NCBI GenBank assembly: GCA_033763655.1
Contig: JANRKD010000001.1
Coordinates: 64,023 to 128,022, forward strand
Source of the DNA: Alphaproteobacteria bacterium
GTDB taxonomy: Bacteria > Pseudomonadota > Alphaproteobacteria > Rickettsiales > UBA3002
DNA length: 64,000 nucleotides
Direction: 5' to 3'
Made by a program: the position numbers and the translations under genes. The notes below the pieces were generated by a model. That model worked only from the letters and a program-made list of their open reading frames with translations. It was not told the DNA's origin and ran no database searches. Positions 1-64,000 of this stretch are shown piece by piece. Numbering within the stretch: the first letter of the stretch is position 1; the number at the start of each line of letters is the position of its first letter.

Positions 1-648
1 CAGGCGGTTGACAAACACCCCCGCCACCTGCGCGCGCTCGTCCTTGAGCCCGGTTTCCTTCTCGATGACCGAGGCCAGAATCACCGCCTGTTGCGGCGTG
101 GTAACGGGCAGGTCTGCGGCGCGCATCGGCCAGACGGCGGCGAGCAGGTCGGCCTGCGCTTTCTGCATGCGGGCCAGCACATTAGCACGAGCCTCGCCGC
201 GTGCAAAATGCAACGTATCGGGCAGCAGCGACCCTTCGGCAATCACCGCCGGCAGGTCACCGGTCAGCAGCGGCTCGGCCAGCAGCGCCGCACGCACCTG
301 CGCACTGTTCCAGCCTTCAGGGATGGTAATTTTATGCACCACCACCTCGCCGCGCGCGATTTTCGCCACCACCTGCGCGGGCGTGCTGCCTGCCGCAAAA
401 TCATATTCGCCCGCCTGCAGAGTATGGTAATCGACGTTCATCAGCAACGGCAGCACCGTCAGCAAGGGCGCAGGCGCCAGCCCTTGCGCGTGCAGTTGGG
501 AAAGCAGCGCACGCACGCCGGTTCCGGGAGGCAGCATCAGGGTTGTCTGCGTCGCCGAGCGGGTATTCTTATAGAGATAGACGCTCACGCCCGCCGCCGC
601 GAAGACCAGCAGCAGGAGCGCCATCACCATTCCGGCTATTATCCGCAT
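1..648 (-). CDS. mltG: Endolytic murein transglycosylase MltG/YceG, N-terminal part only (gene runs off the left edge)
   Basis: Not in the ORF track because there is no stop in the window. Reverse-strand ATG at 648 is open to base 1. Translation: MRIIAGMVMALLLLVFAAAG (membrane anchor) ... ITIPEGW ... SVIEKETG ... AGVFVNRL, which are YceG-type motifs. Lies downstream of fabF as in many proteobacteria. Confidence 0.8.
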   Translation of the reverse strand, partial: MRIIAGMVMALLLLVFAAAGVSVYLYKNTRSATQTTLMLPPGTGVRALLSQLHAQGLAPAPLLTVLPLLMNVDYHTLQAGEYDFAAGSTPAQVVAKIARGEVVVHKITIPEGWNSAQVRAALLAEPLLTGDLPAVIAEGSLLPDTLHFARGEARANVLARMQKAQADLLAAVWPMRAADLPVTTPQQAVILASVIEKETGLKDERAQVAGVFVNRL

Positions 649-694
649 GCCTGCCTCGTATCGGCGCCGCGCGCGCGGGGAGCCCACGCTCCGG

Positions 695-1954
695 CTACCG
701 CGCCTGTTTGAAAATGACGCTGGCGTTGGTGCCGCCAAAACCGAAGCTGTTGGACAACACCGCACCGACTTTTTTCTCTTTGGCCACCAGTGGCACCAGA
801 TCCATCCCCACCACCGATTCGGACGGGTTTTCAAGGTTAAGCGTCGGTGGCAACACGCCGTGCATCATCGCCAGCACGGAGAAAATCGCCTCGACCGAAC
901 CGGCGCCGCCGAGCAGATGCCCGATTGCCGCCTTGGTCGAGGACATGCTGACGTTAGTTTCGCCAAACAAACGGCGCACCGCACCCGCCTCGATTTCATC
1001 ACCCTTGGGGGTGCTGGTGCCGTGGGCGTTGATATAGCCGATGTCGCCTACCGCCATGCCCGCATCCCTCAGCGCCATCTGCATCGACCGGTAGCCGCCG
1101 TCGCCATCATCCGCCGGGCTGGTAATATGGTACGCATCGCCGCTCAGGCCATAACCTGCGAACTCGGCAAAAATCGTCGCGCCACGGGCTTTGGCATGTT
1201 CATATTCCTCAAGCACCAGCATACCTGCACCTTCGCCCATGACAAACCCATCACGCCCCTGATCCCACGGGCGCGAGGCTTTGGTCGGCGTGTCGTTATA
1301 GGCAGTCGAGAGCGCCCGCGCCGCCGCGAAGCCCGCGATACCGACCCGGCAGATCGCCGCTTCGGTCGAACCGGCGATCATTACGTCCGCATCGCCGTAA
1401 GCAATCATGCGCGCGGCGTCGCCAATCGCATGGGCGCCGCTCGAACAGGCGGTGACCACCGCATGGTTCGGGCCTTTGAGGCCGTGCTTGATAGAAACCT
1501 GTCCCGACGCGAGGTTAATCAGCGCCGAGGGGATAAAAAACGGCGAAACGCGGCTCGCGCCACGCTCTTTCATCAGCAGCACGGTTTCCTCGATCGCCTG
1601 CAGGCCGCCGATGCCCGAGCCGATCATCACACCCGCACGCACACGCTTTTCCTCGGTCGAAAGGTCGATGCCCGATTGCTTGATGGCCTCATCCGCCGCG
1701 GCCACCGCGAAATGGATAAAATCATCCATTTTCTTCTGCTCTTTGGGCTCGATATAATGGTTGGGATTGAATTCGCCCGCCGCATCCCCGCGCGGCACCT
1801 GCCCGGCGACTCTGGCCTTAAGGTCGCTCGTCTCGAACTTGGTAATCGCGCTCAGGCCCGAATCCCCTGCAATCAGGCGCTTCCAGACGTGATCGACCCC
1901 CACGCCCAGCGGCGTGACCAACCCCATACCCGTAACCACAACACGGCGTTTCAT
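695..1954 (-). CDS. fabF: 3-oxoacyl-ACP synthase II
   Basis: VVVTGMG, TACSSGAHAIG (active-site Cys), NAHGTSTP, GHLLGGAG. Start moved to ATG 1954 (MKRRVVV, GGAGGG SD upstream) instead of the ORF-track start at 1987. Confidence 0.95.
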   Translation of the reverse strand: MKRRVVVTGMGLVTPLGVGVDHVWKRLIAGDSGLSAITKFETSDLKARVAGQVPRGDAAGEFNPNHYIEPKEQKKMDDFIHFAVAAADEAIKQSGIDLSTEEKRVRAGVMIGSGIGGLQAIEETVLLMKERGASRVSPFFIPSALINLASGQVSIKHGLKGPNHAVVTACSSGAHAIGDAARMIAYGDADVMIAGSTEAAICRVGIAGFAAARALSTAYNDTPTKASRPWDQGRDGFVMGEGAGMLVLEEYEHAKARGATIFAEFAGYGLSGDAYHITSPADDGDGGYRSMQMALRDAGMAVGDIGYINAHGTSTPKGDEIEAGAVRRLFGETNVSMSSTKAAIGHLLGGAGSVEAIFSVLAMMHGVLPPTLNLENPSESVVGMDLVPLVAKEKKVGAVLSNSFGFGGTNASVIFKQAR

Positions 1955-2038
1955 ACTATCCCTCCAGTAAAGCAAAAAGCGCGGCAAACTTCCCTTGCGG
2001 TGAGCTTGCGCGCGCTTTCCTAATGCATTTCGTTACGC

Positions 2039-2275
2039 TTACGCAGCGTTCTTTTCGATGAACTCAATCGCGTTCGAAACGGTCTGGATTTTTTCCGCCG
2101 CATCGTCGGGGATTTCCACGCCGAATTCTTCCTCGAACGCCATCACCAGCTCTACCGTGTCGAGCGAATCCGCGCCCAGATCGTCGATGAAGTTGGCCTC
2201 AGGGGTGACTTTTGCTTCTTCAACGCCCAGATGTTCAACGACAATCTTTTTCACGCGTGCAGCAGTATCAGACAT
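2039..2275 (-). CDS. acpP: Acyl carrier protein
   Basis: 78 aa with [13 protein letters not shown] phosphopantetheine-Ser motif, between fabG and fabF. Confidence 0.95.
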
Positions 2276-2504
2276 GGTATCCTCATTCGTAAGTTAAGCC
2301 AGAAAGACAGCGGATGGTTCTTGGGTTTAACCCGCCATCTTGGGAACGTCGGGCGGCTTTACCATAGGCATATCGGATTTGGCTAGAGAAATGTTACCGA
2401 ATGTAACAGGAGGCTATAAACAAAGCCTACCATCGCGGCAGCCGCACACTCCGCTTGGTCACCCCGTCTTCATGACGGGGGCTGCCTTCCTTTGAAAAGA
2501 TGGA

Positions 2505-2529
2505 CCCCGCAACACGTGCGGGATGACAG
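2505..2529. repeat. Short palindromic intergenic repeat (TGTCATCCCG-hairpin family), single unit
   Basis: ccccgcaacacgtgcgggatgacag. Same 'hairpin + GGGATGACA' design as the units at 3341-3470 and 6046-6081. Confidence 0.5.
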
Positions 2530-2578
2530 TTGGGGAGACCTACGCCGCGCATGCATCCAGTAAAGAGTGGCCACACCC

Positions 2579-3316
2579 TTACACCATTAACAGCCCGCCG
2601 TTAATATGCAGCGTCTGGCCGGTGATGTAGCTTGCCGCATCGGAAGCAAGGAAAGCCACCCCGGCGGCGACGTCCTCGGGCAAGCCGAAGCGCTGGGCGG
2701 GGATGTTATCCGTGATGCGCTTCTGCTGGTCTTCGTTCAATTTATCCGTCATCGCGGTTTTGATGAAGCCCGGCGCGACGCAATTGACGGTGATACCGCG
2801 GCTGCCCACCTCCTGCGCGAGGGATTTGCTCATCCCGATCATCCCCGCTTTGCTCGCGCAGTAGTTCGCCTGACCGGGGTTGCCCATCACCGCCACCACC
2901 GACGCAATATTGATAATCCGCCCTGCCCGCTGCTTCATAAACCCTTTCAGCACCGCCCGGTTAAGGCGGAAGGTCGCCACGAGGTTAATATCGAGCACCG
3001 AGGTAAAATCCTCGTCCTTCATGCGCATGGCGAGGCCGTCCTTGGTCACGCCCGCGTTGCAGACGAGAATATCGAGGCCGCCGAGCGCCGCTTCCGCCTG
3101 ACCGGGCAACGCATCGACCGCCGCCGCATCCGCAAGGTTGCAGGGAAGGATTTTCGCCACCCCGCCCAGCTCAGCGTTTAATGCTTCTAATGCCTCAACC
3201 CTTGTCCCTGATATTGCCACGCTGGCACCTGCGGCCACTAGCGATTTTACAATCGCCCCGCCAATACCGCCCGAAGCGCCGGTGATGAGTGCTTTTTTGC
3301 CCGTAAGGTTTGTCAT
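2579..3316 (-). CDS. fabG: 3-oxoacyl-ACP reductase
   Basis: SDR motifs TGASGGIGG and YCASKAG. Start placed at ATG 3316 (MTNLTGKKALITG, GGAGA SD). The ORF-track N-terminal extension runs into a repeat. Confidence 0.95.
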   Translation of the reverse strand: MTNLTGKKALITGASGGIGGAIVKSLVAAGASVAISGTRVEALEALNAELGGVAKILPCNLADAAAVDALPGQAEAALGGLDILVCNAGVTKDGLAMRMKDEDFTSVLDINLVATFRLNRAVLKGFMKQRAGRIINIASVVAVMGNPGQANYCASKAGMIGMSKSLAQEVGSRGITVNCVAPGFIKTAMTDKLNEDQQKRITDNIPAQRFGLPEDVAAGVAFLASDAASYITGQTLHINGGLLMV

Positions 3317-3340
3317 ATTTTTCTCCGTCGTTCTTGTTGT

Positions 3341-3470
3341 TCTGTCATCCCGGGCTTGTCCCGGGATCTCCCGCCACATCTTTGTTATTCTGTCATCCCG
3401 GCTTCATGCCGGGATCTCCCGCCACAAGTCCGATACTTTAGGGGATCCCGGGACAAGCCCGGGATGACAC
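3341..3470. repeat. Cluster of REP-like palindromic units (two direct copies plus one inverted copy)
   Basis: tctgtcatcccgggcttgtcccgggatctcccgccaca / tctgtcatcccggcttcatgccgggatctcccgccaca / inverted ggggatcccgggacaagcccgggatgaca, in the fabD-fabG spacer. Confidence 0.65.
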
Positions 3471-3475
3471 CCCTA

Positions 3476-4429
3476 CTAAGCCGCCTTGCTATAGCTTTCG
3501 AGATCCGCCGGCGTGCCGATATTCACCACCGCCATTTCCGGCGCGATGCGTTTAATCAGCCCGGCCAGCACGTTGCCGTGGCCGATTTCAATGACGCGGG
3601 TGACGCCGAGCGCCTTCATCCGCGCGACGGAATCCACCCAGCGCACCATGCCCGTCACCTGCCGCACCAGCAGGGCTTTGATTTCCACAGGGTCGCGCGC
3701 GAGATCCGCCGTGACGTTGGCAATGAGCGGCACCACCGGCGCCTTTAGGCCCGAGGCTGCAAGTGCCTGCGCCATCACCGTCGCCGCGGGCGCCATCAGC
3801 GAACAGTGGAACGGCGCGGATACCGGCAACGGCAACGCACGCTTTGCGTCGCTCTCTTTGGCCACGGCGATGGCCATCTCCATGCCGCGCGCGCTGCCCG
3901 AGAGCACAATCTGGTTGGTCGAATTATGGTTCGCGATTTCAATCACCTCGCCTGCAGGCGCGCGTTTGCGTGCCTCGGCCACGATGGCCTCAACTGCCTG
4001 CAACTCCGGCCCGATAATGGCCACCATGCCGCCCTGCCCGGCCGGCACCGCCGCCTGCATCGCCTCACCGCGCGTGCGCAGAAGGCGTGCTGCTTCGGCA
4101 ACCGTCAGCGCCCCTGCCGCCGTCAGTGCGGAATACTCGCCGAGCGAATGGCCCGCCACATACGCCGCACCCGCAGGCAGCGCAAACCCCATCTGCTTCT
4201 GCATGACCGCAAACGCCGCCAGCGACACCGCCATAATCGCGGGCTGGGCGTTTCGCGTCGCGGTGAGGTCGGCCTCCGGGCCGTCCTTCATGAGCTGTGA
4301 AAGTTTCATCGACAGTGCGTCATCGACCGCCTCGAACACTTCGCGTGCTTCGGCGAAACTGGCAGCAAGAGCCTGCCCCATACCAATGGCCTGGCTGCCC
4401 TGGCCGGGAAATACAAGTGCGGTGGTCAT
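3476..4429 (-). CDS. fabD: Malonyl-CoA:ACP transacylase
   Basis: FPGQGSQ and GHSLGEYSAL active-site motifs, in fab cluster context. Confidence 0.95.
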   Translation of the reverse strand: MTTALVFPGQGSQAIGMGQALAASFAEAREVFEAVDDALSMKLSQLMKDGPEADLTATRNAQPAIMAVSLAAFAVMQKQMGFALPAGAAYVAGHSLGEYSALTAAGALTVAEAARLLRTRGEAMQAAVPAGQGGMVAIIGPELQAVEAIVAEARKRAPAGEVIEIANHNSTNQIVLSGSARGMEMAIAVAKESDAKRALPLPVSAPFHCSLMAPAATVMAQALAASGLKAPVVPLIANVTADLARDPVEIKALLVRQVTGMVRWVDSVARMKALGVTRVIEIGHGNVLAGLIKRIAPEMAVVNIGTPADLESYSKAA

Positions 4430-4604
4430 GATTGCTCTCCTGACTATTATTTAATTCCGCTGCGATACAGGTAAGTGCCCGGCAGGTCAATGGGCTGGCA
4501 TTTTCCCCTTGCCAACTGCCGCGCCAGCCCCTATAAGCCCCGCTCCCTCGAAGGGGGAACCTTAATACACAGGTCATCCGTACACCACTACATGGGGTAG
4601 ATGG

Positions 4605-4728
4605 GTGGCTGGCTTTATAGGTGGCGAGTGCTAGGAGCATTCGTTTTTTCAACCGCAGCGTAGCAGCGCTACGAGAGGATTGGAAAAATGGATGCGACAC
4701 CGCAATCGCCACCTATAAAGCCAGCCAC
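4605..4728 (+). promoter_or_regulatory. Long perfect inverted repeat in the rpsF 5' leader (possible autoregulatory leader or small inserted palindrome)
   Basis: gtggctggctttataggtggcga (4605-4627) is the exact reverse complement of tcgccacctataaagccagccac (4706-4728). The loop contains a second hairpin, cgtagc-agc-gctacg. The element ends about 30 nt before the rpsF ATG. Confidence 0.4.
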
Positions 4729-4759
4729 GAGCGCGGTGGCCGTTAATGGGAGAAGCACC

Positions 4760-5107
4760 ATGGCATTCTACGAATGCACCTTTGTTACGCGCCCGGATTT
4801 TTCCAAGGCCGACGTACAAAAACTCACCGACACCTTAAGCAAGATCGTCACCGACGGTCAAGGTACAGTGATTAAATCCGAATATTGGGGTCTGCGTCAG
4901 CTCGCCTATAAAATCAACAAAATGAGCAAGGGTCACTACACGCTGCTCGGGATTGAAGCCGCGCCCGCGACGCTCAAAGAGCTTGAGCGCAACATGGGTA
5001 TCAACGAGGACATCATCCGCACGCTGACCGTGCGCGTGGATACGATGGACGCCACCCCGACTGTCATGCTCCAGAGCAAATCTGGCGACAGCTACGAAGC
5101 AGCATAA
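4760..5107 (+). CDS. rpsF: 30S ribosomal protein S6
   Basis: [13 protein letters not shown]...[13 protein letters not shown]. Start at ATG 4760 with GGGAGAAG SD. The ORF-track start at 4688 lies inside the leader palindrome. Confidence 0.9.
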
Positions 5108-5115
5108 GGAGAGAG

Positions 5116-5484
5116 ATGATGACCACAGGATTCCAACCGCGCGGTGAGCGCAGTGAACGCCCTTCGGCAGGCCGCGGTGAAGGCCGCAGCTTCGGCGGCG
5201 GTGACCGTAGTGAACGTCCGACCCGCGATGGCGCGGCCGGTGGCGATGCTGCCGGTGGCCGCAAAGTTTTCTTCCGGCGTCGCAAATCGTGCCCGCTGAC
5301 CGGCCCGAACGCGCCCGCAGTCGATTACAAAGATGTGAAACTGCTTGGCCGCTTCATCTCGGAGCGTGGCAAAATTCTGCCAAGCCGCATTACTGCCGTT
5401 TCCGCGAAGAAGCAGCGCGCGCTTTCGCAAGCGATTAAACGCGCCCGCAACCTCGCTTTGTTACCATACGTCGTCCAGAACTAG
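5116..5484 (+). CDS. rpsR: 30S ribosomal protein S18 with Arg/Gly-rich N-terminal extension
   Basis: Conserved core [12 protein letters not shown]...[33 protein letters not shown], preceded by about 45 extra residues (GERSERP...GDRSERP). Confidence 0.9.
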
Positions 5485-5495
5485 GAGTATAGATC

Positions 5496-6035
5496 ATGGA
5501 TGTTATTTTGTTAGAACGCATCAGCCGCCTGGGTTCCGTGGGCGACGTGGTGAAAGTAAAAAACGGCTTTGCCCGTAACTTCCTGCTGCCGCAGAAAAAA
5601 GCGCTGCGCGCGACGGAGGACAACAAAAAGGTGTTTGAAGGCAAACGCGCCGTGCTCGAAAAGCAGAACGCCGAAACCCGCGCCGCCGCCGAGAAACTGG
5701 CCGCCACCATGGCCAACCTTTCGGTCAGCATCATCCGTCAGGCGGCGGAAGACGGCAAGCTCTACGGCTCGGTCGCCGCGCGCGATGTCGAAGTCGCCCT
5801 CGCGGAAGCGGGCCACAAGGTCGAGCGTCGCTATATCGACCTCACCACGGCCATCAAATCGCTCGGCGTCTACGAAGCCATCGTCAACCTGCACCCCGAG
5901 GTGCATGTGAAGGTGAAAGTGCAGGTCGCCCGCAACGCCGAAGGCCTGCTCGCGCAGGAACTCGCCGCCAAAGCCGACGACAAAACCGACGAAGCCGCGA
6001 TGTTCGACGAAGCCGAGGACGAATCGGCCGCATAG
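5496..6035 (+). CDS. rplI: 50S ribosomal protein L9
   Basis: MDVILLERISRLGSVGDVVKVKNGFARNFLLPQKKA, follows rpsR. Confidence 0.95.
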   Translation: MDVILLERISRLGSVGDVVKVKNGFARNFLLPQKKALRATEDNKKVFEGKRAVLEKQNAETRAAAEKLAATMANLSVSIIRQAAEDGKLYGSVAARDVEVALAEAGHKVERRYIDLTTAIKSLGVYEAIVNLHPEVHVKVKVQVARNAEGLLAQELAAKADDKTDEAAMFDEAEDESAA

Positions 6036-6045
6036 CCGGCTCAGG

Positions 6046-6081
6046 GCGTCATCCCGGTTTGCGAAGCAATACCGGGATCCC
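6046..6081. repeat. REP-like palindromic unit (same family as 3341-3470)
   Basis: ggcgtcatcccggtttgcgaagcaataccgggatcccc. Confidence 0.5.
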
Positions 6082-6096
6082 CCGAATCAGCCGAAT

Positions 6097-6130
6097 AAAA
6101 ACCCGGTCAGCAATGGCCGGGTTTTTTGTT
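6097..6130 (+). terminator. Rho-independent terminator after rplI
   Basis: aaaaACCCGGtcagcaatggCCGGGTtttttgtt: short GC stem followed by a T-run. Confidence 0.6.
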
Positions 6131-6297
6131 GTCCGTTACTTATACACATCACTGGGGTACATTCACCGCACGACTCATCCTCACATTCCCACATTTCTTA
6201 TCCGGCGGTGTGGGTAACTGGAACAGTGGCATAGTCCTGCGCATGTATGTTAGTATGGTGGATGCCCACAACAAAAAATGATGGTGAGTACCCGCCC

Positions 6298-7791
6298 ATG
6301 GCAACCGTTCTCGAACACCCCAACACCAATGCAAAAAATGATGGCACAAGCGGGGCGGCGCTGAAGGAAGCACCGAATAATCTGGAAGCGGAGCAGGCCG
6401 TACTTGGCGCCATCCTCGCCAACAACGAAGCCCTGAACCATGTCGGCAGCAGCCTTGAAGCCGAGGATTTCTACGCCGGCATCCACCAGCGCATCTTCAA
6501 GGCCATCAAGCAGTTCAACGACAAAGGCCTCATTGCCAACCCGGTCACCCTCAAGCATCATTTCGCAGGCGCCGAAGGGGTCGAAGACCACTACCTCGCG
6601 CGGCTCGTCGGCAGCGCCACCTCCATCATCAACATCCATGATTACGCCCGCATCATCCGCGATCTGGCGATCAAGCGCCGCCTGATTGGCATCGGCGAAA
6701 CCACCGTGGTCGAGGCCTTCAATCCGCAAAGCGAACATGCGGGCATTACGCTGGTCGAGATGACCGAGCAGCAATTGTTCAAGCTCGCCACCGAAGGCGA
6801 CGGCGAAGGCGGCTTCAAACCCCTCAAAAATGCCGTGGTCGAAGCCTTGAACCGCACCGAAAAAGCCTTCCAGCGCTCGGGCGCGGTCGTCGGTGTCGAT
6901 ACAGGCTTCAAAGACATGAACCGTGTGCTGGGCGGGCTGCACCCTTCGGATCTGCTCATCCTCGCCGGACGGCCCGCCATGGGCAAAACCGCGCTTGCCA
7001 CCACCATGGCCTACAACGCCGCCAAAGCTCTTGCTAACGAGGATATGGACGCCCATGCGCGCAACGCAAAGCCGCGTTCGGTCGGGTTCTTCTCGCTTGA
7101 GATGTCGGGCGAACAGCTGGCGATGCGTCTGCTGGCCGCCGCCGGGGGCATCAGCTCGCACAAGCTCCAGCGCGGCGATCTAACGCAGGAAGAATTCCAG
7201 CGGCTGGTCGAAAGCTCGACCGAAATGGCTAACCTGCCCTTGCATATCGACGATACTCCGGCGCTGACCATCGGTGCGCTGCGCAGCCGCGCGCGCCGCT
7301 TAAAGCGGGTGCATAATGTCGCGCTGCTGGTCATCGACTACCTGCAGCTGGTGCGCCCTTCGAGCAGCAACGGCCAGGCCAACCGCGTGCAGGAAGTTTC
7401 GGAAATCACGCAAGGGCTGAAAGCCATCGCCAAAGAACTCGACATCCCGGTGATTGCCCTGTCGCAGCTGTCGCGCGCGGTCGAGAGCCGCGACGACAAA
7501 CGCCCGCAACTGGCCGATCTGCGCGAATCGGGCTCCATCGAGCAGGACGCGGATATTGTCATGTTCGTCTACCGCGAGGAATACTATATGCAGCGCACGC
7601 AGCCGCGCGAAGGCACCCCCGAACATAGCGAGTGGCAGAATAAAATGGCCGAAATCCACGGGCTGGCGGATGTCATTATCGCCAAGCACCGTAACGGGCC
7701 GGTGGATACGGTCACGCTCCAGTTCCAGTCCGAGCTGACCCGCTTCATGGACCATGTGAAGCCCGACCACCTGCCCGAGCAATATTATTAG
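6298..7791 (+). CDS. dnaB: Replicative DNA helicase
   Basis: NLEAEQAVLGAIL N-terminal motif, Walker A GRPAMGKTA, SLEMS, IDYLQL, QLSRAVE. Start placed at ATG 6298. Confidence 0.95.
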   Translation: MATVLEHPNTNAKNDGTSGAALKEAPNNLEAEQAVLGAILANNEALNHVGSSLEAEDFYAGIHQRIFKAIKQFNDKGLIANPVTLKHHFAGAEGVEDHYLARLVGSATSIINIHDYARIIRDLAIKRRLIGIGETTVVEAFNPQSEHAGITLVEMTEQQLFKLATEGDGEGGFKPLKNAVVEALNRTEKAFQRSGAVVGVDTGFKDMNRVLGGLHPSDLLILAGRPAMGKTALATTMAYNAAKALANEDMDAHARNAKPRSVGFFSLEMSGEQLAMRLLAAAGGISSHKLQRGDLTQEEFQRLVESSTEMANLPLHIDDTPALTIGALRSRARRLKRVHNVALLVIDYLQLVRPSSSNGQANRVQEVSEITQGLKAIAKELDIPVIALSQLSRAVESRDDKRPQLADLRESGSIEQDADIVMFVYREEYYMQRTQPREGTPEHSEWQNKMAEIHGLADVIIAKHRNGPVDTVTLQFQSELTRFMDHVKPDHLPEQYY

Positions 7792-7820
7792 GCACGGCTG
7801 GCGGCCAGTGAGGTCGCCGG

Positions 7821-7930
7821 CAGTCAGTAGCCAGTAGTCAGTAGCCAGTGAAGGAAGGAAGGAAGAAAGGAAGTAAAGCAAGGGGAGTCGCTCCCTCGCC
7901 CGCTTGCGGGAGAAGGCCGGGGTGAGGGAA
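7821..7930. repeat. Low-complexity tandem repeats plus a 'GEG' type REP-like sequence
   Basis: cagtagc/cagtagt heptamer run, (ggaa)n run, then ctccctcgcccgcttgcgggagaaggccggggtgaggg. Confidence 0.4.
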
Positions 7931-8098
7931 GTGGCAGCAAGGCAGAGTCGAAAAGAATATGTCAGCCCCCGATCATTCTCGAACCAGGCAATTCGCTGGT
8001 AATCATAACTCGCCAGAGCCTTCAACGCCTCCATGATATTGTGCCTGTAAAGGTACATCATTTGAACAGCTCCGGTGGGAGTGAATCACGCCTGCCGA

Positions 8099-8440
8099 TC
8101 AACCAATGCGCTCCATCATTGCATGGGCGCTTGACGGCGTAAGAGGAACCGTGATCAATGGATTCGCCAATTGGTGTATTATTTCTGCCAAAACCTCCTC
8201 ATGGTTTATTTCATACGCAATATCTTCCCGCCCCTCGATGGCGTTTGCCCAGGCTTCCACCTCATCTGCCGTTAGCCTTCCTTCCTCATAACGCCCCAGT
8301 ATACGCGCCACATCCGAACGGGTAAGGGTAAGCAACGCCACCGGCGAATCCCACGGAAACTTATTCAAATCCGAAACGATACGGCTCACACGATCCGAGG
8401 CCTCTACCAGACTGACCAGTAATTCTGCGCGCGTTCTCAT
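8099..8440 (-). CDS. Hypothetical protein (113 aa)
   Basis: Clean ORF in a lower-GC patch between dnaB and alr. No motif recognised. Confidence 0.55.
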   Translation of the reverse strand: MRTRAELLVSLVEASDRVSRIVSDLNKFPWDSPVALLTLTRSDVARILGRYEEGRLTADEVEAWANAIEGREDIAYEINHEEVLAEIIHQLANPLITVPLTPSSAHAMMERIG

Positions 8441-8501
8441 TTTATTCTCCGGTCACAAAAATACAGGCGGCTAGCGACGCCTTACCCGTCGCCACGCACC
8501 G

Positions 8502-8777
8502 CTACCCTTCGACAATCTCGACCGTGCCGCCCTCGCCACGGCTGACCTGCACCAGAAACAGCGCCCGCGCGGCTTTCTCGCGCACCACTTCCATCAACGG
8601 ATCGCGGATGATTTCCTCCTCGGGACGGAACTCATCCACCGCATCCACCGCCGCCGCAAGTTCGCGCAGAGCCGCAGTTGTTGCCGGGTCAAAGATGATC
8701 TCTCCCACCTTCAGAAAATCATCCACGACACTATCGTCAAATAACATATTGACCGCTTCGACGAACGAAATCGTCAT
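8502..8777 (-). CDS. Hypothetical protein (91 aa or more; frame stays open upstream to about 8880 without an ATG)
   Basis: ORF in the same patch. The upstream in-frame peptide ILTELADEDYQKRVWLNTGDAPG suggests a non-ATG start or a truncated gene. Confidence 0.45.
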   Translation of the reverse strand: MTISFVEAVNMLFDDSVVDDFLKVGEIIFDPATTAALRELAAAVDAVDEFRPEEEIIRDPLMEVVREKAARALFLVQVSRGEGGTVEIVEG

Positions 8778-9034
8778 TCCCGGCGCATCGCCCGTGTTAA
8801 GCCAGACTCTCTTTTGATAATCCTCATCAGCGAGTTCCGTCAGGATACCCAGAACATTTTTTCTGTATATTTTTCAATCATCGAAATACCTCAGGGTCAA
8901 ATTTAAATTCTTCCAGCGGAATACACGATGCCCGCCACACCGGGAAGGTGGGGGGCGAAAAACCACGTTGTGCGGCGAGGTGGCACCTGCTAGCTAAGCT
9001 TCATCCGCACGCACCACCCACCACGACCAGACAC

Positions 9035-10123
9035 ATGTATCTTACTCCCACCCTCACCGTTTCCCTGCCTGCGATTGTCGCCAACTGGCGCCTGCTTGCG
9101 CAGCGCTTCACGGGCGAGGAATGCGCCGCCGTGGTAAAGGCCGATGCCTATGGCCTCGGCGCGCTGCCGGTTTCGCAGGCGCTGGCCGCAGCGGGCTGCC
9201 ACACGTTTTTTGTCGCCACGCTCGACGAAGCGCTCGAACTACGCGAGAGCCTGCCGGATGTGCGCATTCTGGTGTTCCACGGCGTGCAGGCGGGCGAGGA
9301 ATTCGCCTTCGTCGCGCATCGCCTGATTCCCGTGCTCAATTCGCTGCCGCAGATCGCGCGCTGGAAAGCCGTCGCCGCCGAGCATGTGCACGCCGTCAGC
9401 GCCCTGCATATCGACACTGCCATGGCGCGCATGGGCCTGCAGTCCGAAGAGTTTTCTGCCCTCATGGCGCGTGACCCTGCTATCCTCGATGACTGCCGCG
9501 TCGGCCTGCTGCTCAGCCATTTCGCCTGTAGCCCGGAAAGCGACCACCCCCTCAACGCCGCGCAGCTCGCCCTGTTCAGCGCCGCCCGCGCGCTGGCACC
9601 GAACATTCCTGCCAGCCTGTGCAACTCGGGCGGCATTTTTCTTGCGCCGGAATACCATTTCAACCTCGCCCGCCCCGGCTGCTCGCTGTATGGCATCGCG
9701 CCGCAGGCGCAGGGCGCAAATCCGATGGCGCAGGTCGCCACCTGGCAGGCCCCCATCCTGATGACGCGCACCCTCGCGCACGAACAAACGGTGGGCTACG
9801 GCGCGAGCCAGACCCTGCCTTCTGGCGCCCGCATCGCCACCGTCGCCAGCGGCTATGCCGACGGCTACCTGCGGCATCTGTCGGGCAAGGCAGTCGGCTA
9901 TGTCGGTGACCATAAGGTTGCGCTTGTGGGCCGCGTGACCATGGACATGCTGTGCTTTGATGTCACGCAGGTGCCTGAGTCCCTGACGCAGGAAGGCGCG
10001 CCGCTTACCCTGCTGGGCGATGCGCCGGGCATCCGTGTCGATGAGGTGGCAACAGCGGCAGGCACCATCGGCTACGAAATCCTCACCCGCATCGGCGCGC
10101 GGGTGGCGCGGATCTATGGCTGA
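9035..10123 (+). CDS. alr: Alanine racemase
   Basis: VVKADAYGLG (PLP-Lys motif) and a GYADGY-type motif. Start placed at ATG 9035. Confidence 0.9.
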   Translation: MYLTPTLTVSLPAIVANWRLLAQRFTGEECAAVVKADAYGLGALPVSQALAAAGCHTFFVATLDEALELRESLPDVRILVFHGVQAGEEFAFVAHRLIPVLNSLPQIARWKAVAAEHVHAVSALHIDTAMARMGLQSEEFSALMARDPAILDDCRVGLLLSHFACSPESDHPLNAAQLALFSAARALAPNIPASLCNSGGIFLAPEYHFNLARPGCSLYGIAPQAQGANPMAQVATWQAPILMTRTLAHEQTVGYGASQTLPSGARIATVASGYADGYLRHLSGKAVGYVGDHKVALVGRVTMDMLCFDVTQVPESLTQEGAPLTLLGDAPGIRVDEVATAAGTIGYEILTRIGARVARIYG

Positions 10124-10183
10124 AACATGCCACCGGCAAACCTACCTCTGGACTCGCGCCCGACAACCCGCTAAACACTCCCC

Positions 10184-10975
10184 ATGCGATCCATTGCCCG
10201 TTCCAATCCGCTGACTACCATCGGCCATGTTTTCATGCTCTTTCTGGCTGCGGTCGGCCGGCTGGCGCTGTTTACCGGCAGCATCCTTGCGCAGGGCCTC
10301 CGCCCGCCCTATTACCCGAAACAACTGGCGCGGATGATTATCGAAATCGGCTATTATTCGCTGCCCGTCGTCGGCATGACCACCCTGTTCACCGGCGCGG
10401 CGCTGGCGCTGCAATCCTATTCAGGCTTTGCCGAACTCGGGGCCGAGAACTCGATTCCCCTCATCGTCGCGCTCGCCATCACGCGGGAGCTGGGGCCGGT
10501 GATGGCCGGGTTGATGGTGGCCGGGCGCATCGGTGCCGCCTTCGCCGCCGAGATTGGCACCATGCGCGTCACCGAGCAGGTGGATGCGCTGGTCACGCTC
10601 TCGACCAACCCATTTAAATACCTGCTCTTCCCGCGCCTGCTCGCCGCGACGCTGATGCTGCCCTGCCTGGTGTTCGTCGGCGACATTATCGGCATTTTCG
10701 GCGGCTATGCGGTCAGCATCAAGGCGCTGAACTTCGCGCCCATCCCCTACATCAACAACACCTGGAATTTCCTCGCCTGGTTCGACGTGATGACCGGGCT
10801 GGTCAAAGCGGGCGTGTTCGGCTTCATCGTCGCGCTGATGGGCTGCTACCACGGCTATCACAGCAAAGGCGGCGCGCAGGGTGTGGGGGCAGCGACCACC
10901 AACGCCGTGGTTTCGGCCTCGATCCTGATTCTGCTTTCGAACTACCTGCTCACCGAACTGTTCTTTGGAATTTAG
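10184..10975 (+). CDS. mlaE: MlaE-family ABC transporter permease
   Basis: Polytopic membrane protein with MlaE-like C-terminus (LVKAGVFGFIVALMGCYHGY). Followed 3 nt later by its ATPase. Confidence 0.85.
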   Translation: MRSIARSNPLTTIGHVFMLFLAAVGRLALFTGSILAQGLRPPYYPKQLARMIIEIGYYSLPVVGMTTLFTGAALALQSYSGFAELGAENSIPLIVALAITRELGPVMAGLMVAGRIGAAFAAEIGTMRVTEQVDALVTLSTNPFKYLLFPRLLAATLMLPCLVFVGDIIGIFGGYAVSIKALNFAPIPYINNTWNFLAWFDVMTGLVKAGVFGFIVALMGCYHGYHSKGGAQGVGAATTNAVVSASILILLSNYLLTELFFGI

Positions 10976-10977
10976 CG

Positions 10978-11757
10978 ATGACCGCAACGCCCAAAATCAA
11001 GCTCACCGACGTGCATAAAAAGTTCGGCAGCAAAGTGGTGCTCGATGGGGTGAATCTGCAGGTGATGCCCGGCGAGTCGCTGGTCATTATCGGCGGTTCC
11101 GGCTCGGGCAAATCGGTGACCATCAAAACCGTGCTCGGCCTCATCCGCCCGGATTCGGGCACCATCGAGGTCGATGGCGAAAACATCACCCGTTACTCCT
11201 TCAGTCAGCGAGCACCGATGCTGCAAAAAATCGGCATGCTGTTTCAGGGCGGCGCGCTGTTCGATTCGCTGCCGGTGTGGAAAAACATCACCTTCGGCGC
11301 GGCTGAACGCGGCCAGAAGCTGACCACCGCGACGGCGCGAACCCTCGCGGTTGAAAAGCTCGAAGCGGTCGGCCTGAAGGCGGAAGTGGCCGATCTGATG
11401 CCCGCCGAGCTTTCGGGCGGGATGCAGAAACGCGTCGGCCTCGCGCGGGCCATCGCCGCCAACCCCGACCTGCTGTTTTTCGACGAACCAACCACCGGGC
11501 TTGATCCCATCATGGCCGACGTGATTAACAACCTGATTGTCAGCAGCGTCAAAAAGCTGGGGTCCACCGCGGTCACCATCACCCACGACATGGCCAGTGT
11601 GCGCAAGATCGCCAGCCGCGTGGCGATGATCTATCAGGGTAAAATTATCTGGGATGGCCCCATTTCCGACATCGACAATTCCGGCAACCCGTATGTCGAT
11701 CAGTTCATCCACGGCAAAGCCGAAGGGCCGATTACCAACGAATTTAGGCGGGCCTAG
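10978..11757 (+). CDS. mlaF: MlaF-family ABC transporter ATP-binding protein
   Basis: Walker A GGSGSGKS, signature LSGGMQKRVGLARA, Walker B LLFFDEPT. Confidence 0.85.
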   Translation: MTATPKIKLTDVHKKFGSKVVLDGVNLQVMPGESLVIIGGSGSGKSVTIKTVLGLIRPDSGTIEVDGENITRYSFSQRAPMLQKIGMLFQGGALFDSLPVWKNITFGAAERGQKLTTATARTLAVEKLEAVGLKAEVADLMPAELSGGMQKRVGLARAIAANPDLLFFDEPTTGLDPIMADVINNLIVSSVKKLGSTAVTITHDMASVRKIASRVAMIYQGKIIWDGPISDIDNSGNPYVDQFIHGKAEGPITNEFRRA

Positions 11758-11826
11758 AAGGGGCATTTGCGCACAACTTCATCGAATCTTCATGTTTCGT
11801 TAGCGCTGTGCTAGTATAGTGAGCGG

Positions 11827-14376
11827 ATGGGACAAGCTACACATTATCTTGATTATAATCAGCTCTATAGCCTTTTGCTCGACTATGATGCGGCTACACA
11901 GCGGTTAAAAATCACGTTTCAAAACCCAAATGAACATTGGGATCGCTTTCCACGCGCCGTGCTTAAGCAGCTGAATTTAGCTGAGATTGCACCAACACAG
12001 CCTTCGGCATCCCCGTCATCTAAACCAACATCCTATGGGAAAAGCGTCACGTTCTACAAGGTCAGCCGCGAATTCACCCTGCGCATGGGCGAGGAACCAA
12101 TTGGCACCTACAGCATCAGTAATACGGGCACACTCACAGCAACCTACCACCGCCCACTGACGGTCGATGAAACGCGGCGCATCGGAACATTCCATGAATG
12201 TCCGCCCTACTCGCAGCGCCGCTCTGGCCTGACGTCCGAAGAGAACCAATCCCTTCTGGCCGAGGCGAAACAGGCAGTTTTTACCGATATCCATACCCAT
12301 AGTTCAGGCCAAATTAGCGCCTCAGGGCTACTTGCCGTTGCCATGCGCCAAAGGCCCTATTATTACCCTATCGCACTGATGCGTGATGCTGGCATTGATA
12401 CCAGCTACAGCGCCATTCCTGAAAAACACCGCCAACAAATACCCCGTGTCCCTTTTCCTCCCCTCGAGTTGGCGGGAGTTAACTATCCCGCTCTCGTAGA
12501 CGCAGCAGACTTACACGCTCTTAGCTCCGATAACCTCAAAAAGCTGGCTGCGCAGATGGCACTACCCGCCGATCATCAATCCACATTTTCCAATCTTGAA
12601 TACGATGGCAACCGCTTCCGCTACCCCTTAAGCAAGGATAGTTCTCTCACCATCGCCATCCGCAAAAAAGAGGCTGAAGAATACGCCGCCCAAGGCATCG
12701 AAACGGCCTTAACCTCGTTCGTTGGCATCGACAAACCCCAAACCCTCCGCGCCATTCATACCGCAGTAGAAGAATTACATGCCCATCCAAAAACACCAAA
12801 CTTCGTCCAGCGCTACATGGTTGGCATTCCGCGCGGCCTTTCCTCAGAAGAAATTCAGGCGGCGCTCGAAAAAGCCAAAATATCGCTGGATAGCCCCTAT
12901 ATTATGGGCGTCGATATGCTGGGCTACGAAAGCGATAAGACCAAAAAATTCATCACAATGCTTGATAGCTATGCTGCATGGGCCAACGAGCATAAGCCTG
13001 GCTCATTCATTCGTGTTCATGCAGGTGAGAATGACAAAAATCACGACAACGTAAAAGATTTTCTTAAAGTCGCGATTAAGTACCCAAACCTAAAATTCCT
13101 GGTTGGCCACGGCATCTATGGCATGGATGAGGAAACGCTCGGATTATGTAAGAAATTGGACAACCAAATCACTGTTGAATTGAACCCCTCCTCCAACATC
13201 GCCCTCAATAATATCGACGATGTGCGTCAGCTGCCATTCGATGCACTGCTTAACAACCATATCCCTTTTGTAGTCAGTTCAGATTCCGCAGGCATGTATC
13301 AGACTGATGCGTTGCAGTTGGGGTTAAGCGCCTATTACGGCGGATTGACTCACGAGGGTTTTCAGGCAATGCGTAAGCATCAGCAGCATTTAGTTGATCA
13401 CCTGCACGACTATTCGAAATCTGCTGCCCAACCCATCCCAAACTGGGAAACCTCTGAAGGGAAAGAAGCGTGGCTGGATGACATGACCGCACGTTTGGGA
13501 AAGGTTCCCAGCGCATCGCCGCCCCCCATCGTTACGATAGATGCCGACCACATCACCAAAAAATTGAAGACAGATCAGGTTTCTCTCATCGAATCGGGAA
13601 CGCTCCCGCCCGAACTTAAAGGCAAGTATCCTGTCACCATCATCGGCGCTTCAGGGGCTAGCTGGAGGCGCCTTAGCCCAAGCCAACAGCGTGAAAATGC
13701 CATCGCCATTGATATGCTCATCCATGCACTCGGCGAGAATTGCTACATCGTACAAGGGCGCAACAAAAAAGAAGGCTTAAGCAAGGTAATTAACCAATCG
13801 CTAACAGCATCAAATAGCACGCGCAAAGAAAACGAGACCCCCGAACTCTATAATGTCGGGCTGTATATGAATCCAAGTTTTGATGACAGCCACTCCTATA
13901 AACATCTTTCCCATATGATTCACATAGAAGGCCAGCCACTTGGACTTGCCCGAGCCATCGTCGATCACACGTTCGACCATGAAGGTGCTCTGATTGCTGT
14001 GGGGGGCGCTGCCTACACGCGCGATACTATTCATGAGGCTGACCAGCGCGGCATTCGCGATAACCATCCTGGCAACCGAAAAATGATGCTCTTACTCTCC
14101 AATACTGAAGGTGCGTCGAAGGAAAAAGCGAATAGGCTGCACCCGGATTACCAAGCAATTGATGGGCACCAACTGATCAGAAAACTGCATCATAATCGTG
14201 GCGATTTATTCCCCAAAACATTCGCATTGCGCGACCTCGATCGCTTGTATAACGAATCTGCTGCACGCGTCACAACCTATGGTTATAACATTGCCGATTC
14301 CGCTGTAAGCGAACCGCAATTACTCGCTAGACAGCCCGTCCCAACGCCCAAATCTGCTCCAAAAATCTGGCGTTAA
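11827..14376 (+). CDS. Large adenosine-deaminase-like (amidohydrolase) protein with unknown N-terminal domain and Rossmann/LOG-like C-terminal domain
   Basis: ADA-type metal/catalytic motifs in order: FTDIHTHSSG (HxH), IRVHAGEN (HAGE), LVGHGIYG, FVVSSDSAGMY. C-terminus has VTIIGASGAS ... IAVGGAAYTRDTIHEA (LOG/SLOG-like; inference). Clearly lower GC than both neighbours. Confidence 0.7.
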   Translation: MGQATHYLDYNQLYSLLLDYDAATQRLKITFQNPNEHWDRFPRAVLKQLNLAEIAPTQPSASPSSKPTSYGKSVTFYKVSREFTLRMGEEPIGTYSISNTGTLTATYHRPLTVDETRRIGTFHECPPYSQRRSGLTSEENQSLLAEAKQAVFTDIHTHSSGQISASGLLAVAMRQRPYYYPIALMRDAGIDTSYSAIPEKHRQQIPRVPFPPLELAGVNYPALVDAADLHALSSDNLKKLAAQMALPADHQSTFSNLEYDGNRFRYPLSKDSSLTIAIRKKEAEEYAAQGIETALTSFVGIDKPQTLRAIHTAVEELHAHPKTPNFVQRYMVGIPRGLSSEEIQAALEKAKISLDSPYIMGVDMLGYESDKTKKFITMLDSYAAWANEHKPGSFIRVHAGENDKNHDNVKDFLKVAIKYPNLKFLVGHGIYGMDEETLGLCKKLDNQITVELNPSSNIALNNIDDVRQLPFDALLNNHIPFVVSSDSAGMYQTDALQLGLSAYYGGLTHEGFQAMRKHQQHLVDHLHDYSKSAAQPIPNWETSEGKEAWLDDMTARLGKVPSASPPPIVTIDADHITKKLKTDQVSLIESGTLPPELKGKYPVTIIGASGASWRRLSPSQQRENAIAIDMLIHALGENCYIVQGRNKKEGLSKVINQSLTASNSTRKENETPELYNVGLYMNPSFDDSHSYKHLSHMIHIEGQPLGLARAIVDHTFDHEGALIAVGGAAYTRDTIHEADQRGIRDNHPGNRKMMLLLSNTEGASKEKANRLHPDYQAIDGHQLIRKLHHNRGDLFPKTFALRDLDRLYNESAARVTTYGYNIADSAVSEPQLLARQPVPTPKSAPKIWR

Positions 14377-14426
14377 CAATCTACCTTAGCGGTTGCGCCG
14401 AGGCTGTCCCATGACTAGAAATAGGC

Positions 14427-15848
14427 ATGGCTAAATTTTCCAACCCCTATGTCTGCCAAGCGTGCGGTGCAATCAGCGCCAAATGGGCCGGTCGCTGCGA
14501 TGCCTGCGGCGAATGGAACAGCATCGTCGAAGAAGTGCAGAGCACTGCCCCAAAAGGCCTGAAACCCGGAAAATCCAAAGGCTTACAAATTTCTACCCTC
14601 GCCGATGCGGTCGCCCCCCATGCCCGCGAAACCACCGGCATTGCCGAGCTTGACCGCGTGCTCGGTGGCGGTCTGGTCGAAGGCTCGGCCATTCTGCTCG
14701 GCGGCGACCCGGGCATCGGCAAATCGACCCTGCTCTTGCAAGCGGCGGCGGCGCTCGCAAGTGGCCGTTCCATGACACGCACAGCCTCCCCCGACGCATC
14801 GACGGCAACAGGCGGCACCCCGAAGCTCGCTTCCGTCAAAAACGTCCTTTATATCTCGGGCGAGGAGTCGCTGGCGCAAATCCAACTGCGCAGCCAGCGC
14901 CTCGGCCTGGCGGATGCACCGCTCAAACTGGCCACCGCCACCTCGGTGCGCGACATTCTCGCCAGCATCGACGGCACGCACGCCCCCGACATTGTGATTA
15001 TTGATTCCATCCAGACCATGTTTGTCGATTCGCTCGATTCTGCACCGGGCACCGTAGCGCAGGTGCGCGCCTCCACCCATGAACTCATCCGCGCCGCCAA
15101 AAAGCGCGGGTTTGCACTCATCCTCGTCGGCCATGTCACCAAGGACGGCCAGATTGCCGGGCCGCGCGTGCTCGAACACATGGTCGATACCGTGCTCTAT
15201 TTCGAGGGTGACCGCGGGCAGTATTACCGCATCCTGCGGGCGGTAAAAAACCGCTTCGGCGCGACCGACGAAATCGGCGTTTTCGCCATGAGCGACACCG
15301 GCCTTGAGGAAGTGAAAAACCCTTCCGCCCTGTTTCTGCATGCCCGCGAGCACCCGGTCAGCGGCGCCGCCGTCTTTGCGGGGATGGAGGGCACGCGCCC
15401 ACTGCTGATCGAGATTCAGGCGCTGGTATCGCCCAGCAGCATGAGCACGCCGCGCCGCGCCACGGTCGGCTACGACAGCGCCCGCCTGTCGATGATTCTC
15501 GCCGTGCTCGAAACCCGCGCGGGCATGCGCTTTGCGGATAAAGAAGTGTTCCTGAACGTCGCGGGCGGCCTCAAAATCACCGAACCGGCGGCGGATGTGG
15601 CCGTCGCCATGGCGCTACTGTCGGCATTACTCGACAAACCGCTGCCTGTGAATCTGGTCGGCTTTGGCGAAATCGGCCTGACCGGCGAAATCCGCAGTGT
15701 CAGCCGCGCCGACACGCGGTTGAAAGAAGCGGTGGCGCTTGGCTTCACCCGTGCGGTCATCCCCAGCTCGGCGCCCGAGAAATTAAACGCCCGCGACCGC
15801 GTCGCCCATGTGGACGCGCTGGTGCGGTTCATGATAGAAAGCGGCTGA
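14427..15848 (+). CDS. radA: DNA repair protein RadA
   Basis: N-terminal Zn finger CQACG...CDACGEW, Walker A GDPGIGKST, KNRFG motif, Lon-like C-terminus. Confidence 0.95.
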   Translation: MAKFSNPYVCQACGAISAKWAGRCDACGEWNSIVEEVQSTAPKGLKPGKSKGLQISTLADAVAPHARETTGIAELDRVLGGGLVEGSAILLGGDPGIGKSTLLLQAAAALASGRSMTRTASPDASTATGGTPKLASVKNVLYISGEESLAQIQLRSQRLGLADAPLKLATATSVRDILASIDGTHAPDIVIIDSIQTMFVDSLDSAPGTVAQVRASTHELIRAAKKRGFALILVGHVTKDGQIAGPRVLEHMVDTVLYFEGDRGQYYRILRAVKNRFGATDEIGVFAMSDTGLEEVKNPSALFLHAREHPVSGAAVFAGMEGTRPLLIEIQALVSPSSMSTPRRATVGYDSARLSMILAVLETRAGMRFADKEVFLNVAGGLKITEPAADVAVAMALLSALLDKPLPVNLVGFGEIGLTGEIRSVSRADTRLKEAVALGFTRAVIPSSAPEKLNARDRVAHVDALVRFMIESG

Positions 15849-15872
15849 ATTAACCCAAAACGGCGGCGCGTT

Positions 15873-16544
15873 ATGAGCGATATTTCCCTGACCCTGTTCG
15901 ATTTCGGCGTGCTTTTTGTGGTGGGCCTGTCGGCGCTGCTCTCGTTTTTCCGTGGCTTCCTGCGCGAGTTCATTTCACTCGCGGCGTGGCTGGGCGCTTC
16001 GGTGATAACCCTGCGCACCCTGCCGATGGTCAGCCACTACCTCGAACCCCGGGTCGGTAGCACCGTGGTGGCGAGCGGCATCGCGGCGGTCGCCATCTTT
16101 TTCACCACCCTCATCGCGATTTCCATGGTCAGCGGCCTGCTGCTGAAATTGCTGAAACCCGGCGCCAAAGTCGGCCTGTTCGATAACCTCGCCGGGCTGT
16201 GTTTCGGCGTGGCGCGCGGCGTGCTTATTGTCGCCATCGCCTATTTCATCATGGGCATCGTGCTGCTTGAAAAAGACTTCCCGAAAGCCGTCACCGCCTC
16301 GCAGGCACGGCCTTACATCGCACGGGTGGCCACATGGGTCGGCACCCTCACCCCAAGCGCGCTGGATGCTGTGACCGCCGCCCCTCCCGGCACGGCAGAT
16401 GCCCCGCCCGCTAAAGTGGTAAAAACCATCGACGATGCGGTGGACGATCTGCCCGATGCCGACACGCCCGAGGATTCCATGCCCTCGATTGAGGATTTGA
16501 AACAACGTATCCGCGAAGAAAACGAGAAAAACGATGTTCGATAA
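15873..16544 (+). CDS. cvpA: CvpA-family membrane protein
   Basis: Multi-TM N-terminus and acidic tail. Directly upstream of, and overlapping, purF, which is the classic cvpA-purF arrangement. Confidence 0.8.
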   Translation: MSDISLTLFDFGVLFVVGLSALLSFFRGFLREFISLAAWLGASVITLRTLPMVSHYLEPRVGSTVVASGIAAVAIFFTTLIAISMVSGLLLKLLKPGAKVGLFDNLAGLCFGVARGVLIVAIAYFIMGIVLLEKDFPKAVTASQARPYIARVATWVGTLTPSALDAVTAAPPGTADAPPAKVVKTIDDAVDDLPDADTPEDSMPSIEDLKQRIREENEKNDVR

Positions 16545-17970
16545 ATTCCACGACGAGTGCGGCGTTTTCGGCATCTTCGGCACCCCGGACGCTGCCGCCC
16601 ACACCGCGCTGGGCCTGCATGCGTTGCAGCATCGCGGGCAGGAGGCGGCGGGCATCGTCAGCCGCGAGGAAGGCCATTTTTTTGCCCACCGGGCGCTCGG
16701 CCTGGTCGGCGATAATTTCTCGGATGCGGGCGTCATGAGCCGTCTGGTCGGCCACGCCGCCATCGGCCATAACCGCTACTCGACCACGGGCGAAACGCTG
16801 CTGCGCAACGTCCAGCCGTTTTATGCCGACCTCGCGCTGGGCGGCTTCGCCCTCGCCCATAACGGCAACCTGACGAACGCCATGACCCTGCGCCGCGACC
16901 TGATTATGCGCGGCTCGCTGTTCGCCTCAACCTCGGATACGGAAGTCATCGTCCATCTCGTTGCCCTCTCGGGCGCGGCGACGGTCGAGCAGCGCGTTGT
17001 CGATGCGCTCACGCAGGTTGAGGGCGCCTATTCGCTGGTCATCCTCACGCCACAATCGCTCATCGGGGTGCGCGACCCGCACGGCGTGCGCCCGCTGGTG
17101 CTGGGCATGCTGGGCGATGCTTATATCCTCGCTTCCGAAACCTGCGCCCTCGACATTATCGGCGGCAGCTACGTGCGCGATATTGCCCCGGGCGAAATGG
17201 TCATTGTCGATGCAAGCGGCGTGCGCAGCCTCTTTCCGTTTGCGCCACAGCCGCGCCGCTTCTGCATTTTCGAGTATGTCTATTTCGCGCGGCCCGACAC
17301 GGTGCTGCAGGATAAAAGCGTCTACGCGGTGCGCAAACGCATCGGCGCTGAACTGGCGCGCGAGAACCCGGTGGCGGCGGATGTGGTGGTGCCTGTTCCC
17401 GATTCGGGTGTCCCCAGTGCGATTGGCTATGCGGAAACGGCGGGCATTCCGTTCGACCTCGGCATCATCCGCAACCATTATGTCGGCCGCACCTTCATCG
17501 AACCGTCGGAATCGGTGCGCCATTTGGGCGTCAAGCTCAAGCACAACGCCAACAGCGCGCTACTCAAAGGCAAGCGCGTGATTCTGGTCGATGATTCGAT
17601 TGTGCGCGGCACCACCAGCAAAAAAATTGTCACCATGGTGCGCGAAGCCGGGGCGAGTGAAGTGCATATGCGCATTGCCAGCCCGCCGACCACCAACTCC
17701 TGCTTCTACGGCGTCGATACCCCCAAAACCTCGGAGCTGATGGCGGCGCGTTACAATGTCGCGGAAATGGCAGATATTATCGGGGTCGATTCGCTCGCCT
17801 TCCTGAGCATCGACGGCCTTTACCGCGCGGTCGGCGAAGCACGGCGCCACCACGAACTGCCGCAATATTGCGACGCCTGCTTCAGCGGCGACTACCCCAT
17901 CCCTCTCACCGATAACGAGAATGGCGTCGGCGGCAGCCAGCGCGATTTGTTCGTCAGAGAAATCTCATGA
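16534..17970 (+). CDS. purF: Amidophosphoribosyltransferase
   Basis: N-terminal nucleophile ECGVFGIFG, PRTase motif VILVDDSIVRGTT. Confidence 0.95.
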   Translation: MFDKFHDECGVFGIFGTPDAAAHTALGLHALQHRGQEAAGIVSREEGHFFAHRALGLVGDNFSDAGVMSRLVGHAAIGHNRYSTTGETLLRNVQPFYADLALGGFALAHNGNLTNAMTLRRDLIMRGSLFASTSDTEVIVHLVALSGAATVEQRVVDALTQVEGAYSLVILTPQSLIGVRDPHGVRPLVLGMLGDAYILASETCALDIIGGSYVRDIAPGEMVIVDASGVRSLFPFAPQPRRFCIFEYVYFARPDTVLQDKSVYAVRKRIGAELARENPVAADVVVPVPDSGVPSAIGYAETAGIPFDLGIIRNHYVGRTFIEPSESVRHLGVKLKHNANSALLKGKRVILVDDSIVRGTTSKKIVTMVREAGASEVHMRIASPPTTNSCFYGVDTPKTSELMAARYNVAEMADIIGVDSLAFLSIDGLYRAVGEARRHHELPQYCDACFSGDYPIPLTDNENGVGGSQRDLFVREIS

Positions 17971-18677
17971 GTCGCCTTGCCGGCAGAATCGCCCTTATCA
18001 CCGGCGCCTCGCGCGGCATCGGCGCCGCCGTCGCCAAACGCTACGCCAGCGAAGGGGCGCAGGTCATCCTCACCGGGCGCACCGTCGGCGCGCTCGAAGC
18101 AGTGGATGACGCTATCCAGAAGATCACCGGCCAACCCGCCACCATCGCCCCGTTGGATTTACGTCAGGCGGATGCGATTGACGCGCTCGGCGCCCAGATT
18201 TACCAGCGTTTCGGCAGGCTCGATATTCTCGTCGGCAACGCCGCCACCCTTGGCAGCCTCTCGCCGATTGCCCATGCCAACCCCAGCGAGGTCGAGGATG
18301 TGTTCGCCATCAACGTGCTCGCCAACGCGCGGCTGCTACGCGCCTGCGACCCGCTGCTGCGCCTCGCGAAACACGGACGGGTGCTGATGGTCACTTCCGG
18401 GGCGGCGCAGCGCGCCACCGCCTATTGGGGGCCGTATGCCGCGAGCAAGGCCGCGCTCGAGAACCTCACCCTCACCTACGCCGCCGAAGTGGCGATGACC
18501 ACCGTGCGCGCCAACCTGATCGACCCGGGCGCGGTGCGCACGGCCATGCGCGCCAAAGCTTTCCCCGGGGAAGACCCGATGAGCCTGCCCACGCCCGAAT
18601 CCATCAGCGAATGGTTTGTGCGGCTGGCCGAGGAAGATGCTCCAAACGGCAAGCGCATCGTCGCCCGCGCGGGCTGA
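17967..18677 (+). CDS. SDR-family oxidoreductase
   Basis: ITGASRGIGAA and YAASKAAL motifs. Confidence 0.85.
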   Translation: MSRLAGRIALITGASRGIGAAVAKRYASEGAQVILTGRTVGALEAVDDAIQKITGQPATIAPLDLRQADAIDALGAQIYQRFGRLDILVGNAATLGSLSPIAHANPSEVEDVFAINVLANARLLRACDPLLRLAKHGRVLMVTSGAAQRATAYWGPYAASKAALENLTLTYAAEVAMTTVRANLIDPGAVRTAMRAKAFPGEDPMSLPTPESISEWFVRLAEEDAPNGKRIVARAG

Positions 18678-18752
18678 TTTTTGCCACCGCCCGCGCGCAA
18701 GGCTTGACAATCCCCGCCCGACTGCCTAAAAGACGGCCTCCTTCAAGGGAAT

Positions 18753-20335
<1,583 letters not shown>

Positions 20336-20507
20336 TTCTCACTCCCTCACGTTCCAGCAGCAGCTGGTGATCGGGGAGTTTGTAAACCGTGTTGATGCGG
20401 TTATGCGGCTTTTAGGCAGAGCCCTGGACATGGCCAACATCCCCCCGATCATAGAGGGATCAGGGATTCTACACCGTAAATGGGCGGTGTCACCAATCAA
20501 CATGAGG

Positions 20508-20762
20508 TTACAACACCCCAGAATCGTCTTCGATTCCATTTTGGAGATTAGCACCGGTGCAGGTAGAATCAACGCTCCGTTCGCTTCGAGACATTAAAAT
20601 CGTTTGGCAAAACCCTATCAGGCGACGCGCCGCCTGCGCTGCCTCGCCCTCGGTAATCTCGACGGGTGACAGCGCTCGCATGCGGTCGATGAGGCAGTCG
20701 AACAACTGCTCTTTCGTGCGCGTGTCGGTTCTGATGCGTTCCATCAATTCATCGCGGGTCAT
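20508..20762 (-). CDS. Hypothetical small protein (84 aa)
   Basis: ORF only. Confidence 0.35.
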   Translation of the reverse strand: MTRDELMERIRTDTRTKEQLFDCLIDRMRALSPVEITEGEAAQAARRLIGFCQTILMSRSERSVDSTCTGANLQNGIEDDSGVL

Positions 20763-20961
20763 GCGGCACCCCGCGACATTGCAGCAGCGCGCACGCTTTG
20801 CGAAAGCGCGGTCAGCTGTGAATGCAATAAATTCGTGGGGTGATTTCGCAATGCTGAGTGGCGACTTGCGCGCACATCTCGCGATTGTTGTGAAATTGAT
20901 ACCAGAATTTGTTCAACGTGAACAGTCTTTTTTTCAAGGAACATTTCGGCCCCCGTTTCGC

Positions 20962-21369
20962 TTATTTTTCAAACGGAGGGAAATTTTCACGAGTGCCGCG
21001 CGCCACATCGTGTGTCCCGTTGTGCGACAAAATGCGTACTAGAATCGCGGGTTGAGGTGGCTCATATGCCAACCGCAAAATATGCCCCTCGTGACTTACC
21101 GAGCGGAATACCCGAAGTTTTGCACGGCCAACGCTAGAGATAGCCCGAAAATCTTCTGGCCGAATGGCGATGAAACCCTGGTTATGCTCATGCCTGCGGT
21201 AATTGAATTTGCCGTTCTTAAATTCACCGCGCTCCACCCAGCGGAGCGGAAGCCATACGCAGGCACGCAACAGATCATTCTCGATAGCATAATAAATATC
21301 GTCCTGCGAAACGCCCCAGCGGGTCGCAAGGTTATGCATTCGATCATAGTCTTTCACTGGAAAGGCCAT
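20962..21369 (-). CDS. Hypothetical protein (136 aa)
   Basis: Start placed at ATG 21369 (MAFPVKDYDRMHNLATRWGVSQDDIYYAIE, HTH-like). The longer ORF-track version overlaps the neighbouring gene fragment. Confidence 0.5.
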   Translation of the reverse strand: MAFPVKDYDRMHNLATRWGVSQDDIYYAIENDLLRACVWLPLRWVERGEFKNGKFNYRRHEHNQGFIAIRPEDFRAISSVGRAKLRVFRSVSHEGHILRLAYEPPQPAILVRILSHNGTHDVARGTRENFPPFEK

Positions 21370-21421
21370 TACTTGCGCTTGTTTTAATTGTTTTTTTATC
21401 TGCTTTGCCGAGGCACACCGC

Positions 21422-21982
21422 ATGGTTCGCCGCGCAGTAGAGCGTGGGGTGCCGGAAGAAAAAATCGCTAAAGCACTCAACCTTGATATTAAAAACATCA
21501 TTCTAAAACGCGACCTACTCGAAGGTATCTGCCAAGAAGCCGCCGACATGCTCAAAGACAAGATGGTTTCTATCGGTGTGTTTCCCATCCTTAAGCGCAT
21601 GAAACCGTATCGCCAAATCGAAGCGGTGATGCTGATGAACGATGCAGGCACCTATTCCGCACCGTATGCAAAAATGCTGCTAGCGGCGACGACCAAAGAC
21701 CAGCTGGTCAAACCTGATAAGCCAAAAAATATACGCGGACTCACCGAAGAACAGATAGCACGCATGGAAAATGAAATGACGAATTTACAGCGTGATTTCC
21801 GTTTGATTGAGGAAAGTTACGGTACGGACTTTTTGAATTTTACGCTGGTTAAAGCCTATCTCGGCACACTCCTTGGTAATGCGCGGGTGGTGCGTTATTT
21901 TGCACAGCATCATGGCGAAATACTGCGTGAGTTCCAAAAGATCGTGGACATCAAGTCACTCGGAAATGAGGAAGTCACCTAA
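21422..21982 (+). pseudogene. 5'-truncated copy of the RepB/ParB-like gene found intact at 43891-44814
   Basis: The 186 aa align along their whole length with residues about 125-307 of the 307-aa protein (for example IEESYGTDFLNFTLVKAYLGTLLGNARVV vs IEESFGPNVLNLTVAKTYLATLLGNARIV). The ParB N-terminal domain is missing. Confidence 0.7.
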
Positions 21983-21989
21983 CGGTGCA

Positions 21990-22165
21990 TCCAGGCGACC
22001 GGGAGCCATAAGCGCCGGGACTGTGGGAGAAGCCGCACGGTGGGGCGGATCAAGCGCAGTGGTGGGAACAGCGGCGACCCCGTTTAAGCCCACTAGGTCG
22101 GTTCGATCATCACCGACCGGCGCACCAGCGAAGCAGGAAAGCCGTAAGACTTCGCTGGTGCTATC
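21990..22165 (+). ncRNA. Conserved non-coding element downstream of the RepB-like gene, copy 1 (candidate structured RNA or protein-binding/recombination site)
   Basis: About 170 nt, roughly three-quarters identical by eye to the reverse complement of 43680-43870. Same position and orientation relative to the RepB-like ORF. One hairpin shows a compensatory change. Confidence 0.35.
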
Positions 22166-22412
22166 GCATGTATCGCAAAAGCTGATTAAATATTTTGCGG
22201 GCATCCACTTTCAGCACCCGATAGACCGTAATGAACTCAATTATATCCAGCCTGCGCTGGCCATTTTCATATTTTGAAACGAAAGATTGAGGCTTTTCAA
22301 GCAATAGCGCCAATTCTGCCTGCGTGACGCCGACAGCTAATCTCGCTTTCACCAGCAAGCTGATAAAATACTGATCTTCCTTGGAGTAAATCGTTCTTTG
22401 CACTGCACCCAT
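22161..22412 (-). CDS. XRE-family HTH regulator (83 aa)
   Basis: VGVTQAELALLLEKPQSFVSKYENGQRRLDIIEF. Confidence 0.8.
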   Translation of the reverse strand: MGAVQRTIYSKEDQYFISLLVKARLAVGVTQAELALLLEKPQSFVSKYENGQRRLDIIEFITVYRVLKVDARKIFNQLLRYMR

Positions 22413-22626
22413 ACCTGAAAAAGTATGGGTAAAGCAGCTAAACCCGTTTTGGGATTATCCCAAAGAAGGATAATTTATAATGCCTCTATACGGCCTATTC
22501 GATGCCCTCAAATAATATATTTAATTATTCTATTTCAGCATGATGAGCATATTCATGAAATCTTCACAAAACTGTCACACACGGGAAATAAATAAAGTGC
22601 GATAGTGGGGATGCTAAATAAAAAAT

Positions 22627-23943
22627 ATGGCACCTCGGGAGCAAAAAATGATGGGTTGGTTCAAAAATATGTTTGGTGGCGCGCAAGCTGACCAAGCAGC
22701 AAACTTCCAACCGCAAGCTCCGGCGACGACGGCTCCGGTTACCACCACCCAAGCTGCCAACGATGCCGCATTCGACTGGGTAGATGCTGCAAATATGGTA
22801 ATTGGCCAGTCCCTAAAGCGCCTTCCTGTACGCCGCTACGGTGTACAAAATGCTGCTAGCCTACTTCCGCTCGAATCCGTGAGCCTAACCGGTGTAAAAC
22901 CTCAAGAGGGTGGGTTTGCGGTCCGCATGGGGGGCGCTCCTGCTAACACGACGGTTACACTAACCATGCGTATGAAAGACAAAGTCGGTAATTACGATAT
23001 CGATGCAGTCAATAACGCAATTCATGCCGTGCTAGCTAGTGTGCCTGCGCTCACAGGCAAAGTTAAATTCGCCAAAGACATTTCGCAGCAATCACTCGAC
23101 CATGATGATATCTGGAAGCAATTGCACAGCGTTATTCAAAGTTCGGGTAAATTTTCTGAGCAAGAAATCGGCCTACTTTCTGAGTATTTTGAGCAAAGCA
23201 AATTAGCGTCGGCAGAAGATACGGATTGGAGCAAAATTGAAGTACAGCATGCGGACGGCAAAGTGCAGGTACGCATTCGCCCGCAATCACTAAAAGGTGA
23301 CGAAAATGAAGCCGTATCGGGTGAAGCTCGCCTTGTGGCACACTTTAATGAGCGCAAAGATATTATTCTGCCCCTTATGCGCAACAAAGTCGCAGCGTTG
23401 AATGTTTTAACCTCGGAAGAATTAGCATCGCTCGATTTCAACGCAGCCGTGACGAAAGCCGATTGGGGCGACCAGCCGACCATCGAATTTGGCAGCAAAA
23501 CCGGCAAGGAAGGTGTGTTAGAAAAAACTGCGCTGGCGAAGATTGATACCGATAAAATCCAAGAGTGCTTTACGGCAGCGTTTTTAGAAGCTGAAAAAGA
23601 GCTTCCTTCGGTTATGGGCCGCATGGCTGATGGTGCGATGGTTGCCCAAGCAATTCGCCACCGTTTGGGCAACAACCCAACCGTGGAAAAAGCACTCGAC
23701 CACGCCATGTTCAAAAGTCAAAAAGAACAAAAGGCGGAAAATGAAAGCAAACAAGATGCAAACCTTGTGGAAATCGGCAATGCGACAGAAACCGATGATC
23801 CCCACAAACTCGTACTTACCTTTGATTTGCCGCACGGCGTAAGCCTCGGCGCATTGCGTGAAAGCGTTGTGCGTGGACAGCAGCAGATACCGATTATGGC
23901 AGCACGCAATTTAACTCAGGGTTCGGCTGCAATAGCAGCATAG
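22627..23943 (+). CDS. Hypothetical protein (about 430 aa), no recognisable domain
   Basis: Long clean ORF, divergent from the XRE gene across an AT-rich spacer. The start may be the MMGWFKNMFGG methionines. Confidence 0.65.
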   Translation: MAPREQKMMGWFKNMFGGAQADQAANFQPQAPATTAPVTTTQAANDAAFDWVDAANMVIGQSLKRLPVRRYGVQNAASLLPLESVSLTGVKPQEGGFAVRMGGAPANTTVTLTMRMKDKVGNYDIDAVNNAIHAVLASVPALTGKVKFAKDISQQSLDHDDIWKQLHSVIQSSGKFSEQEIGLLSEYFEQSKLASAEDTDWSKIEVQHADGKVQVRIRPQSLKGDENEAVSGEARLVAHFNERKDIILPLMRNKVAALNVLTSEELASLDFNAAVTKADWGDQPTIEFGSKTGKEGVLEKTALAKIDTDKIQECFTAAFLEAEKELPSVMGRMADGAMVAQAIRHRLGNNPTVEKALDHAMFKSQKEQKAENESKQDANLVEIGNATETDDPHKLVLTFDLPHGVSLGALRESVVRGQQQIPIMAARNLTQGSAAIAA

Positions 23944-24167
23944 GGAAATTTTATGGCAAACTATGAAAATGATGAAGCGCCTCTACTAGCCCCCACCATT
24001 TCCCGATCAGCAGTCTCATATTTTGAGAGATGATCGCCCTGTGCGGCGCTGTCTGGGCCACTCGCTGTCCAAAACGACACCAGAGAAACCGATTCCATGC
24101 CATTTCAGAGCCACCTTCACCCCGTTCTCTCTGCGGGGCAATTTCGGCGTGTCGTTTAGGGGGAATA

Positions 24168-25810
24168 TTAGGCGCTGAATCCGAGTGCGCGACGCTGATT
24201 TTGCCAGTCGAGCGGGATATCGATCTGGCGAATGAGCATCTGTGTCGTGAGATGGGCGGGCTGCTTACCTGCCATGATGGCCCCTACAATATCGGGGGCC
24301 AGAAATGCCAAGGGCATGATTTTCTTCACATAGCTATCGCTGACATCGTTACGCGATGCAATCTCCGCCATGGATGCGATGGTGCCTGATAGCAGCGCCT
24401 CACTCCACGCATGCGCACGCGCGATGGCATTGACGAGGGTGGAATCGATAGTGGCAGCAGATGCCATTCCACCTTCGATAACTAAACGCATCTCATGACC
24501 ACGCCGCTTGATCCGCATCGGCGTGTCACGCATCATGGAGATGTTATCGTTACCCGCTTCTGAAGATACGAGCGATGCCAACGATAGCTGGACCTGCAAC
24601 CCATCCTGCCGCAGCACTACTCGGTGCACGAACGCTTCAAAAACATGGCCTTGATATTGAGCTCCATCATGTGCCTTGGCTAGCAACGCTGGGATGAGAT
24701 GCGACGGAATGTTTGCTGCCTGCAATGCATCTACCATCGCATCGCGGTCTTTCAGCATGGCTTGGGCAATACTAAAGATGGTGTTTTCGATGGCTTGGCC
24801 TGGCAGGCGCCAGCCATTCGGAGCATCCTCTTTCGTACCCGTCTTCAACGATTGAGAAATATAGTAGCGATACCGCCGCCCCTTTTTGTTGGCATGAACA
24901 ACAACCAGCGCTTCACCGGTTGCAGCATCGAACAGCTTACCATTGAGGGATCCATCTTCAGTCTTTCGCGATTGTTCGACGATGCCCGCCCGATTGCTTA
25001 TGAGCTTTTGCTGCACCTGATCCCATAGCTGCGGGTCAATAATGCCCTTATATGGCAGGTGCCCTTAAAGCGGATCTGGCCAGCATAGAGGGGATTGGAC
25101 AACAGATGATACAACGCCCCACGGGAGAATGGCATCCCGCCAGGACGAGTATCGCTATCGCGCGCTTTGGAGTGGATGCCATTCGTACATAGATCATCGC
25201 GTAGCTGGCGGACGCCACCCAACTCCAGATACCGTGTAAAGATATGGCGGATGGTTGCCGCCTCTGCTGGATTGATAACCAGTTTCTTTTCCACGATATC
25301 ATACCCTAACGGCGCATAGCCGCCCATCCACATGCCCTTCTTTTTAGAGGCAGCGATCTTATCGCGGATGCGCTCACCAGTGACTTCGCGCTCAAATTGT
25401 GCGAAGGATAGTAGAACATTGAGCGTCAATCGCCCCATGGAGCTGGTAGTATTGAACTGCTGCGTCACCGATACGAAGGACACGCCACGCTTGTCGAACA
25501 CCTCGACCATCTTTGCGAAGTCGTGCAGCGAGCGTGACAACCGATCAACCTTGTACACGACGATCACGTCGATCTTACCTGCCTCAATATCATGCATCAG
25601 CAGCTGCAGCGCCGGGCGGTTCATCGTGCCACCGCTATACCCACCATCGTCGTAGGTCGTTTTTACCAGCTGCCAACCTTCATGCTTCTGGCTTTTGATA
25701 AAGGACTCGCTCGCCTCACGCTGCGCATGCAGTGAGTTAAAATCCTGCTCCAATCCTTCCTCGGATGATTTTCGGGTATAAATAGCGCAACGGATGATCT
25801 TGGTAGTCAT
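24168..25810 (-). pseudogene. Large serine recombinase disrupted by one frameshift (near 25050)
   Basis: The N-terminal ORF (CAIYTRKSSEEG, VYKVDRLSRS, recombinase domain) ends in out-of-frame residues. Shifting one frame restores GIIDPQLWDQVQQKL, which continues into ORF 24168-25016. Confidence 0.8.
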
Positions 25811-26253
25811 GCGGCCTCTTTCTTCAGCCCGAAGAATAATGGACCTGACCATTTGGCGCCGGTGATGACCTGCGCGATTTGCGACAGCGAACGATAGCGT
25901 TGGCCTTGATAGTACACCCCATCATCGAGCACCGTCACCTCATGGCTCACCCCATGCCATTCTCGCAGCAGCCGGGTGCCGGGTTTAACTTGCGTAACCG
26001 ACACTGCTGTTGCACGAGCTGCATGGCCATCTTCAGCAATTTTTATTAGATAGCGCTGCATGGATGGCTTCAACCCACCCAATGCTTGCTCCTGCATGTG
26101 GTAGGCAAGTGCACGTAGCATCAGGGGGTGGCTGATACTGCGAGGAGGCTCAGTACCATAAGCCGTTTGCCATGCAGCAGTCAGCGCTGCTCGGTCTAGG
26201 CTTGGCAGCCTCGCCAAATCACTGGCGAGGCTGCAGTTATTACGACGCTTCAT
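25807..26253 (-). CDS. DUF2924-like protein
   Basis: REWHGVSHEVTVLDDGVYYQGQRYRSLSQIAQVITGAKWSGPLFFGL. ATGA overlap with the recombinase start. Confidence 0.7.
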   Translation of the reverse strand: MKRRNNCSLASDLARLPSLDRAALTAAWQTAYGTEPPRSISHPLMLRALAYHMQEQALGGLKPSMQRYLIKIAEDGHAARATAVSVTQVKPGTRLLREWHGVSHEVTVLDDGVYYQGQRYRSLSQIAQVITGAKWSGPLFFGLKKEAA

Positions 26254-26606
26254 TATCGCGCATCCGCGATGCGGTACATACGACCACGTTCGCCGAACTC
26301 GGTAATGACGGGCAAGCCAAGGCGTTTCTTCAGTACGCCCGACAATGTGCCGTGCACGCTGTGCCGCTGCCAGCCAGTGGCCTCCATCAATTCTTCTATA
26401 GCAGCGCCCTTGGGCCGTTTTAGCAAGGTGATGAGGGCTTGCTGCTTTGTCGCAGCGGGCACCGCTGGCTGTGCCACCTTCGGTTTAGATTTACCGACGC
26501 TGATTTCAACGGGTGCGGCAGCCTGTTTTTTTGTGACTTTAGCAGTACGCAGTTTCGGTATTGCTGTTTCTGCGGTTTCGATCTGGTTAGGTTTTACTTT
26601 TGCCAT
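26253..26606 (-). CDS. DUF3489-like protein
   Basis: LLKRPKGAAIEELMEATGWQRHSVHGTLSGVLKKRLGL. Start at ATG 26606 with GAAGGAGA SD. Confidence 0.7.
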   Translation of the reverse strand: MAKVKPNQIETAETAIPKLRTAKVTKKQAAAPVEISVGKSKPKVAQPAVPAATKQQALITLLKRPKGAAIEELMEATGWQRHSVHGTLSGVLKKRLGLPVITEFGERGRMYRIADAR

Positions 26607-26998
26607 GGGATTCTCCTTCAGGTGACAACCCCAGCGGAATGCTGGGGCTTGTACTGCCATAAGCCCGCGTGCGGGCTGGAGATGCGGCATTAGGTGCGCC
26701 AGTAATGACAGCAATGCTTGCCGTGCGCATGAAGTCGAGTGGAATCTTATCATAAAATGACGAGTATTTCTCTTGCCTTAGTTATGTTTGCGGGTAACGT
26801 GGCCAATAGTTGGAAATGTAATCTAACTAGGGTGTTCAAACCCTTAACGTTAGCGGTCTTAGTGCACCGCTAAGCACTCCTCACCATTATGGTCGAGAAG
26901 GCGCACGTGTATGTTCAGGCTTCACGGCTAAAGACGTGCGCGACCTTGCTAACGTTAGGTTTTGAAACTCCCCGATCACCAGTGGGAGATGGAAACTC

Positions 26999-27739
26999 GT
27001 GTTCTCGCAACATGTCACAGAAGAGATCGGCCACTATGTGTATCGACTGATTGATCCACGTAACGGTGAAACATTCTATGTCGGCAAAGGTATTGGCAAC
27101 CGAGTATTCGCCCATATCAAAGGTGAGGCGGCAACTAACGGCGACGAACTTTCACAAAAATTACAGCGTATTCGAGAAATTCGGCTCGATGGTTTCGAAG
27201 TCGGGCACATTATCCATCGACATGGTCTTGACGAAAGAACGGCTTACGAAGTTGAGGCGGCACTGATCGATGCGTATCCCGCTGTTACCAACTCAGTCGG
27301 CGGTCATTATTCTGACGAACGTGGCGTTATGCATGCAACGCAGATCGTGCAGCAATATGGGGCACCGGAAGCAGTATTTAGGCACCGAGCCATTATGATT
27401 ACGATCAATCACACTGCGGCGGAACGCAGCATTTATGACGCCGTGCGCTATGCCTGGAAAATCGACCCGAAAAAGGCAAGAGAAGCCGAGTTAGTGCTAG
27501 CGATTCGTCACGGAATCATCGTGGGTGTTTTTGAGCCGAGTGAATGGCTGCCCGCAACGCCGGAAAACTTCCCCAGCACGCTAGAGATTTGGGAGGGGCG
27601 TTGGGGTTTTATCGGTGAAGAAGCACCCCCAGAGATAACGCGCCTTTATCTCCGCCACCGTATCCCCGACAGCATGCGCAAACGTGGTGCCGCCAATCCT
27701 GTTCGTTATGTAAATCCCTCCGCCGATTCTGGGGTATAA
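26999..27739 (+). CDS. GIY-YIG nuclease-domain protein with uncharacterised C-terminal domain
   Basis: YVYRLIDPRNGETFYVGKGIGNRVFAH (GIY...YIG...R), later YEVEAALID. GTG start. Confidence 0.75.
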   Translation: MFSQHVTEEIGHYVYRLIDPRNGETFYVGKGIGNRVFAHIKGEAATNGDELSQKLQRIREIRLDGFEVGHIIHRHGLDERTAYEVEAALIDAYPAVTNSVGGHYSDERGVMHATQIVQQYGAPEAVFRHRAIMITINHTAAERSIYDAVRYAWKIDPKKAREAELVLAIRHGIIVGVFEPSEWLPATPENFPSTLEIWEGRWGFIGEEAPPEITRLYLRHRIPDSMRKRGAANPVRYVNPSADSGV

Positions 27740-27741
27740 TC

Positions 27742-28677
27742 ATGCAAGTCACCGCAACAACAGGCCGCTATATCAAACTGGGCAGTAGCGGCAAATGGGA
27801 GCAGTTGTGCCTGCAAGATGGCACATTGCGCCTCGGGTATTATGAGGCGCCACATTCACCTGCTGTGGCGGGTGATAAGGAAGCAATCAAAGCAGCCTAT
27901 GCCTATCTTGATGGTAGCGTGGCGAGCGACAATGCGCGGCAAGTGCTACAGTTTTATGATCCTTCTGACACGGTGATTTGGATCACCTTCGCAGATGGAT
28001 TTCTATGGTGGTGTAAAGCAGCACCAGAAGTAGAATATTTTGGCAACGATCGTGCACTATACACCGATGGCAGCCGATTGCGCCGAGCCATCGACGGCTG
28101 GAGCAACCGCACACTTCAGGGCAAACCACTGCGGATGATGGAGCTGAAGGGCGAACTCACAAAAACCTCTGCCTACCGCAAAACCATCTGCGATTTGAAG
28201 CCGCATCTATTGGCCTACTTACTGCGCAAAATTAACGACGAAGCGCTGCCTGAAATTATTGCAGCGCAGCAGGCCATGAACGACCTCCAGGTCTCCATGC
28301 GCACGATGATCGCCATGCTACATTGGCGGGACTTTGAGCTGCTTGTGGAGTTGATATTCAGCCACAGCGGTTGGCAACGCGTCAGTGTCGTTGGCGAGAC
28401 TATGAAAACGACCGACATAGAACTCCGCCTGCCTATCACCAGCGAGCGCGCCATGGTGCAGATTAAATCCGAAACCACCCAAGCGGAGTTCAATGAATAT
28501 CTGACTGCCTTTGAACGATGGGAGATGCAGCGTTTATTCTACATCTATCACACAGCCAAAGTGCCGCTAATATCAGGCACGCATGATCCTCGTGTTACTC
28601 TCATTGGTCCAGATCAGTTAGCCTCGCTCGTGTTGCGCGCGGGCCTCGTTGAGTGGGTGATGGAGAAGGCGGGGTAG
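27742..28677 (+). CDS. Protein with C-terminal Mrr-like restriction-endonuclease (PD-(D/E)xK) domain
   Basis: WRDFELLVELIFSHSGWQRVSVVG...TDIELRL...AMVQIKS matches the Mrr catalytic-domain pattern. The N-terminal 200 aa are unknown. Starts 2 nt after the GIY-YIG gene. Confidence 0.65.
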   Translation: MQVTATTGRYIKLGSSGKWEQLCLQDGTLRLGYYEAPHSPAVAGDKEAIKAAYAYLDGSVASDNARQVLQFYDPSDTVIWITFADGFLWWCKAAPEVEYFGNDRALYTDGSRLRRAIDGWSNRTLQGKPLRMMELKGELTKTSAYRKTICDLKPHLLAYLLRKINDEALPEIIAAQQAMNDLQVSMRTMIAMLHWRDFELLVELIFSHSGWQRVSVVGETMKTTDIELRLPITSERAMVQIKSETTQAEFNEYLTAFERWEMQRLFYIYHTAKVPLISGTHDPRVTLIGPDQLASLVLRAGLVEWVMEKAG

Positions 28678-29113
28678 AGTTTATTTTACCAAGCAACTTG
28701 GTAAAGGCGTCTAGTTCCTCATCCGTCAGACTATTCAAACCTTTATCAAAAGCCTCACTTTGCTGTTTTTGTAGTATCGCTTGATCTGAAATCCCCTTCT
28801 CCTCCACGACCATAAGTAATGAAACCAACATATTGGCTGCACGTAGATCTCCCTTCGCTGCCTTTTGAGCCAGGCTTTTTGCCGAAACGACTATTAGGGG
28901 CAGCGTAAGTGTTCGTGTTCCATCATTCACTGGAACCTCTCGGTATGCTTCCCTGGCAATGATGGTAAGCACGCTATCTTCCTTTGGCTTGTTAATAGTC
29001 CCCTTTGGTCGCCCCGTGCGGTTACCAGAATGCCCCTTCTTGAATTGAGTATCCTTCGGGGGCTTGCAATAGCCTACCTTATAGCGCCCGCTGGGCTGTT
29101 TCTTTTTGCTCAT
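28601..29113 (-). CDS. DUF5681-like protein
   Basis: KKGHSGNRTGRPKGT motif. ATGA overlap with the upstream methyltransferase gene. The 3' end overlaps the convergent Mrr-like gene by 77 nt. Confidence 0.6.
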   Translation of the reverse strand: MSKKKQPSGRYKVGYCKPPKDTQFKKGHSGNRTGRPKGTINKPKEDSVLTIIAREAYREVPVNDGTRTLTLPLIVVSAKSLAQKAAKGDLRAANMLVSLLMVVEEKGISDQAILQKQQSEAFDKGLNSLTDEELDAFTKLLGKINSTPPSPSPTQRGPRATRARLTDLDQ

Positions 29114-30417
29114 ACGACCCCCGTTGCATCGCGATGTACGCATTCCGCTTCATCATGCGCGAAGGTCTCCCAGCGCGCGATGATGCGATCGCAATAAATG
29201 GGGTCGATTTCGCCGAGAAAGCCGCGACGACCAGTCTTGTGCGCAGCAATCAAGGTCGACCCACTACCACCGAATGGATCGAGCACGATGTCGCCGCGCT
29301 TGGAGACATCCTTGATGGCATCGGCGATCATCTGCACCGGTTTGACGGTCGGGTGTAGCGCCAGCTCCTCCATACGCCCAGCCCGCAGTGAATTCACACC
29401 ACGATATTGCCACACGTTGGTGCGATAGCGGCCGTTCTGGCCGAGCTCGAAACTGTTGGTATGAGCGGCGGTACCATGCTTGAAGGCAAAGACCAGTTCA
29501 TGGCGTGATCGATAAAAGGTTCCCATGCCACCATTATCCTTCGCCCAGACGATAAGGTTCTTGAGCTCGGTATATGCGGTTTTGCCAGCTGCCAATAGTT
29601 CCTGCATGTGCCGCCAATCCATACAGATGTAATGAATCGCTCCATCCACGCTATGCGCGGTCATATTCTCGAAGGCAGTTTGCAAAAATTGCGTGAATTG
29701 CGCCTCCGACATTTCCCCCGAAGCCATGGCAAACTCGCGATGCTTGATGCTGCCAGAACCGCATACATGGCCATCGACAGGCACATTGTATGGGGGATCG
29801 GTGAAGACCATCTGCGCCTTGTTGCCATCCATTAGGGTAGCAATCACTTTGGGATCAAGCGCATTGCCACAGATGAGGCGGTGACGCCCCAGTTGCCAGA
29901 TATCACCCACCGCGCAGCGTGCCTTGGTTGCATCTGACGGAGGTAGCTGGTCTTCGCGGGGATTCCCAACTTCTTCATTCGGATTGCCCTCGATAATGTG
30001 GTCCACCTCAGCGATCGAGAAGCCAGTAATGTCGATGGTAAACTCATCCTGGAGCAGCAATTCCTTTAGCTCTTCAGCGAGCAGTTCTTCATCCCATCCA
30101 GCGTTGAGTGCCAGTTTGTTATCAGCCAGCACATAGGCGCGCTTCTGCTGTGGCGTCATATGCTCCAGACGGATACAAGGCACTTCGCGCAAGGTGAGTA
30201 ATTTCGCCGCTTCCACACGCCCGTGCCCCGCAAGAATGGTATTCTCACTATCGATAAGCACTGGATTGGTGAACCCAAACCGTGTGATGCTATCTGCGAT
30301 CTGGCGCACCTGTTTCTTTGAATGGGTGCGGGCGTTATTTTTCCAAGGCTTCAGCGAAGCAATTGGCAGTTGTTCAATATGGTGGTCCATAAATTCTCCT
30401 ATCGTAAGACGTGCCAA
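29110..30417 (-). CDS. ParB-N-domain-fused DNA methyltransferase (N6A/N4C type)
   Basis: ParB-like N-terminus (ILAGHGR), TDPPYN catalytic motif, DPFGGSGST SAM-binding motif. Confidence 0.9.
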   Translation of the reverse strand: MARLTIGEFMDHHIEQLPIASLKPWKNNARTHSKKQVRQIADSITRFGFTNPVLIDSENTILAGHGRVEAAKLLTLREVPCIRLEHMTPQQKRAYVLADNKLALNAGWDEELLAEELKELLLQDEFTIDITGFSIAEVDHIIEGNPNEEVGNPREDQLPPSDATKARCAVGDIWQLGRHRLICGNALDPKVIATLMDGNKAQMVFTDPPYNVPVDGHVCGSGSIKHREFAMASGEMSEAQFTQFLQTAFENMTAHSVDGAIHYICMDWRHMQELLAAGKTAYTELKNLIVWAKDNGGMGTFYRSRHELVFAFKHGTAAHTNSFELGQNGRYRTNVWQYRGVNSLRAGRMEELALHPTVKPVQMIADAIKDVSKRGDIVLDPFGGSGSTLIAAHKTGRRGFLGEIDPIYCDRIIARWETFAHDEAECVHRDATGVV

Positions 30418-30723
30418 TGGGCACAGAGAAATGAACCCTGCGCATTAGCACATGTTAAAAATGTTGATGAAAATCAGGATGCTAAAAAGCCATGCTTTGC
30501 ATGGCTACCGCAGACCGATCAGTTTGTATGATCAGTCGCATGCCTCATTATATACATCATTTTATGCACCCCCGAAAGTAATTTGTGCGCCTGAATGATC
30601 TCGTTGGGTGCCACTTTATAAGTGATCATCAGGAGAGAAACCAGAGTTAAAATAAGGATATTCAAAACGATAAGCGCCTGATAGAAGAGATCTACAATTT
30701 CTAGTTGCTTATAGGGTTTCTAT

Positions 30724-32394
30724 ATGGCCTCTCACATGGGCGTGCAGACGCTAGCCACAAGTCGTAATTCGCAAGTCGAGTATATGGTTCATTTCGTTCT
30801 AGAAAGAGCGATGAAAGCACTTAGTGATAAAGGCCTTATTAGCAGTGCTAGGGTATCAGCCCAAAAGCAATACGTCTCCGAAATTGCTAGTGATATTTGG
30901 GATCATATTGCTACTGGCGTACAAAAAAATGGAAAGCCATTTCAATTATGGTGTCAAACTACATGTTACAAAGGAAATGGCACTGGCGCTCCCGAACCTA
31001 ATAAAACATATGAAGTTCGAGAAACGTTGGTTGAGGGCATTACAATTCGAGATCTCGTAAATCTGCAGAACGAGAATGAAGTTAGAACTCTGCATTTTAC
31101 TGTGGGAGATAGCGATTATACATACAAATGGTTTCTTGGCCTCAAATCAGCGAGCTATGATAAATCACTTTATGTCGGAAAAAAGGGCCTAGACGTTTTC
31201 GAGCTCCTAGATGCCGCCCTGCGCGGTGCCATCACAGAATCGGCAAAGGCTACGCTTTTGGAGAAATGCATTGTTGAGAAGAGTGAGCTCGGCAATCTTA
31301 TTTTGAATGCAGCCAATGAGCTGTTTGCTTGGTTCGTCGAAGGGGGGATGCCCAAGTCCAATATAGCCGATTTACAATGGCAACTGGTAAATACAGAACA
31401 TAAAAGTCATGCAGGAAAATGGCCAGATTTCTCCAAGTTAAAAGGGGAAGATATTAAGGGACGGACCAATAGGTTTCTGTTCGACGCCGACATCGTCGAA
31501 TCAGATACGCTAATACCGCGTGCTGCGGCTAAAATTCTTGAACGAAAACCATTCCTTTCGGCCGCATTAAAAGCCGTTGCAGATTGGCCCACGTTTGAGA
31601 CAGAGGTCCAGAGAATCTATGAACGGTCTGGTAGCATAGAAGATTTTGTGCGCAGACTATGGAATGCACCATCACCTTTACATTTATTAACTAGGCGCAT
31701 TCTTTTGAGAATTCATACTGGCGATAGTATTGCATACGTTCAAGATAGAGACGTCGCGGGTATTTCTGAGCATAATTTATATGCAGGATCGCATTCTGAA
31801 AAACAGGTGAGATTGATATGTAACCGAATTGTAGACGATATTTCTAAAGGCGGCATAACCACATCCCTAATGCTCATGAATAGTATATCGACGCAGGGAA
31901 AAAGAATTGTCAATCAGGCGCGGTGGTTTGAAGCAAAGAATGGCACTGAATTAAAACCTAGCTTTGAATATGCCGAAATGGCATTGCAGTCTGCGGGCTT
32001 TAAGGTGCTATCGCCAGCAGCTGCTAAATTCAAAGCCAATGGATATCATGGCGAAATTACCGTCGACAATGTAAGGCCATATACAAATCTGAAGGCAGTT
32101 TGTAATGCTGACGGAAAAATACTGGCCATTTTAAAGGCCAAATTCTTCCGAATTCAGGAATTCCCTAGAAGATGTAAGGAAGAATCATTTGTTGGACTAA
32201 CGCTAAAGTATAAATTTGAAAATGGTGCATTCGTACCGCGGCATAATATTCCTGTTGTTATGTTTGTGGACATGGCAGTTGATTGTAAACCACCAGAATA
32301 TGCCGTTAAGCGGCTAATAAGCTTTGGATGGGATGTTGTTTTCTCTACTGATGAACTAATTTCTTTGATGCATAAAATTGATCAGGGTTCATAG
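30724..32394 (+). CDS. Uncharacterised 556-aa protein (candidate nuclease/effector of the adjacent methyltransferase locus)
   Basis: Long clean ORF in very AT-rich DNA. No motif I can name. First gene of a two-gene operon convergent on the MTase operon. Confidence 0.7.
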   Translation: MASHMGVQTLATSRNSQVEYMVHFVLERAMKALSDKGLISSARVSAQKQYVSEIASDIWDHIATGVQKNGKPFQLWCQTTCYKGNGTGAPEPNKTYEVRETLVEGITIRDLVNLQNENEVRTLHFTVGDSDYTYKWFLGLKSASYDKSLYVGKKGLDVFELLDAALRGAITESAKATLLEKCIVEKSELGNLILNAANELFAWFVEGGMPKSNIADLQWQLVNTEHKSHAGKWPDFSKLKGEDIKGRTNRFLFDADIVESDTLIPRAAAKILERKPFLSAALKAVADWPTFETEVQRIYERSGSIEDFVRRLWNAPSPLHLLTRRILLRIHTGDSIAYVQDRDVAGISEHNLYAGSHSEKQVRLICNRIVDDISKGGITTSLMLMNSISTQGKRIVNQARWFEAKNGTELKPSFEYAEMALQSAGFKVLSPAAAKFKANGYHGEITVDNVRPYTNLKAVCNADGKILAILKAKFFRIQEFPRRCKEESFVGLTLKYKFENGAFVPRHNIPVVMFVDMAVDCKPPEYAVKRLISFGWDVVFSTDELISLMHKIDQGS

Positions 32395-32397
32395 CTT

Positions 32398-33240
32398 ATG
32401 TATTTAGAAAAACTTAGAGCCTTATGTGCGACCACTGCTCCTATCTTTCAAGATATAATTACGCATAATTCTGCGATTACTTCTTCAACGTGGAACGCTA
32501 AGGTAGAGACTGGAAAGGCTGTAGAATTTTATAGTCTGTGCTGTCTGGCTGCAGGTTTAGAAAAATTAGGAATCGGAATCTCAATACCAGCAATATATCT
32601 TGAGCACCCTGATTTATTTTATTTGCGCAATATTCTACCTCGTCACCATGGCACTCAAGCAGGTCATTCTGCAGCAATAAATAGCATTCCTTTGAGCGAT
32701 AGGTTTGTTGCGGCTCTTACACCCAAATTTATATTCGAAACGGTCGGTTCAAAATATGGGATCTACAGAGAAGGTTTTCCTATTCATCTCATTGAACACT
32801 TAAATAAGGGTGAAGAAGAATATCTAGATCGACCAGATGTATTGATTTGTAGAGGAACAATGACGAGCAAACTAATTAGCTCGGAAAGAATTGCCTTCAC
32901 TTATGAATCCCAAAGCGGCCGATGCGAAGGAATTCTGCGAATCAAAAACGATGCGTTAATTCCGATTATTTCGTATGACTCCAATTTGCTTAATGTCCCT
33001 GTGGTGGGGATCATCGAATGCAGTGTTAGCAAGGGTGATACAAAGGCCGAAGAGCAATTACGACGATACCTCGCCATTTACAGTGGCGCAACATCACCAG
33101 TATCATTACTAATCAATGGTAGGCGCCAGAAATGTCCTGCATACACACACGAAGCGTTTATCGATATGGACTTTGATAATGCAGAAGCCATAACAGGCTT
33201 TACTGCTGTTATTGATCGATTCAGCAAAGCGATTATCTGA
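32398..33240 (+). CDS. Uncharacterised 280-aa protein, possible PD-(D/E)xK nuclease
   Basis: Starts 3 nt after the previous stop. YLDRPDVLICRG ... VVGIIECSVSKGD is a weak PD...E..K-like pattern. Confidence 0.6.
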   Translation: MYLEKLRALCATTAPIFQDIITHNSAITSSTWNAKVETGKAVEFYSLCCLAAGLEKLGIGISIPAIYLEHPDLFYLRNILPRHHGTQAGHSAAINSIPLSDRFVAALTPKFIFETVGSKYGIYREGFPIHLIEHLNKGEEEYLDRPDVLICRGTMTSKLISSERIAFTYESQSGRCEGILRIKNDALIPIISYDSNLLNVPVVGIIECSVSKGDTKAEEQLRRYLAIYSGATSPVSLLINGRRQKCPAYTHEAFIDMDFDNAEAITGFTAVIDRFSKAII

Positions 33241-33243
33241 TAA

Positions 33244-34359
33244 TTAGAGATAGGAAAAAATTTGCCGGAATAATTGCAACGCAAAGAGCGGCGGCACGGC
33301 ATTGCCAATTTGCCTCGCCTGAGAGGTGGTTTTACCATAGAAGTTTATCCAATCAGGAAACGTCTGAAGTCTGGCTTGCTCGCGAATAGTTAGTCTTCTT
33401 GTTCCCTTGAGAGTGACTTTTTTTTGGCGAGAAGTGGATGTTTTGGGCGCATCCAGCCATGCTGGATGGCAATTCCGGAGAAGCTCCTGCAATTCATTTT
33501 GTGGCGCTCTGAATGCAATATCCTCCAGAGGTACAGGGCCAGGAACAAAGGCGGATTGCGCAGGCTCTTCACAAAGAGCAAATTCATCACCTCGAACACG
33601 AAGAGTAAACGCGGGCTCAGTATGAGCATTCCTATTTCTCGGTCCCCGCATTTGCGAATTTGCACGATGCGCAAAGAAATTACCCTGTGGCAGCACAATG
33701 TCCCCTAGTGCGTCATTGACAGAGTTATACGCATGAGCCTTGTCACAGGGGGCTATCTTCTTTCTTGGATCATAGCAAAATGCTTCAGGCCAAACGAAGT
33801 CTATGCCGCATCGGTTGCCTACGAGAATTGCTCGCTTCCGAAGCTGCGGCACGCCAAATTCTGCCATATTTACGACTTTGTAGTCTACCTTATACCCTAT
33901 GGATGCGAAATCCTCTAAAATTTGCCGTAGGATTATGCCTTGGCCAATATTTGTGATGCCTTCCACGTTTTCTAAGACAAACCATTTTGGCTGATAGAAT
34001 TTAACAATCTCTACAAAATGTTTGTATAAGTGATTCCGTGGGTCATCCACAAACCGTAATCCCCGAGCCAAAGAAAATCCCTGACAGGGCGGGCCACCGA
34101 TAATTACGTCAACATCACCTTTACGACTTTTGGGTTTCCAATTGCTGATATTTGCACATGCGACATCATCTGCATAAGGAAAGATAGATTGATATGTCTT
34201 AATCGAATCAGAATCAAAATCGACTGCTCCTAGAGGCTGGCCACCTGCGATAGCGAAACCCACACTTAGGCCTCCGGCTCCTGAAAATAAATCAAGACAG
34301 GTTGGTTTTTGTTTAAGAGGTTGATGAATATCCTCTAATATTGCGGCCATTTTGTTCAT
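33244..34359 (-). CDS. DNA cytosine-5 methyltransferase
   Basis: LFSGAGG (motif I), GGPPCQGFS (IV), ENV (VI), QIGNAVPP (X). Confidence 0.95.
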   Translation of the reverse strand: MNKMAAILEDIHQPLKQKPTCLDLFSGAGGLSVGFAIAGGQPLGAVDFDSDSIKTYQSIFPYADDVACANISNWKPKSRKGDVDVIIGGPPCQGFSLARGLRFVDDPRNHLYKHFVEIVKFYQPKWFVLENVEGITNIGQGIILRQILEDFASIGYKVDYKVVNMAEFGVPQLRKRAILVGNRCGIDFVWPEAFCYDPRKKIAPCDKAHAYNSVNDALGDIVLPQGNFFAHRANSQMRGPRNRNAHTEPAFTLRVRGDEFALCEEPAQSAFVPGPVPLEDIAFRAPQNELQELLRNCHPAWLDAPKTSTSRQKKVTLKGTRRLTIREQARLQTFPDWINFYGKTTSQARQIGNAVPPLFALQLFRQIFSYL

Positions 34360-36215
34360 AATGATTCACCATAAAATTCTTCGACAGCTTGGTCTAATAG
34401 GGACTTAGATTCAAGTGTTTCCCCGTGCTGGATAATTGATGTCACAAACCCGACTATCTTGGCTCGAGCTGCGCTCTCAACCTGAAAATGTTTGGGTAAT
34501 GGAAAATCTTTTACAAACGTTTTCTTAAATCTGAATCTTCCTTGTGCTTTTAAATTTCCAACGCTCGAACAGCGATTTGAAAAATACACTTTAGCCATTT
34601 CACTGTTAAGTATGCCTAGCAATGCCAAGTCATTTGAATCAATGAAATATGCCCCATCGGCAACTAAAGTTCCTTCGGTACAAATGGAGAATCTTTGTTT
34701 GGCGGAAAGATCGGGAAAAATGATTTTCTCCTGCAACATATCTTTATAGTAAGAGCAGGCTCTTAAACGATACCACTTCTCAGCAGAATCAACCTCGTTC
34801 CGTTTTTCTAAGATACCGCGATACTTTTCTAGATACTGCAAAAGCTCCCGCGGAGGAATAATAGAATCTTTTGGTATAAAAAGCAGATGGCTCAATTTCT
34901 TGACGCCATGCCAACTTAAGATATTGGATGGAAGGACCACAGGTCTGATCCAATCTTTCTTAATATCCGCGCTGAAATCAGCGACCTGCTCTTCATTCAA
35001 ATAGAATGCTTCAGAATAGCCTGTTCTAATGCCAGAAAAAACAGTTATTCCGAATTCTGATAATGGCTTTGTATTTTTGAGAAAGCCATCCATCTTCTTA
35101 AAACTGACCATGTCGGAATGGAAAGACCAGCCGTGCGAATCTGACATATCCGCATGAACATCCAGCATTGAAGCGAGGCTAGTCGAGAGTTGTTCTAGAT
35201 CATCTGTCTTATTCACTTCGCAATATTTTATGGTGCTATTTGGGGAATCTGTTTTTGACAGTGCATAAATGGCGGTGTGAACGCTTGCTCCACTAAATAC
35301 TGGAGTTTCACCTAAATCTATCAGTGTAGCTAGATTCGCATTCTTTTTGATAAATTTTCTTACGTTCGCACTGCTTGTCCCGCGAAGAAACCCTGCTGGA
35401 GTAATAAATGCTAAGACTCCATTATTTTTTAGGCAGTTAATGCTGCTGGATATGAAGTAATTATAAAGATCCGCGGAACCATAAAACGATTCTGGGAAAC
35501 TGAGCTTTAAAGAATTTCGATAAGACGCAGATAGGCGCGTTGACCTTACATATGGGGGGTTTCCGATAACAAAATCGTAGGTTGGCTTAGTGCTTAGAAG
35601 ATCGCTCGATTCCTTATTACGCTCCAGAAAATCGCCGCACTCGAAAGTCAGCCTACCTGATTTAATATATTCTTCAATATCTAGCTTATTTCTTTCTAAT
35701 TCAATCTTGATGTTGCAGAGGCTTAAAAAGACTGCGCTAGGGGAAAGATCATTAATCGCTATTATAGGCAGATTATCAATTTCTTTTGGATAAATGCCAA
35801 GATATGCCTCGATTAATGCTAAGGGAAACACCCCTGCTCCAACGCATGGGTCGAGCCAATTTAATTCCCGAATATCATAACGTGCCTCAGATACAATTTT
35901 ACGCGTCTCTAGTGCTAACGAAACGATCAGATTGGCAACATTCCGTGGCGTTTCCACTACCCCATTATTCAGTCGGCTTCCGCTCCATGACTCATCGCCA
36001 AAAAACAAGCGAGCTATTGAATCGTATGATTGTCCTTTTAGAACAACTAACCGAAGCAATTCTATGAATGTTGCGGGAGCAATAAGATCCAACCTTTGTA
36101 TGACTTCCAGGGACCTCTCAATAGTATTGAAAGATGTTGATGCATGCGTTTGCTTTCGGCCTGCACCTAGCCCATCAGGAATGACGACCCGAACTCGATT
36201 CATCAAGGCTGTCAT
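34356..36215 (-). CDS. N6-adenine DNA methyltransferase (gamma-class, Eco57I/TaqI-like architecture)
   Basis: LDPCVGAGVF (motif I) followed by VIGNPPYV (motif IV), with a long C-terminal target-recognition region. 4-nt overlaps with both neighbours. Confidence 0.85.
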   Translation of the reverse strand: MTALMNRVRVVIPDGLGAGRKQTHASTSFNTIERSLEVIQRLDLIAPATFIELLRLVVLKGQSYDSIARLFFGDESWSGSRLNNGVVETPRNVANLIVSLALETRKIVSEARYDIRELNWLDPCVGAGVFPLALIEAYLGIYPKEIDNLPIIAINDLSPSAVFLSLCNIKIELERNKLDIEEYIKSGRLTFECGDFLERNKESSDLLSTKPTYDFVIGNPPYVRSTRLSASYRNSLKLSFPESFYGSADLYNYFISSSINCLKNNGVLAFITPAGFLRGTSSANVRKFIKKNANLATLIDLGETPVFSGASVHTAIYALSKTDSPNSTIKYCEVNKTDDLEQLSTSLASMLDVHADMSDSHGWSFHSDMVSFKKMDGFLKNTKPLSEFGITVFSGIRTGYSEAFYLNEEQVADFSADIKKDWIRPVVLPSNILSWHGVKKLSHLLFIPKDSIIPPRELLQYLEKYRGILEKRNEVDSAEKWYRLRACSYYKDMLQEKIIFPDLSAKQRFSICTEGTLVADGAYFIDSNDLALLGILNSEMAKVYFSNRCSSVGNLKAQGRFRFKKTFVKDFPLPKHFQVESAARAKIVGFVTSIIQHGETLESKSLLDQAVEEFYGESL

Positions 36216-36463
36216 TGAAGATTACCAGATTTGATTTTTTGATTATTAATCCACGCTTCTAAGTCGTCTTTGTGAAAGCGCCATGCATTTCCTACTTTGA
36301 AGCTAGGCACTTTACCTTCTGCGGCAAATCGGTAAGCAGTTTTTTCAGCGATTTTTGAGTATCCCGCGAGCTCCTTAACAGTCATGATCTCGTTGTCTGG
36401 CATAAAAACCTGCACATAATGGCCGCTAGGGTTGAAAATAGTGGAAACAGAATGAATCATCAA
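36212..36463 (-). CDS. Excisionase/MerR-type HTH DNA-binding protein (83 aa)
   Basis: MTVKELAGYSKIAEKTAYRFAAEGKVPSFKVGNAWRFHKDDLEAWI. Confidence 0.7.
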   Translation of the reverse strand: MMIHSVSTIFNPSGHYVQVFMPDNEIMTVKELAGYSKIAEKTAYRFAAEGKVPSFKVGNAWRFHKDDLEAWINNQKIKSGNLQ

Positions 36464-36468
36464 CTGCT

Positions 36469-37026
36469 TTAACCAGTGGCTCTCCCCAGCTGAATATCCA
36501 CGCCTGTCATACGGAATCTGTAGGTCAGCATTTCATTGCTGACCATATAATGATTGCCCGCCGTTTGGTTGCACCAACCCTTATTGCGAATGTGGATCAA
36601 GGCAGGGCGCGGAAGCAGCAATGCTCCGCCTAGCCAGTCAGCTTCATCTTCCTGTTCTTGATCGAAGTGACTAGGTATAAATGATCCGTCTGAGAGTTTG
36701 TGGCCTTTTGCTACACTATGGCCAAGAGTAATATGTGCCAACTCATGCATCAGAACGCTGTTGATGCGCGGTTTAGACTGGTTCGGATCATAAACGACCA
36801 TATGGTGCTTGCCTATTTTTAAGGTAAAGGCTGACCAAGCTTCTGCACTGAGCGCATCATTCAAAACTTTTTGAGGCACCTCAGGTATTTCAGCGGCGCT
36901 TTTGACCCTGATTTGTAGATGGGCGGCTAAGTCAAACGCGTTGAGTGGGGCGCACTCACCCAAGCCAAGCTGCTTACGCATCTCAACAGATCGTCGTTCG
37001 CTTTGCGCTTTGAAACCACGTTTCAA
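36469..37026 (-). CDS. ImmA/IrrE-family zinc metallopeptidase
   Basis: HELAHITLGH (HExxH) in a protein of about 185 aa, immediately downstream of an XRE gene. Confidence 0.85.
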   Translation of the reverse strand: MKRGFKAQSERRSVEMRKQLGLGECAPLNAFDLAAHLQIRVKSAAEIPEVPQKVLNDALSAEAWSAFTLKIGKHHMVVYDPNQSKPRINSVLMHELAHITLGHSVAKGHKLSDGSFIPSHFDQEQEDEADWLGGALLLPRPALIHIRNKGWCNQTAGNHYMVSNEMLTYRFRMTGVDIQLGRATG

Positions 37027-37028
37027 TG

Positions 37029-37388
37029 TTAATGGCTCGCAGACTTAATCTCTTTTTCAAAAGAATTATATGCTGCGAGGATTAGCTGACCGAGTGCTTG
37101 CGCAGTTTTCTGATCTTTTGATTTTTTAGCTTTAAACATAATCTGGATTTCGGGCGATGATGACTGACTGGGGGCATCGGCTCCAAAACCAAAATAGCCA
37201 CGCGCATCAAGCTCGGCCCACGCGAATACTTTCTTCATCGTTTCCATGTCCGACAAATGTCCGTTCTCTATTCTGGATAGCGTAGCGGGGCTTGTGCCTA
37301 TTTCTTTAGCGGCTGCTCGTATTCCCATGCTGCCGCGCTTACGTGCGATCAACTGGCCTATTTCTTCAGGGGATAAATCGGGGTTCAT
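37029..37388 (-). CDS. XRE-family HTH regulator
   Basis: GIRAAAKEIGTSPATLSRIENGH. Confidence 0.85.
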   Translation of the reverse strand: MNPDLSPEEIGQLIARKRGSMGIRAAAKEIGTSPATLSRIENGHLSDMETMKKVFAWAELDARGYFGFGADAPSQSSSPEIQIMFKAKKSKDQKTAQALGQLILAAYNSFEKEIKSASH

Positions 37389-37415
37389 AAAAAACCGTTT
37401 CAGTTATGAAAAAAC

Positions 37416-37433
37416 TGTTTCAAAGTTGAAACA
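37416..37433. promoter_or_regulatory. Palindromic candidate operator in the divergent XRE / Ubl-operon spacer
   Basis: tgtttcaa-ag-ttgaaaca, with extra GTTTCA half-sites nearby (ccgtttcag, cagttttcag). Confidence 0.4.
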
Positions 37434-37545
37434 CATGTGATAGTGTCTCATATGTAAGACAGTTTTCAGCCAACTCCTAGATCTCGCACGGGTCAAGCAA
37501 AAAGTGTCTTTCATCAAGAACTTCTAGAAACTTTTGGAGACCACG

Positions 37546-38232
37546 ATGACTAAAAATGACACAGAAGAAACAAATGCCAAGCAGTTATCCTTCGCGGTTA
37601 ACGGCACTAACTATAAATCCAACGACCCCGTCCTTTCAGGACGGGACATATTACAAAAAGCTGGCTTCAAGCCCGCCAGTGATCACGTGCTGATCGAGTT
37701 GACCAACCCTGGTACGCGTTCAGTAGGCCTCGATGAAACGGTCGATCTTGCAATCCCTGGCCGCGAAGCGTTCTACGCTTTTTCATCAGACCGCGTCTAT
37801 AACTTCACCGCTGATGAGCTCGGGTATGAATGGGGTGCCCCCACCATTGCCGAGGCCCAATTACGTGAGGTCACGGGTGCAGATGATAGCTTAGTCTTCG
37901 TTCTGGAGCGTACGGACCAGCCAGATCAGGTGATCGAAGAAGGCGAAAGCGTAGATTTGAACGCGAAAGGCACAGAGCATATTCGCACCAAGAAGCGCAT
38001 TGTGCACATCATCGTGAACGCACGCGAGTATGAAGTCCCGGGCCCCAAGATCACCTATGATCAAGTAGTGGCTCTTGCCTTCAACCCTGTGCCTAGCGGT
38101 CCAGAGGTTCTTTTTACCGTGACGTACCGCAAGGGGCCACCTCAAAACCCCAAAGGCACTTTGCCTGAGGGCCAGTCGGTAACCATCAAAAACGGGATGA
38201 TCTTCAATGTCACGCAGACCAATCGCTCGTAG
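37546..38232 (+). CDS. Tandem beta-grasp ('multiubiquitin'-like) protein
   Basis: Two internally similar segments (SFAVNGTNYKSNDPVLSGRDILQKAGF... and HIIVNAREYEVPGPKITYDQVVALAF...). C-terminus KNGMIFNVTQTNRS. Start placed at ATG 37546 (GGAGA SD) rather than TTG 37534. Confidence 0.7.
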   Translation: MTKNDTEETNAKQLSFAVNGTNYKSNDPVLSGRDILQKAGFKPASDHVLIELTNPGTRSVGLDETVDLAIPGREAFYAFSSDRVYNFTADELGYEWGAPTIAEAQLREVTGADDSLVFVLERTDQPDQVIEEGESVDLNAKGTEHIRTKKRIVHIIVNAREYEVPGPKITYDQVVALAFNPVPSGPEVLFTVTYRKGPPQNPKGTLPEGQSVTIKNGMIFNVTQTNRS

Positions 38233-39391
38233 TCCAGACCTTGTGCGCTTGCTGGCGGATGGATACCACATTTCCATCCGCCATGGCCACCTGGTAGCAA
38301 CGAAGATCCCGTACGTGAATGCCCAACGGCAAGTCAAATACGGTATCCTCGTTGCTCCACTAACGCTGCGTAATGATGTGGCGATCCAGCCCGCCGACCA
38401 CACCATAATGTTCGGGGGAGAATATCCCTGCGATCAACATGGCAAGCCTATCGAAGCTGTTCGCAATAACTCGGATAGTTTGCGAATAGCGGACGACTTG
38501 ATCGTGCAACACAGGTTCTCCGCCAAGCCCTCAGCGGGAAATTATGTGGATTTCCACGAAAAGATCGTAACGTACGCGGCGGCCATCAGTGGCCCCGCAC
38601 AGATCATCGATCCGGCCGTTAAGCCCAATCCTGGCGGCTTTGTACCCGCAGATGAAACGGAGGATTCCATCTTTAATTATATGGATACGGCTTCCCCGCG
38701 TGCAGAAATCACAGCCGTTACCGCCAAGCTTGAATGTCGTAAACTGGTGATCATCGGATTGGGTGGTACTGGGAGTTATATCCTCGACCAGGTCAGCAAA
38801 ACGCCTATAGAGCAGATCCATTGTTATGATGGCGATATCTTCGAGCAACATAATGCCTTTCGTGCCCCTGGTGCTGCCTCGGGCGCTGACCTAGAGGCAG
38901 TCATGAAGAAGGTCGACTACTACAAGGCCATATACTCAAAAATGCATCGCGGTATTGTTGCCCATCCGTACTATGTCGATGCCAGCAACATCGACGAACT
39001 GCGCGATGCCGACTTTGTCTTTATTTGTATCGATGACGGCATTGCGCGGCGGTTTATCATTGAGAAGCTGGAAGAGTTCGGCATCAGTTTTATCGATGTT
39101 GGCATGGGTGTTGTTCTTTGTAGTGACTCACTCGGTGGCATCGTACGCACAACGGCTAGCACCCCAACAGCGCGCGATCATGTTTGCAAACGCGTCTCGC
39201 TATCCAACACGGAGGATGATAAGAACGAGTATGATAAGAACATCCAAGTTGCCGACTTGAACGCTTTGAATGCGGCGCTGGCTGTTATCAAATGGAAGAA
39301 GTTAAGGGGGTTCTACGTGGACTTGGAGAAAGAGCACCACAGCACCTACACCATCGATGGCAACACCATCGACAGTGAAGACAGCAAATGA
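38207..39391 (+). CDS. ThiF/E1-like adenylyltransferase with an extra N-terminal domain of about 170 aa
   Basis: Rossmann motif LVIIGLGGTGSYILDQV and ThiF-like fold signature downstream. Overlaps the Ubl gene by 26 nt. Confidence 0.8.
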   Translation: MSRRPIARSPDLVRLLADGYHISIRHGHLVATKIPYVNAQRQVKYGILVAPLTLRNDVAIQPADHTIMFGGEYPCDQHGKPIEAVRNNSDSLRIADDLIVQHRFSAKPSAGNYVDFHEKIVTYAAAISGPAQIIDPAVKPNPGGFVPADETEDSIFNYMDTASPRAEITAVTAKLECRKLVIIGLGGTGSYILDQVSKTPIEQIHCYDGDIFEQHNAFRAPGAASGADLEAVMKKVDYYKAIYSKMHRGIVAHPYYVDASNIDELRDADFVFICIDDGIARRFIIEKLEEFGISFIDVGMGVVLCSDSLGGIVRTTASTPTARDHVCKRVSLSNTEDDKNEYDKNIQVADLNALNAALAVIKWKKLRGFYVDLEKEHHSTYTIDGNTIDSEDSK

Positions 39392-39825
39392 AGTCAAACT
39401 TTAGCATAGCGCATGAATTTGTTGAGTTCATTCCTCGAGACATGGAGGAGCGAACGCTCTACATCGCCATGGAATTTGCCACAGCTAGTCATAGATGCTT
39501 CTGCGGTTGCGGTGCCGAAGTGGTCACGCCGCTAAGCCCAACAGCGTGGCAACTCTCCTATGACGGAGAAAATGTCTCTCTTAACCCATCCATTGGCAGC
39601 TGGAGCCTACCATGCCAGTCACATTACTGGATTCGTCGAGGAAAAGTTGAGTGGTCATATGCTATGTCGAAAGAAGAGATCGCAGCCGTTAAGCGGCGCG
39701 ATCAAGAAGATACTTTGCATTATCATGGAGCGGTGACCGCCAGTGATGCGCTACAGCGGCCTGCCGCAGAACCATTGCAGCATAAAGGTGCACTTGCTCG
39801 ACTTATGGCCTGGCTTTCCAAATAA
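39388..39825 (+). CDS. Small Cys-rich protein (DUF6527-like), third gene of the Ubl operon
   Basis: HRCFCGCGAEV ... LPCQSHYW (possible Zn site). ATGA overlap with the E1-like gene. Confidence 0.6.
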   Translation: MKSNFSIAHEFVEFIPRDMEERTLYIAMEFATASHRCFCGCGAEVVTPLSPTAWQLSYDGENVSLNPSIGSWSLPCQSHYWIRRGKVEWSYAMSKEEIAAVKRRDQEDTLHYHGAVTASDALQRPAAEPLQHKGALARLMAWLSK

Positions 39826-39826
39826 C

Positions 39827-40831
39827 CTAAAGTCCCCGCGCAGATTGTTTAATGGGTGGTCTGCTTTTCACCGAGCTAAACCCCATATCGAGTATCTTGC
39901 CATTATCGACCGTCACGGTTGCAGCGGCGAGGTGCCCGTCTTTGGCAACGCTTTGGTCGATGCAAATGGCATTGGGTGATTCGACCGTCGGATGTTCACC
40001 ACGCTGCCAATAGTGACCGAAAAAGACGGTGCTATCTTCGAGATTCTGCACCTCACGCATGCGCGCCCTGATATCATCTGGCGCGGGGACATTCGGGATG
40101 TTCTCTGGCGGCACATCGAGAATCACATCCGCGAGCTTCAAATTGGCATCATCGGGATTTGCCCACCATTTCAGCCGTGCCAATTTACGAGGTGTGCCAT
40201 CCGCATCATAGAATTTAACACCGGGAGGAAGCGGCACCTCTACCCCTTTGGTCAGCAATTCAATCGCGTCACAGCCGGGTGTATATTTCACCGCCAATTC
40301 ATGCCAACGCGTGGGATTTATCGTGCGGTCTGCTCTGAGCAACCCTTCTTTGTTAAGGTAGTCGACCGCTGGCTGGTCCCACAGCGCATGCACAAAGCGC
40401 AGCCCTTCCAGTTCGAGATATACTGGCAACGATTTTATTCACTCAATGTTTTGGGCGGCTCGCTCGGGGTTCTGGGTTGCTTCATCCAAGAACGCCTGAT
40501 GCTGGTGGACGTTCCTTGTTCCGTGCCCGCGCAATGGCCTCAACTCGCCACTTTTGTTGGGGTGCTGCGTGTGAAACAGCGAGGCATTCAGCTCATGATT
40601 ACCCATAATCGCATGCGCATGACCAGCCTGCACCATGCCACGCACGATGTCGATAACCTCGAAATTCTCTCCGCCACGATCAATATAATCGCCGGTGAAT
40701 ACAGCCATGCGGTTGGGCTCAGGGGGAATGTAAACACCATTGCCATCGCGCACGTAGCCAAGCTTCTCAAGCAATGCCTTCAGTTCAACGGCATGGCCGT
40801 GAATATCGCCGATAATGTCGTATTTTTTCAT
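39827..40831 (-). pseudogene. ApaH/PrpE-like metallophosphoesterase interrupted by one in-frame TGA (40439-40441)
   Basis: DIIGDIHGH, GDYIDRG and GNHE in the upstream ORF. The downstream ORF is in the same frame, 3 codons after the stop, and continues the family (FVHALWD...FFGHYW). Confidence 0.8.
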
Positions 40832-40971
40832 GTGCTTAACCTGTTGTTAATGTGGTTATGCCTCAAAAATGCCTTATTTTATAGCATTTTCAGGCCATTT
40901 ATTGCATAGGTAGGGGGCAATTACTAACGGAAAATTAACCATTTCACCGTATTGTCAACACAGGAGATTTT

Positions 40972-41403
40972 ATGGCTGACCCTCAGAAACCAGCACAACC
41001 TGCATCAGCACCCGCCGTCGCCCAGCCTCCGGCGTCGGCAGCGAATGCACCTGCTGCATCGCCAGCGAAAAAGCCGCTGACTCCTGCAGAGGCAGAACTC
41101 CAAAGACTTAAAGGTGATAACTGGGCCGACCCATTTTTCGATCCTAAAATAGCTCGTGAAGTTGCGGATCAACAAACACGCGAAGCAGCTATGAGGGCTA
41201 TTGAGTGGAAGAAAGAGCGCGGTGTGTACCCATGGGAAGAACCCGAATCATCGCAGGATCAACGTGTTGCCCGGCAACAAGAAGAATGGTTGCGGCGCGC
41301 AGGAATTGATCCAGAAAAGAGTCGAGATGAATATCTGGGCCGAATTAAAGAGGCAATCCGTCAGATCGAAGCACAAAAAAAAACTGACGGGCGAGGTCGG
41401 TAG
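40972..41403 (+). CDS. Hypothetical protein (143 aa), Ala/Pro-rich N-terminus
   Basis: ORF ending 3 nt before the zeta-like gene. Confidence 0.5.
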   Translation: MADPQKPAQPASAPAVAQPPASAANAPAASPAKKPLTPAEAELQRLKGDNWADPFFDPKIAREVADQQTREAAMRAIEWKKERGVYPWEEPESSQDQRVARQQEEWLRRAGIDPEKSRDEYLGRIKEAIRQIEAQKKTDGRGR

Positions 41404-41406
41404 CTG

Positions 41407-43653
41407 ATGGCGGATGATGCTTGGCACGTTCAATCTTCCGCCGCTAATCATCGCCCCTCAATAGAGACGCGACCAGCCAGTGAAACGCGCCTACTTCATG
41501 AGCTTATCATTCAAGCTGTAACGGAACGTCGCATCGACGTTGACCCCACCCAGCCATACGATAAACAACTGCAAACAACGATACGTGGTGTTCAGGCCAC
41601 CGATGAATATAAAGACCTATTGTCGCGGGGAAATGTTACGCAGACTGAAGTGGCAACGTTGCTGGACCATCAGCATCTGCAACGTCTTCCTACGGTTGAT
41701 TCTGCCAACCATGTGACCATGATGATGGCGACAGGTGGCCCTGCCACAGGCAAAAGCAGCATTATTAAAATAATCCAGCGCACGAATCCCGAGATTTATA
41801 GCAATACTGCCAAGATTAACCCCGATGATTACAAGCCACTGCTGGCTGACCGCAAAATCTATGGCAAAGATTTTGCGGATGTTGCGCATGCAGAAAGTTC
41901 AAAACTAGCCGCTGAAATTATGACACGGCTCGAGCAGAAAATGTCTGCTGGTCGTTCACCGCACATTGTTATGGATGTAGTGGCAACGAGCGAACATCGG
42001 ATGAATTTTGCCAAGCAAGCGGGACAATTGATCGTGGTGACTGGCGTTGTTCCAGTGGATGTTGCTGTGGATCGCTCATATGATCGAGCGAAAGATCTGG
42101 TAGACGGTAGAAGAATATCAACGGAGGTGGTGATCAGTGGAGCACGCAATGTTGCTGCCGAATTGCCGAGGGTATTCGATCACCCGGATGTAAAATTTTT
42201 AGTTATCAATACGGATGTACCGTATGGTTCGCCGAACAAGCCCGTTGCACAGCTTAAAAATGTCAATGGCAAGCAGACGCTTGTTGTCTCCGATCCTGAT
42301 ATATTTATCGATTTGGTTGGGCGCCAAAATCTGAATATCCATGCTCAGGCGCCCACCGAATTGTATCGACCGCAGGATCGATCCCCAGCAACCATTGCGC
42401 AAGGACTCAAGGCTTATACTGATAAGGGTGTGACACTGGCATTCCTTGATTCGCATGGGCAAGTGGCGATGACAATGGGTCAAAATGGGGCGCAACAGAT
42501 TCATTCCCTCGCGTCGAAACTAGGTAACAGCTTCTATGCTGAGTTAGCTGGTGCAGTAACTGCTTTGGCAGGGCGGCAAACCATCGAGCAACGTGCACAA
42601 GTTGAGGAGCGCACGACCACTGATGCCGCACAAGGAAAACGGACGCAGAATCCGATTCCCGTTGTCGTGCCGCCAAATGACCATGCTCAAACGCCGCCGC
42701 CGGTGGTGGTCACGAGACAAACGCCACCAGAGTCACAACCCGTGCGCATTGCTATGCCGAGCAAAATCGGTATTGCAGGCACCGCTGTGTCGTTGGCTAT
42801 CGGTCCCGTGTATGAAGCAGGGCTAGCGGCTGCGAATGATGGTAACGCCAGTGATATTACAAAAGCAGGTTTGCAGGGCCTTGCCAACAGCGCATTGCCA
42901 GGGGTGACAAATGGGTTCAAGAACATCACCGAGAACAACCAGCACCAGAACTGGCTCGACCAAACATTGAATGCTGGCACAACTGCGACGCAGGGAACGG
43001 CTGTAGGCGCATTGGCGGTGGCAGGGAGTTCTGCGCTTGCTGCACCTGTTACGGGTGGCACATCGCTGACAGTAACCGCAGGGTCGCTGGTAGTGGCTGG
43101 CGTCGCTGGAGTAGCAAACCTCGGCATTGGTGTAGCGCATGATCTGACGTATTGGACGGGTCTCTCGAAACAGGGCGGTCTCATCACTGGTATCGTCAAT
43201 ATGGGAGTGCAATTAGCTGACTCCAAAGCTGCCCACCGTGCAGGTGATTGGGTGATGAATAACGATGACAAGATCCAACAGCAGCTTGCAGCAAGGGGCA
43301 TGCAGCCCAATCAACTTGCTGCCGTCGATGAAAATAAAGACGGGAAAGTAAGTGCACAGGAAACACGTAACTATCTTATCAGACACCATGTCCCAGCCGA
43401 GCAAGTAAACAGCCTGCCAGCGAAGCAATTAGCTGATAAGCTGATATCTGTCGTAGCACCAGCAAACCATGCCGCAGTGCAGCCTCCAGCACACACGCAT
43501 CTTTCGCCCGAAATGCAACGCGCGTTAGGTATGGCTGCCAGTTGTAATCTTAGCGCATCTATTCGGTGCGATACACAACACCAAGGGCCATTGCAGTCTC
43601 CAGTAGGGTTGCAGGCTACAACGCAGCGCGCACAAGCTGCTCAAGGACGATAG
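41407..43653 (+). CDS. Zeta-toxin/AAA_33-like P-loop kinase domain protein with Gly/Ala-rich hydrophobic region and EF-hand
   Basis: Walker A MATGGPATGKSS followed by INPDDYK. Residues about 470-600 are a G/A/V-rich hydrophobic stretch. Canonical EF-hand loop DENKDGKVSAQE. Confidence 0.7.
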   Translation: MADDAWHVQSSAANHRPSIETRPASETRLLHELIIQAVTERRIDVDPTQPYDKQLQTTIRGVQATDEYKDLLSRGNVTQTEVATLLDHQHLQRLPTVDSANHVTMMMATGGPATGKSSIIKIIQRTNPEIYSNTAKINPDDYKPLLADRKIYGKDFADVAHAESSKLAAEIMTRLEQKMSAGRSPHIVMDVVATSEHRMNFAKQAGQLIVVTGVVPVDVAVDRSYDRAKDLVDGRRISTEVVISGARNVAAELPRVFDHPDVKFLVINTDVPYGSPNKPVAQLKNVNGKQTLVVSDPDIFIDLVGRQNLNIHAQAPTELYRPQDRSPATIAQGLKAYTDKGVTLAFLDSHGQVAMTMGQNGAQQIHSLASKLGNSFYAELAGAVTALAGRQTIEQRAQVEERTTTDAAQGKRTQNPIPVVVPPNDHAQTPPPVVVTRQTPPESQPVRIAMPSKIGIAGTAVSLAIGPVYEAGLAAANDGNASDITKAGLQGLANSALPGVTNGFKNITENNQHQNWLDQTLNAGTTATQGTAVGALAVAGSSALAAPVTGGTSLTVTAGSLVVAGVAGVANLGIGVAHDLTYWTGLSKQGGLITGIVNMGVQLADSKAAHRAGDWVMNNDDKIQQQLAARGMQPNQLAAVDENKDGKVSAQETRNYLIRHHVPAEQVNSLPAKQLADKLISVVAPANHAAVQPPAHTHLSPEMQRALGMAASCNLSASIRCDTQHQGPLQSPVGLQATTQRAQAAQGR

Positions 43654-43679
43654 ATTGCTGCACAAATCTTTATCAAGCA

Positions 43680-43870
43680 CCTGCGAAGTCTTACGACTTC
43701 TCTGCTTCGCCAGTGCCGTCAGTCAGCGAGAATTCAAGCTGACCTGATGGGCTCCGAACGGGTTCGCCGCCATCCCCACCCCGCACTTGATCCGCAACTC
43801 GTGCGGCTTCTCCTGCGGTCCCGGCGCTTAATGGGTCCCGGTCCCCAACTACATGCGCTCAAAGCCACCC
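43680..43870 (-). ncRNA. Conserved non-coding element downstream of the RepB-like gene, copy 2
   Basis: The reverse complement aligns with 21990-22165. No ORF of 60 aa or more on either strand here. Confidence 0.35.
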
Positions 43871-43890
43871 TTGGGCCAAGCTGCAATTCT

Positions 43891-44814
43891 TTATGCTGCG
43901 CCATCCACTCCGCCCAATGACTTCATTTCTACGATCTTCTGAAATTGTGTGAGAAACTCTGGGTGCTGTAGTGCGAGGTATTTTACAATGCGTGCGTTGC
44001 CGAGCAACGTAGCGAGATAGGTTTTGGCGACGGTGAGGTTGAGGACATTGGGACCGAAGCTTTCCTCGATCAGCCGATACTCACCCTGCAGGCTACCCAT
44101 TTCAGCTTCCATGCGCGCCATCTGTTCATCATCGAGGCCTTTTACTTTCTTGGCTTTCTCTGGCTCGACCAGTTGTGCTTTGGGGGTGGCAAGCACGATA
44201 GCGCGCACATAGGCGTAGGTGTAGTTGTTAGAGTCACTCATCAGCATGGCGGCTTCGATCTGGCGCACGGGCTTCATGCGCCTAAGCTCTACGAACACGC
44301 TACGAGGTATCATCTTGTGCTTAAAGATGTCGGCTACTTCAGGGCAGATGCCCTTGAGCAAATCTCGTCGTTGGATGATGTTATCGACTTGAAGATTCAG
44401 GGCACGGGCGATTGTTTCTTCGGAGACGCCACGCTTGATGGCCTGGAGGATCATACGGTGCTCTTGGATAGTCGAAAGACGACTGATGAATTTGTTATAC
44501 GTGAATGCCTCGTCATCAGTCGACACTAGGCAAGTTACCTCGGTCTCACCGTTCTCTTTCAGCACCTCCAGCCGCAAATGCCCGTCGAGCAAGAGATAGG
44601 TTTTTTGCCCCTTGCGCGGTGGGGAAACGACCGGCGGCTCAATGATGCCCACTTCACGGATAGAGGCCGCGATCTGTTTATATTTCTCACTCTCGCGTAT
44701 TATTGGTGTCACAATTTTGAGTGGGGTGATCTGATCAATGCCCAACCGCACGGTGTTAACGTCGAATCCAATCTTAATATCATGAAACAGCTTGGATTTT
44801 TGTGAGCGCGGCAT
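43891..44814 (-). CDS. ParB-N / RepB-C-like partition-type protein
   Basis: ParB N-domain (YLLLDGHLRLEVL) plus the C-terminal domain shared with 21422-21982. Confidence 0.8.
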   Translation of the reverse strand: MPRSQKSKLFHDIKIGFDVNTVRLGIDQITPLKIVTPIIRESEKYKQIAASIREVGIIEPPVVSPPRKGQKTYLLLDGHLRLEVLKENGETEVTCLVSTDDEAFTYNKFISRLSTIQEHRMILQAIKRGVSEETIARALNLQVDNIIQRRDLLKGICPEVADIFKHKMIPRSVFVELRRMKPVRQIEAAMLMSDSNNYTYAYVRAIVLATPKAQLVEPEKAKKVKGLDDEQMARMEAEMGSLQGEYRLIEESFGPNVLNLTVAKTYLATLLGNARIVKYLALQHPEFLTQFQKIVEMKSLGGVDGAA

Positions 44815-44816
44815 GA

Positions 44817-45707
44817 TTACCCTCGCTCAGATAATAGGTTAGCGAGTTGTTTGAGCATGGTATCAAGTCCCTCGGCACGGAGCAGTGTAGTAAAATGACC
44901 TTCCAGCTTGAGACACCGCAGTGCTTCCACCACAAACAGTAACTGACTGTTCACGGCCTCGGCGCGACGAGTGATCAGACTCTTGCGCTCCACCTCGCGC
45001 TTATAGGTTTTAACAAGTTCGCGGGCAGTGTATCCTTCATCGCGCTTTCCGCCGTAGCCTCTGGTGCCACTGCGAAAGGTTTTGCCACCACGCTGTCGTG
45101 TCTCAACCAACTTCTTGGCAGCCATGAACTTGTGCCCACTCAGCTCGCCAGTTTCATAGGCCTCACGCAAATGCTGTTGTTCATTTTGCGGCGACTGAAC
45201 GATATTGATCGCCAGCATGATTGGCATCTGGCCGGTCTCAACAGCGGAGACCAGCCGTTCCTCACCATGCTCCAGCAGCGTCAGCACCCCTTGAATATGG
45301 TCTGATGTATGGCCAGTTTTAGCAGCGATAGCTTTGGCATCGTAACCTTGGCCGCGCAGGAGCTCGACACCTTGCAGCAAATCCATCGGTTTATGCTTAC
45401 GGCGGGCGACATTCTCTACCAGGCTCATGATAAGGGCTTGTTCTTCGCTCGCTGCAATGACGATCGCAGGTATTGTAGCCTGACCGCAGGCCATGAACGC
45501 CTCAAGACGTCCCTGACCACAAACAAGATCATAGGTTTTGCCGTCAACCTTCGCTTTACGACGGGCCACGGTGATTGGGCGCTTGAGGCCGACTTTGGCG
45601 ATGTTTTGCACCACCCCTTCAAATAGCTTAGGATTGCGTACCCGTGGGTTGAGGATGTGGATCTGGTTGATCGGGATCATCTGTATGGAGGCTTGTTGCT
45701 TGCTCAT
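44817..45707 (-). CDS. ParB-like nuclease-domain protein
   Basis: IPINQIHILNPRVRN ... YDLVCGQGRLEA. Confidence 0.8.
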   Translation of the reverse strand: MSKQQASIQMIPINQIHILNPRVRNPKLFEGVVQNIAKVGLKRPITVARRKAKVDGKTYDLVCGQGRLEAFMACGQATIPAIVIAASEEQALIMSLVENVARRKHKPMDLLQGVELLRGQGYDAKAIAAKTGHTSDHIQGVLTLLEHGEERLVSAVETGQMPIMLAINIVQSPQNEQQHLREAYETGELSGHKFMAAKKLVETRQRGGKTFRSGTRGYGGKRDEGYTARELVKTYKREVERKSLITRRAEAVNSQLLFVVEALRCLKLEGHFTTLLRAEGLDTMLKQLANLLSERG

Positions 45708-47260
45708 GCCACCTCCCAGATTGCCACGCGTTCAGTTAGCATAAAGAATGGTTCGAGATCGTCGAAGCGGTAAGAATCTAGTGCGAGGCCATTATGCTCT
45801 GCCAGCCGAATCTTGGGGCTCTCGATGTCGAGAGCAGGCAGCAGGTAGTAGTCGAGTGCTGTTTCATTGTTGACACTCATGCGGATAGCGATTGTGATGT
45901 CGGGCAGCAGGCCTGTATCGAGCTGAATCTTCCAGCGGAAGGATCCAGCATCCGTCTGGTAGCAACGACCAATGACGACTGATGCGCGCAGTTCTTCATT
46001 GATAACCAATAGCTCTGAGGGTTTCTCTTTACGGACGATGCCGCCCATCTGCTCGATCTTGCGGATCGTATCGTCGACCACCGTGCTATGGAATTTACGC
46101 AAGGCTCGGTTGGTCTCAATATAGCTGAAATCACGGTCTGGAGTGTAGCCTACCAACTCATAGGCACGGATGAGGCTGCCAAAGCGGTGGGAGTAAACAC
46201 TGCTGGAGGGCATGTCTTCGGTCTCATTAATAATGAGTCCCGACAGCCAGCCATACTGCACATGCAGCTTGCGCAGCTTCTCGAGCATCTCCTCATCGCT
46301 AAATTTACGGCCACGCTCGCGAATGATGCCTTGTGCGGTATAAAAATAGCGTGGTTCTATCACTGCCTCAAAGACACCATCGGCGCGGATCCAGTTGTCG
46401 GGTCCATTGACGATACGCCGCTGCTTTAGCTTAAAGGATCTTCGGTTAAAGACATTGTTGCCAATATATTTCTCGTTGGTGAGCACCTCATGCACGGTAC
46501 TGCGGGTCCAAGAGCGTCCCAGATCGGTCAACACGCCGCGTTCATTGAGCAGGGTCATAATCTGGCGCTCCTGCAGCCCTTCTTCGGTGAACGCACGGTA
46601 GATCCAGCGTACATTCTCGACTTCCTCTAGTGGGCCGGGCACGAGAATCACCCGATCAGTCTGCAGGCTCTTATGCTCCCCACGCTTGAGTGCGGCCTTT
46701 TTCTGCCCATGTTCATCAATTAGCACGCGACGCAATCCATACCCCGCAGGCCCACCTTGGCGGTAGCCCTTCCGAATTAGGCGGCACTGACCAGCAAAGA
46801 CTTTCTTCGATAACTCGCGGCTATATTCCCCGGCCATGCTGCGTTTGGCGGCTTTGATGAGCGAAACCATGGGGCCACCATCATTAGCAAATTCTTCGGC
46901 AACGTAATGCACCGCGATGCCTGCCTTGCGGCAGATGAATTCGTAATAGCCGCTCTCATCGACATCCTGGAACCGTCCCCAGCGGTTGACATCAAGCACG
47001 AGGATTACCTCGAACGGGGTATGGCCTGCCTCCACATCGGCGATCATGCGCTGCAGGCCATCACGGCCTTTAATGTTGAGACCGCTTTTGCCTTCATCGG
47101 CATAGGTAGCGACCAGCTCCATGTTATGAATAGTGGCGTATTCCCGAATAGCCGCGAGTTGATTCTCAGTTGAGTATTTCTGGTGATCGGTCGACATCCG
47201 CACATAGGCAGCGGCGCGGCGAGTGACGATGGTCTCGTCGTTTTTATCAGTCTTATCCAT
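45704..47260 (-). CDS. Large serine recombinase
   Basis: AAYVRMSTDHQ catalytic Ser motif, LVLDVNRWGR, recombinase domain. 4-nt overlap with the ParB-like gene. Confidence 0.9.
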   Translation of the reverse strand: MDKTDKNDETIVTRRAAAYVRMSTDHQKYSTENQLAAIREYATIHNMELVATYADEGKSGLNIKGRDGLQRMIADVEAGHTPFEVILVLDVNRWGRFQDVDESGYYEFICRKAGIAVHYVAEEFANDGGPMVSLIKAAKRSMAGEYSRELSKKVFAGQCRLIRKGYRQGGPAGYGLRRVLIDEHGQKKAALKRGEHKSLQTDRVILVPGPLEEVENVRWIYRAFTEEGLQERQIMTLLNERGVLTDLGRSWTRSTVHEVLTNEKYIGNNVFNRRSFKLKQRRIVNGPDNWIRADGVFEAVIEPRYFYTAQGIIRERGRKFSDEEMLEKLRKLHVQYGWLSGLIINETEDMPSSSVYSHRFGSLIRAYELVGYTPDRDFSYIETNRALRKFHSTVVDDTIRKIEQMGGIVRKEKPSELLVINEELRASVVIGRCYQTDAGSFRWKIQLDTGLLPDITIAIRMSVNNETALDYYLLPALDIESPKIRLAEHNGLALDSYRFDDLEPFFMLTERVAIWEVA

Positions 47261-47340
47261 CCTGTAGTCCGTTACTGAATACCTGGTTCTATGCCAGCTG
47301 GTTACTTGCTCTTCGTCAATCTTAACGATGGAGAGCTCCT

Positions 47341-47940
47341 ATGTCCCCTTTGCAAATCGAGCGCGACTTATTGCCTAAAATTACGGATAAAATGATCGCC
47401 AAGCGCGTGTCAGACGCACTGCGTCATGAGCATGCCGACATCCATTCTGTAATCAAACAAATCGAACGCATCACGGGTATCAACGCACTTACTGCCAGCA
47501 ACTGGTACAAGGGGAGATATGCCCCGAAAGCAAGGCATTTGCTGATGTTGGCATCCTACTATCCGCAAGTGCTTTATGCTGTGTGTGAGATGATGGCCGC
47601 AGCACCCGTTTGGCAAGATGAGATAGATGCACAGGTGGTGAAAGCCATGCAGCAGCATTTGGAACAACGATGGCATGGTTGGAAGAAGTCACCCCCAATT
47701 GGTGACAGATCTGTCACCATTCGTGTGCACGTCGATCGTCACTATGCGGGACAAATGAACCAACGGCAGTTATGGTTCTTGGGACAGTTGCAACAGGGGC
47801 ACGCGATACATATTGAGGATCTCATGGCCGTATGGGGAATTCACGAGCGTACTGCTAAACGCGATGTGTCTGGGTTATTGACGGCAGGCCTTATTATCGC
47901 CGCAAGATCTGGTCGCACCTGCCGCTACCAATTATCGTAA
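47341..47940 (+). CDS. Hypothetical protein with probable N- and C-terminal HTH modules
   Basis: ORF. The C-terminus IHIEDLMAVWGIHERTAKRDVSGLL looks like a winged HTH. Confidence 0.5.
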   Translation: MSPLQIERDLLPKITDKMIAKRVSDALRHEHADIHSVIKQIERITGINALTASNWYKGRYAPKARHLLMLASYYPQVLYAVCEMMAAAPVWQDEIDAQVVKAMQQHLEQRWHGWKKSPPIGDRSVTIRVHVDRHYAGQMNQRQLWFLGQLQQGHAIHIEDLMAVWGIHERTAKRDVSGLLTAGLIIAARSGRTCRYQLS

Positions 47941-47948
47941 GGGGGGCT

Positions 47949-48317
47949 TTAAGCCAGATTTCCGATGTCACAATTCAGGGCACGGGCAAGTTTCCTGAGG
48001 CTGCCGATGCCAGGTTGCTTATGACCAGATTCGATGCTGGCAATCATCCCGCGCGACACACCAGAAACCGTGGATAGCTTCTCTTGTGTCATCCCGCGAA
48101 ACTCACGCCAGATCTTAACGGTGCTCTCACCGTTCAGGCGGCGAACCGTGATGCTGATGGGGATGACCTCACCCTTGCCACTCTTAAGGCGCACAAGGGC
48201 ATTCTCCATCAAGCGCATATCGTTTTGTAGCTCCATCTCAGCAAGCACGCTCTCGTATTTACGCACGGGAACGAGTGCAAAAGTCCGCCCGTTTTTTACC
48301 ACTAGTTCAAAGGCCAT
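47949..48317 (-). CDS. XRE-HTH antitoxin-like protein (122 aa)
   Basis: C-terminal HTH MTQEKLSTVSGVSRGMIASIESGH. Start at ATG 48317. Confidence 0.7.
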   Translation of the reverse strand: MAFELVVKNGRTFALVPVRKYESVLAEMELQNDMRLMENALVRLKSGKGEVIPISITVRRLNGESTVKIWREFRGMTQEKLSTVSGVSRGMIASIESGHKQPGIGSLRKLARALNCDIGNLA

Positions 48318-48352
48318 ATATCTATTCCTCCTCACGACACTGCGCAGGGCAC

Positions 48353-48407
48353 ATTGTTTACATAGGAAACAATTAGGTGCAAGCAAAATGTTTCCTATGT
48401 AAACAAT
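48353..48407. promoter_or_regulatory. Perfect 19-bp inverted repeat upstream of the XRE gene (candidate operator)
   Basis: attgtttacataggaaaca (48353-48371) / tgtttcctatgtaaacaat (48389-48407), 36-90 nt upstream of the ATG at 48317. Confidence 0.5.
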
Positions 48408-48677
48408 ATTGGCCATGCTGAAGTAGGCATCCAATTTGGCTCAACAGTGTGCCCGCTACCTGCTACTGTGAGAATAATTCCCTGTTATGAAAATGGGGCC
48501 TGGGTTGGTTTGACCAGCGTTTCTAATGCTCCCAAGCAAATCGCTTGCTAAAAATACCCTAAGAATCTCAAAATTCCCTCTATCTTCCCTGTTAAATAGG
48601 GAACTTGACGCGGAGAGGAGTTCCCCACAGACTGCCCACACCACCATTCTTCTGAAAGCGCCAGCAGTTTCAACTGC

Positions 48678-49040
48678 TTGGGATTCCTCGATTCGTGGTG
48701 GGGCACGAAAGTGAGGCATCCCGTGCGCTATTCCAATCATCTTGAACGTTCCCGACACAACGTTTTTTACTTCCGCTACCCGCTTCCATCGCTCCTGCAT
48801 CGTGCAGGAAAATCGAAACACGTCAAAGTGTCGCTGCATGATGTGGAAGCGCAGCACCCGGATGAATTTATTGCTCACTTGATTGACCTGGCACCGACGG
48901 CAGTGCTCGAGGCTGCCAAGCGTGTTCGGGCGCGGCTGCAGAACCCACCGAAGACCGTGACAGAATATCTGGATATTCTTGCCAAACAAGGGCTTCCTAA
49001 AACCGTCGATTTTCTCTCCGGGGCCCTCGCCTTAATCTAG
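48678..49040 (+). pseudogene. Chimeric ORF built from gene fragments (integrase-like N-terminus fused to an unrelated C-terminal fragment)
   Basis: RHPVRYSNHLERSRHNVFYFRYPLP resembles the N-terminal arm region of tyrosine integrases. The catalytic domain is absent. Lies at the island's right edge. Confidence 0.35.
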
Positions 49041-49129
49041 ACCAGCCCCAATTGCATTTTGGTCAGCGATCTCTCGAAATTCACCGCACCCGCATTTCCT
49101 TCTATTCAATCCCAAGTTGAGGTGGTATC

Positions 49130-49861
49130 ATGCGTCAGGCTATGAAAGACGTCAAAATCCACCCTCAGGCAGAATTGCAGACGCTCGCGCGCCTGATACA
49201 GGCAAGCGCGGCGAGCTGGCGCGGCGTGGCCTATTATGCGCTGACCCCCACACCGGGACAGGACAGGATCGATCCGCAGGCGCTCCCCCGTGGGGGACTG
49301 TGCTTTGAGGGTATGGCCGGAAAGCTGGTTTACCTTGGCAGGCCGGGACTGGATCTGCCCAATCGGATAGCGGAAATACGCGCGGTGGTGCCAGACATTG
49401 CCGCCGACCCGCATCTGGCTCTATCGTTGCTGCGCGAGGAAACGGGCCTCGCGATTCCCCCGGCCATCCCCCTTCCTCCGCCCGGCGGAAAAGAAGGGCA
49501 CAGCTTAAGCGTCCTGCTGGCGGATGACGACCCGATGACACGCGCGCTGATGGATGGATTCCTTGCCCGGCGCGTCCGGACACTGACCGTGGAAAATCCG
49601 CGCAAAGCCAGCGCCAATTTCGCGGTGCTCAATCCGGATGTCGTTTTCCTCGACCTGCATTACCGGGACGAAATCCACGACGGCTTCGACGTGCTGGGCA
49701 ACATCCTGAGCATTAATCGCGATGCTTACATCGTCATCATGAGTGGTGATCGCGATGCCGCCACCATCTATACCAGCCTGAAGAAGGGCGCGCGCGGCTT
49801 TATCGCCAAGCCCCTGCGCGCCGAGGATTTCTACAGGCATCTCACCGCGGAAGCGGCCTGA
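49130..49861 (+). CDS. Response regulator (C-terminal receiver domain, unknown N-terminal domain)
   Basis: VLLADDDP ... DVVFLDLHY ... IVIMSG ... GFIAKP. Confidence 0.8.
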   Translation: MRQAMKDVKIHPQAELQTLARLIQASAASWRGVAYYALTPTPGQDRIDPQALPRGGLCFEGMAGKLVYLGRPGLDLPNRIAEIRAVVPDIAADPHLALSLLREETGLAIPPAIPLPPPGGKEGHSLSVLLADDDPMTRALMDGFLARRVRTLTVENPRKASANFAVLNPDVVFLDLHYRDEIHDGFDVLGNILSINRDAYIVIMSGDRDAATIYTSLKKGARGFIAKPLRAEDFYRHLTAEAA

Positions 49862-49865
49862 ATCC

Positions 49866-52800
49866 TCAGGCGCCACCCCTGTCCCTGTCTTTACCCAACC
49901 ATTTCTCGAGCATGTCCGCCACATTGCGGAAATTGATGGGCTTGTTGAGGTAATCATCCATCCCTGCCGCCAGGCAGCGTTCGCGGTCGCCGATCATGGC
50001 ATCTGCCGTCAGGGCCACGATAACCACACCCTGTTTACCCTGCTTTGCCTCCCACGCGCGGATGTGCCGCGTGGCCTCAAACCCGTCCATTTCCGGCATC
50101 TGGCAATCCATCAGCAGCAGGTCGTAGGTAAATTTCTGCACCATATCGACCGCCTCCTTGCCGTTGGCGGCGGCATCCACCCGAATGCCATGTTTCTCCA
50201 GCACTTTGGTGATGAGCATCAGGTTCACCACGACATCCTCCACCACCAGCACACGGGTGCCGGGGTATTGCATCGTCTCCACCGCCTGCTTCTGCACCCC
50301 GTCGGACATCATATGGGTAATCATATGCCGGGTAATCAGCCCCGGAATTTTTCCTTTCATCCGCCCATCAATCAACACCTGCAACAGCGCCTTAATCTGC
50401 TCCGGATAGAAGGGCTTGAGCAGGAAGCCGTTAATCCCTCTGGCTTCCAACTCTTCCGGCGTTCCCACCTGCGCGGCTGACGACAGCATAATCAGTAATT
50501 TGTTGGTCTGATCCGGGTCGCGGCGGATTTTATCCACGAACTGCAGGCCGTTCATCTCCTCCATGTGATAATCGACCATGGCGACAGCGTAGGGGCGCCC
50601 CTGCGCGCGCGCCGCCAGCACCGCCTCGTAGGCTTCTGCACCCGAGGTGCGAATGTCGCACACCATACCCCAATTATGCAGATACCGGCACAGGACTTCG
50701 CCATTGGCAGGGTAGTCATCCACCACCAGCACCCGCATTCCGGAAAGGTCAACATCCGGAACGCTGCCGCGCGCCTCTTTCCCTTCCGCGATCGGGAGCT
50801 GTATATCGAAATGGAAGGTCGAACCACTACCCGGCGTGCTCCTGACGCCGATACTACCCCCCATCATGGCCACCAGGCTTTTTGAAATCGCAAGCCCGAG
50901 CCCGGTGCCGCCGAATTTGCGCGTCGTCGATTCTTCCGCCTGCGAGAATTTCTCGAAGATATAATCGAGTTTGTCTTCCGGGATGCCAACCCCGGTATCC
51001 TGCACCTCAAAGAACAACCGCACGTTGCCATTTTCCCGCTCGCCGCGCACGGTAATCAGCACATGGCCTTTCTCGGTGAATTTAGTGGCATTCCCCGTCA
51101 GGTTCATCAGAATCTGGCGGATGCGGCTAGGGTCGCCGACCACGAACTTCGGTGCGCTGGGGTCGAAGTTCACCAGCATTTCAATGCCCTTTTCCTGCGC
51201 ACGCAGGTATAAAATATCCGTCACTGCCTCGATGGCCTCAGGCAGCTTAAAGGCAATCGGCTCCAACTCCAGCCTGCCTGCTTCAATCTTCGAAAAATCA
51301 AGGATGTCGTTGATAATATCGAGCAGATTCTCGCCGGACTTCTTGATAATCCGAACCCAGCCGCGCTGCTCCGCATCCAACTGGGTATCGAGCATCAGTC
51401 CCGCCATGCCCAGCACGCCGTTCATTGGCGTGCGGATTTCATGGCTCATATTGGCCAGGAAATCGGATTTGCTACGGCTGGCGCGCTCCGCCTCATCGCG
51501 CGCAGCCTCCAGCCGCACCGTATATTCCTTTAACTGCTTCTCATTTGCTTTGCGCTCGGTCACATCATAACAATACACATAGAAGGTGAAACCCTCCTCC
51601 AGCGGAATGCGAGCCACCCGTTGTTCAAAAATAGTGGCACCGACGGTCACCTCCATATAGGCGATATTGCTTTCCGTCTGCGCTTCGATTTTCCGAATTA
51701 ACACCGGAAGATTCTGCAGAAGCGGATGCACAGGGTTTTCCTTAACGTCCGGAAACTGCTTCAGTGCCGTGCGGTTGGCAAAGACCACCTTGCCATCCTG
51801 GCTGTATTCAAAGATTGGCATGGGATTATTTTCCGGATAGGCGGCCAGTTTCTCCGCCGCCTTCTGCGCCTTGACCGCGTCGAAGTGCGATTTTTCCACG
51901 CGCCGCGTATATTCCTGCATCTGCAGGTTCATCCGCTCCTTCTCCTGAAGCTCGGCTTCCAGCTCCTTTTTGGCACTGCCTGTTTCCCGCTCGCGCTTTT
52001 TGAGGATATGGAGGAATCCCGTAACAAAGATCGTCCCGGCAACGGCAGCGGAAAACAGCGCCAGCAGCAAATCATTAATACTGTCAGAGACAATAGCGTG
52101 CGCCTTCTCAGTCGGCAGATTGACCTCCAGCACACCACGCACATCGCCGACTTCCCAACCGGCGCGCGGGGTACTCGGGTGCGTGTTATGGCAACCCACG
52201 CACGATTCACGCATGAGGTCTGCCGTCGCAAAATACAGCACCTGCCCGCCATTCTTCTGGTCAAAACGGTAGAAGGGGTCCCTTGGATTTTTCTGCAGCC
52301 TGTCCCAGGCTTCCTGTTCAAACGGCGTTTTAATGCCACCCGACGCCGCCCGCCACGGGAATGGGTAAGGGCTATACAGGCGCGTCTGCCCCCCATTGAG
52401 CTGCCGGGACAACTGGCCCCCAAGCATCATGCTCAGGGTCGTGGGCAACGGAATAGCATTCTTCTCATTCCGGTAATCATGCGTGACATGCATGCCCGCT
52501 TCCTGCGCCCGGGTCACTACCTCGGAGGTATAGAGGGTGCGAAATTCGCTCAGCGCCTTAGAAAGGTTGGTGGCATTCTCCAGAGCGACCAATTGCACCA
52601 GTCGGGATTGGAACTGCTGCAGTTCAAAAAACAATACGCCGAAGATAGCGACGGTGGACACGACAATAATCATGATTGCATGCCGATAGAACAGAGTTCC
52701 GGCCAGACGCCGCAATGCAGAGTCTTTTGCCTCCTGCCTGTTGAGCTCCACTCCAAAGAATAATGCCGCGCCGAGAATCACCGCCGTAATCACACCAATG

Positions 52801-53501
52801 GCCAGTGCCAGCCCGAAAAAGCTCTGGCTCGAATCATACCGGCAATCCGCCCAGGGCAGAAACACCGCCGCCGCCATCCCGGTATAATGCATGCCGCAGA
52901 TAGCCCCGCCCATGACCAGCGCCGCCATTATTTTGTATAGGACCCGCCGCGGGCTTTCATGGCGCGCGAGAAAAAAGACAATCACTAATGCGGCGGCGGA
53001 GGCAGCGATGGCGATAATCATCGACAGGGCGAATAATTTCGGCACATAGCGCACATCGGCGTCCATTCTCATCGCCGCCATCCCGGTATAATGCATGGCC
53101 CCGATGCCGACCCCCAGCAATGTCGCTCCGGCGATGACTTTCCCTAACCTCAGCCGCTCCCCTCTCACCAGATCCAATACAAAATACGCAACGGTAACCG
53201 CCACCAGCATGGAAAAGAAGGTCATGAAGGGGTCGTAGTGCGTTGCCATATTCATTTTGAACGCCAGCATGCCGATGAAATGCATCGACCAGATGCCCGC
53301 CCCCAGGGCAAATGCCCCCAATATATGGATGATACGCCTGCTGACGCCGCGTTCTTTGCCCACCAGATATCCGGCAAAATCAAGTGCGATATAGGAGGCC
53401 AGCACCGCCACGATATACGACAATCCAACCAACGCCAGGTTGTATGTCCCATGCTCCGCATTGGCCGGGATGGGGCCCAGAAGGAAGTACTGTCGCAGCA
53501 T
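49866..53501 (-). CDS. Hybrid sensor histidine kinase (MHYT membrane domain, CxxCH-containing periplasmic/sensor domain, PAS, HisKA/HATPase, two receiver domains)
   Basis: Repeated MHYTGM motifs in TM helices, CVGCHNTH, H-box [17 protein letters not shown]-boxes, two receiver domains (VLVVDD..., VLVVEDV...). Start placed at ATG 53501; the ORF track gives 53606. Confidence 0.9.
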
Positions 53502-53585
53502 TACATCATTCGCACATAATAAATGTTGCCTCGAAGAATAGTCGCATTTACATTTAAATGATTCTAATATGAGTTGCAATAGAGT

Positions 53586-54494
53586 ATGCTGGCCATGTTG
53601 ATACAAATCATACAGAATCAGGCGGAAGAACGCTTCCTCGAAGCGCTGGAGGAGTATGCCGCAACACCGGTGAGCCGGGGTGTCCTGCTGTGCACTTTTT
53701 CCCGCGTTCCTCTCGTTTCCGATCCGGATACCGTCCTGCCCGCCGTGAAAGATATTCTGCGCGATTACGAGGCCCGGCTTTACTGGTGCGCCGACGGCGA
53801 CATGGTGGTATGCTGGCGCGGCGGCTCCCGGAAAACCCTGAAAATGATTATGGCTGCGTTATCTGCCTGCCACAAAACGGCGCTGGAAGGGGTTGACCCG
53901 GCCAGAGCCTTTCACTATTTCGATGCGCTGGCCCATAGCGAGGAGTTGCGCCTCATTTTCCGGCAGAAATTGCAACGGCGCCTCCAGCACGCCGCGAAAA
54001 CTGCGCATCCTGCCGATACCCCGCCACCACCCGCCGCCATGACACCCCCACGCCGGGAAGCAGCGTTTTCTGCCAAGCAACAGCAATCCCTGCACGCAGC
54101 GTTCGAAATCCGCAAGAGCCGCAAAGCGCCCGAATTCCTGATTGTCGAGGATCAGGATTTTTTCCGTAAATTACTGGCGGGCGTGTTCGAACACAGCTAC
54201 CGCTGCCATCTGGCAAAAAATGCGGAGGAAGCCCTAAGCGCGTATGCTGCGCATGCGCCCGACATGGTTTTTCTCGACGTTGAGCTGCCCGATGCGGATG
54301 GGCATACGCTTGCCGCACGCATCAAAGCACAGGATCCTGAAAGCTTTATTGTGATGGTCACCGGCAATCACCGCGCCAAAGACGTGGAGGCGGCAAAAGC
54401 CAACGGCGTTCAGGGCTTCATCGCCAAACCCTACAACAAGCTGAAAATCATGGAAGCGGTCGAGGCGTTCATGAGCACCCACAGGAAAGGATAA
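53586..54494 (+). CDS. Response regulator (C-terminal receiver domain, unknown N-terminal domain)
   Basis: FLIVEDQDF ... [14 protein letters not shown] ... IVMVTG ... GFIAKP. Confidence 0.8.
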
Positions 54495-54498
54495 ACAC

Positions 54499-54864
54499 AT
54501 GACCGGTTCCGTCGATTTAACCGACCTGCGCAGCATGACCGATGGCGATGCGGAAATGGAGCGGGCGCTGTTTGCGGCATTTTATGCTGCGAGTGAAGCG
54601 GCGTTCAGCCTCATGGCCGACCATTGCACGGACGCGCCGGATGAAGTCTGGCGCGCCAATGCCCACGCGATTAAAGGCAGCGCCTATAACCTTGGTGCCA
54701 AAACGCTGGGTGATTTATGCAGGCAGGCGCAGGAAAATCCGGGCGCCAGCCGCCGCGATAAGCAGGCCCTGCTGGAGAAAATTGCCTCGGAATATGCGGC
54801 GGTGAAAGCGACTCTGCAGACGGTGCATGGTTCGACCGACGCGGATTATACTCCTTCTGAGTAA
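54499..54864 (+). CDS. Hpt phosphotransfer protein
   Basis: HAIKGSAYNLGA (HxxKG phospho-His motif). The last 6 codons and the stop lie inside a MITE end. Confidence 0.8.
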   Translation: MTGSVDLTDLRSMTDGDAEMERALFAAFYAASEAAFSLMADHCTDAPDEVWRANAHAIKGSAYNLGAKTLGDLCRQAQENPGASRRDKQALLEKIASEYAAVKATLQTVHGSTDADYTPSE

Positions 54865-54908
54865 TTTCCCTCCCATTTGCCGAGAGCCAATTTTTCAGAA
54901 GGAGTATA
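54847..54908. mobile_element. Short MITE derivative (about 62 bp) with 14-bp terminal inverted repeats
   Basis: tatactccttctga...tcagaaggagtata. The interior matches the inverted right end of the long copy at 58596-58871. Confidence 0.6.
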
Positions 54909-54919
54909 ACAGGAGCTGC

Positions 54920-55843
54920 CTAAATCCTGTTGAATACCGCCGCAAGCCAGAGGTAAAACGTGCCGCGCCAGCTCTGTCGGTAAATGCCGGCGACCTGCAG
55001 CAGGCGAACCCGGTCTTTTAACGGCGCACCCCGAAACTTGCCGTAGATATCCAGAATTTCCTGGTTGTCCGTGGTTAACAAATGGCGAACGCTGCAAAGT
55101 GCGGCATAGTTCATATCGTTCCAGCGCCTGAAGCGTCCGCGAAACACATGGAGTATTCGTTCAATCCTGCCCCTGATCGAGCCATCGGCTCCTATCGCGG
55201 CATTGGCATGCTGCCGGTAGCGCAAGGAGGGCCGGGTATCATAAAAAACCTCACCCCCGGCGCCTTTTACAATCTGGTACAGCCACCAATCATGCGCCAC
55301 CACCTGCAGCAGACCGGCTTTTTCGAGCAGTTCTTTCGTAGAGTGGTTAAATAGCATGGTGTTGCCGCCGGCAATACTTTCAACCAGCGCGTTACGGAAT
55401 GTTTTGGGCAACGGGAACTCCGCCGAACACCCCTGCGTGTTCAGGGCTTCATCAACAATCTCAGTGCGGCTGCAATAAACCCGGGGCCGTGACGAGTCGT
55501 CGCTCCCGTTAAAATATGCCGCTGCCCTGCTCAGTTTATCCGGCATCCAGACGTCATCCTGATCCGAGAACGCATACAAGTCGGCGCGCAGGTGGGGGTC
55601 ACAGGCCATCGACAGAAAGTTCCGGCAAAAGCCCTGCTGTGGCCCCTGACGCAGTTCGAGGCGATTACTTCCCCATTTTTCCTGGAATTGCCTGGCGATG
55701 GCAACCGTGTCATCCCGCGATCCATCGTCACTGATTATCAGGCGCCAGTGCGTATGGGTTTGCGCTTCGATGGATTGCAATTGCTCGGCAAGAAACTTCT
55801 CACCGTTGTAGGTACCCATGAGAATACAAATATGAGGGGGCAT
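54920..55843 (-). CDS. Family 2 glycosyltransferase
   Basis: ICILMGTYNGEKFLAEQLQSI ... ISDDGSRDDT ... FSDQDDVW. Confidence 0.85.
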   Translation of the reverse strand: MPPHICILMGTYNGEKFLAEQLQSIEAQTHTHWRLIISDDGSRDDTVAIARQFQEKWGSNRLELRQGPQQGFCRNFLSMACDPHLRADLYAFSDQDDVWMPDKLSRAAAYFNGSDDSSRPRVYCSRTEIVDEALNTQGCSAEFPLPKTFRNALVESIAGGNTMLFNHSTKELLEKAGLLQVVAHDWWLYQIVKGAGGEVFYDTRPSLRYRQHANAAIGADGSIRGRIERILHVFRGRFRRWNDMNYAALCSVRHLLTTDNQEILDIYGKFRGAPLKDRVRLLQVAGIYRQSWRGTFYLWLAAVFNRI

Positions 55844-55897
55844 GTTTTTCTATATGGTTGTTTGGCTCTAATCTGCCGCGATTTATTGCGGCACCAG

Positions 55898-58594
55898 CTA
55901 TAGCCCCTCCCTTTGGGGTTGTCTAGGAATCCGGCTGGATCCGCCGGATGGTTTGCCGCTGCGCAGCCAGAGCAGGATGAGGGCGGAGATGCCGATAATT
56001 TTCAGCCAGTCTGCCGCGCCTAACGGGGCCGTCGCAAAAAGATGCTGCATCCAGGGAAGGTAGGTGAACCCGGCCTGAAAAACCATCACCCCGAAGGTGG
56101 CCAGAACCACGGGCAGCAGCCCGGCGCGACTGCGTTGCAGCGGAAAGATTCCCCACAAATAATAAATCTGGAAAAACACCAGCGCGTTGACTGCCATGGT
56201 GCGGGCGGTGGCAAGGTCGCTGCCCGCCTTCAGTTCATAAAGGAACAGCGTGATTGTCCCCACGGTAATGATAGCAATATGCCAAACCATGGCCCGGATG
56301 GTACCGCGCGAAAAAAGCGGCGCCTCGGGGGGGAGCGGCGCCCGGCACATCACGGAAGGGGCGTGCGGCGAGAAGGCAAAGGCGAGCGAGAGCGTCACCG
56401 CCGTCACCATGTTCACCCACAGGATCTGCAGCGGCGTGATAGGCAAGGTGAACCCGGCGAGAACAGCAAGCAGCAGCGTCAGCCCCTCGGCGCCATCCGT
56501 CACCAGCATGAACTGGATGGTGCGTTTGATATTGCGGTAAATCGTGCGGCCTTCTTCCACCGCGTGGACAATGCTGGCGAAATTATCATCGGCCAGCACC
56601 AGACCGGCGGCCTCCTTGGCGACTTCCGTGCCCTGTTTCCCCATGGCAATGCCAATATCGGCGCTTTTAAGCGCGGGCGCATCGTTGACGCCGTCGCCGG
56701 TCATGGCAACCACTTCGCCCATGGCCTGAAAGGCCCGCACCAGCCGCAATTTATGTTCGGGGTGCATACGCGCAAAGATATTCACCTGCGCGATGGCCCC
56801 TGTCAGCGCCGCGTCGGAAAGCCGGTCGATATCTGTGCCGGTCATGACCTTTTCGCTGGCGGGAATGGCCAGCGCCGCACCCATCGCCGAGGCGGTGAGC
56901 ACATGGTCGCCGGTAATCATTTTAACGGCGATGCCCGCACTCCGGCAGGCGGCAATCGCGGCCCGCGCTTCCTCGCGCGGCGTATCCATGATGCCGAAAA
57001 GCCCAAGCAGCGTCAGCCCTTCCTCGATATCCGCCGGCTTAAGGTTCCGATGTGCCGACGGCACATGGCGGTGGGCAATGGCGAGCACGCGCTTGCCCTC
57101 TCTGGCGAGTGCATTGACCTGCGCCTGCCAGTAATCCATCCGCAATGGCTGATCCTGCCCCCGGGCGCATTGCTCGTGCCTGCACATCGCGAGTATCTGC
57201 TCGGGCGCGCCCTTGATGTAGATGCGGCCACGGCCATCGGCGTGATGGTGCAGCGTCGCCATGGTGCGCGATTCCGCCGAGAACGGGATAACATCGGCAC
57301 GCGGCCATGTTTCGCGCACCGGCTTTTCCTGCTGCCCCGCCTTACGCGCGAACGCCATCAGCGCCCCTTCGGTCGGGTCACCGTTAAGTTCCCACACGCC
57401 TTTTTTCAGCGTCAGCGCCGCATCATTATTAAGCAGGGCGGCACAGCCCATCTCGCCGACGGTGGGGTGCGCCGCCAGCACGATTTCCTGATTCTCTAAC
57501 CAGATGCTGCCATCGGGCGCATACCCCACGCCGCTGACGGAAAATTGCCGTTCCGCCGTGACAATATCCGTCACCGCGAGTTCGTTTTTTGTCAGGGTGC
57601 CGGTTTTGTCGGTGCAGATAACCGTCACGCTGCCCAACGATTCAATCACCGGCAGGTGGCGCACAATCGCGTGGCGGGTGGCCATGGCACGCATACCCAA
57701 CGCCATGGTGATGCTGATGACGGCGGGCAACCCCTCGGGGATGGCCGAAACGGCGATGCCAATCATCACCATGAACATCTCGTTCATCGGCAGGCCGCGG
57801 CCATATACGCCAAAGAAAAATGCCGCGAGCGACAGTGTCACAATGCCTGCCGCCAGCAGCCGTGAGAAGCGCGCCAGCTTCAGCGTCAACGGTGTTTGCG
57901 GCGATTCCGCCTTGCTCACAAGCGCGCTGATACGCCCGATTTGCGTCGCCGCCCCCGTCGCCACGACCACGCCCCTGCCCTGCCCCGAGGTCACCAGCGT
58001 TCCGCTGTAAGCGATCGAATGGCGGTCGCCCAATACCGCATCTTCAGCCACCGCGTGGGCGGATTTCTCGACATCCAGCGATTCCCCGGTGAGAATCCCC
58101 TCCTGGGTGCGCAGGGCGTGAGCTGAGAGCAGGCGCAGATCGGCGGGTACTTTGTCGCCGGCGGTCAGCACCACCACGTCGCCGGGCACCAGCAATGCCG
58201 CCTCAAGCAAATGCGGCGCGCCGTCGCGCAGCACCGTTGCCTGCAGCGAAAGCAGGTTGCGAATAGCCGCCAGCGCCTGCTCGGCCTTGCGCTCCTGAAA
58301 AAAGCCAATCAGTGCGTTGATCAGGATGACCGCCACGATTACCCCGGCGTCCGTCCAGTGCCGCATCGCCGCCGTCACCAGCGCTGCTACCATAAGGATG
58401 CCGATGAGGACATTATGAAACTGCGCAAAGAAGCGCCGCAACGGCGAATACGGGCGCCCGGCCGCGATGACATTCCTGCCGTATGTGTCAAGCCGCCGCG
58501 CCGCCTCGGCACCCGGGAGGCCGTCAGCATCGCCGGCAAGCTGCCGTAGCACTTCGGCGGCGGGAAGGCTGTGCCATGCGGTGTCCGGTGTCAT
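55898..58594 (-). CDS. Cation-transporting P-type ATPase (type II, Ca/Mg-like)
   Basis: ICTDKTGTLT, MITGDH, MTGDGVNDAPAL, N-terminal cation-ATPase domain, 10 predicted TM helices. Confidence 0.95.
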   Translation of the reverse strand: MTPDTAWHSLPAAEVLRQLAGDADGLPGAEAARRLDTYGRNVIAAGRPYSPLRRFFAQFHNVLIGILMVAALVTAAMRHWTDAGVIVAVILINALIGFFQERKAEQALAAIRNLLSLQATVLRDGAPHLLEAALLVPGDVVVLTAGDKVPADLRLLSAHALRTQEGILTGESLDVEKSAHAVAEDAVLGDRHSIAYSGTLVTSGQGRGVVVATGAATQIGRISALVSKAESPQTPLTLKLARFSRLLAAGIVTLSLAAFFFGVYGRGLPMNEMFMVMIGIAVSAIPEGLPAVISITMALGMRAMATRHAIVRHLPVIESLGSVTVICTDKTGTLTKNELAVTDIVTAERQFSVSGVGYAPDGSIWLENQEIVLAAHPTVGEMGCAALLNNDAALTLKKGVWELNGDPTEGALMAFARKAGQQEKPVRETWPRADVIPFSAESRTMATLHHHADGRGRIYIKGAPEQILAMCRHEQCARGQDQPLRMDYWQAQVNALAREGKRVLAIAHRHVPSAHRNLKPADIEEGLTLLGLFGIMDTPREEARAAIAACRSAGIAVKMITGDHVLTASAMGAALAIPASEKVMTGTDIDRLSDAALTGAIAQVNIFARMHPEHKLRLVRAFQAMGEVVAMTGDGVNDAPALKSADIGIAMGKQGTEVAKEAAGLVLADDNFASIVHAVEEGRTIYRNIKRTIQFMLVTDGAEGLTLLLAVLAGFTLPITPLQILWVNMVTAVTLSLAFAFSPHAPSVMCRAPLPPEAPLFSRGTIRAMVWHIAIITVGTITLFLYELKAGSDLATARTMAVNALVFFQIYYLWGIFPLQRSRAGLLPVVLATFGVMVFQAGFTYLPWMQHLFATAPLGAADWLKIIGISALILLWLRSGKPSGGSSRIPRQPQREGL

Positions 58595-58595
58595 C

Positions 58596-58871
58596 TATAC
58601 TCCTTCTGAGTAAATTCCCTGCAGTTTGTTGCTGGAGAAAATCGTTGCTCCGGGATGGCGTGGCGCACCGCCTGTAGCGGGGCCTACAGGCAAGCGACAT
58701 GTCGTTCCGGGCGGCGATTTTCTCCGCAACCCTTCGGGCCGAGGCGAATTTTTCCGATGCGCGGCGAGAAATTTTCTTCCGACAGCTTCGGCTATCGGAA
58801 GAAAATTCCCCTTGCTCCTCCAAAAAATTGGCGCTCGGCAAACTGTAGGGAATTTACTCAAAAGGAGTATA
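58596..58871. mobile_element. MITE-like element (about 276 bp) with imperfect terminal inverted repeats of about 25 bp
   Basis: Left end tatactccttctgagtaaattccct, right end agggaatttactcaaaaggagtata. No coding capacity. Fills the whole ATPase-osmC spacer. Confidence 0.65.
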
Positions 58872-59273
58872 ACCCACCGTGCGTATCACCACGTCCGATT
58901 GCAACGTCCGCTGCACCGGGCATTTCTCCGCCACCTCGACCAGTTTCCGGCGTTGCTCGGACGTGAGCGCCGCACCATGCACCGTCACTTTCTTCTCGAA
59001 CGTATCGACCTTGTCCAGCTTCTGATGGGTGAGGCTGACCTCAACTTTTTCGAGTGGCCATTGCTGCTGCCGCGCGTACCAGCGCACCGTCATCGCCGTG
59101 CATTCGCCCAGTGCCGCCAGTAGCAAATCATACGGCGCGGGGCCGAGATTGCCGCCGCCAAACGCCACCGGCTCATCGCCCTTAATCCGGTGGCCCGATA
59201 CGTCGATAGACACCGCGTAGGCGCTTTCGCCGGTTTCCTCAACCTGTGCTGAGATTATTGCATCGTTGCTCAT
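58854..59273 (-). CDS. OsmC-family protein
   Basis: LLAALGECTAMT and OsmC-like length. The last codons and the stop lie inside the MITE end. Confidence 0.85.
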   Translation of the reverse strand: MSNDAIISAQVEETGESAYAVSIDVSGHRIKGDEPVAFGGGNLGPAPYDLLLAALGECTAMTVRWYARQQQWPLEKVEVSLTHQKLDKVDTFEKKVTVHGAALTSEQRRKLVEVAEKCPVQRTLQSDVVIRTVGYTPFE

Positions 59274-60303
59274 GGTGCGGCCTTTCTTTGGGTGTTGTCA
59301 GGTGGTTTTTGCAGGCGCGGGCGAGGACCATCTCTTCGTCCGCAGGAATCACATGCACCGGGAAATCCCCCGCCCAGCGCAGCAATTGGGTGATTCTTTC
59401 GCGCACGGTAGCCGCATGTTCGCCGATGCCGCCGGTGAACACCAGGCCGTCGATGCCGCCCAACGCCGGCAGCAGGGCGGCGATGGCTTTGGCCGCCATG
59501 GCGCCATAAAGCGCCACTGCCTCCTGCGCCGCCGGGCTGCTATCGGCCAGCAAGGCGCGCATGTCGCCGCTGATACCCGAAACGCCCCTGAGGCCGGATT
59601 CATGGTAGAGAATCCGGGTTAATTCGGGCAGGCTCATCCGCCCTTCGCCGAGCAGGTAGAGCAACACGCCCGGGTCGATCGCGCCGCAGCGCGTGCCCAT
59701 CATCAGCCCGTCGAGCGTGGAGAATCCCATTGTGCTGGCGACGCTTTTCAGGTCGTGCAGGGCGCAGGCGGAAGCGCCGCCGCCCAGATGCGCCACCACG
59801 ATGCGTCCACGCGCCGCATCCCCCATCACGCCCGGCAGGACATCGGCCACATGCTGGTAGGAAAGCCCGTGGAACCCATAACGCAGAATCCCCTGATCAT
59901 GCAGGGCGCGCGGCAGGGCGAAGCGGCGCTCATCCTCACGCATCGTGTGGTGGAACGCGGTGTCGAAACAGGCGATGTGCGGCACGGCGGGATAGCGTTC
60001 CTGCGCCGCCTCGATGCAGGCCAGCGCCGCAGGCTGGTGCAAGGGCGCCAGCGGAATATAGCTGCGCAGTTTTTCCTGAACGCCCGGTGTGATAATGACC
60101 GGCTGCGTGAAATCCAGCCCGCCATGCACCACGCGGTGGCCGATTGCGACGACCTCCTGATTATCCGCGCCATGCAGCCATGCGAGGGTGGTAGCCGTAT
60201 CGAACGTCGTCGCCTGCCGGGTGCGTGCGAGGGTGCGCGCATCGAAAGCCGCCAGCTTGGTGTTGCTGGAACCGGCATTGCAGGTGAGGATGACGCCGTT
60301 CAT
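59239..60303 (-). CDS. ackA: Acetate kinase
   Basis: LTCNAGSSNTK, HRVVHGG, GFHGLSY, VAHLGGGAS, GTRCGAIDPG, FTGGIGEHA. Start at ATG 60303 (ATGA overlap with pta). Confidence 0.85.
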   Translation of the reverse strand: MNGVILTCNAGSSNTKLAAFDARTLARTRQATTFDTATTLAWLHGADNQEVVAIGHRVVHGGLDFTQPVIITPGVQEKLRSYIPLAPLHQPAALACIEAAQERYPAVPHIACFDTAFHHTMREDERRFALPRALHDQGILRYGFHGLSYQHVADVLPGVMGDAARGRIVVAHLGGGASACALHDLKSVASTMGFSTLDGLMMGTRCGAIDPGVLLYLLGEGRMSLPELTRILYHESGLRGVSGISGDMRALLADSSPAAQEAVALYGAMAAKAIAALLPALGGIDGLVFTGGIGEHAATVRERITQLLRWAGDFPVHVIPADEEMVLARACKNHLTTPKERPHHEQRCNNLSTG

Positions 60304-61700
60304 ACGGCCTTTGCCCGCGCATAAAGCAGGGCCAGCGCGCACGAGGCAATCCGTGAATCAATGTCGCCCGAACGGCTGGTGAGAATAATCGGCACCTTCG
60401 CGCCGAGCACAATGCCCGCCCCCTGCGCGCCGGAGAAATAGCGCAGTTCCTTATACAGCATATTGCCCGATTCGATGTCGGGCGCGACGAGGATATCCGC
60501 ATCGCCCGCCACCGCCGATACGATGCCCTTCACCGTCGCCGACTCGCGCGAGACGGCATTGTCGAACGCCAGCGGCCCGTCGAGCAGGCCGCCGGTAATC
60601 TGCCCGCGCTCGGCCATTTTGCATAGCGCCGTGGCATCGAGCGTCGAGGGGATTTTTTCGTTCACCATTTCCACCGCCGAAAGCAGCGCCACCTTCGGCA
60701 CCCCAAGCCCAAGCGCGGCAAACAGGTCGATGGCGTTCTGCACCATGTCTTTCTTTTCCATCAGGTTCGGCTTGATGTTAATCGCCGCATCGGTGAGGAA
60801 CAGCGGCTTGGGATAGCTCGGCACGTCGAGCACGAACACATGGCTCATGCGCCGCCCCGTGCGCAGCCCGTGCTCGCGGCTGATCGCCGCTTCTATCAGC
60901 TCATCGGTATGCAGCTTGCCCTTCATCAGCGCCTCAACCTCGCCGTTTCTGGCCATCTCGACCGCTGCTGCCGCCGCCGCATGGCTGTGCGGCGTGGAAA
61001 CAATCCTGTAGGCGGAAATATCGATATGCGCGTCCTGCGCCGCTTTCCTGATTTTCGCCTCCGGCCCGACCAGCACCGGCGCGATGATGCCTGCTTTCGC
61101 CGCCGCCACCGCCCCCGAGAGCGACAGCATATCCACCGGATGCACCACCGCCACCGTGAGCGGCGGCATCCCGGCGATTTTATCAATCAGCCATTGCTCG
61201 TAATTATGCGACGGCGTTTTCATCTGCACGTCAGGCAGCGCGGTGGCCTGCCATGCGATTTGCCTAGTCGGCGCCAGCACCAGCGCCTCGCCTTCAAGCA
61301 CATGCTCGCCGCGCTGGTTCGCGCAGAGTGTGCGGAAGGTGATATGCTTGTGCGCGTCATCTTTTTTGATCACGGTGACGGAAGCGGTAATCATATCGCC
61401 CAGATGCACGGGTTTGAGGAAATTAAGCGTCTGGCGCAGGTAAATCGTCCCCGGCCCGGGCAATTGCATCCCAAGCAGCACCGAAAACATCGACCCCGTC
61501 CACATGCCGTGCCCGACAATCTGCTGGAAAATATCGGTCTTGGCATAGGCCTCGTCGAGATGCGCGGGGTTCATATCGCCGGTGACTACCGCAAAGAGTT
61601 GAATATCGCGTTTACTGAGCATGCGCGTCAGCGTGGCGGAATCGCCCAGCGCAATCTGGTCGTAGGTCTTGTTGGTAATGCAGGCCTCGGGGGTAATCAT
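60300..61700 (-). CDS. pta: MaoC-like hydratase / phosphate acetyl(butyryl)transferase fusion
   Basis: N-terminal hot-dog domain (FAVVTGDMNPAHLD) plus a C-terminal PTA_PTB-like domain. Coupled to ackA. Confidence 0.8.
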   Translation of the reverse strand: MITPEACITNKTYDQIALGDSATLTRMLSKRDIQLFAVVTGDMNPAHLDEAYAKTDIFQQIVGHGMWTGSMFSVLLGMQLPGPGTIYLRQTLNFLKPVHLGDMITASVTVIKKDDAHKHITFRTLCANQRGEHVLEGEALVLAPTRQIAWQATALPDVQMKTPSHNYEQWLIDKIAGMPPLTVAVVHPVDMLSLSGAVAAAKAGIIAPVLVGPEAKIRKAAQDAHIDISAYRIVSTPHSHAAAAAAVEMARNGEVEALMKGKLHTDELIEAAISREHGLRTGRRMSHVFVLDVPSYPKPLFLTDAAINIKPNLMEKKDMVQNAIDLFAALGLGVPKVALLSAVEMVNEKIPSTLDATALCKMAERGQITGGLLDGPLAFDNAVSRESATVKGIVSAVAGDADILVAPDIESGNMLYKELRYFSGAQGAGIVLGAKVPIILTSRSGDIDSRIASCALALLYARAKAV

Positions 61701-61725
61701 GGGGTTCTTCCCTTCATCCGTTGCG

Positions 61726-62499
61726 TTAATCCATCACTTCGTAGCCGCCATCAATCAGGTGGACGCCGCCGGTGATATTTTTTGCCAGATCGCTGACCAG
61801 AAACGCCGCCATGGCGCCGACATCCTCGATAGCAATCCGCCGGTGCAGGGGCGTTTTCAGGGCGGCGGCCTCCAGCAGCTCGTCGAAATGGGCGATGCCC
61901 GACGCCGCGCGCGTTTTCAGGGCGCCGGGCGACAGGGCGTTCACGCGGATATTTTTCTCGCCCAGTTCCGCCGCCAGATAGCGCACACTGCTTTCGAGCG
62001 CGGCCTTGACCGGCCCCATCAGCCCATAATGATTCACCACCTGCGCTGCCCCCATATAGCTCACTGTCAGCAGGCTGCCGCCTTCTGTCATCAGCGGTTC
62101 GGCGCAGCGGGCCATGCGGATGAACGAGTGGCAGGAAATATCCATCGCGGTGAGGAACCCCTGCGATGAGCAATCCGTCACGCGGCCCTGCAAATCTTCC
62201 TTCGGCGCGAAGGCAATCGAATGCAGGAGAAAATCGAGCCGCCCCCATTGCTGCCCGATCGCCTCGAACACCGCGCCAAGCTGCGCCGCGTCGCGCACGT
62301 CGCACGGCAGGATCATCGGCGCGGCCAGTTCTTCCGCCAGTGGGCGCACATGCGGCTCGGCCTTTTCGTTCAGGTAGGTGACAGCCAGCGCCGCCCCCGC
62401 CTGCTGAAACACGCGGGCGCAGCCATAGGCAATGCTCTGCGCGTTGGCGATGCCGACGACGAGGCCTTTCTTACCTTGCAGATCGAGGATGGCAGTCAT
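61726..62499 (-). CDS. fabI: Enoyl-ACP reductase
   Basis: GIANAQSIAYG ... SYMGA ... Y..MG.VKAALE pattern. Confidence 0.9.
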   Translation of the reverse strand: MTAILDLQGKKGLVVGIANAQSIAYGCARVFQQAGAALAVTYLNEKAEPHVRPLAEELAAPMILPCDVRDAAQLGAVFEAIGQQWGRLDFLLHSIAFAPKEDLQGRVTDCSSQGFLTAMDISCHSFIRMARCAEPLMTEGGSLLTVSYMGAAQVVNHYGLMGPVKAALESSVRYLAAELGEKNIRVNALSPGALKTRAASGIAHFDELLEAAALKTPLHRRIAIEDVGAMAAFLVSDLAKNITGGVHLIDGGYEVMD

Positions 62500-62614
62500 G
62501 ATTCTCCTTCGCAGCGCCCGGTCGGCAGGTTACCATCGTTGCGGTGACTATAGGATGAAATACAGGAACTGGCCACCGAATATGATGCGCGCGGCAACGC
62601 CCTGCCTCATGCGG

Positions 62615-63250
62615 CTACAGGCCGAAGAATGCCGAGGCCGAAAGCAGCAGCCCCATCAGGAAAGCGGCGATGACCGTCGCGCTCAGCAGCGCCACCGTCA
62701 GCCCGAGGAGAACAAACAGCCCGTCGCGCTGGAGGATACCGATGGCAAACAGGCAGATCGCCAGCGCCGGGAAGGCATTGCCAAACGGTATCGGCATCGC
62801 AATCATCAGCGACAGGATAACGCACAGCAACGCAATCAGCCGCACGGCGGGCGGCGAAGTCAACAGCATCAGCCGCGGCGTCATCACATATTCCAGCTTG
62901 CGCATGGCGGGAACCATCCGGCTACAGACGCTGCGCAGGTGGGATGTCTTAATCCGGCGGCGGGCGACACCCCCCGGCAGCCACGGAGTTTCAAGCCCCA
63001 GCACCTGCTGGAACGTCACCCATAACAGCGGCAACCCGAGCAGCGCCGAAAGCCCCGGCGCGGGCACCGGAATCAGGTTGGGCAGGGCCAGCACCAGCAG
63101 CAAAATGCCATACGCCCGGCCCGCCAACGCCTCAAGAAGCGCGCCGACGGTGGTGTGTGACGACGGGAAACGATCCGGCAGAGTGGCAAGAATATCCGAG
63201 ATACGGCGGCCATTGAGCCCGCCTGCGGCAGAGGAAGGGGTGCGTTCCAT
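62615..63250 (-). CDS. exoD: ExoD-family exopolysaccharide synthesis membrane protein
   Basis: LLEALAGRAYGILLLVLALPNLIPVPAPGLSALLGLPLL. Start placed at ATG 63250. Confidence 0.75.
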   Translation of the reverse strand: MERTPSSAAGGLNGRRISDILATLPDRFPSSHTTVGALLEALAGRAYGILLLVLALPNLIPVPAPGLSALLGLPLLWVTFQQVLGLETPWLPGGVARRRIKTSHLRSVCSRMVPAMRKLEYVMTPRLMLLTSPPAVRLIALLCVILSLMIAMPIPFGNAFPALAICLFAIGILQRDGLFVLLGLTVALLSATVIAAFLMGLLLSASAFFGL

Positions 63251-63367
63251 AAAAATTCCCGGCTGGGTTCTCCGGTATGCTGCACCTGCGCATATCCGCA
63301 CGGCCAGGGCGCATCCGTTTTCAGCAGAAAGCACTATAGCGGCACGTCCGATAATCGCACGGATTAT

Positions 63368-63952
63368 TTATGCCGCCAGCGGTTTGAGCGCCAACCGCAG
63401 ATACTGCCGGGTCATTTGCGCATCCGTACCCGAGCGCGACCATATTTTGACCGCCAGCATGGTGATAAACAGGTAATGCGTCAGATTTTCGCTGGTTTCC
63501 CGAGTGACCAGTTGTTTGTTACGCCGCGCCTTCTTGACCAGCGCTTTGATCTGCAGGCGGATATAATCAAGCTTTTCCCGGATGTTCGCCGCCAGTTCGG
63601 GGTCGGCATTGGTCAGGTCATTCGCGGTCTGCACGAGGTAGCACCTGACAGGCATGGCGTCGTCGTCGCATTGCCCGGCAAGCGCATGGAACATATCGAG
63701 CAGGGCCAGCCGGGCGTTGTCGCGCGCCAGCAATGCCTCGAAATTGGGTTTTACATAGCGCTCGAAATAGCCGTCGAGCGTCGCCATGAAGATGGATTTC
63801 TTATCGCCGAAACTGTGATAGACCGACGCCACCGGCACACCGAGCGCCGCCGCAATATCGCGCATGGTGGTCGCTTCATAGCCCTTGCGCCAGAACAGGT
63901 GCATACTGTTCTCCAGCGCCTCTTTTTTACAGAAGGTAAGTTTACGCCCCAT
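63368..63952 (-). CDS. TetR-family transcriptional regulator
   Basis: GYEATTMRDIAAALGVPVASVYHSFGDK HTH. Confidence 0.85.
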   Translation of the reverse strand: MGRKLTFCKKEALENSMHLFWRKGYEATTMRDIAAALGVPVASVYHSFGDKKSIFMATLDGYFERYVKPNFEALLARDNARLALLDMFHALAGQCDDDAMPVRCYLVQTANDLTNADPELAANIREKLDYIRLQIKALVKKARRNKQLVTRETSENLTHYLFITMLAVKIWSRSGTDAQMTRQYLRLALKPLAA

Positions 63953-64000
63953 CGTGAATATACGCCTTATTTATTCCTGCATTGAACGGTAAGCCCCGCC

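What the first reader, a model, noticed from the sequence alone, without database searches (positions are those of the whole stretch)
11827..14376. Orphan 849-aa adenosine-deaminase-like fusion protein inserted between core genes mlaF and radA
Seen in the sequence:
- A single low-GC gene with its own 70-nt upstream spacer interrupts an otherwise GC-rich core stretch.
- It carries the ordered ADA/amidohydrolase motifs HxH (DIHTHSSG), HAGE (VHAGEN), GHG and SSDSAG.
- These are flanked by an unknown domain of about 150 aa at the N-terminus and a Rossmann-like domain of about 250 aa at the C-terminus (IIGASGAS ... AVGGAAYTRDTIHEA).

Established knowledge: large divergent adenosine deaminases act as effectors in antiphage systems (RADAR RdrB). 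LOG/SLOG-type domains are proposed nucleotide sensors or processors in conflict systems.

Inference: this may be a single-protein nucleotide-modifying or nucleotide-depleting effector with a built-in ligand-sensing domain, acquired horizontally.
Basis: partly seen in the sequence, partly recalled or inferred. Interest (0 to 1): 0.6.

Follow-up and report, generated by a model that had tools for sequence, protein, structure and literature searches.

The report
Swappable SLOG-linked adenine-nucleotide deaminase cassette
This gene encodes a large, unstudied enzyme: an adenosine-deaminase-type catalytic core joined to a TRPM2-like nucleotide-binding (SLOG) domain. It is not a one-off insertion, because every species of this alphaproteobacterial genus carries some version at the same spot, as very different, interchangeable cassettes.

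Summary
The ORF, its motifs and its GC dip are real. The deaminase fold and the C-terminal SLOG fold are both confirmed by structure prediction and Foldseek. "Orphan" and "inserted" are wrong.

- **Family size:** full-length homologues form about 70 clusters at 90% identity. The SLOG domain alone finds 272 representatives at 50% identity.
- **Fixed position:** nearly all homologues whose context I read lie in the same mlaF|radA slot of one genus.
- **Cassette types:** the slot holds type A (this gene), type B (same three domains, opposite strand, about 27% identical) or type C (a shorter, unrelated deaminase-fold protein). A sister genus has a Ham1+LOG protein there.
- **Scattering:** the types are scattered over the species tree. 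Monophyly of type B is rejected (p-AU 4e-47).
- **Selection:** between close species the gene is under purifying selection (dN/dS 0.07, like its neighbours).
- **This allele:** its GC3 (0.53 against about 0.8) points to import by allelic replacement.

My reading is a ligand-gated adenine-nucleotide deaminase. I lean slightly towards a conflict role over purine homeostasis, and both remain open. No partner genes, TIR or CD-NTase genes, or plasmid or phage homologues were found.

The scan had flagged a similar fusion in another genome (a first-reader note only).

The parts
11827..14376 (+). Complete gene, 849 aa (P0001): N-terminal domain, ADA core, helical linker, SLOG domain, disordered tail
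   Evidence: ORF list and translation. The start codon agrees with the homologues' N-termini. The AF2 model has pLDDT 89.5 and pTM 0.89.
11758..11826 (+). 69-nt spacer between the mlaF stop and the start codon; the compositional break begins here
   Evidence: No consensus sigma-70 promoter was found on the + strand.
11827..12276 (+). N-terminal domain (residues 1-150): beta-rich with two helices, no known family. R117 is invariant
   Evidence: No Pfam hit. No significant PDB hit with a profile, best E 0.22. Secondary structure comes from the model. The domain is conserved in types A and B and in relatives outside the slot.
12277..13506 (+). Adenosine/AMP-deaminase-type TIM barrel (residues about 151-560) with an insert of about 70 aa after strand 1 and a C-terminal helical linker. 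The metal and catalytic residues are H156, H158, H398, E401, H428 and D486
   Evidence: Pfam PF00962, 44-47 bits. Foldseek against PDB gives ADAL, Plasmodium ADA and MAPDA at E 4e-11 to 1e-8. Invariant columns are listed. S160 aligns with the Asp of 'HLDG' in Vibrio ADA.
13507..14292 (+). C-terminal SLOG-superfamily domain (residues 561-822). The conserved loops are G607 (GASG), G644-R645-x-K647-x-x-G650, G726-G727-x-x-x-T731-R732-D733 and G762-A763-S764
   Evidence: A separate AF2 model has pLDDT 86.7. Foldseek gives TRPM2 6pur at E 1.3e-5, TM1055 1rcu at E 1.9e-5 and TMt 0.73, plus PpnN, LOG 5zbk and DprA. Distant relatives give sub-threshold LSDAT_prok and YAcAr Pfam hits. This protein has no direct Pfam or PDB sequence hit.
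14293..14373 (+). Low-confidence, poorly conserved C-terminal tail (residues 823-849)
   Evidence: pLDDT is below 50 for residues 823-849.
10978..11757 (+). Left border of the slot: mlaF-type ABC ATPase, conserved at 71-90% identity in relatives
14427..15848 (+). Right border of the slot: radA. Its first 80 or so codons have lowered GC3 (0.60-0.65), which may be the end of a recombination tract

Best explanation
**Molecular mechanism**
- The gene encodes a cytoplasmic, single-chain, ligand-gated adenine-nucleotide deaminase.
- The ADA-type metal centre is intact. I predict it converts an adenine nucleotide to the inosine form. Candidate substrates are AMP, ADP, ATP, dATP or an ADP-ribose-type molecule.
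- A nucleotide rather than adenosine is expected. The Asp that binds the free 5'-OH in nucleoside deaminases is Ser160 here, and the purine-N7 Asp is Ser487.
- The C-terminal SLOG domain is closest in fold to the ADP-ribose-binding N-terminal domain of TRPM2. I read it as an allosteric nucleotide sensor that switches the deaminase on. This is the same logic as CARF-ADA (Cad1) and SLOG-SIR2 (ThsA).

**Evolutionary status**
- The gene is not a new insertion. It is one of at least three deeply diverged, interchangeable cassettes (A, B and C) that always fill the mlaF|radA slot in this genus.
- The cassettes are exchanged between species by recombination in the conserved flanks.
- The allele in this genome was probably imported that way from a lower-GC relative.

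**Biological role**
- I lean slightly towards a conflict role, such as a phage-triggered or stress-triggered nucleotide-pool switch kept polymorphic by frequency-dependent selection.
- Plain purine homeostasis is nearly as likely.

**Shown versus inferred**
- Shown: the folds, the catalytic residues, the synteny, the cassette scattering and the purifying selection.
- Inferred: the substrate, the sensor role of the SLOG domain, the ligand and the biological role.
For: - **ADA fold and catalytic set:**
- **Asp19-equivalent is Ser160:**. The rule that this Asp excludes phosphorylated substrates is stated in PMC13733733. Type B (HTHSS) and type C (HVHVP) also lack it.
- **SLOG fold:**. Distant members hit LSDAT_prok ('SLOG in TRPM') just below threshold.
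- **Recurrent ADA-SLOG-NUDIX fusions** (P0040, P0168, P0189). The Nudix part is closest among solved structures to unnamed MutT/Nudix proteins, and more weakly to NrtR and NadM-Nudix.
- **Same slot** in all type A and type B loci of the genus.
- **One ADA-family gene per genome** in the genus, and none found in 16 of 17 other families of the order.
- **Scattering of types over the flank tree:** 8 changes against 8.7 for shuffled labels. Monophyly of B is rejected at p-AU 3.6e-47.
- **Sharp cassette borders:** two species with flanks 85-88% identical in DNA carry type A and type B, with the break exactly at the gene borders.
- **Purifying selection:** dN/dS is 0.066, the same as mlaF, radA and purF.
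- **Import of this allele:** GC3 is 0.53 against 0.78-0.82. dS is saturated against the nearest allele while the flanks show dS about 0.9.
- **No sign of site-specific insertion:** no flanking repeats or adjacent tRNA.
Against: - No enzyme assay exists for any member of the family.
- No signal-making partner was found. The 96.6%-complete genome has no TIR, ThsB or CD-NTase. No conserved neighbour appears in any context.
- The gene is essentially universal in the genus and strongly constrained. That is unusual for defence genes and typical of housekeeping genes.
- Type C has no SLOG domain, so a sensor is not essential to whatever the slot provides.
- No homologues occur on plasmids or phages.
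- PADLOC gives only a weak hit, confined to the ADA part.
- The SLOG domain could be a second catalytic, LOG/PpnN-like domain. It keeps a GGxxxTx[D/E] loop resembling PGGxGTxxE.
Confidence: 0.45

Rival explanations
1. Housekeeping purine-homeostasis enzyme. On this reading it is a bacterial analogue of eukaryotic AMP deaminase, or of AMP nucleosidase and PpnN, which trims the adenylate pool. The SLOG domain would be an allosteric site for ordinary metabolites (ATP, GTP, ppGpp, ADPR) or a second, LOG-like nucleosidase step (AMP to IMP to hypoxanthine plus ribose-5-P). The different cassettes would be functionally equivalent xenologues that displaced each other in situ.
For: - There is one copy per genome, and the gene is present in essentially all genomes of the genus.
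- dN/dS is 0.066, like mlaF, radA and purF.
- The gene is embedded in, and co-directional with, housekeeping genes two genes upstream of purF.
- Every occupant of the slot is a purine-nucleotide enzyme, including type C without a SLOG domain and Ham1+LOG in the sister genus.
- PpnN and LOG are among the fold matches.
- There are no partners and no mobile-element links.
Against: - No ADA-family gene was found in 16 of 17 other families of the order, so the order does without it.
- The genome already has canonical LOG and RdgB/Ham1 and de novo purF.
- Near-random scattering of cassettes that are 27% identical or unrelated among species with 85-88% identical flanks is hard to explain without diversifying or balancing selection.
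- Type B is on the opposite strand, so operon membership is not required.
- GC3 is lower than in the flanks in most genomes.
- There is no profile similarity to a true LOG domain.
Confidence: 0.35
2. Exported toxin or effector that deaminates adenine nucleotides in another cell, either a eukaryotic host or grazer or a rival bacterium. This would be in the manner of the R-body-delivered ADP deaminase DeaR. The small ORF of about 90 aa found downstream in some relatives would be an immunity protein or chaperone.
For: - A large ADA-fold toxin acting on ADP has just been described (PMC13733733).
- A conserved ORF of 86-93 aa, translationally coupled to the deaminase gene, follows type A genes in some lineages.
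- The gene has low GC and shows allelic turnover.
Against: - There is no signal peptide, no hydrophobic N-terminus and no known delivery domain (sequence; Pfam).
- The small ORF is absent from this window, where the spacer to radA is 50 nt, and from most type A loci.
- No RebB was found, although the control genomes did not ring either, so that search is uninformative.
- There are no secretion-system genes next to the gene in any context read.
Confidence: 0.08
3. One reading: a recently acquired orphan gene, a RADAR-like stand-alone antiphage effector inserted into a core stretch.
For: - GC3 is 0.53 against about 0.8, with a sharp left border.
- The ADA and SLOG folds hold.
- PADLOC gives a weak CARF_ADA hit.
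Against: - It is not an orphan.
- The slot is occupied in all relatives read.
- There is no RdrA-like partner, and the neighbouring ATPase is a genuine RadA.
- There are no insertion scars, no tRNA and no integrase.
- The gene is under purifying selection like the core genes.
Confidence: 0.07

Closest known systems
Cad1 / CAAD (CARF-adenosine deaminase of type III CRISPR; PMC11645235, PMC12669630)
   Same: - A Rossmann-like nucleotide-sensor domain is fused in one chain to an ADA-fold deaminase that acts on a nucleotide (ATP to ITP).
- Cad1 chains appear among the Foldseek matches.
- The only PADLOC hit is the CARF_ADA model.
   Different: - The sensor here is SLOG, not CARF, and it lies C-terminal rather than N-terminal.
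- There is an extra N-terminal beta domain.
- There is no CRISPR or cyclase context.
- The PADLOC hit covers only ADA residues 340-495.
- The gene sits at a genus-wide fixed locus rather than in a defence island.
Thoeris ThsA (SIR2-SLOG; PMC7272460)
   Same: A SLOG domain is used as a ligand sensor fused to a nucleotide-destroying effector, in a single-chain design.
   Different: - The effector here is an ADA, not SIR2.
- No ThsB/TIR signal synthase was found in the genome.
- ThsA is not among the top 50 fold matches of the SLOG domain.
TRPM2 N-terminal MHR1/2 (LSDAT SLOG) plus NUDT9-H
   Same: - It is the best fold match of the C-terminal domain (6pur, 8srd; E about 1e-5).
- Distant family members carry a C-terminal NUDIX domain after the SLOG domain. 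That echoes the SLOG plus Nudix pairing of TRPM2.
   Different: - There is no channel.
- This protein gives no Pfam LSDAT hit itself.
- ADP-ribose binding is only inferred.
RADAR RdrB and DeaR (large dodecameric ADA-fold ATP/ADP deaminases; PMC9994260, PMC13733733)
   Same: They are large bacterial ADA-fold proteins that act on adenine nucleotides in conflicts, and they lack the nucleoside-specific Asp.
   Different: - There is no RdrA partner and no reb cluster.
- The domain layout differs (HxH at residue 156, a SLOG tail).
- PADLOC gives no RdrB hit.
- Neither protein was among the top 50 fold matches.
- The oligomeric state here is unknown.
ADAL/MAPDA (N6-methyl-AMP deaminase) and eukaryotic AMP deaminase
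   Same: - They are the top structural matches of the catalytic core (8qch, 6ijp, 6iv5).
- They take nucleotide-monophosphate substrates.
- AMP deaminase is a large, allosterically regulated enzyme.
   Different: - Sequence identity is only 12-18%.
- The second Asp of the 'DD' motif is Ser here.
- This protein has extra N-terminal and SLOG domains.
Allelic families at the E. coli hsd / immigration-control locus (from my own knowledge, not tested here)
   Same: A fixed chromosomal slot between conserved genes is always filled by one of several very divergent, interchangeable alleles, and these are scattered over the strain tree.
   Different: Those alleles are restriction-modification systems with a shown defence role. 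Here the function is unknown and the exchange is between species.

Membership tests
Adenosine/AMP deaminase superfamily (Pfam PF00962, amidohydrolase TIM barrel) | Score above the curated family threshold | tested here: met
   44.4 bits against a cut-off of 27, covering residues 328-516 only. All NCBIfam equivalog models score far below their cut-offs, so it is not an orthologue of Add.
Adenosine/AMP deaminase superfamily (Pfam PF00962, amidohydrolase TIM barrel) | The whole (beta/alpha)8 fold is superposable on solved ADAs | tested here: met
   Foldseek gives E 4e-11 to 1e-8, probability 1.0 and TM normalised to target of 0.62-0.76 over 390-450 columns.
Adenosine/AMP deaminase superfamily (Pfam PF00962, amidohydrolase TIM barrel) | Metal and catalytic residues: HxH, H(214), E(217), H(238), D(295) in mouse ADA numbering | tested here: met
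   H156, H158, H398, E401, H428 and D486 are invariant in 38 homologues.
Nucleoside-specific adenosine deaminase (Add/ADA1 type) | Asp19 (HxHxDG), which binds the free 5'-OH, and Asp296 (the second D of the DD motif), which binds N7 | tested here: not met
   Ser160 aligns with that Asp. D486 is followed by S487, or by G in type B.
SLOG superfamily (LOG / DprA / TRPM N-terminal domain) | Rossmannoid fold superposable on LOG, DprA and TRPM MHR1/2 | tested here: met
   Foldseek on the isolated domain model gives 6pur at E 1.3e-5, 1rcu at E 1.9e-5 and TMt 0.73, and also finds 5zbk, 1weh, 6gfl and 5mll.
SLOG superfamily (LOG / DprA / TRPM N-terminal domain) | Match to a curated SLOG sequence model | tested here: inconclusive
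   None of 17 family members gives a Pfam hit, even at E up to 10. Only distant relatives found with the domain profile give sub-threshold hits: LSDAT_prok at E 1.6e-4 and 5e-4, and YAcAr at E 1e-5.
LOG / PpnN nucleotide N-glycosidases (catalytic SLOG) | PGGxGTxxE catalytic motif and profile similarity to the LOG family | tested here: not met
   The loop reads GGAAYTRD, with GGxxxTx[D/E] conserved. hhalign against a bona fide LOG domain found nothing. There is no PF03641 hit.
RADAR (RdrA + RdrB) | An adjacent RdrA AAA+ ATPase, and an RdrB-type deaminase recognised by defence-system models | tested here: not met
   The neighbours are mlaF and a true radA. PADLOC returns no RdrB model.
Cad1 (CARF-ADA) | An N-terminal CARF domain and a type III CRISPR context | tested here: not met
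   The PADLOC hit covers only the ADA residues 340-495. The N-terminal domain has no CARF, Pfam or PDB match. There are no cas genes in the neighbourhood.
Thoeris (ThsA + ThsB) | A TIR-domain signal synthase encoded with the SLOG effector | tested here: not met
   PF08937 and PF13676 find nothing in the 96.6%-complete genome, and the control genomes rang.
Kongming (KomA deaminase + KomB HAM1 + KomC SIR2) | A three-gene operon with a catalytically dead HAM1 and a SIR2 | tested here: not met
   It is a solitary gene. The only Ham1 in the genome is a full-length, canonical-scoring copy on another contig. I did not search the genome for SIR2.
DeaR-type R-body toxin | Linkage to reb (R-body) genes | tested here: inconclusive
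   There is no RebB hit in the genome, but the control genomes did not ring either. I did not compare the sequence with DeaR.

The most novel reading that the evidence does not exclude
The family may be a previously unrecognised class of single-chain immune or conflict effectors. An LSDAT/TRPM2-like SLOG domain would sense an ADP-ribose-type or other NAD-derived nucleotide, for example the product of NAD-depleting defences or of phage counter-defence. It would then switch on an ADA-fold enzyme that deaminates adenine nucleotides, or ADPR itself. In this alphaproteobacterial genus the effector would be kept as balanced, interchangeable idiomorphs (A, B, C) in a core chromosomal slot. That would be a bacterial analogue of a trans-species immune polymorphism.
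Probability: 0.25. Interest if true: 0.8.

Novelty: new variant of a known kind. Interest (0 to 1): 0.55.

Why it matters
Nucleotide deaminases have recently emerged as immune effectors (RADAR, Cad1, Kongming) and as toxins (DeaR). SLOG domains are known as sensors (ThsA, TRPM2). I found no description or assay of an ADA-SLOG fusion, with or without NUDIX, in the papers I could search. The fusion nevertheless forms a family of a few hundred 50%-identity clusters.

The locus is also a clean natural experiment. It is one fixed slot, always filled with a purine-nucleotide enzyme, yet its forms are exchanged among species with near-random distribution. If the role is immune, it shows that a defence gene can be universal in a genus and still polymorphic. 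If the role is metabolic, it is an unusually clear case of repeated in-situ displacement of one enzyme by distant analogues.

Either answer is testable with simple biochemistry and phage challenge in laboratory strains.

Tried and rejected
- **Sequence searches for the two unknown domains found nothing significant.**
  - Pfam on the cut domains and on all 17 members found nothing.
  - PDB profile searches gave best E-values of 0.29 (C-domain) and 0.22 (N-domain).
  - hhalign of the C-domain profile against the LOG domain of the sister genus found nothing, as did BLASTP.
  - The SLOG assignment therefore rests on fold, plus sub-threshold hits in distant relatives.
- **The N-terminal domain could not be fold-searched alone.** Its identity stays unknown.
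- **Mobile-element origin is rejected.**
  - There are no plasmid or phage homologues.
  - There are no flanking repeats beyond chance and no adjacent tRNA.
  - The BFVD fold search gave one weak ADA-like hit only.
- **Continuous positive selection as the cause of divergence is rejected.** dN/dS is 0.066 between close species.
- **Thoeris-like or CBASS-like signalling partners were not found**.
- **The R-body link is uninformative**.
- **No consensus promoter or terminator is specific to the gene**.
- **The NUDT9 link is unconfirmed.** From memory I suspected that the NUDIX part of P0040 is NUDT9-like. The PDB search did not return NUDT9. It returned unnamed MutT/Nudix proteins, NrtR and NadM-Nudix, so I claim only a weak ADPR-type link.
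- **Two sources were unavailable.**
  - The Burroughs et al. 2015 SLOG paper is not in the library, so I could not check whether the fusion was listed there.
Full report

Yes, at the stated coordinates.
- The ORF at 11827-14376 (+) encodes 849 aa.
- It starts 69 nt after the mlaF stop and ends 50 nt before radA.
- All quoted motifs are present.
- The neighbours are alr, mlaE, mlaF-type ABC ATPase | gene | radA (TIGR00416, 545 bits), cvpA, purF and an SDR.
- GC is about 0.50 against about 0.63.
- GC3 is 0.45-0.60 all along the gene against 0.78-0.82 in mlaF, with a sharp break at the end of mlaF. On the other side, the first 80 or so codons of radA are slightly lowered, at 0.60-0.65.

**2. Anatomy**

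An AlphaFold2 model built on 38 homologues is confident (pLDDT 89.5, pTM 0.89). It shows four parts.

(i) Residues 1-150 form a beta-rich domain with two helices.
- It has no Pfam hit and no significant PDB profile hit.
- It is conserved in all relatives, with R117 invariant.

(ii) Residues about 151-560 form an ADA-type TIM barrel.
- Pfam A_deaminase scores 44 bits against a cut-off of 27, but only over the C-terminal half.
- Foldseek superposes whole ADA chains: human ADAL, Plasmodium ADA, plant N6-mAMP deaminase and bacterial Add. E-values are 4e-11 to 1e-8 and TM to target is 0.62-0.76. Cad1 appears lower in the list.
- H156, H158, H398, E401, H428 and D486 are invariant in the family, so the enzyme should be active.
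- Two substrate-contact residues differ from nucleoside deaminases.
  - The Asp of HxHxDG is Ser160 (alignment to Vibrio ADA).
  - The second Asp of the 'DD' motif is Ser487.
- A recent preprint states that this first Asp excludes phosphorylated substrates, and that it is missing in AMP deaminases and in the ADP deaminase DeaR (PMC13733733).
- I therefore infer a nucleotide substrate. This is an inference, not a result.

(iii) Residues 561-822 were folded separately (pLDDT 86.7). They form a SLOG-superfamily domain.
- The best fold matches are the ADP-ribose-binding N-terminal domain of TRPM2 (E 1.3e-5) and TM1055 (E 1.9e-5, TMt 0.73).
- PpnN, type-I LOG, TT1887 and DprA follow.
- No sequence model sees the domain in this protein.
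- Distant relatives give sub-threshold LSDAT_prok ('SLOG in TRPM') and YAcAr hits.
- The conserved loops (GASG; GRxKxxG; GGxxxTx[D/E]; GAS) are in the places where SLOG domains bind nucleotides. That placement is from my own knowledge of the fold.
- The canonical LOG catalytic motif is not kept, and hhalign to a true LOG domain is negative.

(iv) Residues 823-849 are disordered.

**3. Not an orphan and not an insertion**

- Full-length homologues at 27-71% identity form 40 to 67 clusters at 90% identity.
- The C-terminal domain profile finds 272 representatives at 50% identity, 182 of them at E below 1e-10. Most are 750-1000 aa long with the domain at about 550-850, which is the same architecture.
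- In the window's genus, 19 of 23 other species genomes give a match. Each has a single ADA-family gene.
- No ADA-family gene was found in 16 of 17 other families of the order.
- In every congeneric locus I could read, the gene lies between mlaF and radA.
- A few relatives sit elsewhere, each as a solitary gene:
  - beside a GST/Grx2-like gene;
  - between ctpA and a two-component system;
  - with an added NUDIX domain in a marine contig.

**4. The slot is a cassette site**

The slot holds one of three kinds of occupant within the genus.
- **Type A** is this gene, on the + strand.
- **Type B** has the same three domains but is only 26-29% identical to type A. It lies on the opposite strand.
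- **Type C** is a 471-553-aa ADA-fold protein with no SLOG domain and no detectable pairwise similarity to type A.
- A sister genus has a 940-aa Ham1-like plus LOG protein in the slot instead.

On a maximum-likelihood tree of the flanking genes (mlaE+mlaF+radA, 22 loci) the types are scattered almost at random.
- The tree needs 8 changes, against 8.7 for shuffled labels.
- Well-supported branches alone force at least 5 changes.
- Holding type B together costs 421 log-likelihood units (p-AU 3.6e-47).
- The window's own well-supported clade of 8 holds five type A, two type C and one type B.

Two species whose flanks are 85-88% identical in DNA carry type A and type B. Similarity stops exactly at the mlaF stop and resumes at the radA start. 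There are no repeats, tRNA or integrase at the borders, and no plasmid or phage homologues. Exchange by homologous recombination in the flanks is therefore the simplest mechanism. This is inferred.

**5. Selection**

Between two close species, dN/dS of the gene is 0.066 (core 0.037, N-domain 0.10, C-domain 0.09). That equals mlaF (0.066), radA (0.049) and purF (0.044). The deep divergence therefore reflects old allelic lineages, not ongoing rapid change.

The window's allele and its nearest relative (70% identity) are saturated at synonymous sites, while their flanks have dS of about 0.9. Together with the GC3 gap, this suggests that this genome obtained its allele by replacement from an unsampled, lower-GC relative. 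In other genomes the GC3 dip ranges from none to moderate.

**6. What it most likely does**

I commit to a molecular mechanism at about 0.45. The protein is a cytoplasmic adenine-nucleotide deaminase. Its activity is gated by a nucleotide ligand bound to the SLOG domain, which is the logic of Cad1 (CARF-ADA) and ThsA (SIR2-SLOG).

ADP-ribose-type ligands or substrates are a lead, for three reasons:
- the best fold match is the ADPR site of TRPM2;
- the ADA-SLOG-NUDIX architecture recurs;
- the solved structures nearest to that Nudix domain include, weakly, NrtR and NadM-Nudix.

The biological role is unresolved.
- Cassette scattering and compositional oddity favour a conflict role.
- Universality, strong constraint, the lack of partners (no TIR or CD-NTase) and the SLOG-less type C favour purine homeostasis with in-situ displacement.
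- I put these at roughly 0.45 and 0.35.
- An exported toxin gets about 0.08. It is prompted by DeaR and by a conserved, translationally coupled ORF of about 90 aa after some type A genes. That ORF is absent here.

**7. Comparison with known systems**

The protein works like Cad1 and ThsA in design, but it is a member of neither. It is also not a member of RADAR or Kongming (see the membership table). It is a member of the ADA superfamily, though not of the nucleoside-specific Add type, and by fold it is a member of the SLOG superfamily.

I found no paper describing an ADA-SLOG fusion. The key 2015 survey of SLOG domains is not in the library, so prior mention there cannot be excluded.

A first-reader note of this scan flagged a similar ADA-SLOG protein in another genome, without follow-up.

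**8. Verdict**

This is a real, intact gene. The more interesting result is the idiomorph-like cassette polymorphism of a gene that is universal in the genus. Interest is 0.55, and I class it as a new variant of a known kind.

Noticed in passing
L017 (G024:C18) 4890-7712, minus strand: In the sister genus the mlaF|radA slot holds a 940-aa protein instead. It has a partial Ham1/ITPase-like domain and a C-terminal LOG domain (PF03641, 65 bits), and by eye it also has further LOG-like segments. It is another purine-nucleotide enzyme in the same place.
   Followed up: partly
L016 (G018:C9) 6766-8427 and L018 (G017:C14) 5947-7362: Type C occupant of the slot. It is a 471-553-aa ADA-fold protein with motifs HVHVPG, GHYGEG and SDDPQ. 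It has no SLOG domain and no pairwise similarity to the window's protein.
   Followed up: partly
L024 8555-8836; L026 6562-6840; G000:C11:10687-10908: A conserved ORF of 86-93 aa (...ECYF[IL]LR...VNIADYGE[IL]L[AS]SGYG...) overlaps the stop codon of some type A genes. It has no Pfam family. The window's genome has a weak paralogue elsewhere (E 5.5e-8, with an internal TAA), but none at this locus.
   Followed up: partly
L025 6001-8655 (P0040); P0168; P0189: Relatives outside the genus carry a C-terminal NUDIX domain after the ADA and SLOG parts. The protein in L025 lies in a marine contig near TerD genes. The pairing of SLOG with Nudix recalls TRPM2.
   Followed up: partly
P0170 (6896 aa), P0079 (1779 aa): Giant proteins carry this SLOG domain at about residues 590-880. 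P0079 also has the ADA domain. Their remaining parts were not examined.
   Followed up: no
window 14427-15848 (radA), about codons 113-138: RadA has a low-complexity insertion of about 25 aa (SMTRTASPDASTATGGTPKLA...) just after the Walker A region. Variable insertions occur at the same point in 3 of 17 other loci, and they are not linked to cassette type.
   Followed up: partly
window 15873-16544 (cvpA): cvpA evolves much faster than its neighbours. It is 44-66% identical in relatives, with dN/dS of 0.27-0.34 against 0.04-0.11 for radA and purF.
   Followed up: no
window 18753-20000: A tRNA-Ile (GAT) lies at 18753-18829 and is followed by a drop in GC to about 0.50. This may be another island.
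   Followed up: no

What the first reader, a model, noticed from the sequence alone, without database searches (positions are those of the whole stretch)
30724..33240. AT-rich two-gene operon (556 aa + 280 aa) of unknown function, convergent on a double-methyltransferase operon
Seen in the sequence:
- Two tightly coupled ORFs (3-nt gap) lie in the most AT-rich DNA of the window.
- They have their own AT-rich upstream region of about 300 bp.
- Their stop codon is only 3 nt from the stop of a convergent m5C methyltransferase gene.
- I can name no catalytic motif in the 556-aa protein.
- The 280-aa protein has only a weak PD...E..K-like pattern (RPDVLI ... IIECSVSK).

Inference: the position opposite two methyltransferases, inside an island full of nucleases, makes these the likely effector half of a restriction-like or other anti-mobile-element system. 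Either each gene pairs with one MTase (nested R1 R2 > < M2 M1), or the two form a two-subunit effector. One m6A plus one m5C MTase is a known arrangement for asymmetric type IIS sites. A two-protein, motif-poor effector would not be the textbook version of that.
Basis: partly seen in the sequence, partly recalled or inferred. Interest (0 to 1): 0.75.

Follow-up and report, generated by a model that had tools for sequence, protein, structure and literature searches.

The report
Two-subunit restriction enzyme with two methyltransferases
The two unknown genes are most likely the large and small subunits of a restriction enzyme that always travels with two DNA methyltransferases as a mobile four-gene unit; this is a known kind of bacterial defence, but built from two protein families that nobody has annotated.

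Summary
ORFs of 556 aa (30724-32394) and 280 aa (32398-33240) lie 3 nt apart in the window's most AT-rich DNA. Their stop is 3 nt from the stop of a convergent m5C methyltransferase, which overlaps a gamma-class m6A methyltransferase.

Neither protein matches any Pfam, NCBIfam, PADLOC, PHROG or PDB sequence. Every homolog is labelled 'hypothetical'.

High-confidence AlphaFold models give nuclease folds:
- The large protein best matches BstEII and other PD-(D/E)XK nucleases.
- The small protein weakly matches BbvCI and NgoMIV, and keeps an invariant R-P-D...E-x-S-x-x-K...Q motif.

The four-gene order is kept in 27 of 30 loci with enough DNA, across at least six phyla and one plasmid. The three exceptions are two IS insertions and one methyltransferase swap. 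The m5C enzyme's recognition-region signature occurs in five species genomes, all carrying the large-subunit gene. A distant branch, including the archaeon Haloquadratum, keeps both subunits with an m6A plus an N4/N6 methyltransferase.

Verdict: a self-contained Type II (IIT/IIS-like) restriction-modification system for an asymmetric site, with a two-subunit endonuclease. It works like BsrDI/BtsI/BspD6I, but homology to them is unproven. It is a new member of a known kind, of moderate interest. The recognition site is unknown.

The parts
30418..30723 (.). 306-bp AT-rich intergenic region upstream of the endonuclease operon. It is the presumed promoter region and is shared divergently with an unrelated ParB-methyltransferase gene.
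   Evidence: Sequence read. The consensus scan placed none of its promoter-like sites in this interval and found no more sites in the region than in shuffles. A promoter here is therefore inferred from position only.
30724..32394 (+). Large endonuclease subunit, 556 aa.
- N-terminal PD-(D/E)XK-like domain: E19, D60, Q78-x-T80, E91-P-N93-K94.
- All-helical middle region of about 290 aa, a candidate DNA-recognition domain.
- Conserved C-terminal alpha/beta domain: K471-x-K473, E479, R482, R483, E486, D516.
   Evidence: - ORF.
- Homologs: 118; 89 representatives among 1.84 billion proteins.
- Model: pLDDT 92.6.
- Foldseek: BstEII at E = 9.6e-4, probability 1.0, then the Card1/Cdn1, AF1548, NucS and PaqCI nucleases.
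- Invariant residues.
- No curated family hit.
32398..33240 (+). Small endonuclease subunit, 280 aa. PD-(D/E)XK-like core with invariant E43, R145-P146-D147, E207, K212 and Q220. It is translationally coupled to the large subunit gene.
   Evidence: - ORF.
- Family alignment.
- Model: pLDDT 89.7.
- The top seven Foldseek hits are BbvCI subunits and NgoMIV, but weak (E = 0.013-0.11).
- 4 of 37 members hit Pfam NucS_C weakly.
- The archaeal partner protein aligns over the catalytic core at E = 3e-6.
- Junction distances.
33244..34359 (-). C5-cytosine DNA methyltransferase, 371 aa, convergent on the endonuclease operon. It presumably protects one strand of the site.
   Evidence: - Pfam DNA_methylase E = 1.4e-65; TIGR00675.
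- 52-68% identical across cassettes, with an invariant target-recognition region.
- That region's signature is found in only five species genomes, all of which also carry the large-subunit gene.
34356..36215 (-). Gamma-class N6-adenine DNA methyltransferase, 619 aa, with Eco57I-type catalytic domain, NPPY motif and TaqI_C specificity domain. It is first in the methyltransferase operon and overlaps the m5C gene by 4 nt. It presumably protects the other strand.
   Evidence: - Pfam Eco57I E = 1.8e-26, N6_Mtase, TaqI_C.
- Far below the curated cut-offs for BREX PglX, MADS2 and the Alw26I family.
- Conserved in the cassette. It is the one methyltransferase type also kept in the distant branch.
36212..36463 (-). 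Small HTH_17 (AlpA/excisionase-like) gene overlapping the m6A methyltransferase start by 4 nt. It is probably co-transcribed here, but it is context and not a core part of the cassette.
   Evidence: Pfam HTH_17 E = 1.4e-14. A homolog in the same position occurs in only one other locus, L037, and is absent from L001-L010.

Best explanation
Window 30724-36215 is a complete, horizontally mobile Type II restriction-modification cassette for an asymmetric DNA site.

**Modification.** Two monomeric methyltransferases, one m6A gamma-class and one m5C, each modify one strand.

**Restriction.** The two unknown genes encode a heteromeric endonuclease.
- The 556-aa large subunit is proposed to read the sequence through its helical middle region and cut one strand with its N-terminal PD-(D/E)XK-like site (D60, Q78, E91, K94).
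- The 280-aa small subunit is made in step with it by translational coupling. It docks on the large subunit and cuts the other strand with its own PD-(D/E)XK-like site (D147, E207, K212).
- Unmethylated incoming DNA is cleaved. Host DNA is protected.

**Shown:**
- the genes and their coupling;
- the nuclease-like folds;
- the conserved acidic and lysine residues;
- the tight two-way linkage to two methyltransferases across phyla.

**Inferred:**
- physical heterodimer formation;
- one strand cut per subunit;
- which domain reads DNA;
- the recognition site and cut positions, which remain unknown.

**Confidence.** About 0.85 that this is a restriction-modification system whose endonuclease is encoded by these two genes. 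About 0.6 for the specific model of a heterodimer with one strand cut per subunit.
For: **Gene linkage**
- The cassette order large-small >< m5C-m6A is found in 27 of 30 loci with at least 3.6 kb downstream.
- It occurs in Alphaproteobacteria (the window), Desulfobacterota, Oligoflexia, Cyanobacteria, Chloroflexota, a Lachnospiraceae MAG, Gammaproteobacteria and Betaproteobacteria, and on a Psychrobacter plasmid.
- The flanking genes are unrelated from locus to locus and rich in integrases and insertion sequences.
- The three exceptions are explained: IS21 and IS66 insertions, and a Thalassobacillus locus where m6A and N4/N6 methyltransferases sit upstream instead.
- Reciprocal test: the recognition-region signature of the m5C methyltransferase occurs in exactly five of 185,579 species genomes. 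All five carry the large-subunit gene.

**Distant branch**
- Members at 15-19% identity, including Haloquadratum walsbyi, keep the small gene, the large gene, an Eco57I-type m6A methyltransferase and an N4/N6 methyltransferase.
- The small partner is homologous over the catalytic core.

**Structure and residues**
- Large subunit: BstEII at probability 1.0, then other PD-(D/E)XK nucleases.
- Small subunit: the top seven hits are all restriction enzymes, the BbvCI subunits and NgoMIV.
- Invariant residues are listed.

**Coupling**
- 26 of 42 large-small junctions overlap by 1-14 nt, and 14 more have gaps of 6 nt or less.

**Precedent**
- Type IIT enzymes have a large recognition-plus-catalytic subunit, a small catalytic subunit and two methyltransferases, one per strand (PMC4081073; PMC1950550).
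Against: - There is no biochemical or genetic evidence.
- The small subunit's fold matches are weak (E about 0.01, TM 0.25-0.32).
- The Foldseek output does not say which region of the large subunit aligns to the nucleases. Placing it in the N-terminal domain rests on the secondary-structure order and on conserved residues.
- Both active-site motifs are non-canonical: Q/E-x-T in place of (D/E)-x-K in the large subunit, and E-x4-K in the small one.
No large-small fusion protein was seen in the hit lists.
- The strongly conserved C-terminal domain of the large subunit has no assigned role.
- REBASE could not be searched, so an already characterised member cannot be excluded.
Confidence: 0.7

Rival explanations
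1. Two independent restriction enzymes are nested with two independent methyltransferases (R1 R2 >< M2 M1). Each endonuclease is a separate homodimeric enzyme paired with one methyltransferase and one palindromic site.
For: The gene order is compatible with this. Both proteins have nuclease-like folds. There is no direct evidence of a complex.
Against: - No intact locus carries only one of the two genes with one methyltransferase.
- The two genes are translationally coupled in nearly all loci.
- When the m5C methyltransferase is replaced by an N4/N6 enzyme, both endonuclease genes and the m6A methyltransferase are all kept. This is not expected if the 280-aa or 556-aa protein were specifically the partner of the m5C enzyme.
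- Two unrelated systems would not be expected to stay joined across at least six phyla.
Confidence: 0.08
2. The 556-aa protein is a complete single-chain endonuclease. The 280-aa protein is a non-catalytic accessory, such as a controller, an assembly or specificity factor, or a degenerate nuclease used only as a dimerisation partner.
For: - The large subunit has two separately conserved charged clusters, one N-terminal and one C-terminal. These could be two catalytic sites, as in the single-chain enzymes BsmI and BsrI (PMC1950550).
- The small subunit's fold matches are weak.
Against: - D147, E207 and K212 are invariant in 37 members, and the pattern persists in the archaeal branch. This argues for a working active site.
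- The secondary-structure order around them fits a PD-(D/E)XK core.
- The C-terminal cluster of the large subunit is not in the canonical order for that fold.
Confidence: 0.15
3. This is not classical restriction. The methyltransferases are part of a larger methylation-associated defence (BREX, MADS or DISARM-like), or the pair is a toxin or abortive-infection effector that merely rides next to methyltransferases.
For: - The m6A methyltransferase gives weak hits to PglX and MAD2 models, and the HTH_17 gene gives a weak hit to mad1.
- The cassette sits in a defence island.
Against: - Those hits are far below the curated cut-offs: 64 bits against 500 for PglX, and 15.5 against 720 for MAD2.
- None of the other BREX, MADS or DISARM components lies in the conserved cassette, which is exactly four genes with variable flanks.
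- The HTH_17 gene is present in only 2 loci.
Confidence: 0.05

Closest known systems
BsrDI and BtsI heterodimeric Type IIS/IIT restriction enzymes (PMC1950550, PMC2909958)
   Same: - A large subunit carries one catalytic site near its N-terminus plus the recognition region, and a small subunit carries the second site.
- Two separate methyltransferases, one per strand. BsrDI has m6A plus m4C, the same pairing as in the Thalassobacillus and archaeal branches here.
- The site is asymmetric.
- In the large subunit the second conserved acidic/amide residue lies 13 positions after the first. Here that is Q/E78 to E91; in BsrDI it is E99 to Q112.
   Different: - Sizes: 556 + 280 aa here, against about 56 + 25 kDa for BsrDI and 38 + 19 kDa for BtsI.
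- Large-subunit motif: D60-X17-(Q/E)78-X12-E-P-N-K here, against D83-X15-E99-X12-QR in BsrDI.
- Small-subunit spacing: D147-X59-E207-X4-K212 here, against D67-X14-E82-x-K84 in BsrDI.
- The window's second methyltransferase is m5C.
BspD6I / BstNBI (large nickase of 604 aa plus small subunit of 186 aa)
   Same: A large sequence-reading subunit that cuts one strand works with a small non-specific catalytic subunit encoded immediately downstream (PMC4081073).
   Different: - Both BspD6I subunits have solved structures according to PMC4081073 (its reference 311), yet neither appeared among the fold matches.
- Profile searches of PDB sequences found nothing either.
BbvCI / Bpu10I (Type IIT heterodimers) and the NgoMIV/Cfr10I fold group
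   Same: - The small subunit's best fold matches are the BbvCI subunits and NgoMIV.
- Those are heterodimeric enzymes for an asymmetric site, working with two methyltransferases.
- There is a long insertion between the catalytic Asp and the Lys-bearing strand.
   Different: - The BbvCI subunits are similar in size (about 275-285 aa), and both read DNA. Here the subunits differ two-fold in size.
- The fold match is weak (E about 0.01, TM about 0.3).
- There is no sequence similarity.
BstEII (Type IIP, PDB 9ibq)
   Same: It is the best structural match of the large subunit (E = 9.6e-4, probability 1.0, TM 0.45 on the target).
   Different: - BstEII is a 286-aa protein.
- Identity is only 10%, and the match covers about half of the 556-aa protein.
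- From my own knowledge, not tested here: BstEII cuts a palindromic site.

Membership tests
Type II restriction-modification system | An endonuclease gene or genes adjacent to DNA methyltransferase gene(s) of matching specificity, inherited as a unit | tested here: met
   - 27 of 30 informative loci keep the four-gene cassette.
- The reciprocal linkage is 5 of 5 genomes.
- Flanking genes vary and are rich in mobile-element genes.
- Matching specificity itself was not tested.
Type II restriction-modification system | Sequence-specific, Mg-dependent cleavage of unmethylated DNA that is blocked by the cognate methylation | not testable with these tools
   This needs biochemistry or in vivo restriction assays.
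Type IIT (two different catalytic sites, asymmetric site) | Two different catalytic sites, on two subunits or two domains | tested here: inconclusive
   Both proteins have nuclease-like folds with invariant acidic and lysine residues. Catalysis by either is not shown.
Type IIT (two different catalytic sites, asymmetric site) | Accompanied by two separate methyltransferases, one per strand | tested here: met
   - m6A plus m5C in the window and 27 other loci.
- m6A plus N4/N6 in the Thalassobacillus and archaeal branches.
- Strand assignment is inferred.
BsrDI/BtsI/BsmI/BsrI family | N-terminal site PD-X13-17-E-X12-QR in the large subunit or domain | tested here: not met
   The large subunit has D60-X17-(Q/E)78-X12-E91-P-N-K94. 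The +13 spacing is shared, but QR is replaced by E-P-N-K (compared with PMC1950550).
BsrDI/BtsI/BsmI/BsrI family | Canonical PD-Xn-E-x-K with short spacing (about 14 aa) in the small subunit | tested here: not met
   The small subunit has D147-X59-E207-X4-K212, against D67/E82/K84 in BsrDI.
BsrDI/BtsI/BsmI/BsrI family | Detectable sequence or profile homology to family members | not testable with these tools
   The sequences DQ367879, DQ355163, AY079085 and DQ074451 cannot be fetched. No named relative appeared in any search.
PD-(D/E)XK nuclease superfamily | An alpha-beta-beta-beta-alpha-beta core, with Asp at the start of strand 2 and (D/E)-x-K on strand 3 | tested here: inconclusive
   - The fold matches are to PD-(D/E)XK nucleases, and the secondary-structure order fits.
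- The strand-3 motif is non-canonical in both proteins.
BREX / MADS methylation-associated defence | A PglX or MAD2 methyltransferase above the curated cut-off, together with the other system genes (PglZ, BrxC and others; mad3-8) | tested here: not met
   - 64 bits against a cut-off of 500 for PglX.
- 15.5 bits against a cut-off of 720 for MAD2.
- No other components are in the cassette.

The most novel reading that the evidence does not exclude
The pair founds an undescribed superfamily of two-subunit restriction endonucleases, spread across Bacteria and Archaea, that arose independently of BsrDI/BtsI, BspD6I and BbvCI.
- The large subunit has a non-canonical active site, D...(Q/E)-x-T...E-P-N-K.
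- Its conserved C-terminal domain completes or regulates the small subunit's site.
- On its own the large subunit would be a natural strand-specific nicking enzyme with a new recognition sequence.
Probability: 0.4. Interest if true: 0.5.

Novelty: new member of a known kind. Interest (0 to 1): 0.4.

Why it matters
**Annotation.** It assigns a function to two protein families that are 'hypothetical' in every database searched here. There are about 90 clusters at 50% identity for the large subunit, from Proteobacteria to haloarchaea. Annotators and defence-system finders currently see only two seemingly orphan methyltransferases at these loci (no PADLOC hit).

**Practical use.** Heterodimeric enzymes of this layout are the natural source of strand-specific nicking enzymes such as Nb.BsrDI, Nb.BtsI and Nt.BstNBI. 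A new family with a probably new asymmetric site could yield new ones.

**Evolution.** The system shows one endonuclease pair keeping its m6A methyltransferase while the second methyltransferase changes class between m5C and N4/N6.

It does not change the understanding of how restriction-modification works.

Tried and rejected
**Searches that found nothing**
- Single-sequence and profile searches of both proteins against Pfam, NCBIfam, PADLOC, PHROGs and PDB sequences found nothing meaningful.
- Scanning every family member against Pfam at E <= 1 gave only 4 of 37 weak NucS_C hits for the small subunit, and no consistent hit for the large one.
- A profile-profile comparison of the large and small families showed no relationship. 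The idea that the C-terminal domain of the large subunit is a copy of the small subunit has no sequence support.
- There were no phage homologs.
- No paper was found for plasmid pA22P5, for this locus in Haloquadratum, for the BstEII structure, or naming this family.

**Reciprocal scans that failed before one worked**
- Starting from the single m5C protein found nothing.
- Starting from the m5C alignment was swamped by generic m5C motifs, with all hits at 38% identity or less.
- A pattern specific to the recognition region replaced them.

**Other dead ends**
- The promoter and terminator scan gave no more sites than shuffled sequence.
- Model coordinates are not exposed, so the active-site geometry and the region aligned to BstEII could not be inspected.

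**Readings rejected**
- The small subunit as a Vsr-type mismatch endonuclease partnering the m5C enzyme: it persists where there is no m5C enzyme, and no Vsr structure appears among the fold matches.
- The HTH_17, ImmA and XRE genes or the ParB-methyltransferase as parts of the system: they are not conserved with the cassette.
Full report
**1. The observation**

The window has ORFs at 30724-32394 (+, 556 aa) and 32398-33240 (+, 280 aa). The stop of the first and the ATG of the second are 3 nt apart.

The stop of the second ends at 33240. The reverse-strand stop of a 371-aa gene begins at 33244. That gene overlaps, by 4 nt, a 619-aa gene on the same strand.

The bin 32001-33000 has the lowest GC of the window, 0.390. 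The block from 30 to 37 kb is 0.39-0.47, against 0.50-0.66 elsewhere. A 306-bp intergenic region precedes the first gene.

The ORFs are real genes:
- They have 118 and 53 homologs.
- They fold confidently, with pLDDT 92.6 and 89.7.

The public annotation is from an Alphaproteobacteria MAG, loci SFW64_00560 and SFW64_00565. It starts the large protein 20 codons too late, because the invariant residues A11, R14, N15 and E19 lie upstream of that start.

**2. The neighbours**

- The 371-aa protein is a C5-cytosine methyltransferase: Pfam DNA_methylase E = 1.4e-65, and TIGR00675.
- The 619-aa protein is a gamma-class N6-adenine methyltransferase with an Eco57I-type catalytic domain and a TaqI_C specificity domain.
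- Its scores against the BREX PglX, MADS2 and Alw26I-family models are far below the curated cut-offs.

**3. The two unknowns at sequence level**

Neither protein matches any model in Pfam, NCBIfam, PADLOC or PHROGs, or any PDB chain, whether searched as a single sequence or as a family profile.

Scanning every family member against Pfam at E <= 1 gave two results:
- four weak NucS_C hits for the small protein;
- nothing consistent for the large one.

Every homolog with a name is called 'hypothetical protein'. The large-subunit family is small, with 89 representatives at E <= 0.001 among 1.84 billion clustered proteins.

**4. Structure**

*Large protein.* Its model best matches the Type II enzyme BstEII (E = 9.6e-4, probability 1.0, TM 0.45 on the target). 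The next matches are Cdn1/Card1, AF1548, NucS/EndoMS, PaqCI and EcoO109I. From established knowledge, these are all PD-(D/E)XK nucleases.

The first 130 residues of the model have the order helix, three strands, helix, strand. The invariant residues fall on these elements:
- E19 on the first helix;
- D60 on the second strand;
- Q78-x-T80 on the third strand;
- E91-P-N93-K94 at the start of the next helix.

In the distant branch, Q78 is Glu ('LEVTHW...EEPNK').

Beyond this domain there is:
- an all-helical region of about 290 residues;
- a C-terminal alpha/beta domain with a second invariant cluster: K471-x-K473, E479, R482, R483, E486 and D516.

*Small protein.* Its model's top seven matches are all restriction enzymes, the BbvCI subunits and NgoMIV. 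They are weak (E = 0.013-0.11, TM 0.19-0.32). Its invariant residues fit a PD-(D/E)XK core with a long beta-hairpin insertion:
- E43 on a helix;
- R145-P146-D147 just before a strand;
- E207 on a strand;
- K212 just after that strand;
- Q220 on the following helix.

The Foldseek output does not show which residues align, and model coordinates are not exposed. The mapping of domains to these matches is therefore inferred.

**5. Comparative genomics**

This is the strongest evidence. I collected 55 loci encoding a relative of the large protein from species genomes and metagenomes. I searched their ORFs with family HMMs.

- Of the 30 loci with at least 3.6 kb downstream, 27 have the same four genes in the same order and orientation.
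- The three exceptions are an IS21-like insertion after the large gene (L016), an IS66-like insertion truncating the small gene (L017), and the Thalassobacillus locus L005. L005 has a gamma-class m6A and a beta-class N4/N6 methyltransferase upstream on the same strand.
- Of 12 shorter loci, 10 show the small gene as far as they reach. The other two are truncated remnants.
- Hosts span Desulfobacterota, Oligoflexia, Cyanobacteria, Chloroflexota, Bacillota, Gammaproteobacteria and Betaproteobacteria. One cassette is on a 17-kb Psychrobacter plasmid.
- Flanking genes differ everywhere and often include integrases or transposases.
- The large-small junction overlaps by 1-14 nt in 26 of 42 loci, and is a gap of 6 nt or less in 14 more.

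**6. The reciprocal test**

The cassette's m5C methyltransferases are 52-68% identical across phyla. The normally variable recognition region is invariant among them.

I back-translated H-R-A-N-x-x-M-R-G-P-R-N-R from that region into a DNA pattern. It matched five stretches in 185,579 species genomes. All five genomes carry the large-subunit gene.

In the Lachnospiraceae MAG the match lies on a second contig. That contig holds the m6A gene, the m5C gene and the C-terminal half of the small gene. It completes the cassette cut off at the end of L002.

Two earlier attempts at this test were uninformative.

**7. A deeper branch**

The profile search found full-length relatives of 537-596 aa at 15-19% identity. 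They include proteins of Haloquadratum walsbyi C23 and Halosegnis rubeus, all unnamed.

At their loci, a gene of about 250 aa of unknown function lies immediately upstream of the large gene. In Haloquadratum the two genes overlap by 8 nt. Both sit beside an Eco57I-type m6A methyltransferase and an N4/N6 methyltransferase.

The Haloquadratum small protein aligns with the 280-aa family over the catalytic core (hhalign E = 3.3e-6). It keeps F-R-E-G-x-P, R-P-D, E-x-S-x-x-K and Q. Two others align more weakly but show the same pattern.

The unit that persists over this distance is large subunit, small subunit, m6A methyltransferase and a second methyltransferase of varying class.

**8. Interpretation**

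Two nuclease-fold proteins are inherited with two monomeric methyltransferases as a mobile unit. This is the signature of a Type II system for an asymmetric site.

The review by Pingoud and colleagues defines Type IIT enzymes as having two different catalytic sites. It notes three further points (PMC4081073):
- They are generally accompanied by two methyltransferases, one per strand.
- In BsrDI, BtsI and BspD6I the larger subunit reads the whole sequence and cuts one strand.
- The smaller subunit in those enzymes only cuts the other strand.

I propose the same mechanism here. The large subunit would read DNA and cut with D60/Q78/E91/K94. The small subunit would cut with D147/E207/K212.

Heterodimer formation, strand assignment and the recognising domain are inferred. 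The role of the conserved C-terminal domain of the large subunit is open. It could be the docking surface for the small subunit. It could also supply part of the second site, as reported for BtsIB (PMC2909958).

**9. Comparison with BsrDI/BtsI**

The layout is the same. BsrDI even has m6A plus m4C methyltransferases, like the distant branch here.

The measured catalytic residues differ:
- BsrDI large subunit: D83, E99, Q112/R113.
- BsrDI small subunit: D67, E82, K84.

In the window's large subunit, QR is replaced by E-P-N-K, although the +13 spacing from the strand-3 residue is the same. In the small subunit, the Asp-to-Glu spacing is 59 residues instead of 14.

By these motif criteria the pair is not a member of that family. 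True remote homology could not be tested, because the sequences could not be retrieved.

**10. Rivals**

- *Two independent nested systems.* This is disfavoured by the unbroken co-occurrence, the coupling, and the retention of both genes when the m5C enzyme is swapped.
- *A single-chain enzyme with a non-catalytic helper.* This remains possible, since the large subunit has two conserved clusters. The invariant D/E/K of the small subunit argues against it.
- *A BREX or MADS-type system.* This is excluded by the scores and by the absence of the other components.
- *A Vsr-like role for the small protein.* This is excluded by its presence in loci without an m5C enzyme.

**11. Context**

The cassette lies in a low-GC element of about 30 kb. 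The element begins at tRNA-Ile (18753-18829) and contains two large serine recombinases. It also carries:
- a PD-T4-3 gene and an Mrr-like gene;
- a ParB-methyltransferase;
- an XRE/ImmA pair;
- a multiubiquitin/E1/DUF6527 operon;
- a zeta-toxin-like gene.

None of them is conserved with the cassette.

**12. Verdict**

It is a restriction-modification system of a known architectural class, built from two unannotated protein families with non-canonical active-site motifs. It is widely but sparsely distributed by horizontal transfer.

- Novelty: new member of a known kind.
- Interest: moderate (0.4). Its value lies in annotation and possible enzymology, and it brings no new principle.
- The main caveat is that REBASE could not be consulted.

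Noticed in passing
window 18753-20335 and 45704-47260: GC falls from about 0.62 to 0.39-0.55 between roughly 19 and 49 kb. tRNA-Ile (18753-18829) abuts a large serine recombinase gene (18764-20335, -), and a second one lies at 45704-47260 (-). This looks like an integrated mobile element carrying stacked defence genes.
   Followed up: partly
window 26999-28677: A 246-aa protein matches the PADLOC model PD-T4-3 at E = 8e-103. It is followed, 3 nt later, by a 311-aa protein with weak Mrr_cat and PDC-S02 hits. This is a separate candidate defence pair.
   Followed up: no
window 37534-39825: A three-gene operon encodes a multiubiquitin-domain protein (Multi_ubiq, E = 1.7e-42), a DUF6791-ThiF (E1-like) protein and a DUF6527 protein. 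It is a bacterial ubiquitin-like conjugation module inside the defence island.
   Followed up: no
window 36212-37388: XRE repressor (37029-37388), ImmA/M78 metallopeptidase (36469-37026) and HTH_17 (36212-36463) genes run straight into the m6A methyltransferase gene. The last overlaps its start by 4 nt, so here the methyltransferase operon may be under the control of the element's regulators. An HTH_17 gene in that position recurs only in L037.
   Followed up: partly
window 30724-30783: The public annotation of the large subunit (SFW64_00560, 536 aa) starts about 20 codons too late. Family-invariant residues A11, R14, N15 and E19 lie upstream of the annotated start.
   Followed up: yes
window 24168-25852 and 39827-40831: Two genes look split into adjacent or overlapping ORFs on the minus strand. 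One is a serine recombinase (24998-25852 plus 24168-25016). The other is a metallophosphatase-like gene (40439-40831 plus 39827-40429). They may be frameshifted pseudogenes or assembly errors.
   Followed up: no
L016 1287-4687; L017 2403-6827 (also L038): In these remnants the large-subunit gene is intact, while the small subunit and/or both methyltransferases have been replaced by IS21-like or IS66-like elements. If the large subunit alone only nicks DNA, as Nb.BtsI does, its survival without methyltransferases might be tolerated. The methyltransferases could also lie elsewhere in those genomes.
   Followed up: partly
L006 8303-16316: In the Chloroflexia genome both the large-subunit gene and the m6A methyltransferase gene are interrupted, each detected as two pieces separated by about 1 kb. 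This suggests a decaying copy of the cassette.
   Followed up: no
window 33244-34359 and alignment A4: The m5C methyltransferase's target-recognition region is invariant from Proteobacteria to Cyanobacteria and Chloroflexota, while the endonuclease subunits diverge to 28-55% identity. This implies one conserved recognition sequence for the whole m5C branch.
   Followed up: partly
window 29110-30417: A ParB_N-fused N4/N6 DNA methyltransferase (435 aa) with an adjacent DUF5681 gene is divergently transcribed from the cassette. It is a third methyltransferase in 7 kb. It is not conserved with the cassette and is probably an orphan belonging to the mobile element.
   Followed up: partly

What the first reader, a model, noticed from the sequence alone, without database searches (positions are those of the whole stretch)
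33244..37388. Two DNA methyltransferases wired into one operon behind an XRE repressor, an ImmA protease and an excisionase-type HTH
Seen in the sequence: five minus-strand genes are packed with gaps or overlaps of 0-5 nt. In order they are XRE (119 aa), ImmA/IrrE HExxH peptidase, an 83-aa Xis/MerR-like HTH, an NPPY m6A MTase and an m5C MTase.

Established knowledge: XRE + ImmA pairs act as repressor/anti-repressor protease switches in ICEs and prophages (ImmR/ImmA type). R-M systems normally use a small C-protein instead.

Inference: modification, and hence restriction tolerance, may be put under a damage- or infection-responsive proteolytic switch. Alternatively, this may be the regulatory module of a mobile element that captured the MTases. 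The same spacer (palindrome 37416-37433) also faces the ubiquitin-like operon, so one regulator may control both.
Basis: partly seen in the sequence, partly recalled or inferred. Interest (0 to 1): 0.6.

Follow-up and report, generated by a model that had tools for sequence, protein, structure and literature searches.

The report
Two defence modules joined by chance
The apparent five-gene operon is two separate, already known kinds of bacterial defence module lying end to end on a mobile island: a repressor/protease pair that controls the neighbouring ubiquitin-like operon, and a restriction-modification cassette that appears to carry its own promoter, so this is an ordinary mosaic junction.

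Summary
All five minus-strand genes exist and the domain calls are right: XRE, M78/ImmA peptidase, HTH_17, NPPY N6-adenine MTase, m5C MTase. They are not one conserved unit.

- **XRE-ImmA belongs to the other side.** In 5 metagenomic and 66 genome loci with ImmA homologues, XRE always directly precedes ImmA. The pair faces a divergent defence operon (Type II Bub, Bil, CBASS and others). No locus has an HTH_17 or MTase downstream. This is the published CapH/CapP arrangement, reported for 31% of Bub operons.
- **HTH_17 belongs to the MTases.** HTH_17, both MTases and the two convergent genes (280 aa, 556 aa) form a restriction-modification cassette. It recurs in unrelated contexts and never with XRE/ImmA (0 of 85 MTase loci).
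- **The junction is a seam.** Homology to the Bub/CapHP backbone stops at the ImmA stop codon. Five nt later begins a non-coding block conserved upstream of HTH_17 in four other loci: TTGATn, 17 nt, TATTTT, then a CAGGTT ribosome-binding-like site.
- **The 5-nt gap is an artefact.** The TTG "start" of the 83-aa ORF is that block's -35-like hexamer. The real HTH_17 is probably 63 aa, starting at 36403, which leaves a 65-nt gap.
- **XRE operators.** Operator-like palindromes lie only in the XRE/Bub spacer.

Read-through from the XRE promoter into the MTases is possible, since no terminator is predicted, but it is unique to this genome. An earlier scan agent had already called the Bub operon and the R-M unit on this window.

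The parts
37029..37388 (-). XRE-family HTH repressor (CapH-like), 119 aa
   Evidence: Pfam HTH_3. An XRE homologue lies directly upstream of ImmA in all 71 relative loci where that side is present.
36469..37026 (-). ImmA/IrrE-type M78 Zn-metallopeptidase (short CapP-like), 185 aa, HExxH at 94-98
   Evidence: Pfam Peptidase_M78 6.9e-13. PADLOC capP 4.9e-6. The family profile hits CapP 7t5t at E=0.009. AF2 model has pLDDT 89.6, and its best PDB neighbour is IrrE 3dti.
37389..37533 (.). Divergent regulatory spacer between XRE and bubA. It holds three related palindromes (37396-37413, 37416-37433, 37444-37461), a conserved TTGACC (37491-37496, minus strand) and a conserved extended -10-like TGATAGTGT (37438-37446, plus strand).
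   Evidence: The spacer is conserved across five loci whose Ubl operons are of three different types (alignment A5). Assigning the hexamers to promoters is inference.
37534..39825 (+). Type II Bub operon: BubA (Multi_ubiq, 37534-38232), BubBD (DUF6791+ThiF, 38207-39391), BubE (DUF6527, 39388-39825)
   Evidence: Pfam. Gene set as defined in PMC11601596. Same synteny in L002/L003 at 84-91% identity, except that L002's BubE is a 69% fragment.
36404..36468 (-). Module junction plus the promoter-like block of the R-M cassette: -35-like TTGATG (36458-36463), 17-nt spacer, -10-like TATTTT (36435-36440), SD-like CAGG (36408-36411)
   Evidence: Backbone homology with L002/L003 ends at the ImmA stop codon. 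The block is conserved upstream of HTH_17 in L087, L164, L165 and L007. No terminator or stable structure is predicted.
36212..36403 (-). HTH_17 (MerR/Xis-like) small DNA-binding protein, probably 63 aa. The ORF stays open up to the TTG at 36463.
   Evidence: Pfam HTH_17 1.4e-14. Homologues of 59-65 aa sit directly upstream of the same MTase in L087/L088, L164, L165 and L010, and in L007 with one gene in between.
34356..36215 (-). N6-adenine DNA methyltransferase of the Eco57I/TaqI_C type, NPPY motif, 619 aa
   Evidence: Pfam Eco57I 1.8e-26, N6_Mtase, TaqI_C. PADLOC MTase_II/IIG. N219-P220-P221-Y222 invariant in 25 homologues.
33244..34359 (-). C5-cytosine DNA methyltransferase, 371 aa
   Evidence: Pfam DNA_methylase 1.4e-65. 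It always follows the N6 MTase in relatives, at 55-87% identity.
30724..33240 (+). Two convergent genes with no Pfam match (556 aa at 30724-32394; 280 aa at 32398-33240): presumed restriction endonuclease subunits of the cassette
   Evidence: No Pfam or PADLOC hit. At least one of the two is found convergent with the two MTases in about 19 loci, and both in about 13. Nuclease function is inferred, not shown.

Best explanation
Two independent modules abut on a serine-recombinase island.

**Module 1: regulator of the ubiquitin-like operon.** This is a CapH/CapP-type pair, the XRE repressor and the ImmA-like Zn-peptidase, together with its divergent promoter/operator spacer. It controls the Type II Bub operon on the other strand, and probably its own transcription as well. 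By analogy with CapH/CapP, ImmR/ImmA and DdrO/IrrE, the repressor would sit on the TGTTTCA-N4-TGAAACA-type palindromes until the peptidase cleaves it after DNA damage or infection.

**Module 2: a self-contained restriction-modification cassette.** It comprises HTH_17, an N6A MTase, an m5C MTase and two convergent presumed nuclease genes. It occupies the variable cargo slot that begins right after the peptidase stop codon. It brings its own conserved promoter-like block, and HTH_17 is its likely controller.

The five genes look like one operon only because the cassette was inserted in the same orientation, and because the HTH_17 ORF happens to stay open upstream into the -35-like hexamer.

**Shown here:** gene content, comparative linkage, the position of the junction, the conserved blocks.
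**Inferred:** promoter activity, repressor binding, cleavage, nuclease function.
For: 1. Closest ImmA homologues. P0001 (91%, loci L002/L003), P0002 (69%, L004) and P0003 (62%, L005) all show XRE-ImmA divergent from a Ubl operon of Bub, unnamed or Bil type. The gene downstream of ImmA is a different, convergent one in each.
2. Genome loci. In 66 genome loci XRE directly precedes ImmA, and none has HTH_17, M6A or M5C downstream on the same strand. The closest co-directional downstream genes I scanned are unrelated to MTases: Replic_Relax, an integrase, a Glyoxalase-domain protein and unknowns.
3. Divergent partners of this clade. Among 126 upstream ORFs from 64 loci, Pfam found SMODS/CBASS 19, ThiF 10, Patatin 8, DUF6791 7, DUF2188 3, DUF3892 2 and ThsB 2. 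That is the spectrum published for CapH/CapP.
4. Literature. CapH+CapP pairs lie upstream of and opposite to 6e.2/Type II Bub operons (10.1101/2022.04.27.489752). The count is 168 of 544 Bub operons (PMC11601596).
5. The MTase pair. It recurs with at least one of the two convergent genes in about 19 loci, behind a Tn7-like transposon, a phage integrase or efflux genes. XRE/ImmA is found in 0 of 85 loci.
6. The junction. Window/L003 identity ends at the ImmA stop codon. From 5 nt further on, the window aligns with the region upstream of HTH_17 in L087, L164, L165 and L007: TTGATn-17-TATTTT, then CAGGTT and ATG.
7. HTH_17 length. Homologues are 59-65 aa and start at the window's M21.
8. Operators. 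XRE-type palindromes occur only at 37396-37461.
9. GC content. There is a step at the junction: cassette 0.40-0.46, XRE/ImmA 0.47-0.49, Bub 0.51-0.52, chromosome 0.60.
10. Distribution. The ImmA|HTH_17 junction was not found in 40 related genomes, 23 of them in the same genus.
Against: - No terminator-like site or stable hairpin lies between ImmA and HTH_17. Transcripts from the XRE promoter probably run on into the MTase genes, so some functional coupling cannot be excluded.
- The cassette promoter is only a consensus-like block with 8 of 12 hexamer matches. It fell below the scan threshold, and its activity is untested.
- The peptidase is a short form of 185 aa without the GAF domain of the characterised CapP, so its activation signal is unknown.
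Confidence: 0.8

Rival explanations
1. All five genes form one functional operon. DNA methylation, and hence the balance between modification and restriction, is deliberately placed under the XRE/ImmA damage- or infection-responsive proteolytic switch.
For: The genes are co-directional and close together. No terminator is predicted between ImmA and HTH_17, so read-through from the XRE promoter is likely. There is a precedent for methylation-based defence under a CapH-CapP-like regulator: DISARM with a CapH-CapP fusion, described in 10.1101/2022.04.27.489752.
Against: The linkage is unique. It occurs in 0 of 71 ImmA loci and 0 of 85 MTase loci, and is absent from 40 relatives. The cassette carries its own conserved promoter-like block. 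No XRE operator lies in the cassette. The nuclease genes are on the other strand, outside any such control. In published CapH/CapP systems the regulated operon is the divergent one.
Confidence: 0.12
2. XRE-ImmA-HTH_17 is an ImmR/ImmA/Xis-type immunity and excision module of the integrated element. It would control island excision or transfer rather than defence genes, with the MTases as cargo.
For: The region lies in a low-GC island next to a tRNA-Ile gene and carries serine recombinases and ParB genes. ImmR/ImmA pairs control ICEs and prophages (established knowledge; also discussed). HTH_17 is the excisionase/MerR-like family.
Against: HTH_17 travels with the MTases in six other contexts, including a chromosomal efflux-gene context with no recombinase in the sequence held. 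In 64 loci this XRE-ImmA clade faces CBASS, Bub, Bil, DUF2188 or DUF3892 operons rather than recombination genes. The conserved spacer faces the Ubl operon in every close relative.
Confidence: 0.05

Closest known systems
CapH/CapP regulator pair of CBASS and other defence operons (Lau et al. 2022, 10.1101/2022.04.27.489752), including those upstream of 6e.2/Type II Bub operons (Ye et al. 2024, PMC11601596)
   Same: An XRE HTH gene is immediately followed by an HExxH M78 peptidase gene. The pair sits upstream of and opposite to a defence operon. The same protein clade is found next to CBASS, Bub, DUF2188 and DUF3892 operons. The intergenic region carries conserved palindromes.
   Different: The peptidase is 185 aa, with the peptidase domain plus a helical tail. 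It has no C-terminal GAF domain and no cysteine-switch loop. Sequence similarity to solved CapP is marginal (E=0.009). Cleavage and ssDNA activation are untested.
ImmR/ImmA of ICEBs1 and DdrO/IrrE of Deinococcus
   Same: The same repressor plus anti-repressor metalloprotease logic. IrrE (3dti) is the best structural neighbour of the model. The size is close to that of ImmA.
   Different: The pair here is not placed next to integrase/excisionase genes or to DNA-repair regulon genes. In relatives it is linked to defence operons.
Type II restriction-modification cassettes with two methyltransferases and a two-subunit nuclease, compared by the earlier scan agent to BsrDI/BtsI-type heterodimeric enzymes
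   Same: An N6A MTase and an m5C MTase in one operon, convergent with two co-transcribed genes. The unit is conserved and mobile.
   Different: The two presumed nuclease subunits match no Pfam or PADLOC family. The small upstream regulator is an HTH_17 protein, not the usual HTH_3 C-protein, and it is present in only part of the family.
MADS (methylation-associated defence system) mad1-mad2
   Same: A small HTH_17 protein (PADLOC mad1, 1.5e-7) sits directly upstream of an Eco57I-like MTase (mad2, 1.3e-17).
   Different: No other mad gene is present. The MTase scores much better against plain Type II/IIG MTase models (1e-39 to 1e-41). The partner genes here are an m5C MTase and two unknown convergent genes.

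Membership tests
CapH/CapP | XRE-type HTH repressor gene immediately followed by an HExxH M78 peptidase gene | tested here: met
   The gap is 2 nt, and the pairing is kept in all 71 relative loci.
CapH/CapP | Pair located upstream of, and on the opposite strand to, a defence operon | tested here: met
   The Type II Bub operon is divergent in the window. The same holds in relatives, with Bub, Bil, CBASS and other operons. The arrangement is stated.
CapH/CapP | CapP architecture of peptidase + HTH-like linker + C-terminal GAF domain | tested here: not met
   185 aa against 291 aa for 7t5t. Pfam finds only M78, at residues 62-171. The model has a peptidase core plus helices and no GAF-like alpha/beta domain.
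CapH/CapP | ssDNA-stimulated cleavage of the repressor and derepression of the operon after DNA damage | not testable with these tools
   Needs biochemistry or reporters. Expression data were unavailable.
Type II Bub operon | BubA (Ubl, Multi_ubiq), BubBD (E2-E1 fusion: DUF6791+ThiF), BubE (DUF6527), no JAB peptidase | tested here: met
   Pfam hits. Definition quoted.
ImmR/ImmA of ICEs/prophages | Regulates adjacent integration/excision and transfer genes of the element | tested here: not met
   The neighbours are Bub and R-M genes. The recombinases lie more than 7 kb away. Relatives face defence operons.
Type II R-M cassette | Methyltransferase(s) genetically linked to nuclease gene(s) as a conserved mobile unit | tested here: met
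   M6A-M5C with at least one of the convergent 280-aa and 556-aa genes in about 19 loci, and with both in about 13, in unrelated flanks. Nuclease activity itself was not tested.
C-protein-controlled R-M | Small HTH_3 controller protein with a C-box operator upstream of its own gene | tested here: inconclusive
   The small protein is HTH_17, not HTH_3. A conserved upstream block exists, but no clear repeat operator was identified.
MADS | Eight-gene mad1-mad8 locus | tested here: not met
   Only mad1- and mad2-like hits. None of the other eight proteins scanned (the m5C MTase, both convergent genes, XRE, ImmA and the three Bub proteins) matches a mad model.

The most novel reading that the evidence does not exclude
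Because no terminator separates the peptidase gene from the R-M cassette, cleavage of the XRE repressor after DNA damage would send extra transcription through HTH_17 and both methyltransferase genes, but not the opposite-strand nuclease genes. That would transiently raise the methylation-to-restriction ratio just when repair and replication restart create unmodified DNA. It would be an accidental but useful protection against self-restriction, and might explain why the cassette was kept in this orientation in the cargo slot.
Probability: 0.12. Interest if true: 0.5.

Novelty: new member of a known kind. Interest (0 to 1): 0.22.

Why it matters
The result mainly corrects the reading of this region. 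What looked like a new way of regulating DNA modification is the edge-to-edge packing of two defence modules on a mobile island.

Three points are of practical use:
- A short, GAF-less CapP-like peptidase clade, found here mostly in alphaproteobacterial genome records, serves CBASS, Bub, Bil and other operons with a portable and strongly conserved operator/promoter spacer.
- The cargo slot of this island family begins exactly at the peptidase stop codon.
- An ORF caller can turn a -35 hexamer into a start codon and so create a false "5-nt gap" operon.

If read-through does couple methylation to the damage switch, it would be a simple example of regulatory capture by insertion.

Tried and rejected
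- **Promoter/terminator scan.** The generic scan of 33000-37700 gave no more hits than shuffles (9 against 8.9 expected). It missed the conserved block, which scores 8 of 12, so only comparative alignment revealed it.
- **RNA elements.** Rfam found nothing in 30000-40000. The RNA fold of the junction is not unusual (z = -0.81).
- **Cassette left boundary.** I looked for a conserved block upstream of the 556-aa gene. Nothing is conserved beyond the start-codon region.
- **MADS.** Rejected because only mad1/mad2-like hits are present.
- **HTH_17 as island excisionase.** Rejected because it travels with the MTases, including in a context with no recombinase in the sequence held.
- **XRE in the PDB.** A sequence search gave only weak generic HTH hits, all E > 0.03.
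- **Gene calls.** My crude ORF-based calls in the GC-rich relative loci are noisy, so gap sizes there are approximate.


Full report
**1. What is in the sequence**

Their domain content is as stated:

| Coordinates | Length | Pfam assignment |
|---|---|---|
| 37029-37388 | 119 aa | HTH_3 (XRE) |
| 36469-37026 | 185 aa | Peptidase_M78 (ImmA/IrrE) |
| 36212-36463 | 83-aa ORF | HTH_17 |
| 34356-36215 | 619 aa | Eco57I + N6_Mtase + TaqI_C |
| 33244-34359 | 371 aa | C-5 DNA_methylase |

The catalytic motifs are conserved. HExxH at H94/E95/H98 and E126 are invariant in 46 ImmA homologues. NPPY at 219-222 is invariant in 25 MTase homologues.

Two plus-strand genes without any Pfam or PADLOC match converge on the m5C MTase: 556 aa at 30724-32394 and 280 aa at 32398-33240. 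Upstream of XRE and on the other strand lies a complete Type II Bub operon: Multi_ubiq, DUF6791+ThiF and DUF6527/BubE.

The region sits in a low-GC island, 0.39-0.55 against about 0.60 for the flanks. The island begins at a tRNA-Ile gene and carries serine recombinases and ParB genes.

**2. Whom XRE-ImmA travels with**

The closest ImmA homologues all show the same picture. XRE-ImmA is divergent from a ubiquitin-like operon, and the gene after ImmA is a different, convergent one each time.

| Locus | ImmA identity | Divergent Ubl operon | Gene after ImmA |
|---|---|---|---|
| L002, L003 | 91% | Type II Bub (84-91% identical; L002's BubE is a 69% fragment) | PLD nuclease of an MmeI-like system |
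| L004 | 69% | unnamed ThiF-containing type | 280-aa protein, not homologous to the window's |
| L005 | 62% | BilA-BilB-BilD | HTH_31 gene |

L002-L004 also share the window's resolvase-ParB-ParB backbone at 81-92% identity. L005 shares the GIY-YIG, ParB-MTase and DUF2924 genes found to the left of the cassette.

A profile scan of one genome per species returned 70 loci, most from Alphaproteobacteria.
- In the 66 that kept both genes, XRE directly precedes ImmA.
- No locus has an HTH_17, N6A MTase or m5C MTase downstream on the same strand.
- The closest co-directional downstream genes I scanned were a Replic_Relax protein, a tyrosine integrase, a Glyoxalase-domain protein and unknowns.
- The divergent partners, taken as 126 upstream ORFs from 64 loci, are SMODS/DncV-like CBASS cyclases (19), ThiF E1s (10), patatin (8), DUF6791 (7), DUF2188 (3), DUF3892 (2), ThsB-TIR (2) and others.

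This is the association spectrum published for CapH/CapP. [quoted passage not shown] Ye et al. count a CapH+CapP pair at 168 of 544 Bub operons.

The window's XRE-ImmA pair is therefore the regulator of the Bub operon, a known arrangement.

**3. The regulatory spacer**

The 145-nt XRE/bubA spacer is strikingly conserved across the window and L002-L005, even though their Ubl operons are of three different types. It contains:
- two degenerate copies at 37396-37413 and 37444-37461, the latter itself a near-palindrome, TGTCTTACATATGAGACA, unique in the window;
- an invariant TTGACC at 37491-37496 on the XRE strand;
- a conserved TGnTAnTGT at 37438-37446 on the Bub strand, which fits an extended -10.

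The palindromes would overlap the -35 and +1 positions of a Bub-directed promoter. That assignment is inference. No similar palindrome occurs anywhere in 30418-36468.

**4. Whom HTH_17 and the MTases travel with**

The N6A MTase family is small, with about 30 relatives above 35% identity.

In every locus with enough flank, the MTase is followed by the m5C MTase (55-87% identical). That in turn is followed by at least one of the convergent homologues of the 280-aa and 556-aa genes, and by both in about 13 loci. About 19 loci show this arrangement, behind a Tn7-like transposon (L008), a phage integrase in Pectobacterium (L009), efflux-pump genes (L087/L088) and others. XRE or ImmA homologues were found in none of the 85 MTase loci.

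An HTH_17 gene precedes the MTase in all four closest relatives (57-58% identity): L007, L010, L164 and L165. It does so again in L087/L088. These proteins are 59-65 aa and begin MP(N/D)D(D/E)IMT or MSDDEIMT, which corresponds to M21 of the window ORF.

HTH_17 is therefore a facultative component of the R-M cassette. It is neither a partner of XRE-ImmA nor the island's excisionase.

**5. The junction**

Window and L002/L003 DNA is about 90% identical up to the ImmA stop codon (36469-36471) and unrelated beyond it. Five nucleotides later the window becomes alignable with the non-coding DNA upstream of HTH_17 in L087, L164, L165 and, more weakly, L007. The shared layout is:
- TTGAT(G/T/A);
- 17 nt;
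- TATTTT within an invariant TTTCCACTATTTTCAA;
- about 25 nt;
- (A/G)CAGGTT;
- 4-5 nt;
- ATG.

In window coordinates, on the minus strand, the -35-like hexamer is 36458-36463, the -10-like hexamer is 36435-36440, and the ATG is at 36403. The TTG that the ORF list uses as the start of the 83-aa protein is the first three bases of that -35-like hexamer.

The "5-nt gap" between ImmA and HTH_17 is therefore most likely a 65-nt intergenic region, filled by the cassette's own promoter-like block. GC content also steps at this point: 0.49 for ImmA, 0.40 for the block and 0.41 for HTH_17 and the N6A MTase. The junction sequence was not found in 40 related genomes, including 23 of the same genus.

**6. 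How it most likely works**

*Shown.* There are two modules with different evolutionary partners. They meet at a sharp seam at the ImmA stop codon. The cassette carries its own conserved upstream block. XRE-type operators are confined to the Bub spacer.

*Inferred from the characterised CapH/CapP, ImmR/ImmA and DdrO/IrrE systems.* XRE dimers occupy the palindromes and repress the Bub operon, and probably their own promoter. After DNA damage or infection the peptidase cleaves XRE and the Bub operon is induced. The R-M cassette is expressed from its own promoter, with HTH_17 as a likely controller.

*Open.* No terminator-like site or stable hairpin lies between ImmA and HTH_17. Transcripts from the XRE promoter may run into the MTase genes. 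This would be a side effect of insertion orientation. It could still raise methylase expression, but not nuclease expression, on induction.

**7. The peptidase compared with CapP**

- The profile of the family hits solved CapP (7t5t) only marginally, at E=0.009 over the HExxH core.
- A confident model (pLDDT 89.6) finds IrrE (3dti) as the best PDB neighbour, with TM 0.52 on the query.
- At 185 aa the protein has the peptidase domain and a helical tail, but not the C-terminal GAF domain of CapP/IrrE.
- There is no cysteine between the HExxH and the third ligand, so there is no cysteine switch. Lau et al. find that loop in only 33% of CapPs.

It works like CapP by context, and belongs to a clade that serves CBASS, but it fails the three-domain architecture test.

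**8. Verdict**

The headline interpretation, that methylation is wired under a proteolytic switch, is not supported.

Both correspond to published knowledge. Earlier agents of this scan had already identified the Bub operon and the two-MTase/two-subunit R-M unit on this same window. I re-derived both independently.

Limits:
- Promoter and operator assignments rest on conservation only.
- My gene calls in the relative loci are crude.

Noticed in passing
window 37389-37533; L002 7474-7650; L003 6240-6415; L004 7475-7660; L005 7475-7660: The XRE/Ubl intergenic spacer is far better conserved than the operons it faces. The same blocks (AAAGACACTTTTT-CTTGAC, TGTCTTA..GAGACA, TGAAACA repeats) sit in front of a Type II Bub operon, a Bil operon and a third ThiF-containing operon. 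The regulator plus promoter region seems to be exchanged as one portable unit between different ubiquitin-like systems.
   Followed up: partly
L004 5447-7484; L012-L014 about 4350-6350: A three-gene operon (217 aa, 170 aa, 291-aa ThiF protein) sits divergent from XRE-ImmA. The first two proteins have no Pfam hit on record. It recurs in Pseudohongiella MAGs at 35-41% identity and may be a further, unnamed Ubl/E1 system.
   Followed up: no
L011-L078 (genome loci): This CapP-like clade is uniformly short (185-199 aa, no GAF domain), yet it is attached to about 19 CBASS operons, mostly in alphaproteobacterial genome records. How a GAF-less CapP senses its signal is unclear.
   Followed up: partly
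L088 5758-8397: The N6A MTase ORF runs on into an unrelated C-terminal region, giving 879 aa. The otherwise near-identical L087 has a normal 610-aa MTase followed by the m5C MTase. This is either a chimeric contig or a cassette truncated by a rearrangement.
   Followed up: no
L007 3979-5117: Here a DUF4268 gene (314 aa) is inserted between HTH_17 and the N6A MTase, so the HTH_17-MTase linkage tolerates an extra gene.
   Followed up: no
window 24168-30417 compared with L005 8931-13649: The genes left of the R-M cassette have homologues in L005 on the far side of its XRE-ImmA: GIY-YIG nuclease 68%, ParB-N6_N4 MTase 54%, DUF5681-like 32%, DUF2924 57%. The R-M cassette therefore occupies a cargo slot between the peptidase gene and the ParB-MTase gene of a composite island.
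   Followed up: partly
G000 contig C19 12627-12968 (locus L162): There is a second M78 peptidase domain in the same genome, inside a 418-aa open frame. It may be a fused XRE-peptidase of the RosmerTA RmrA type. I did not examine it.
   Followed up: no
window 45860-45877: An operator-like sequence, TGTTTCATTGTTGACACT (2 mismatches to the palindrome pattern), lies inside the 518-aa resolvase gene. It is probably chance: 5 matches were found in the window against 1.9 expected.
   Followed up: no
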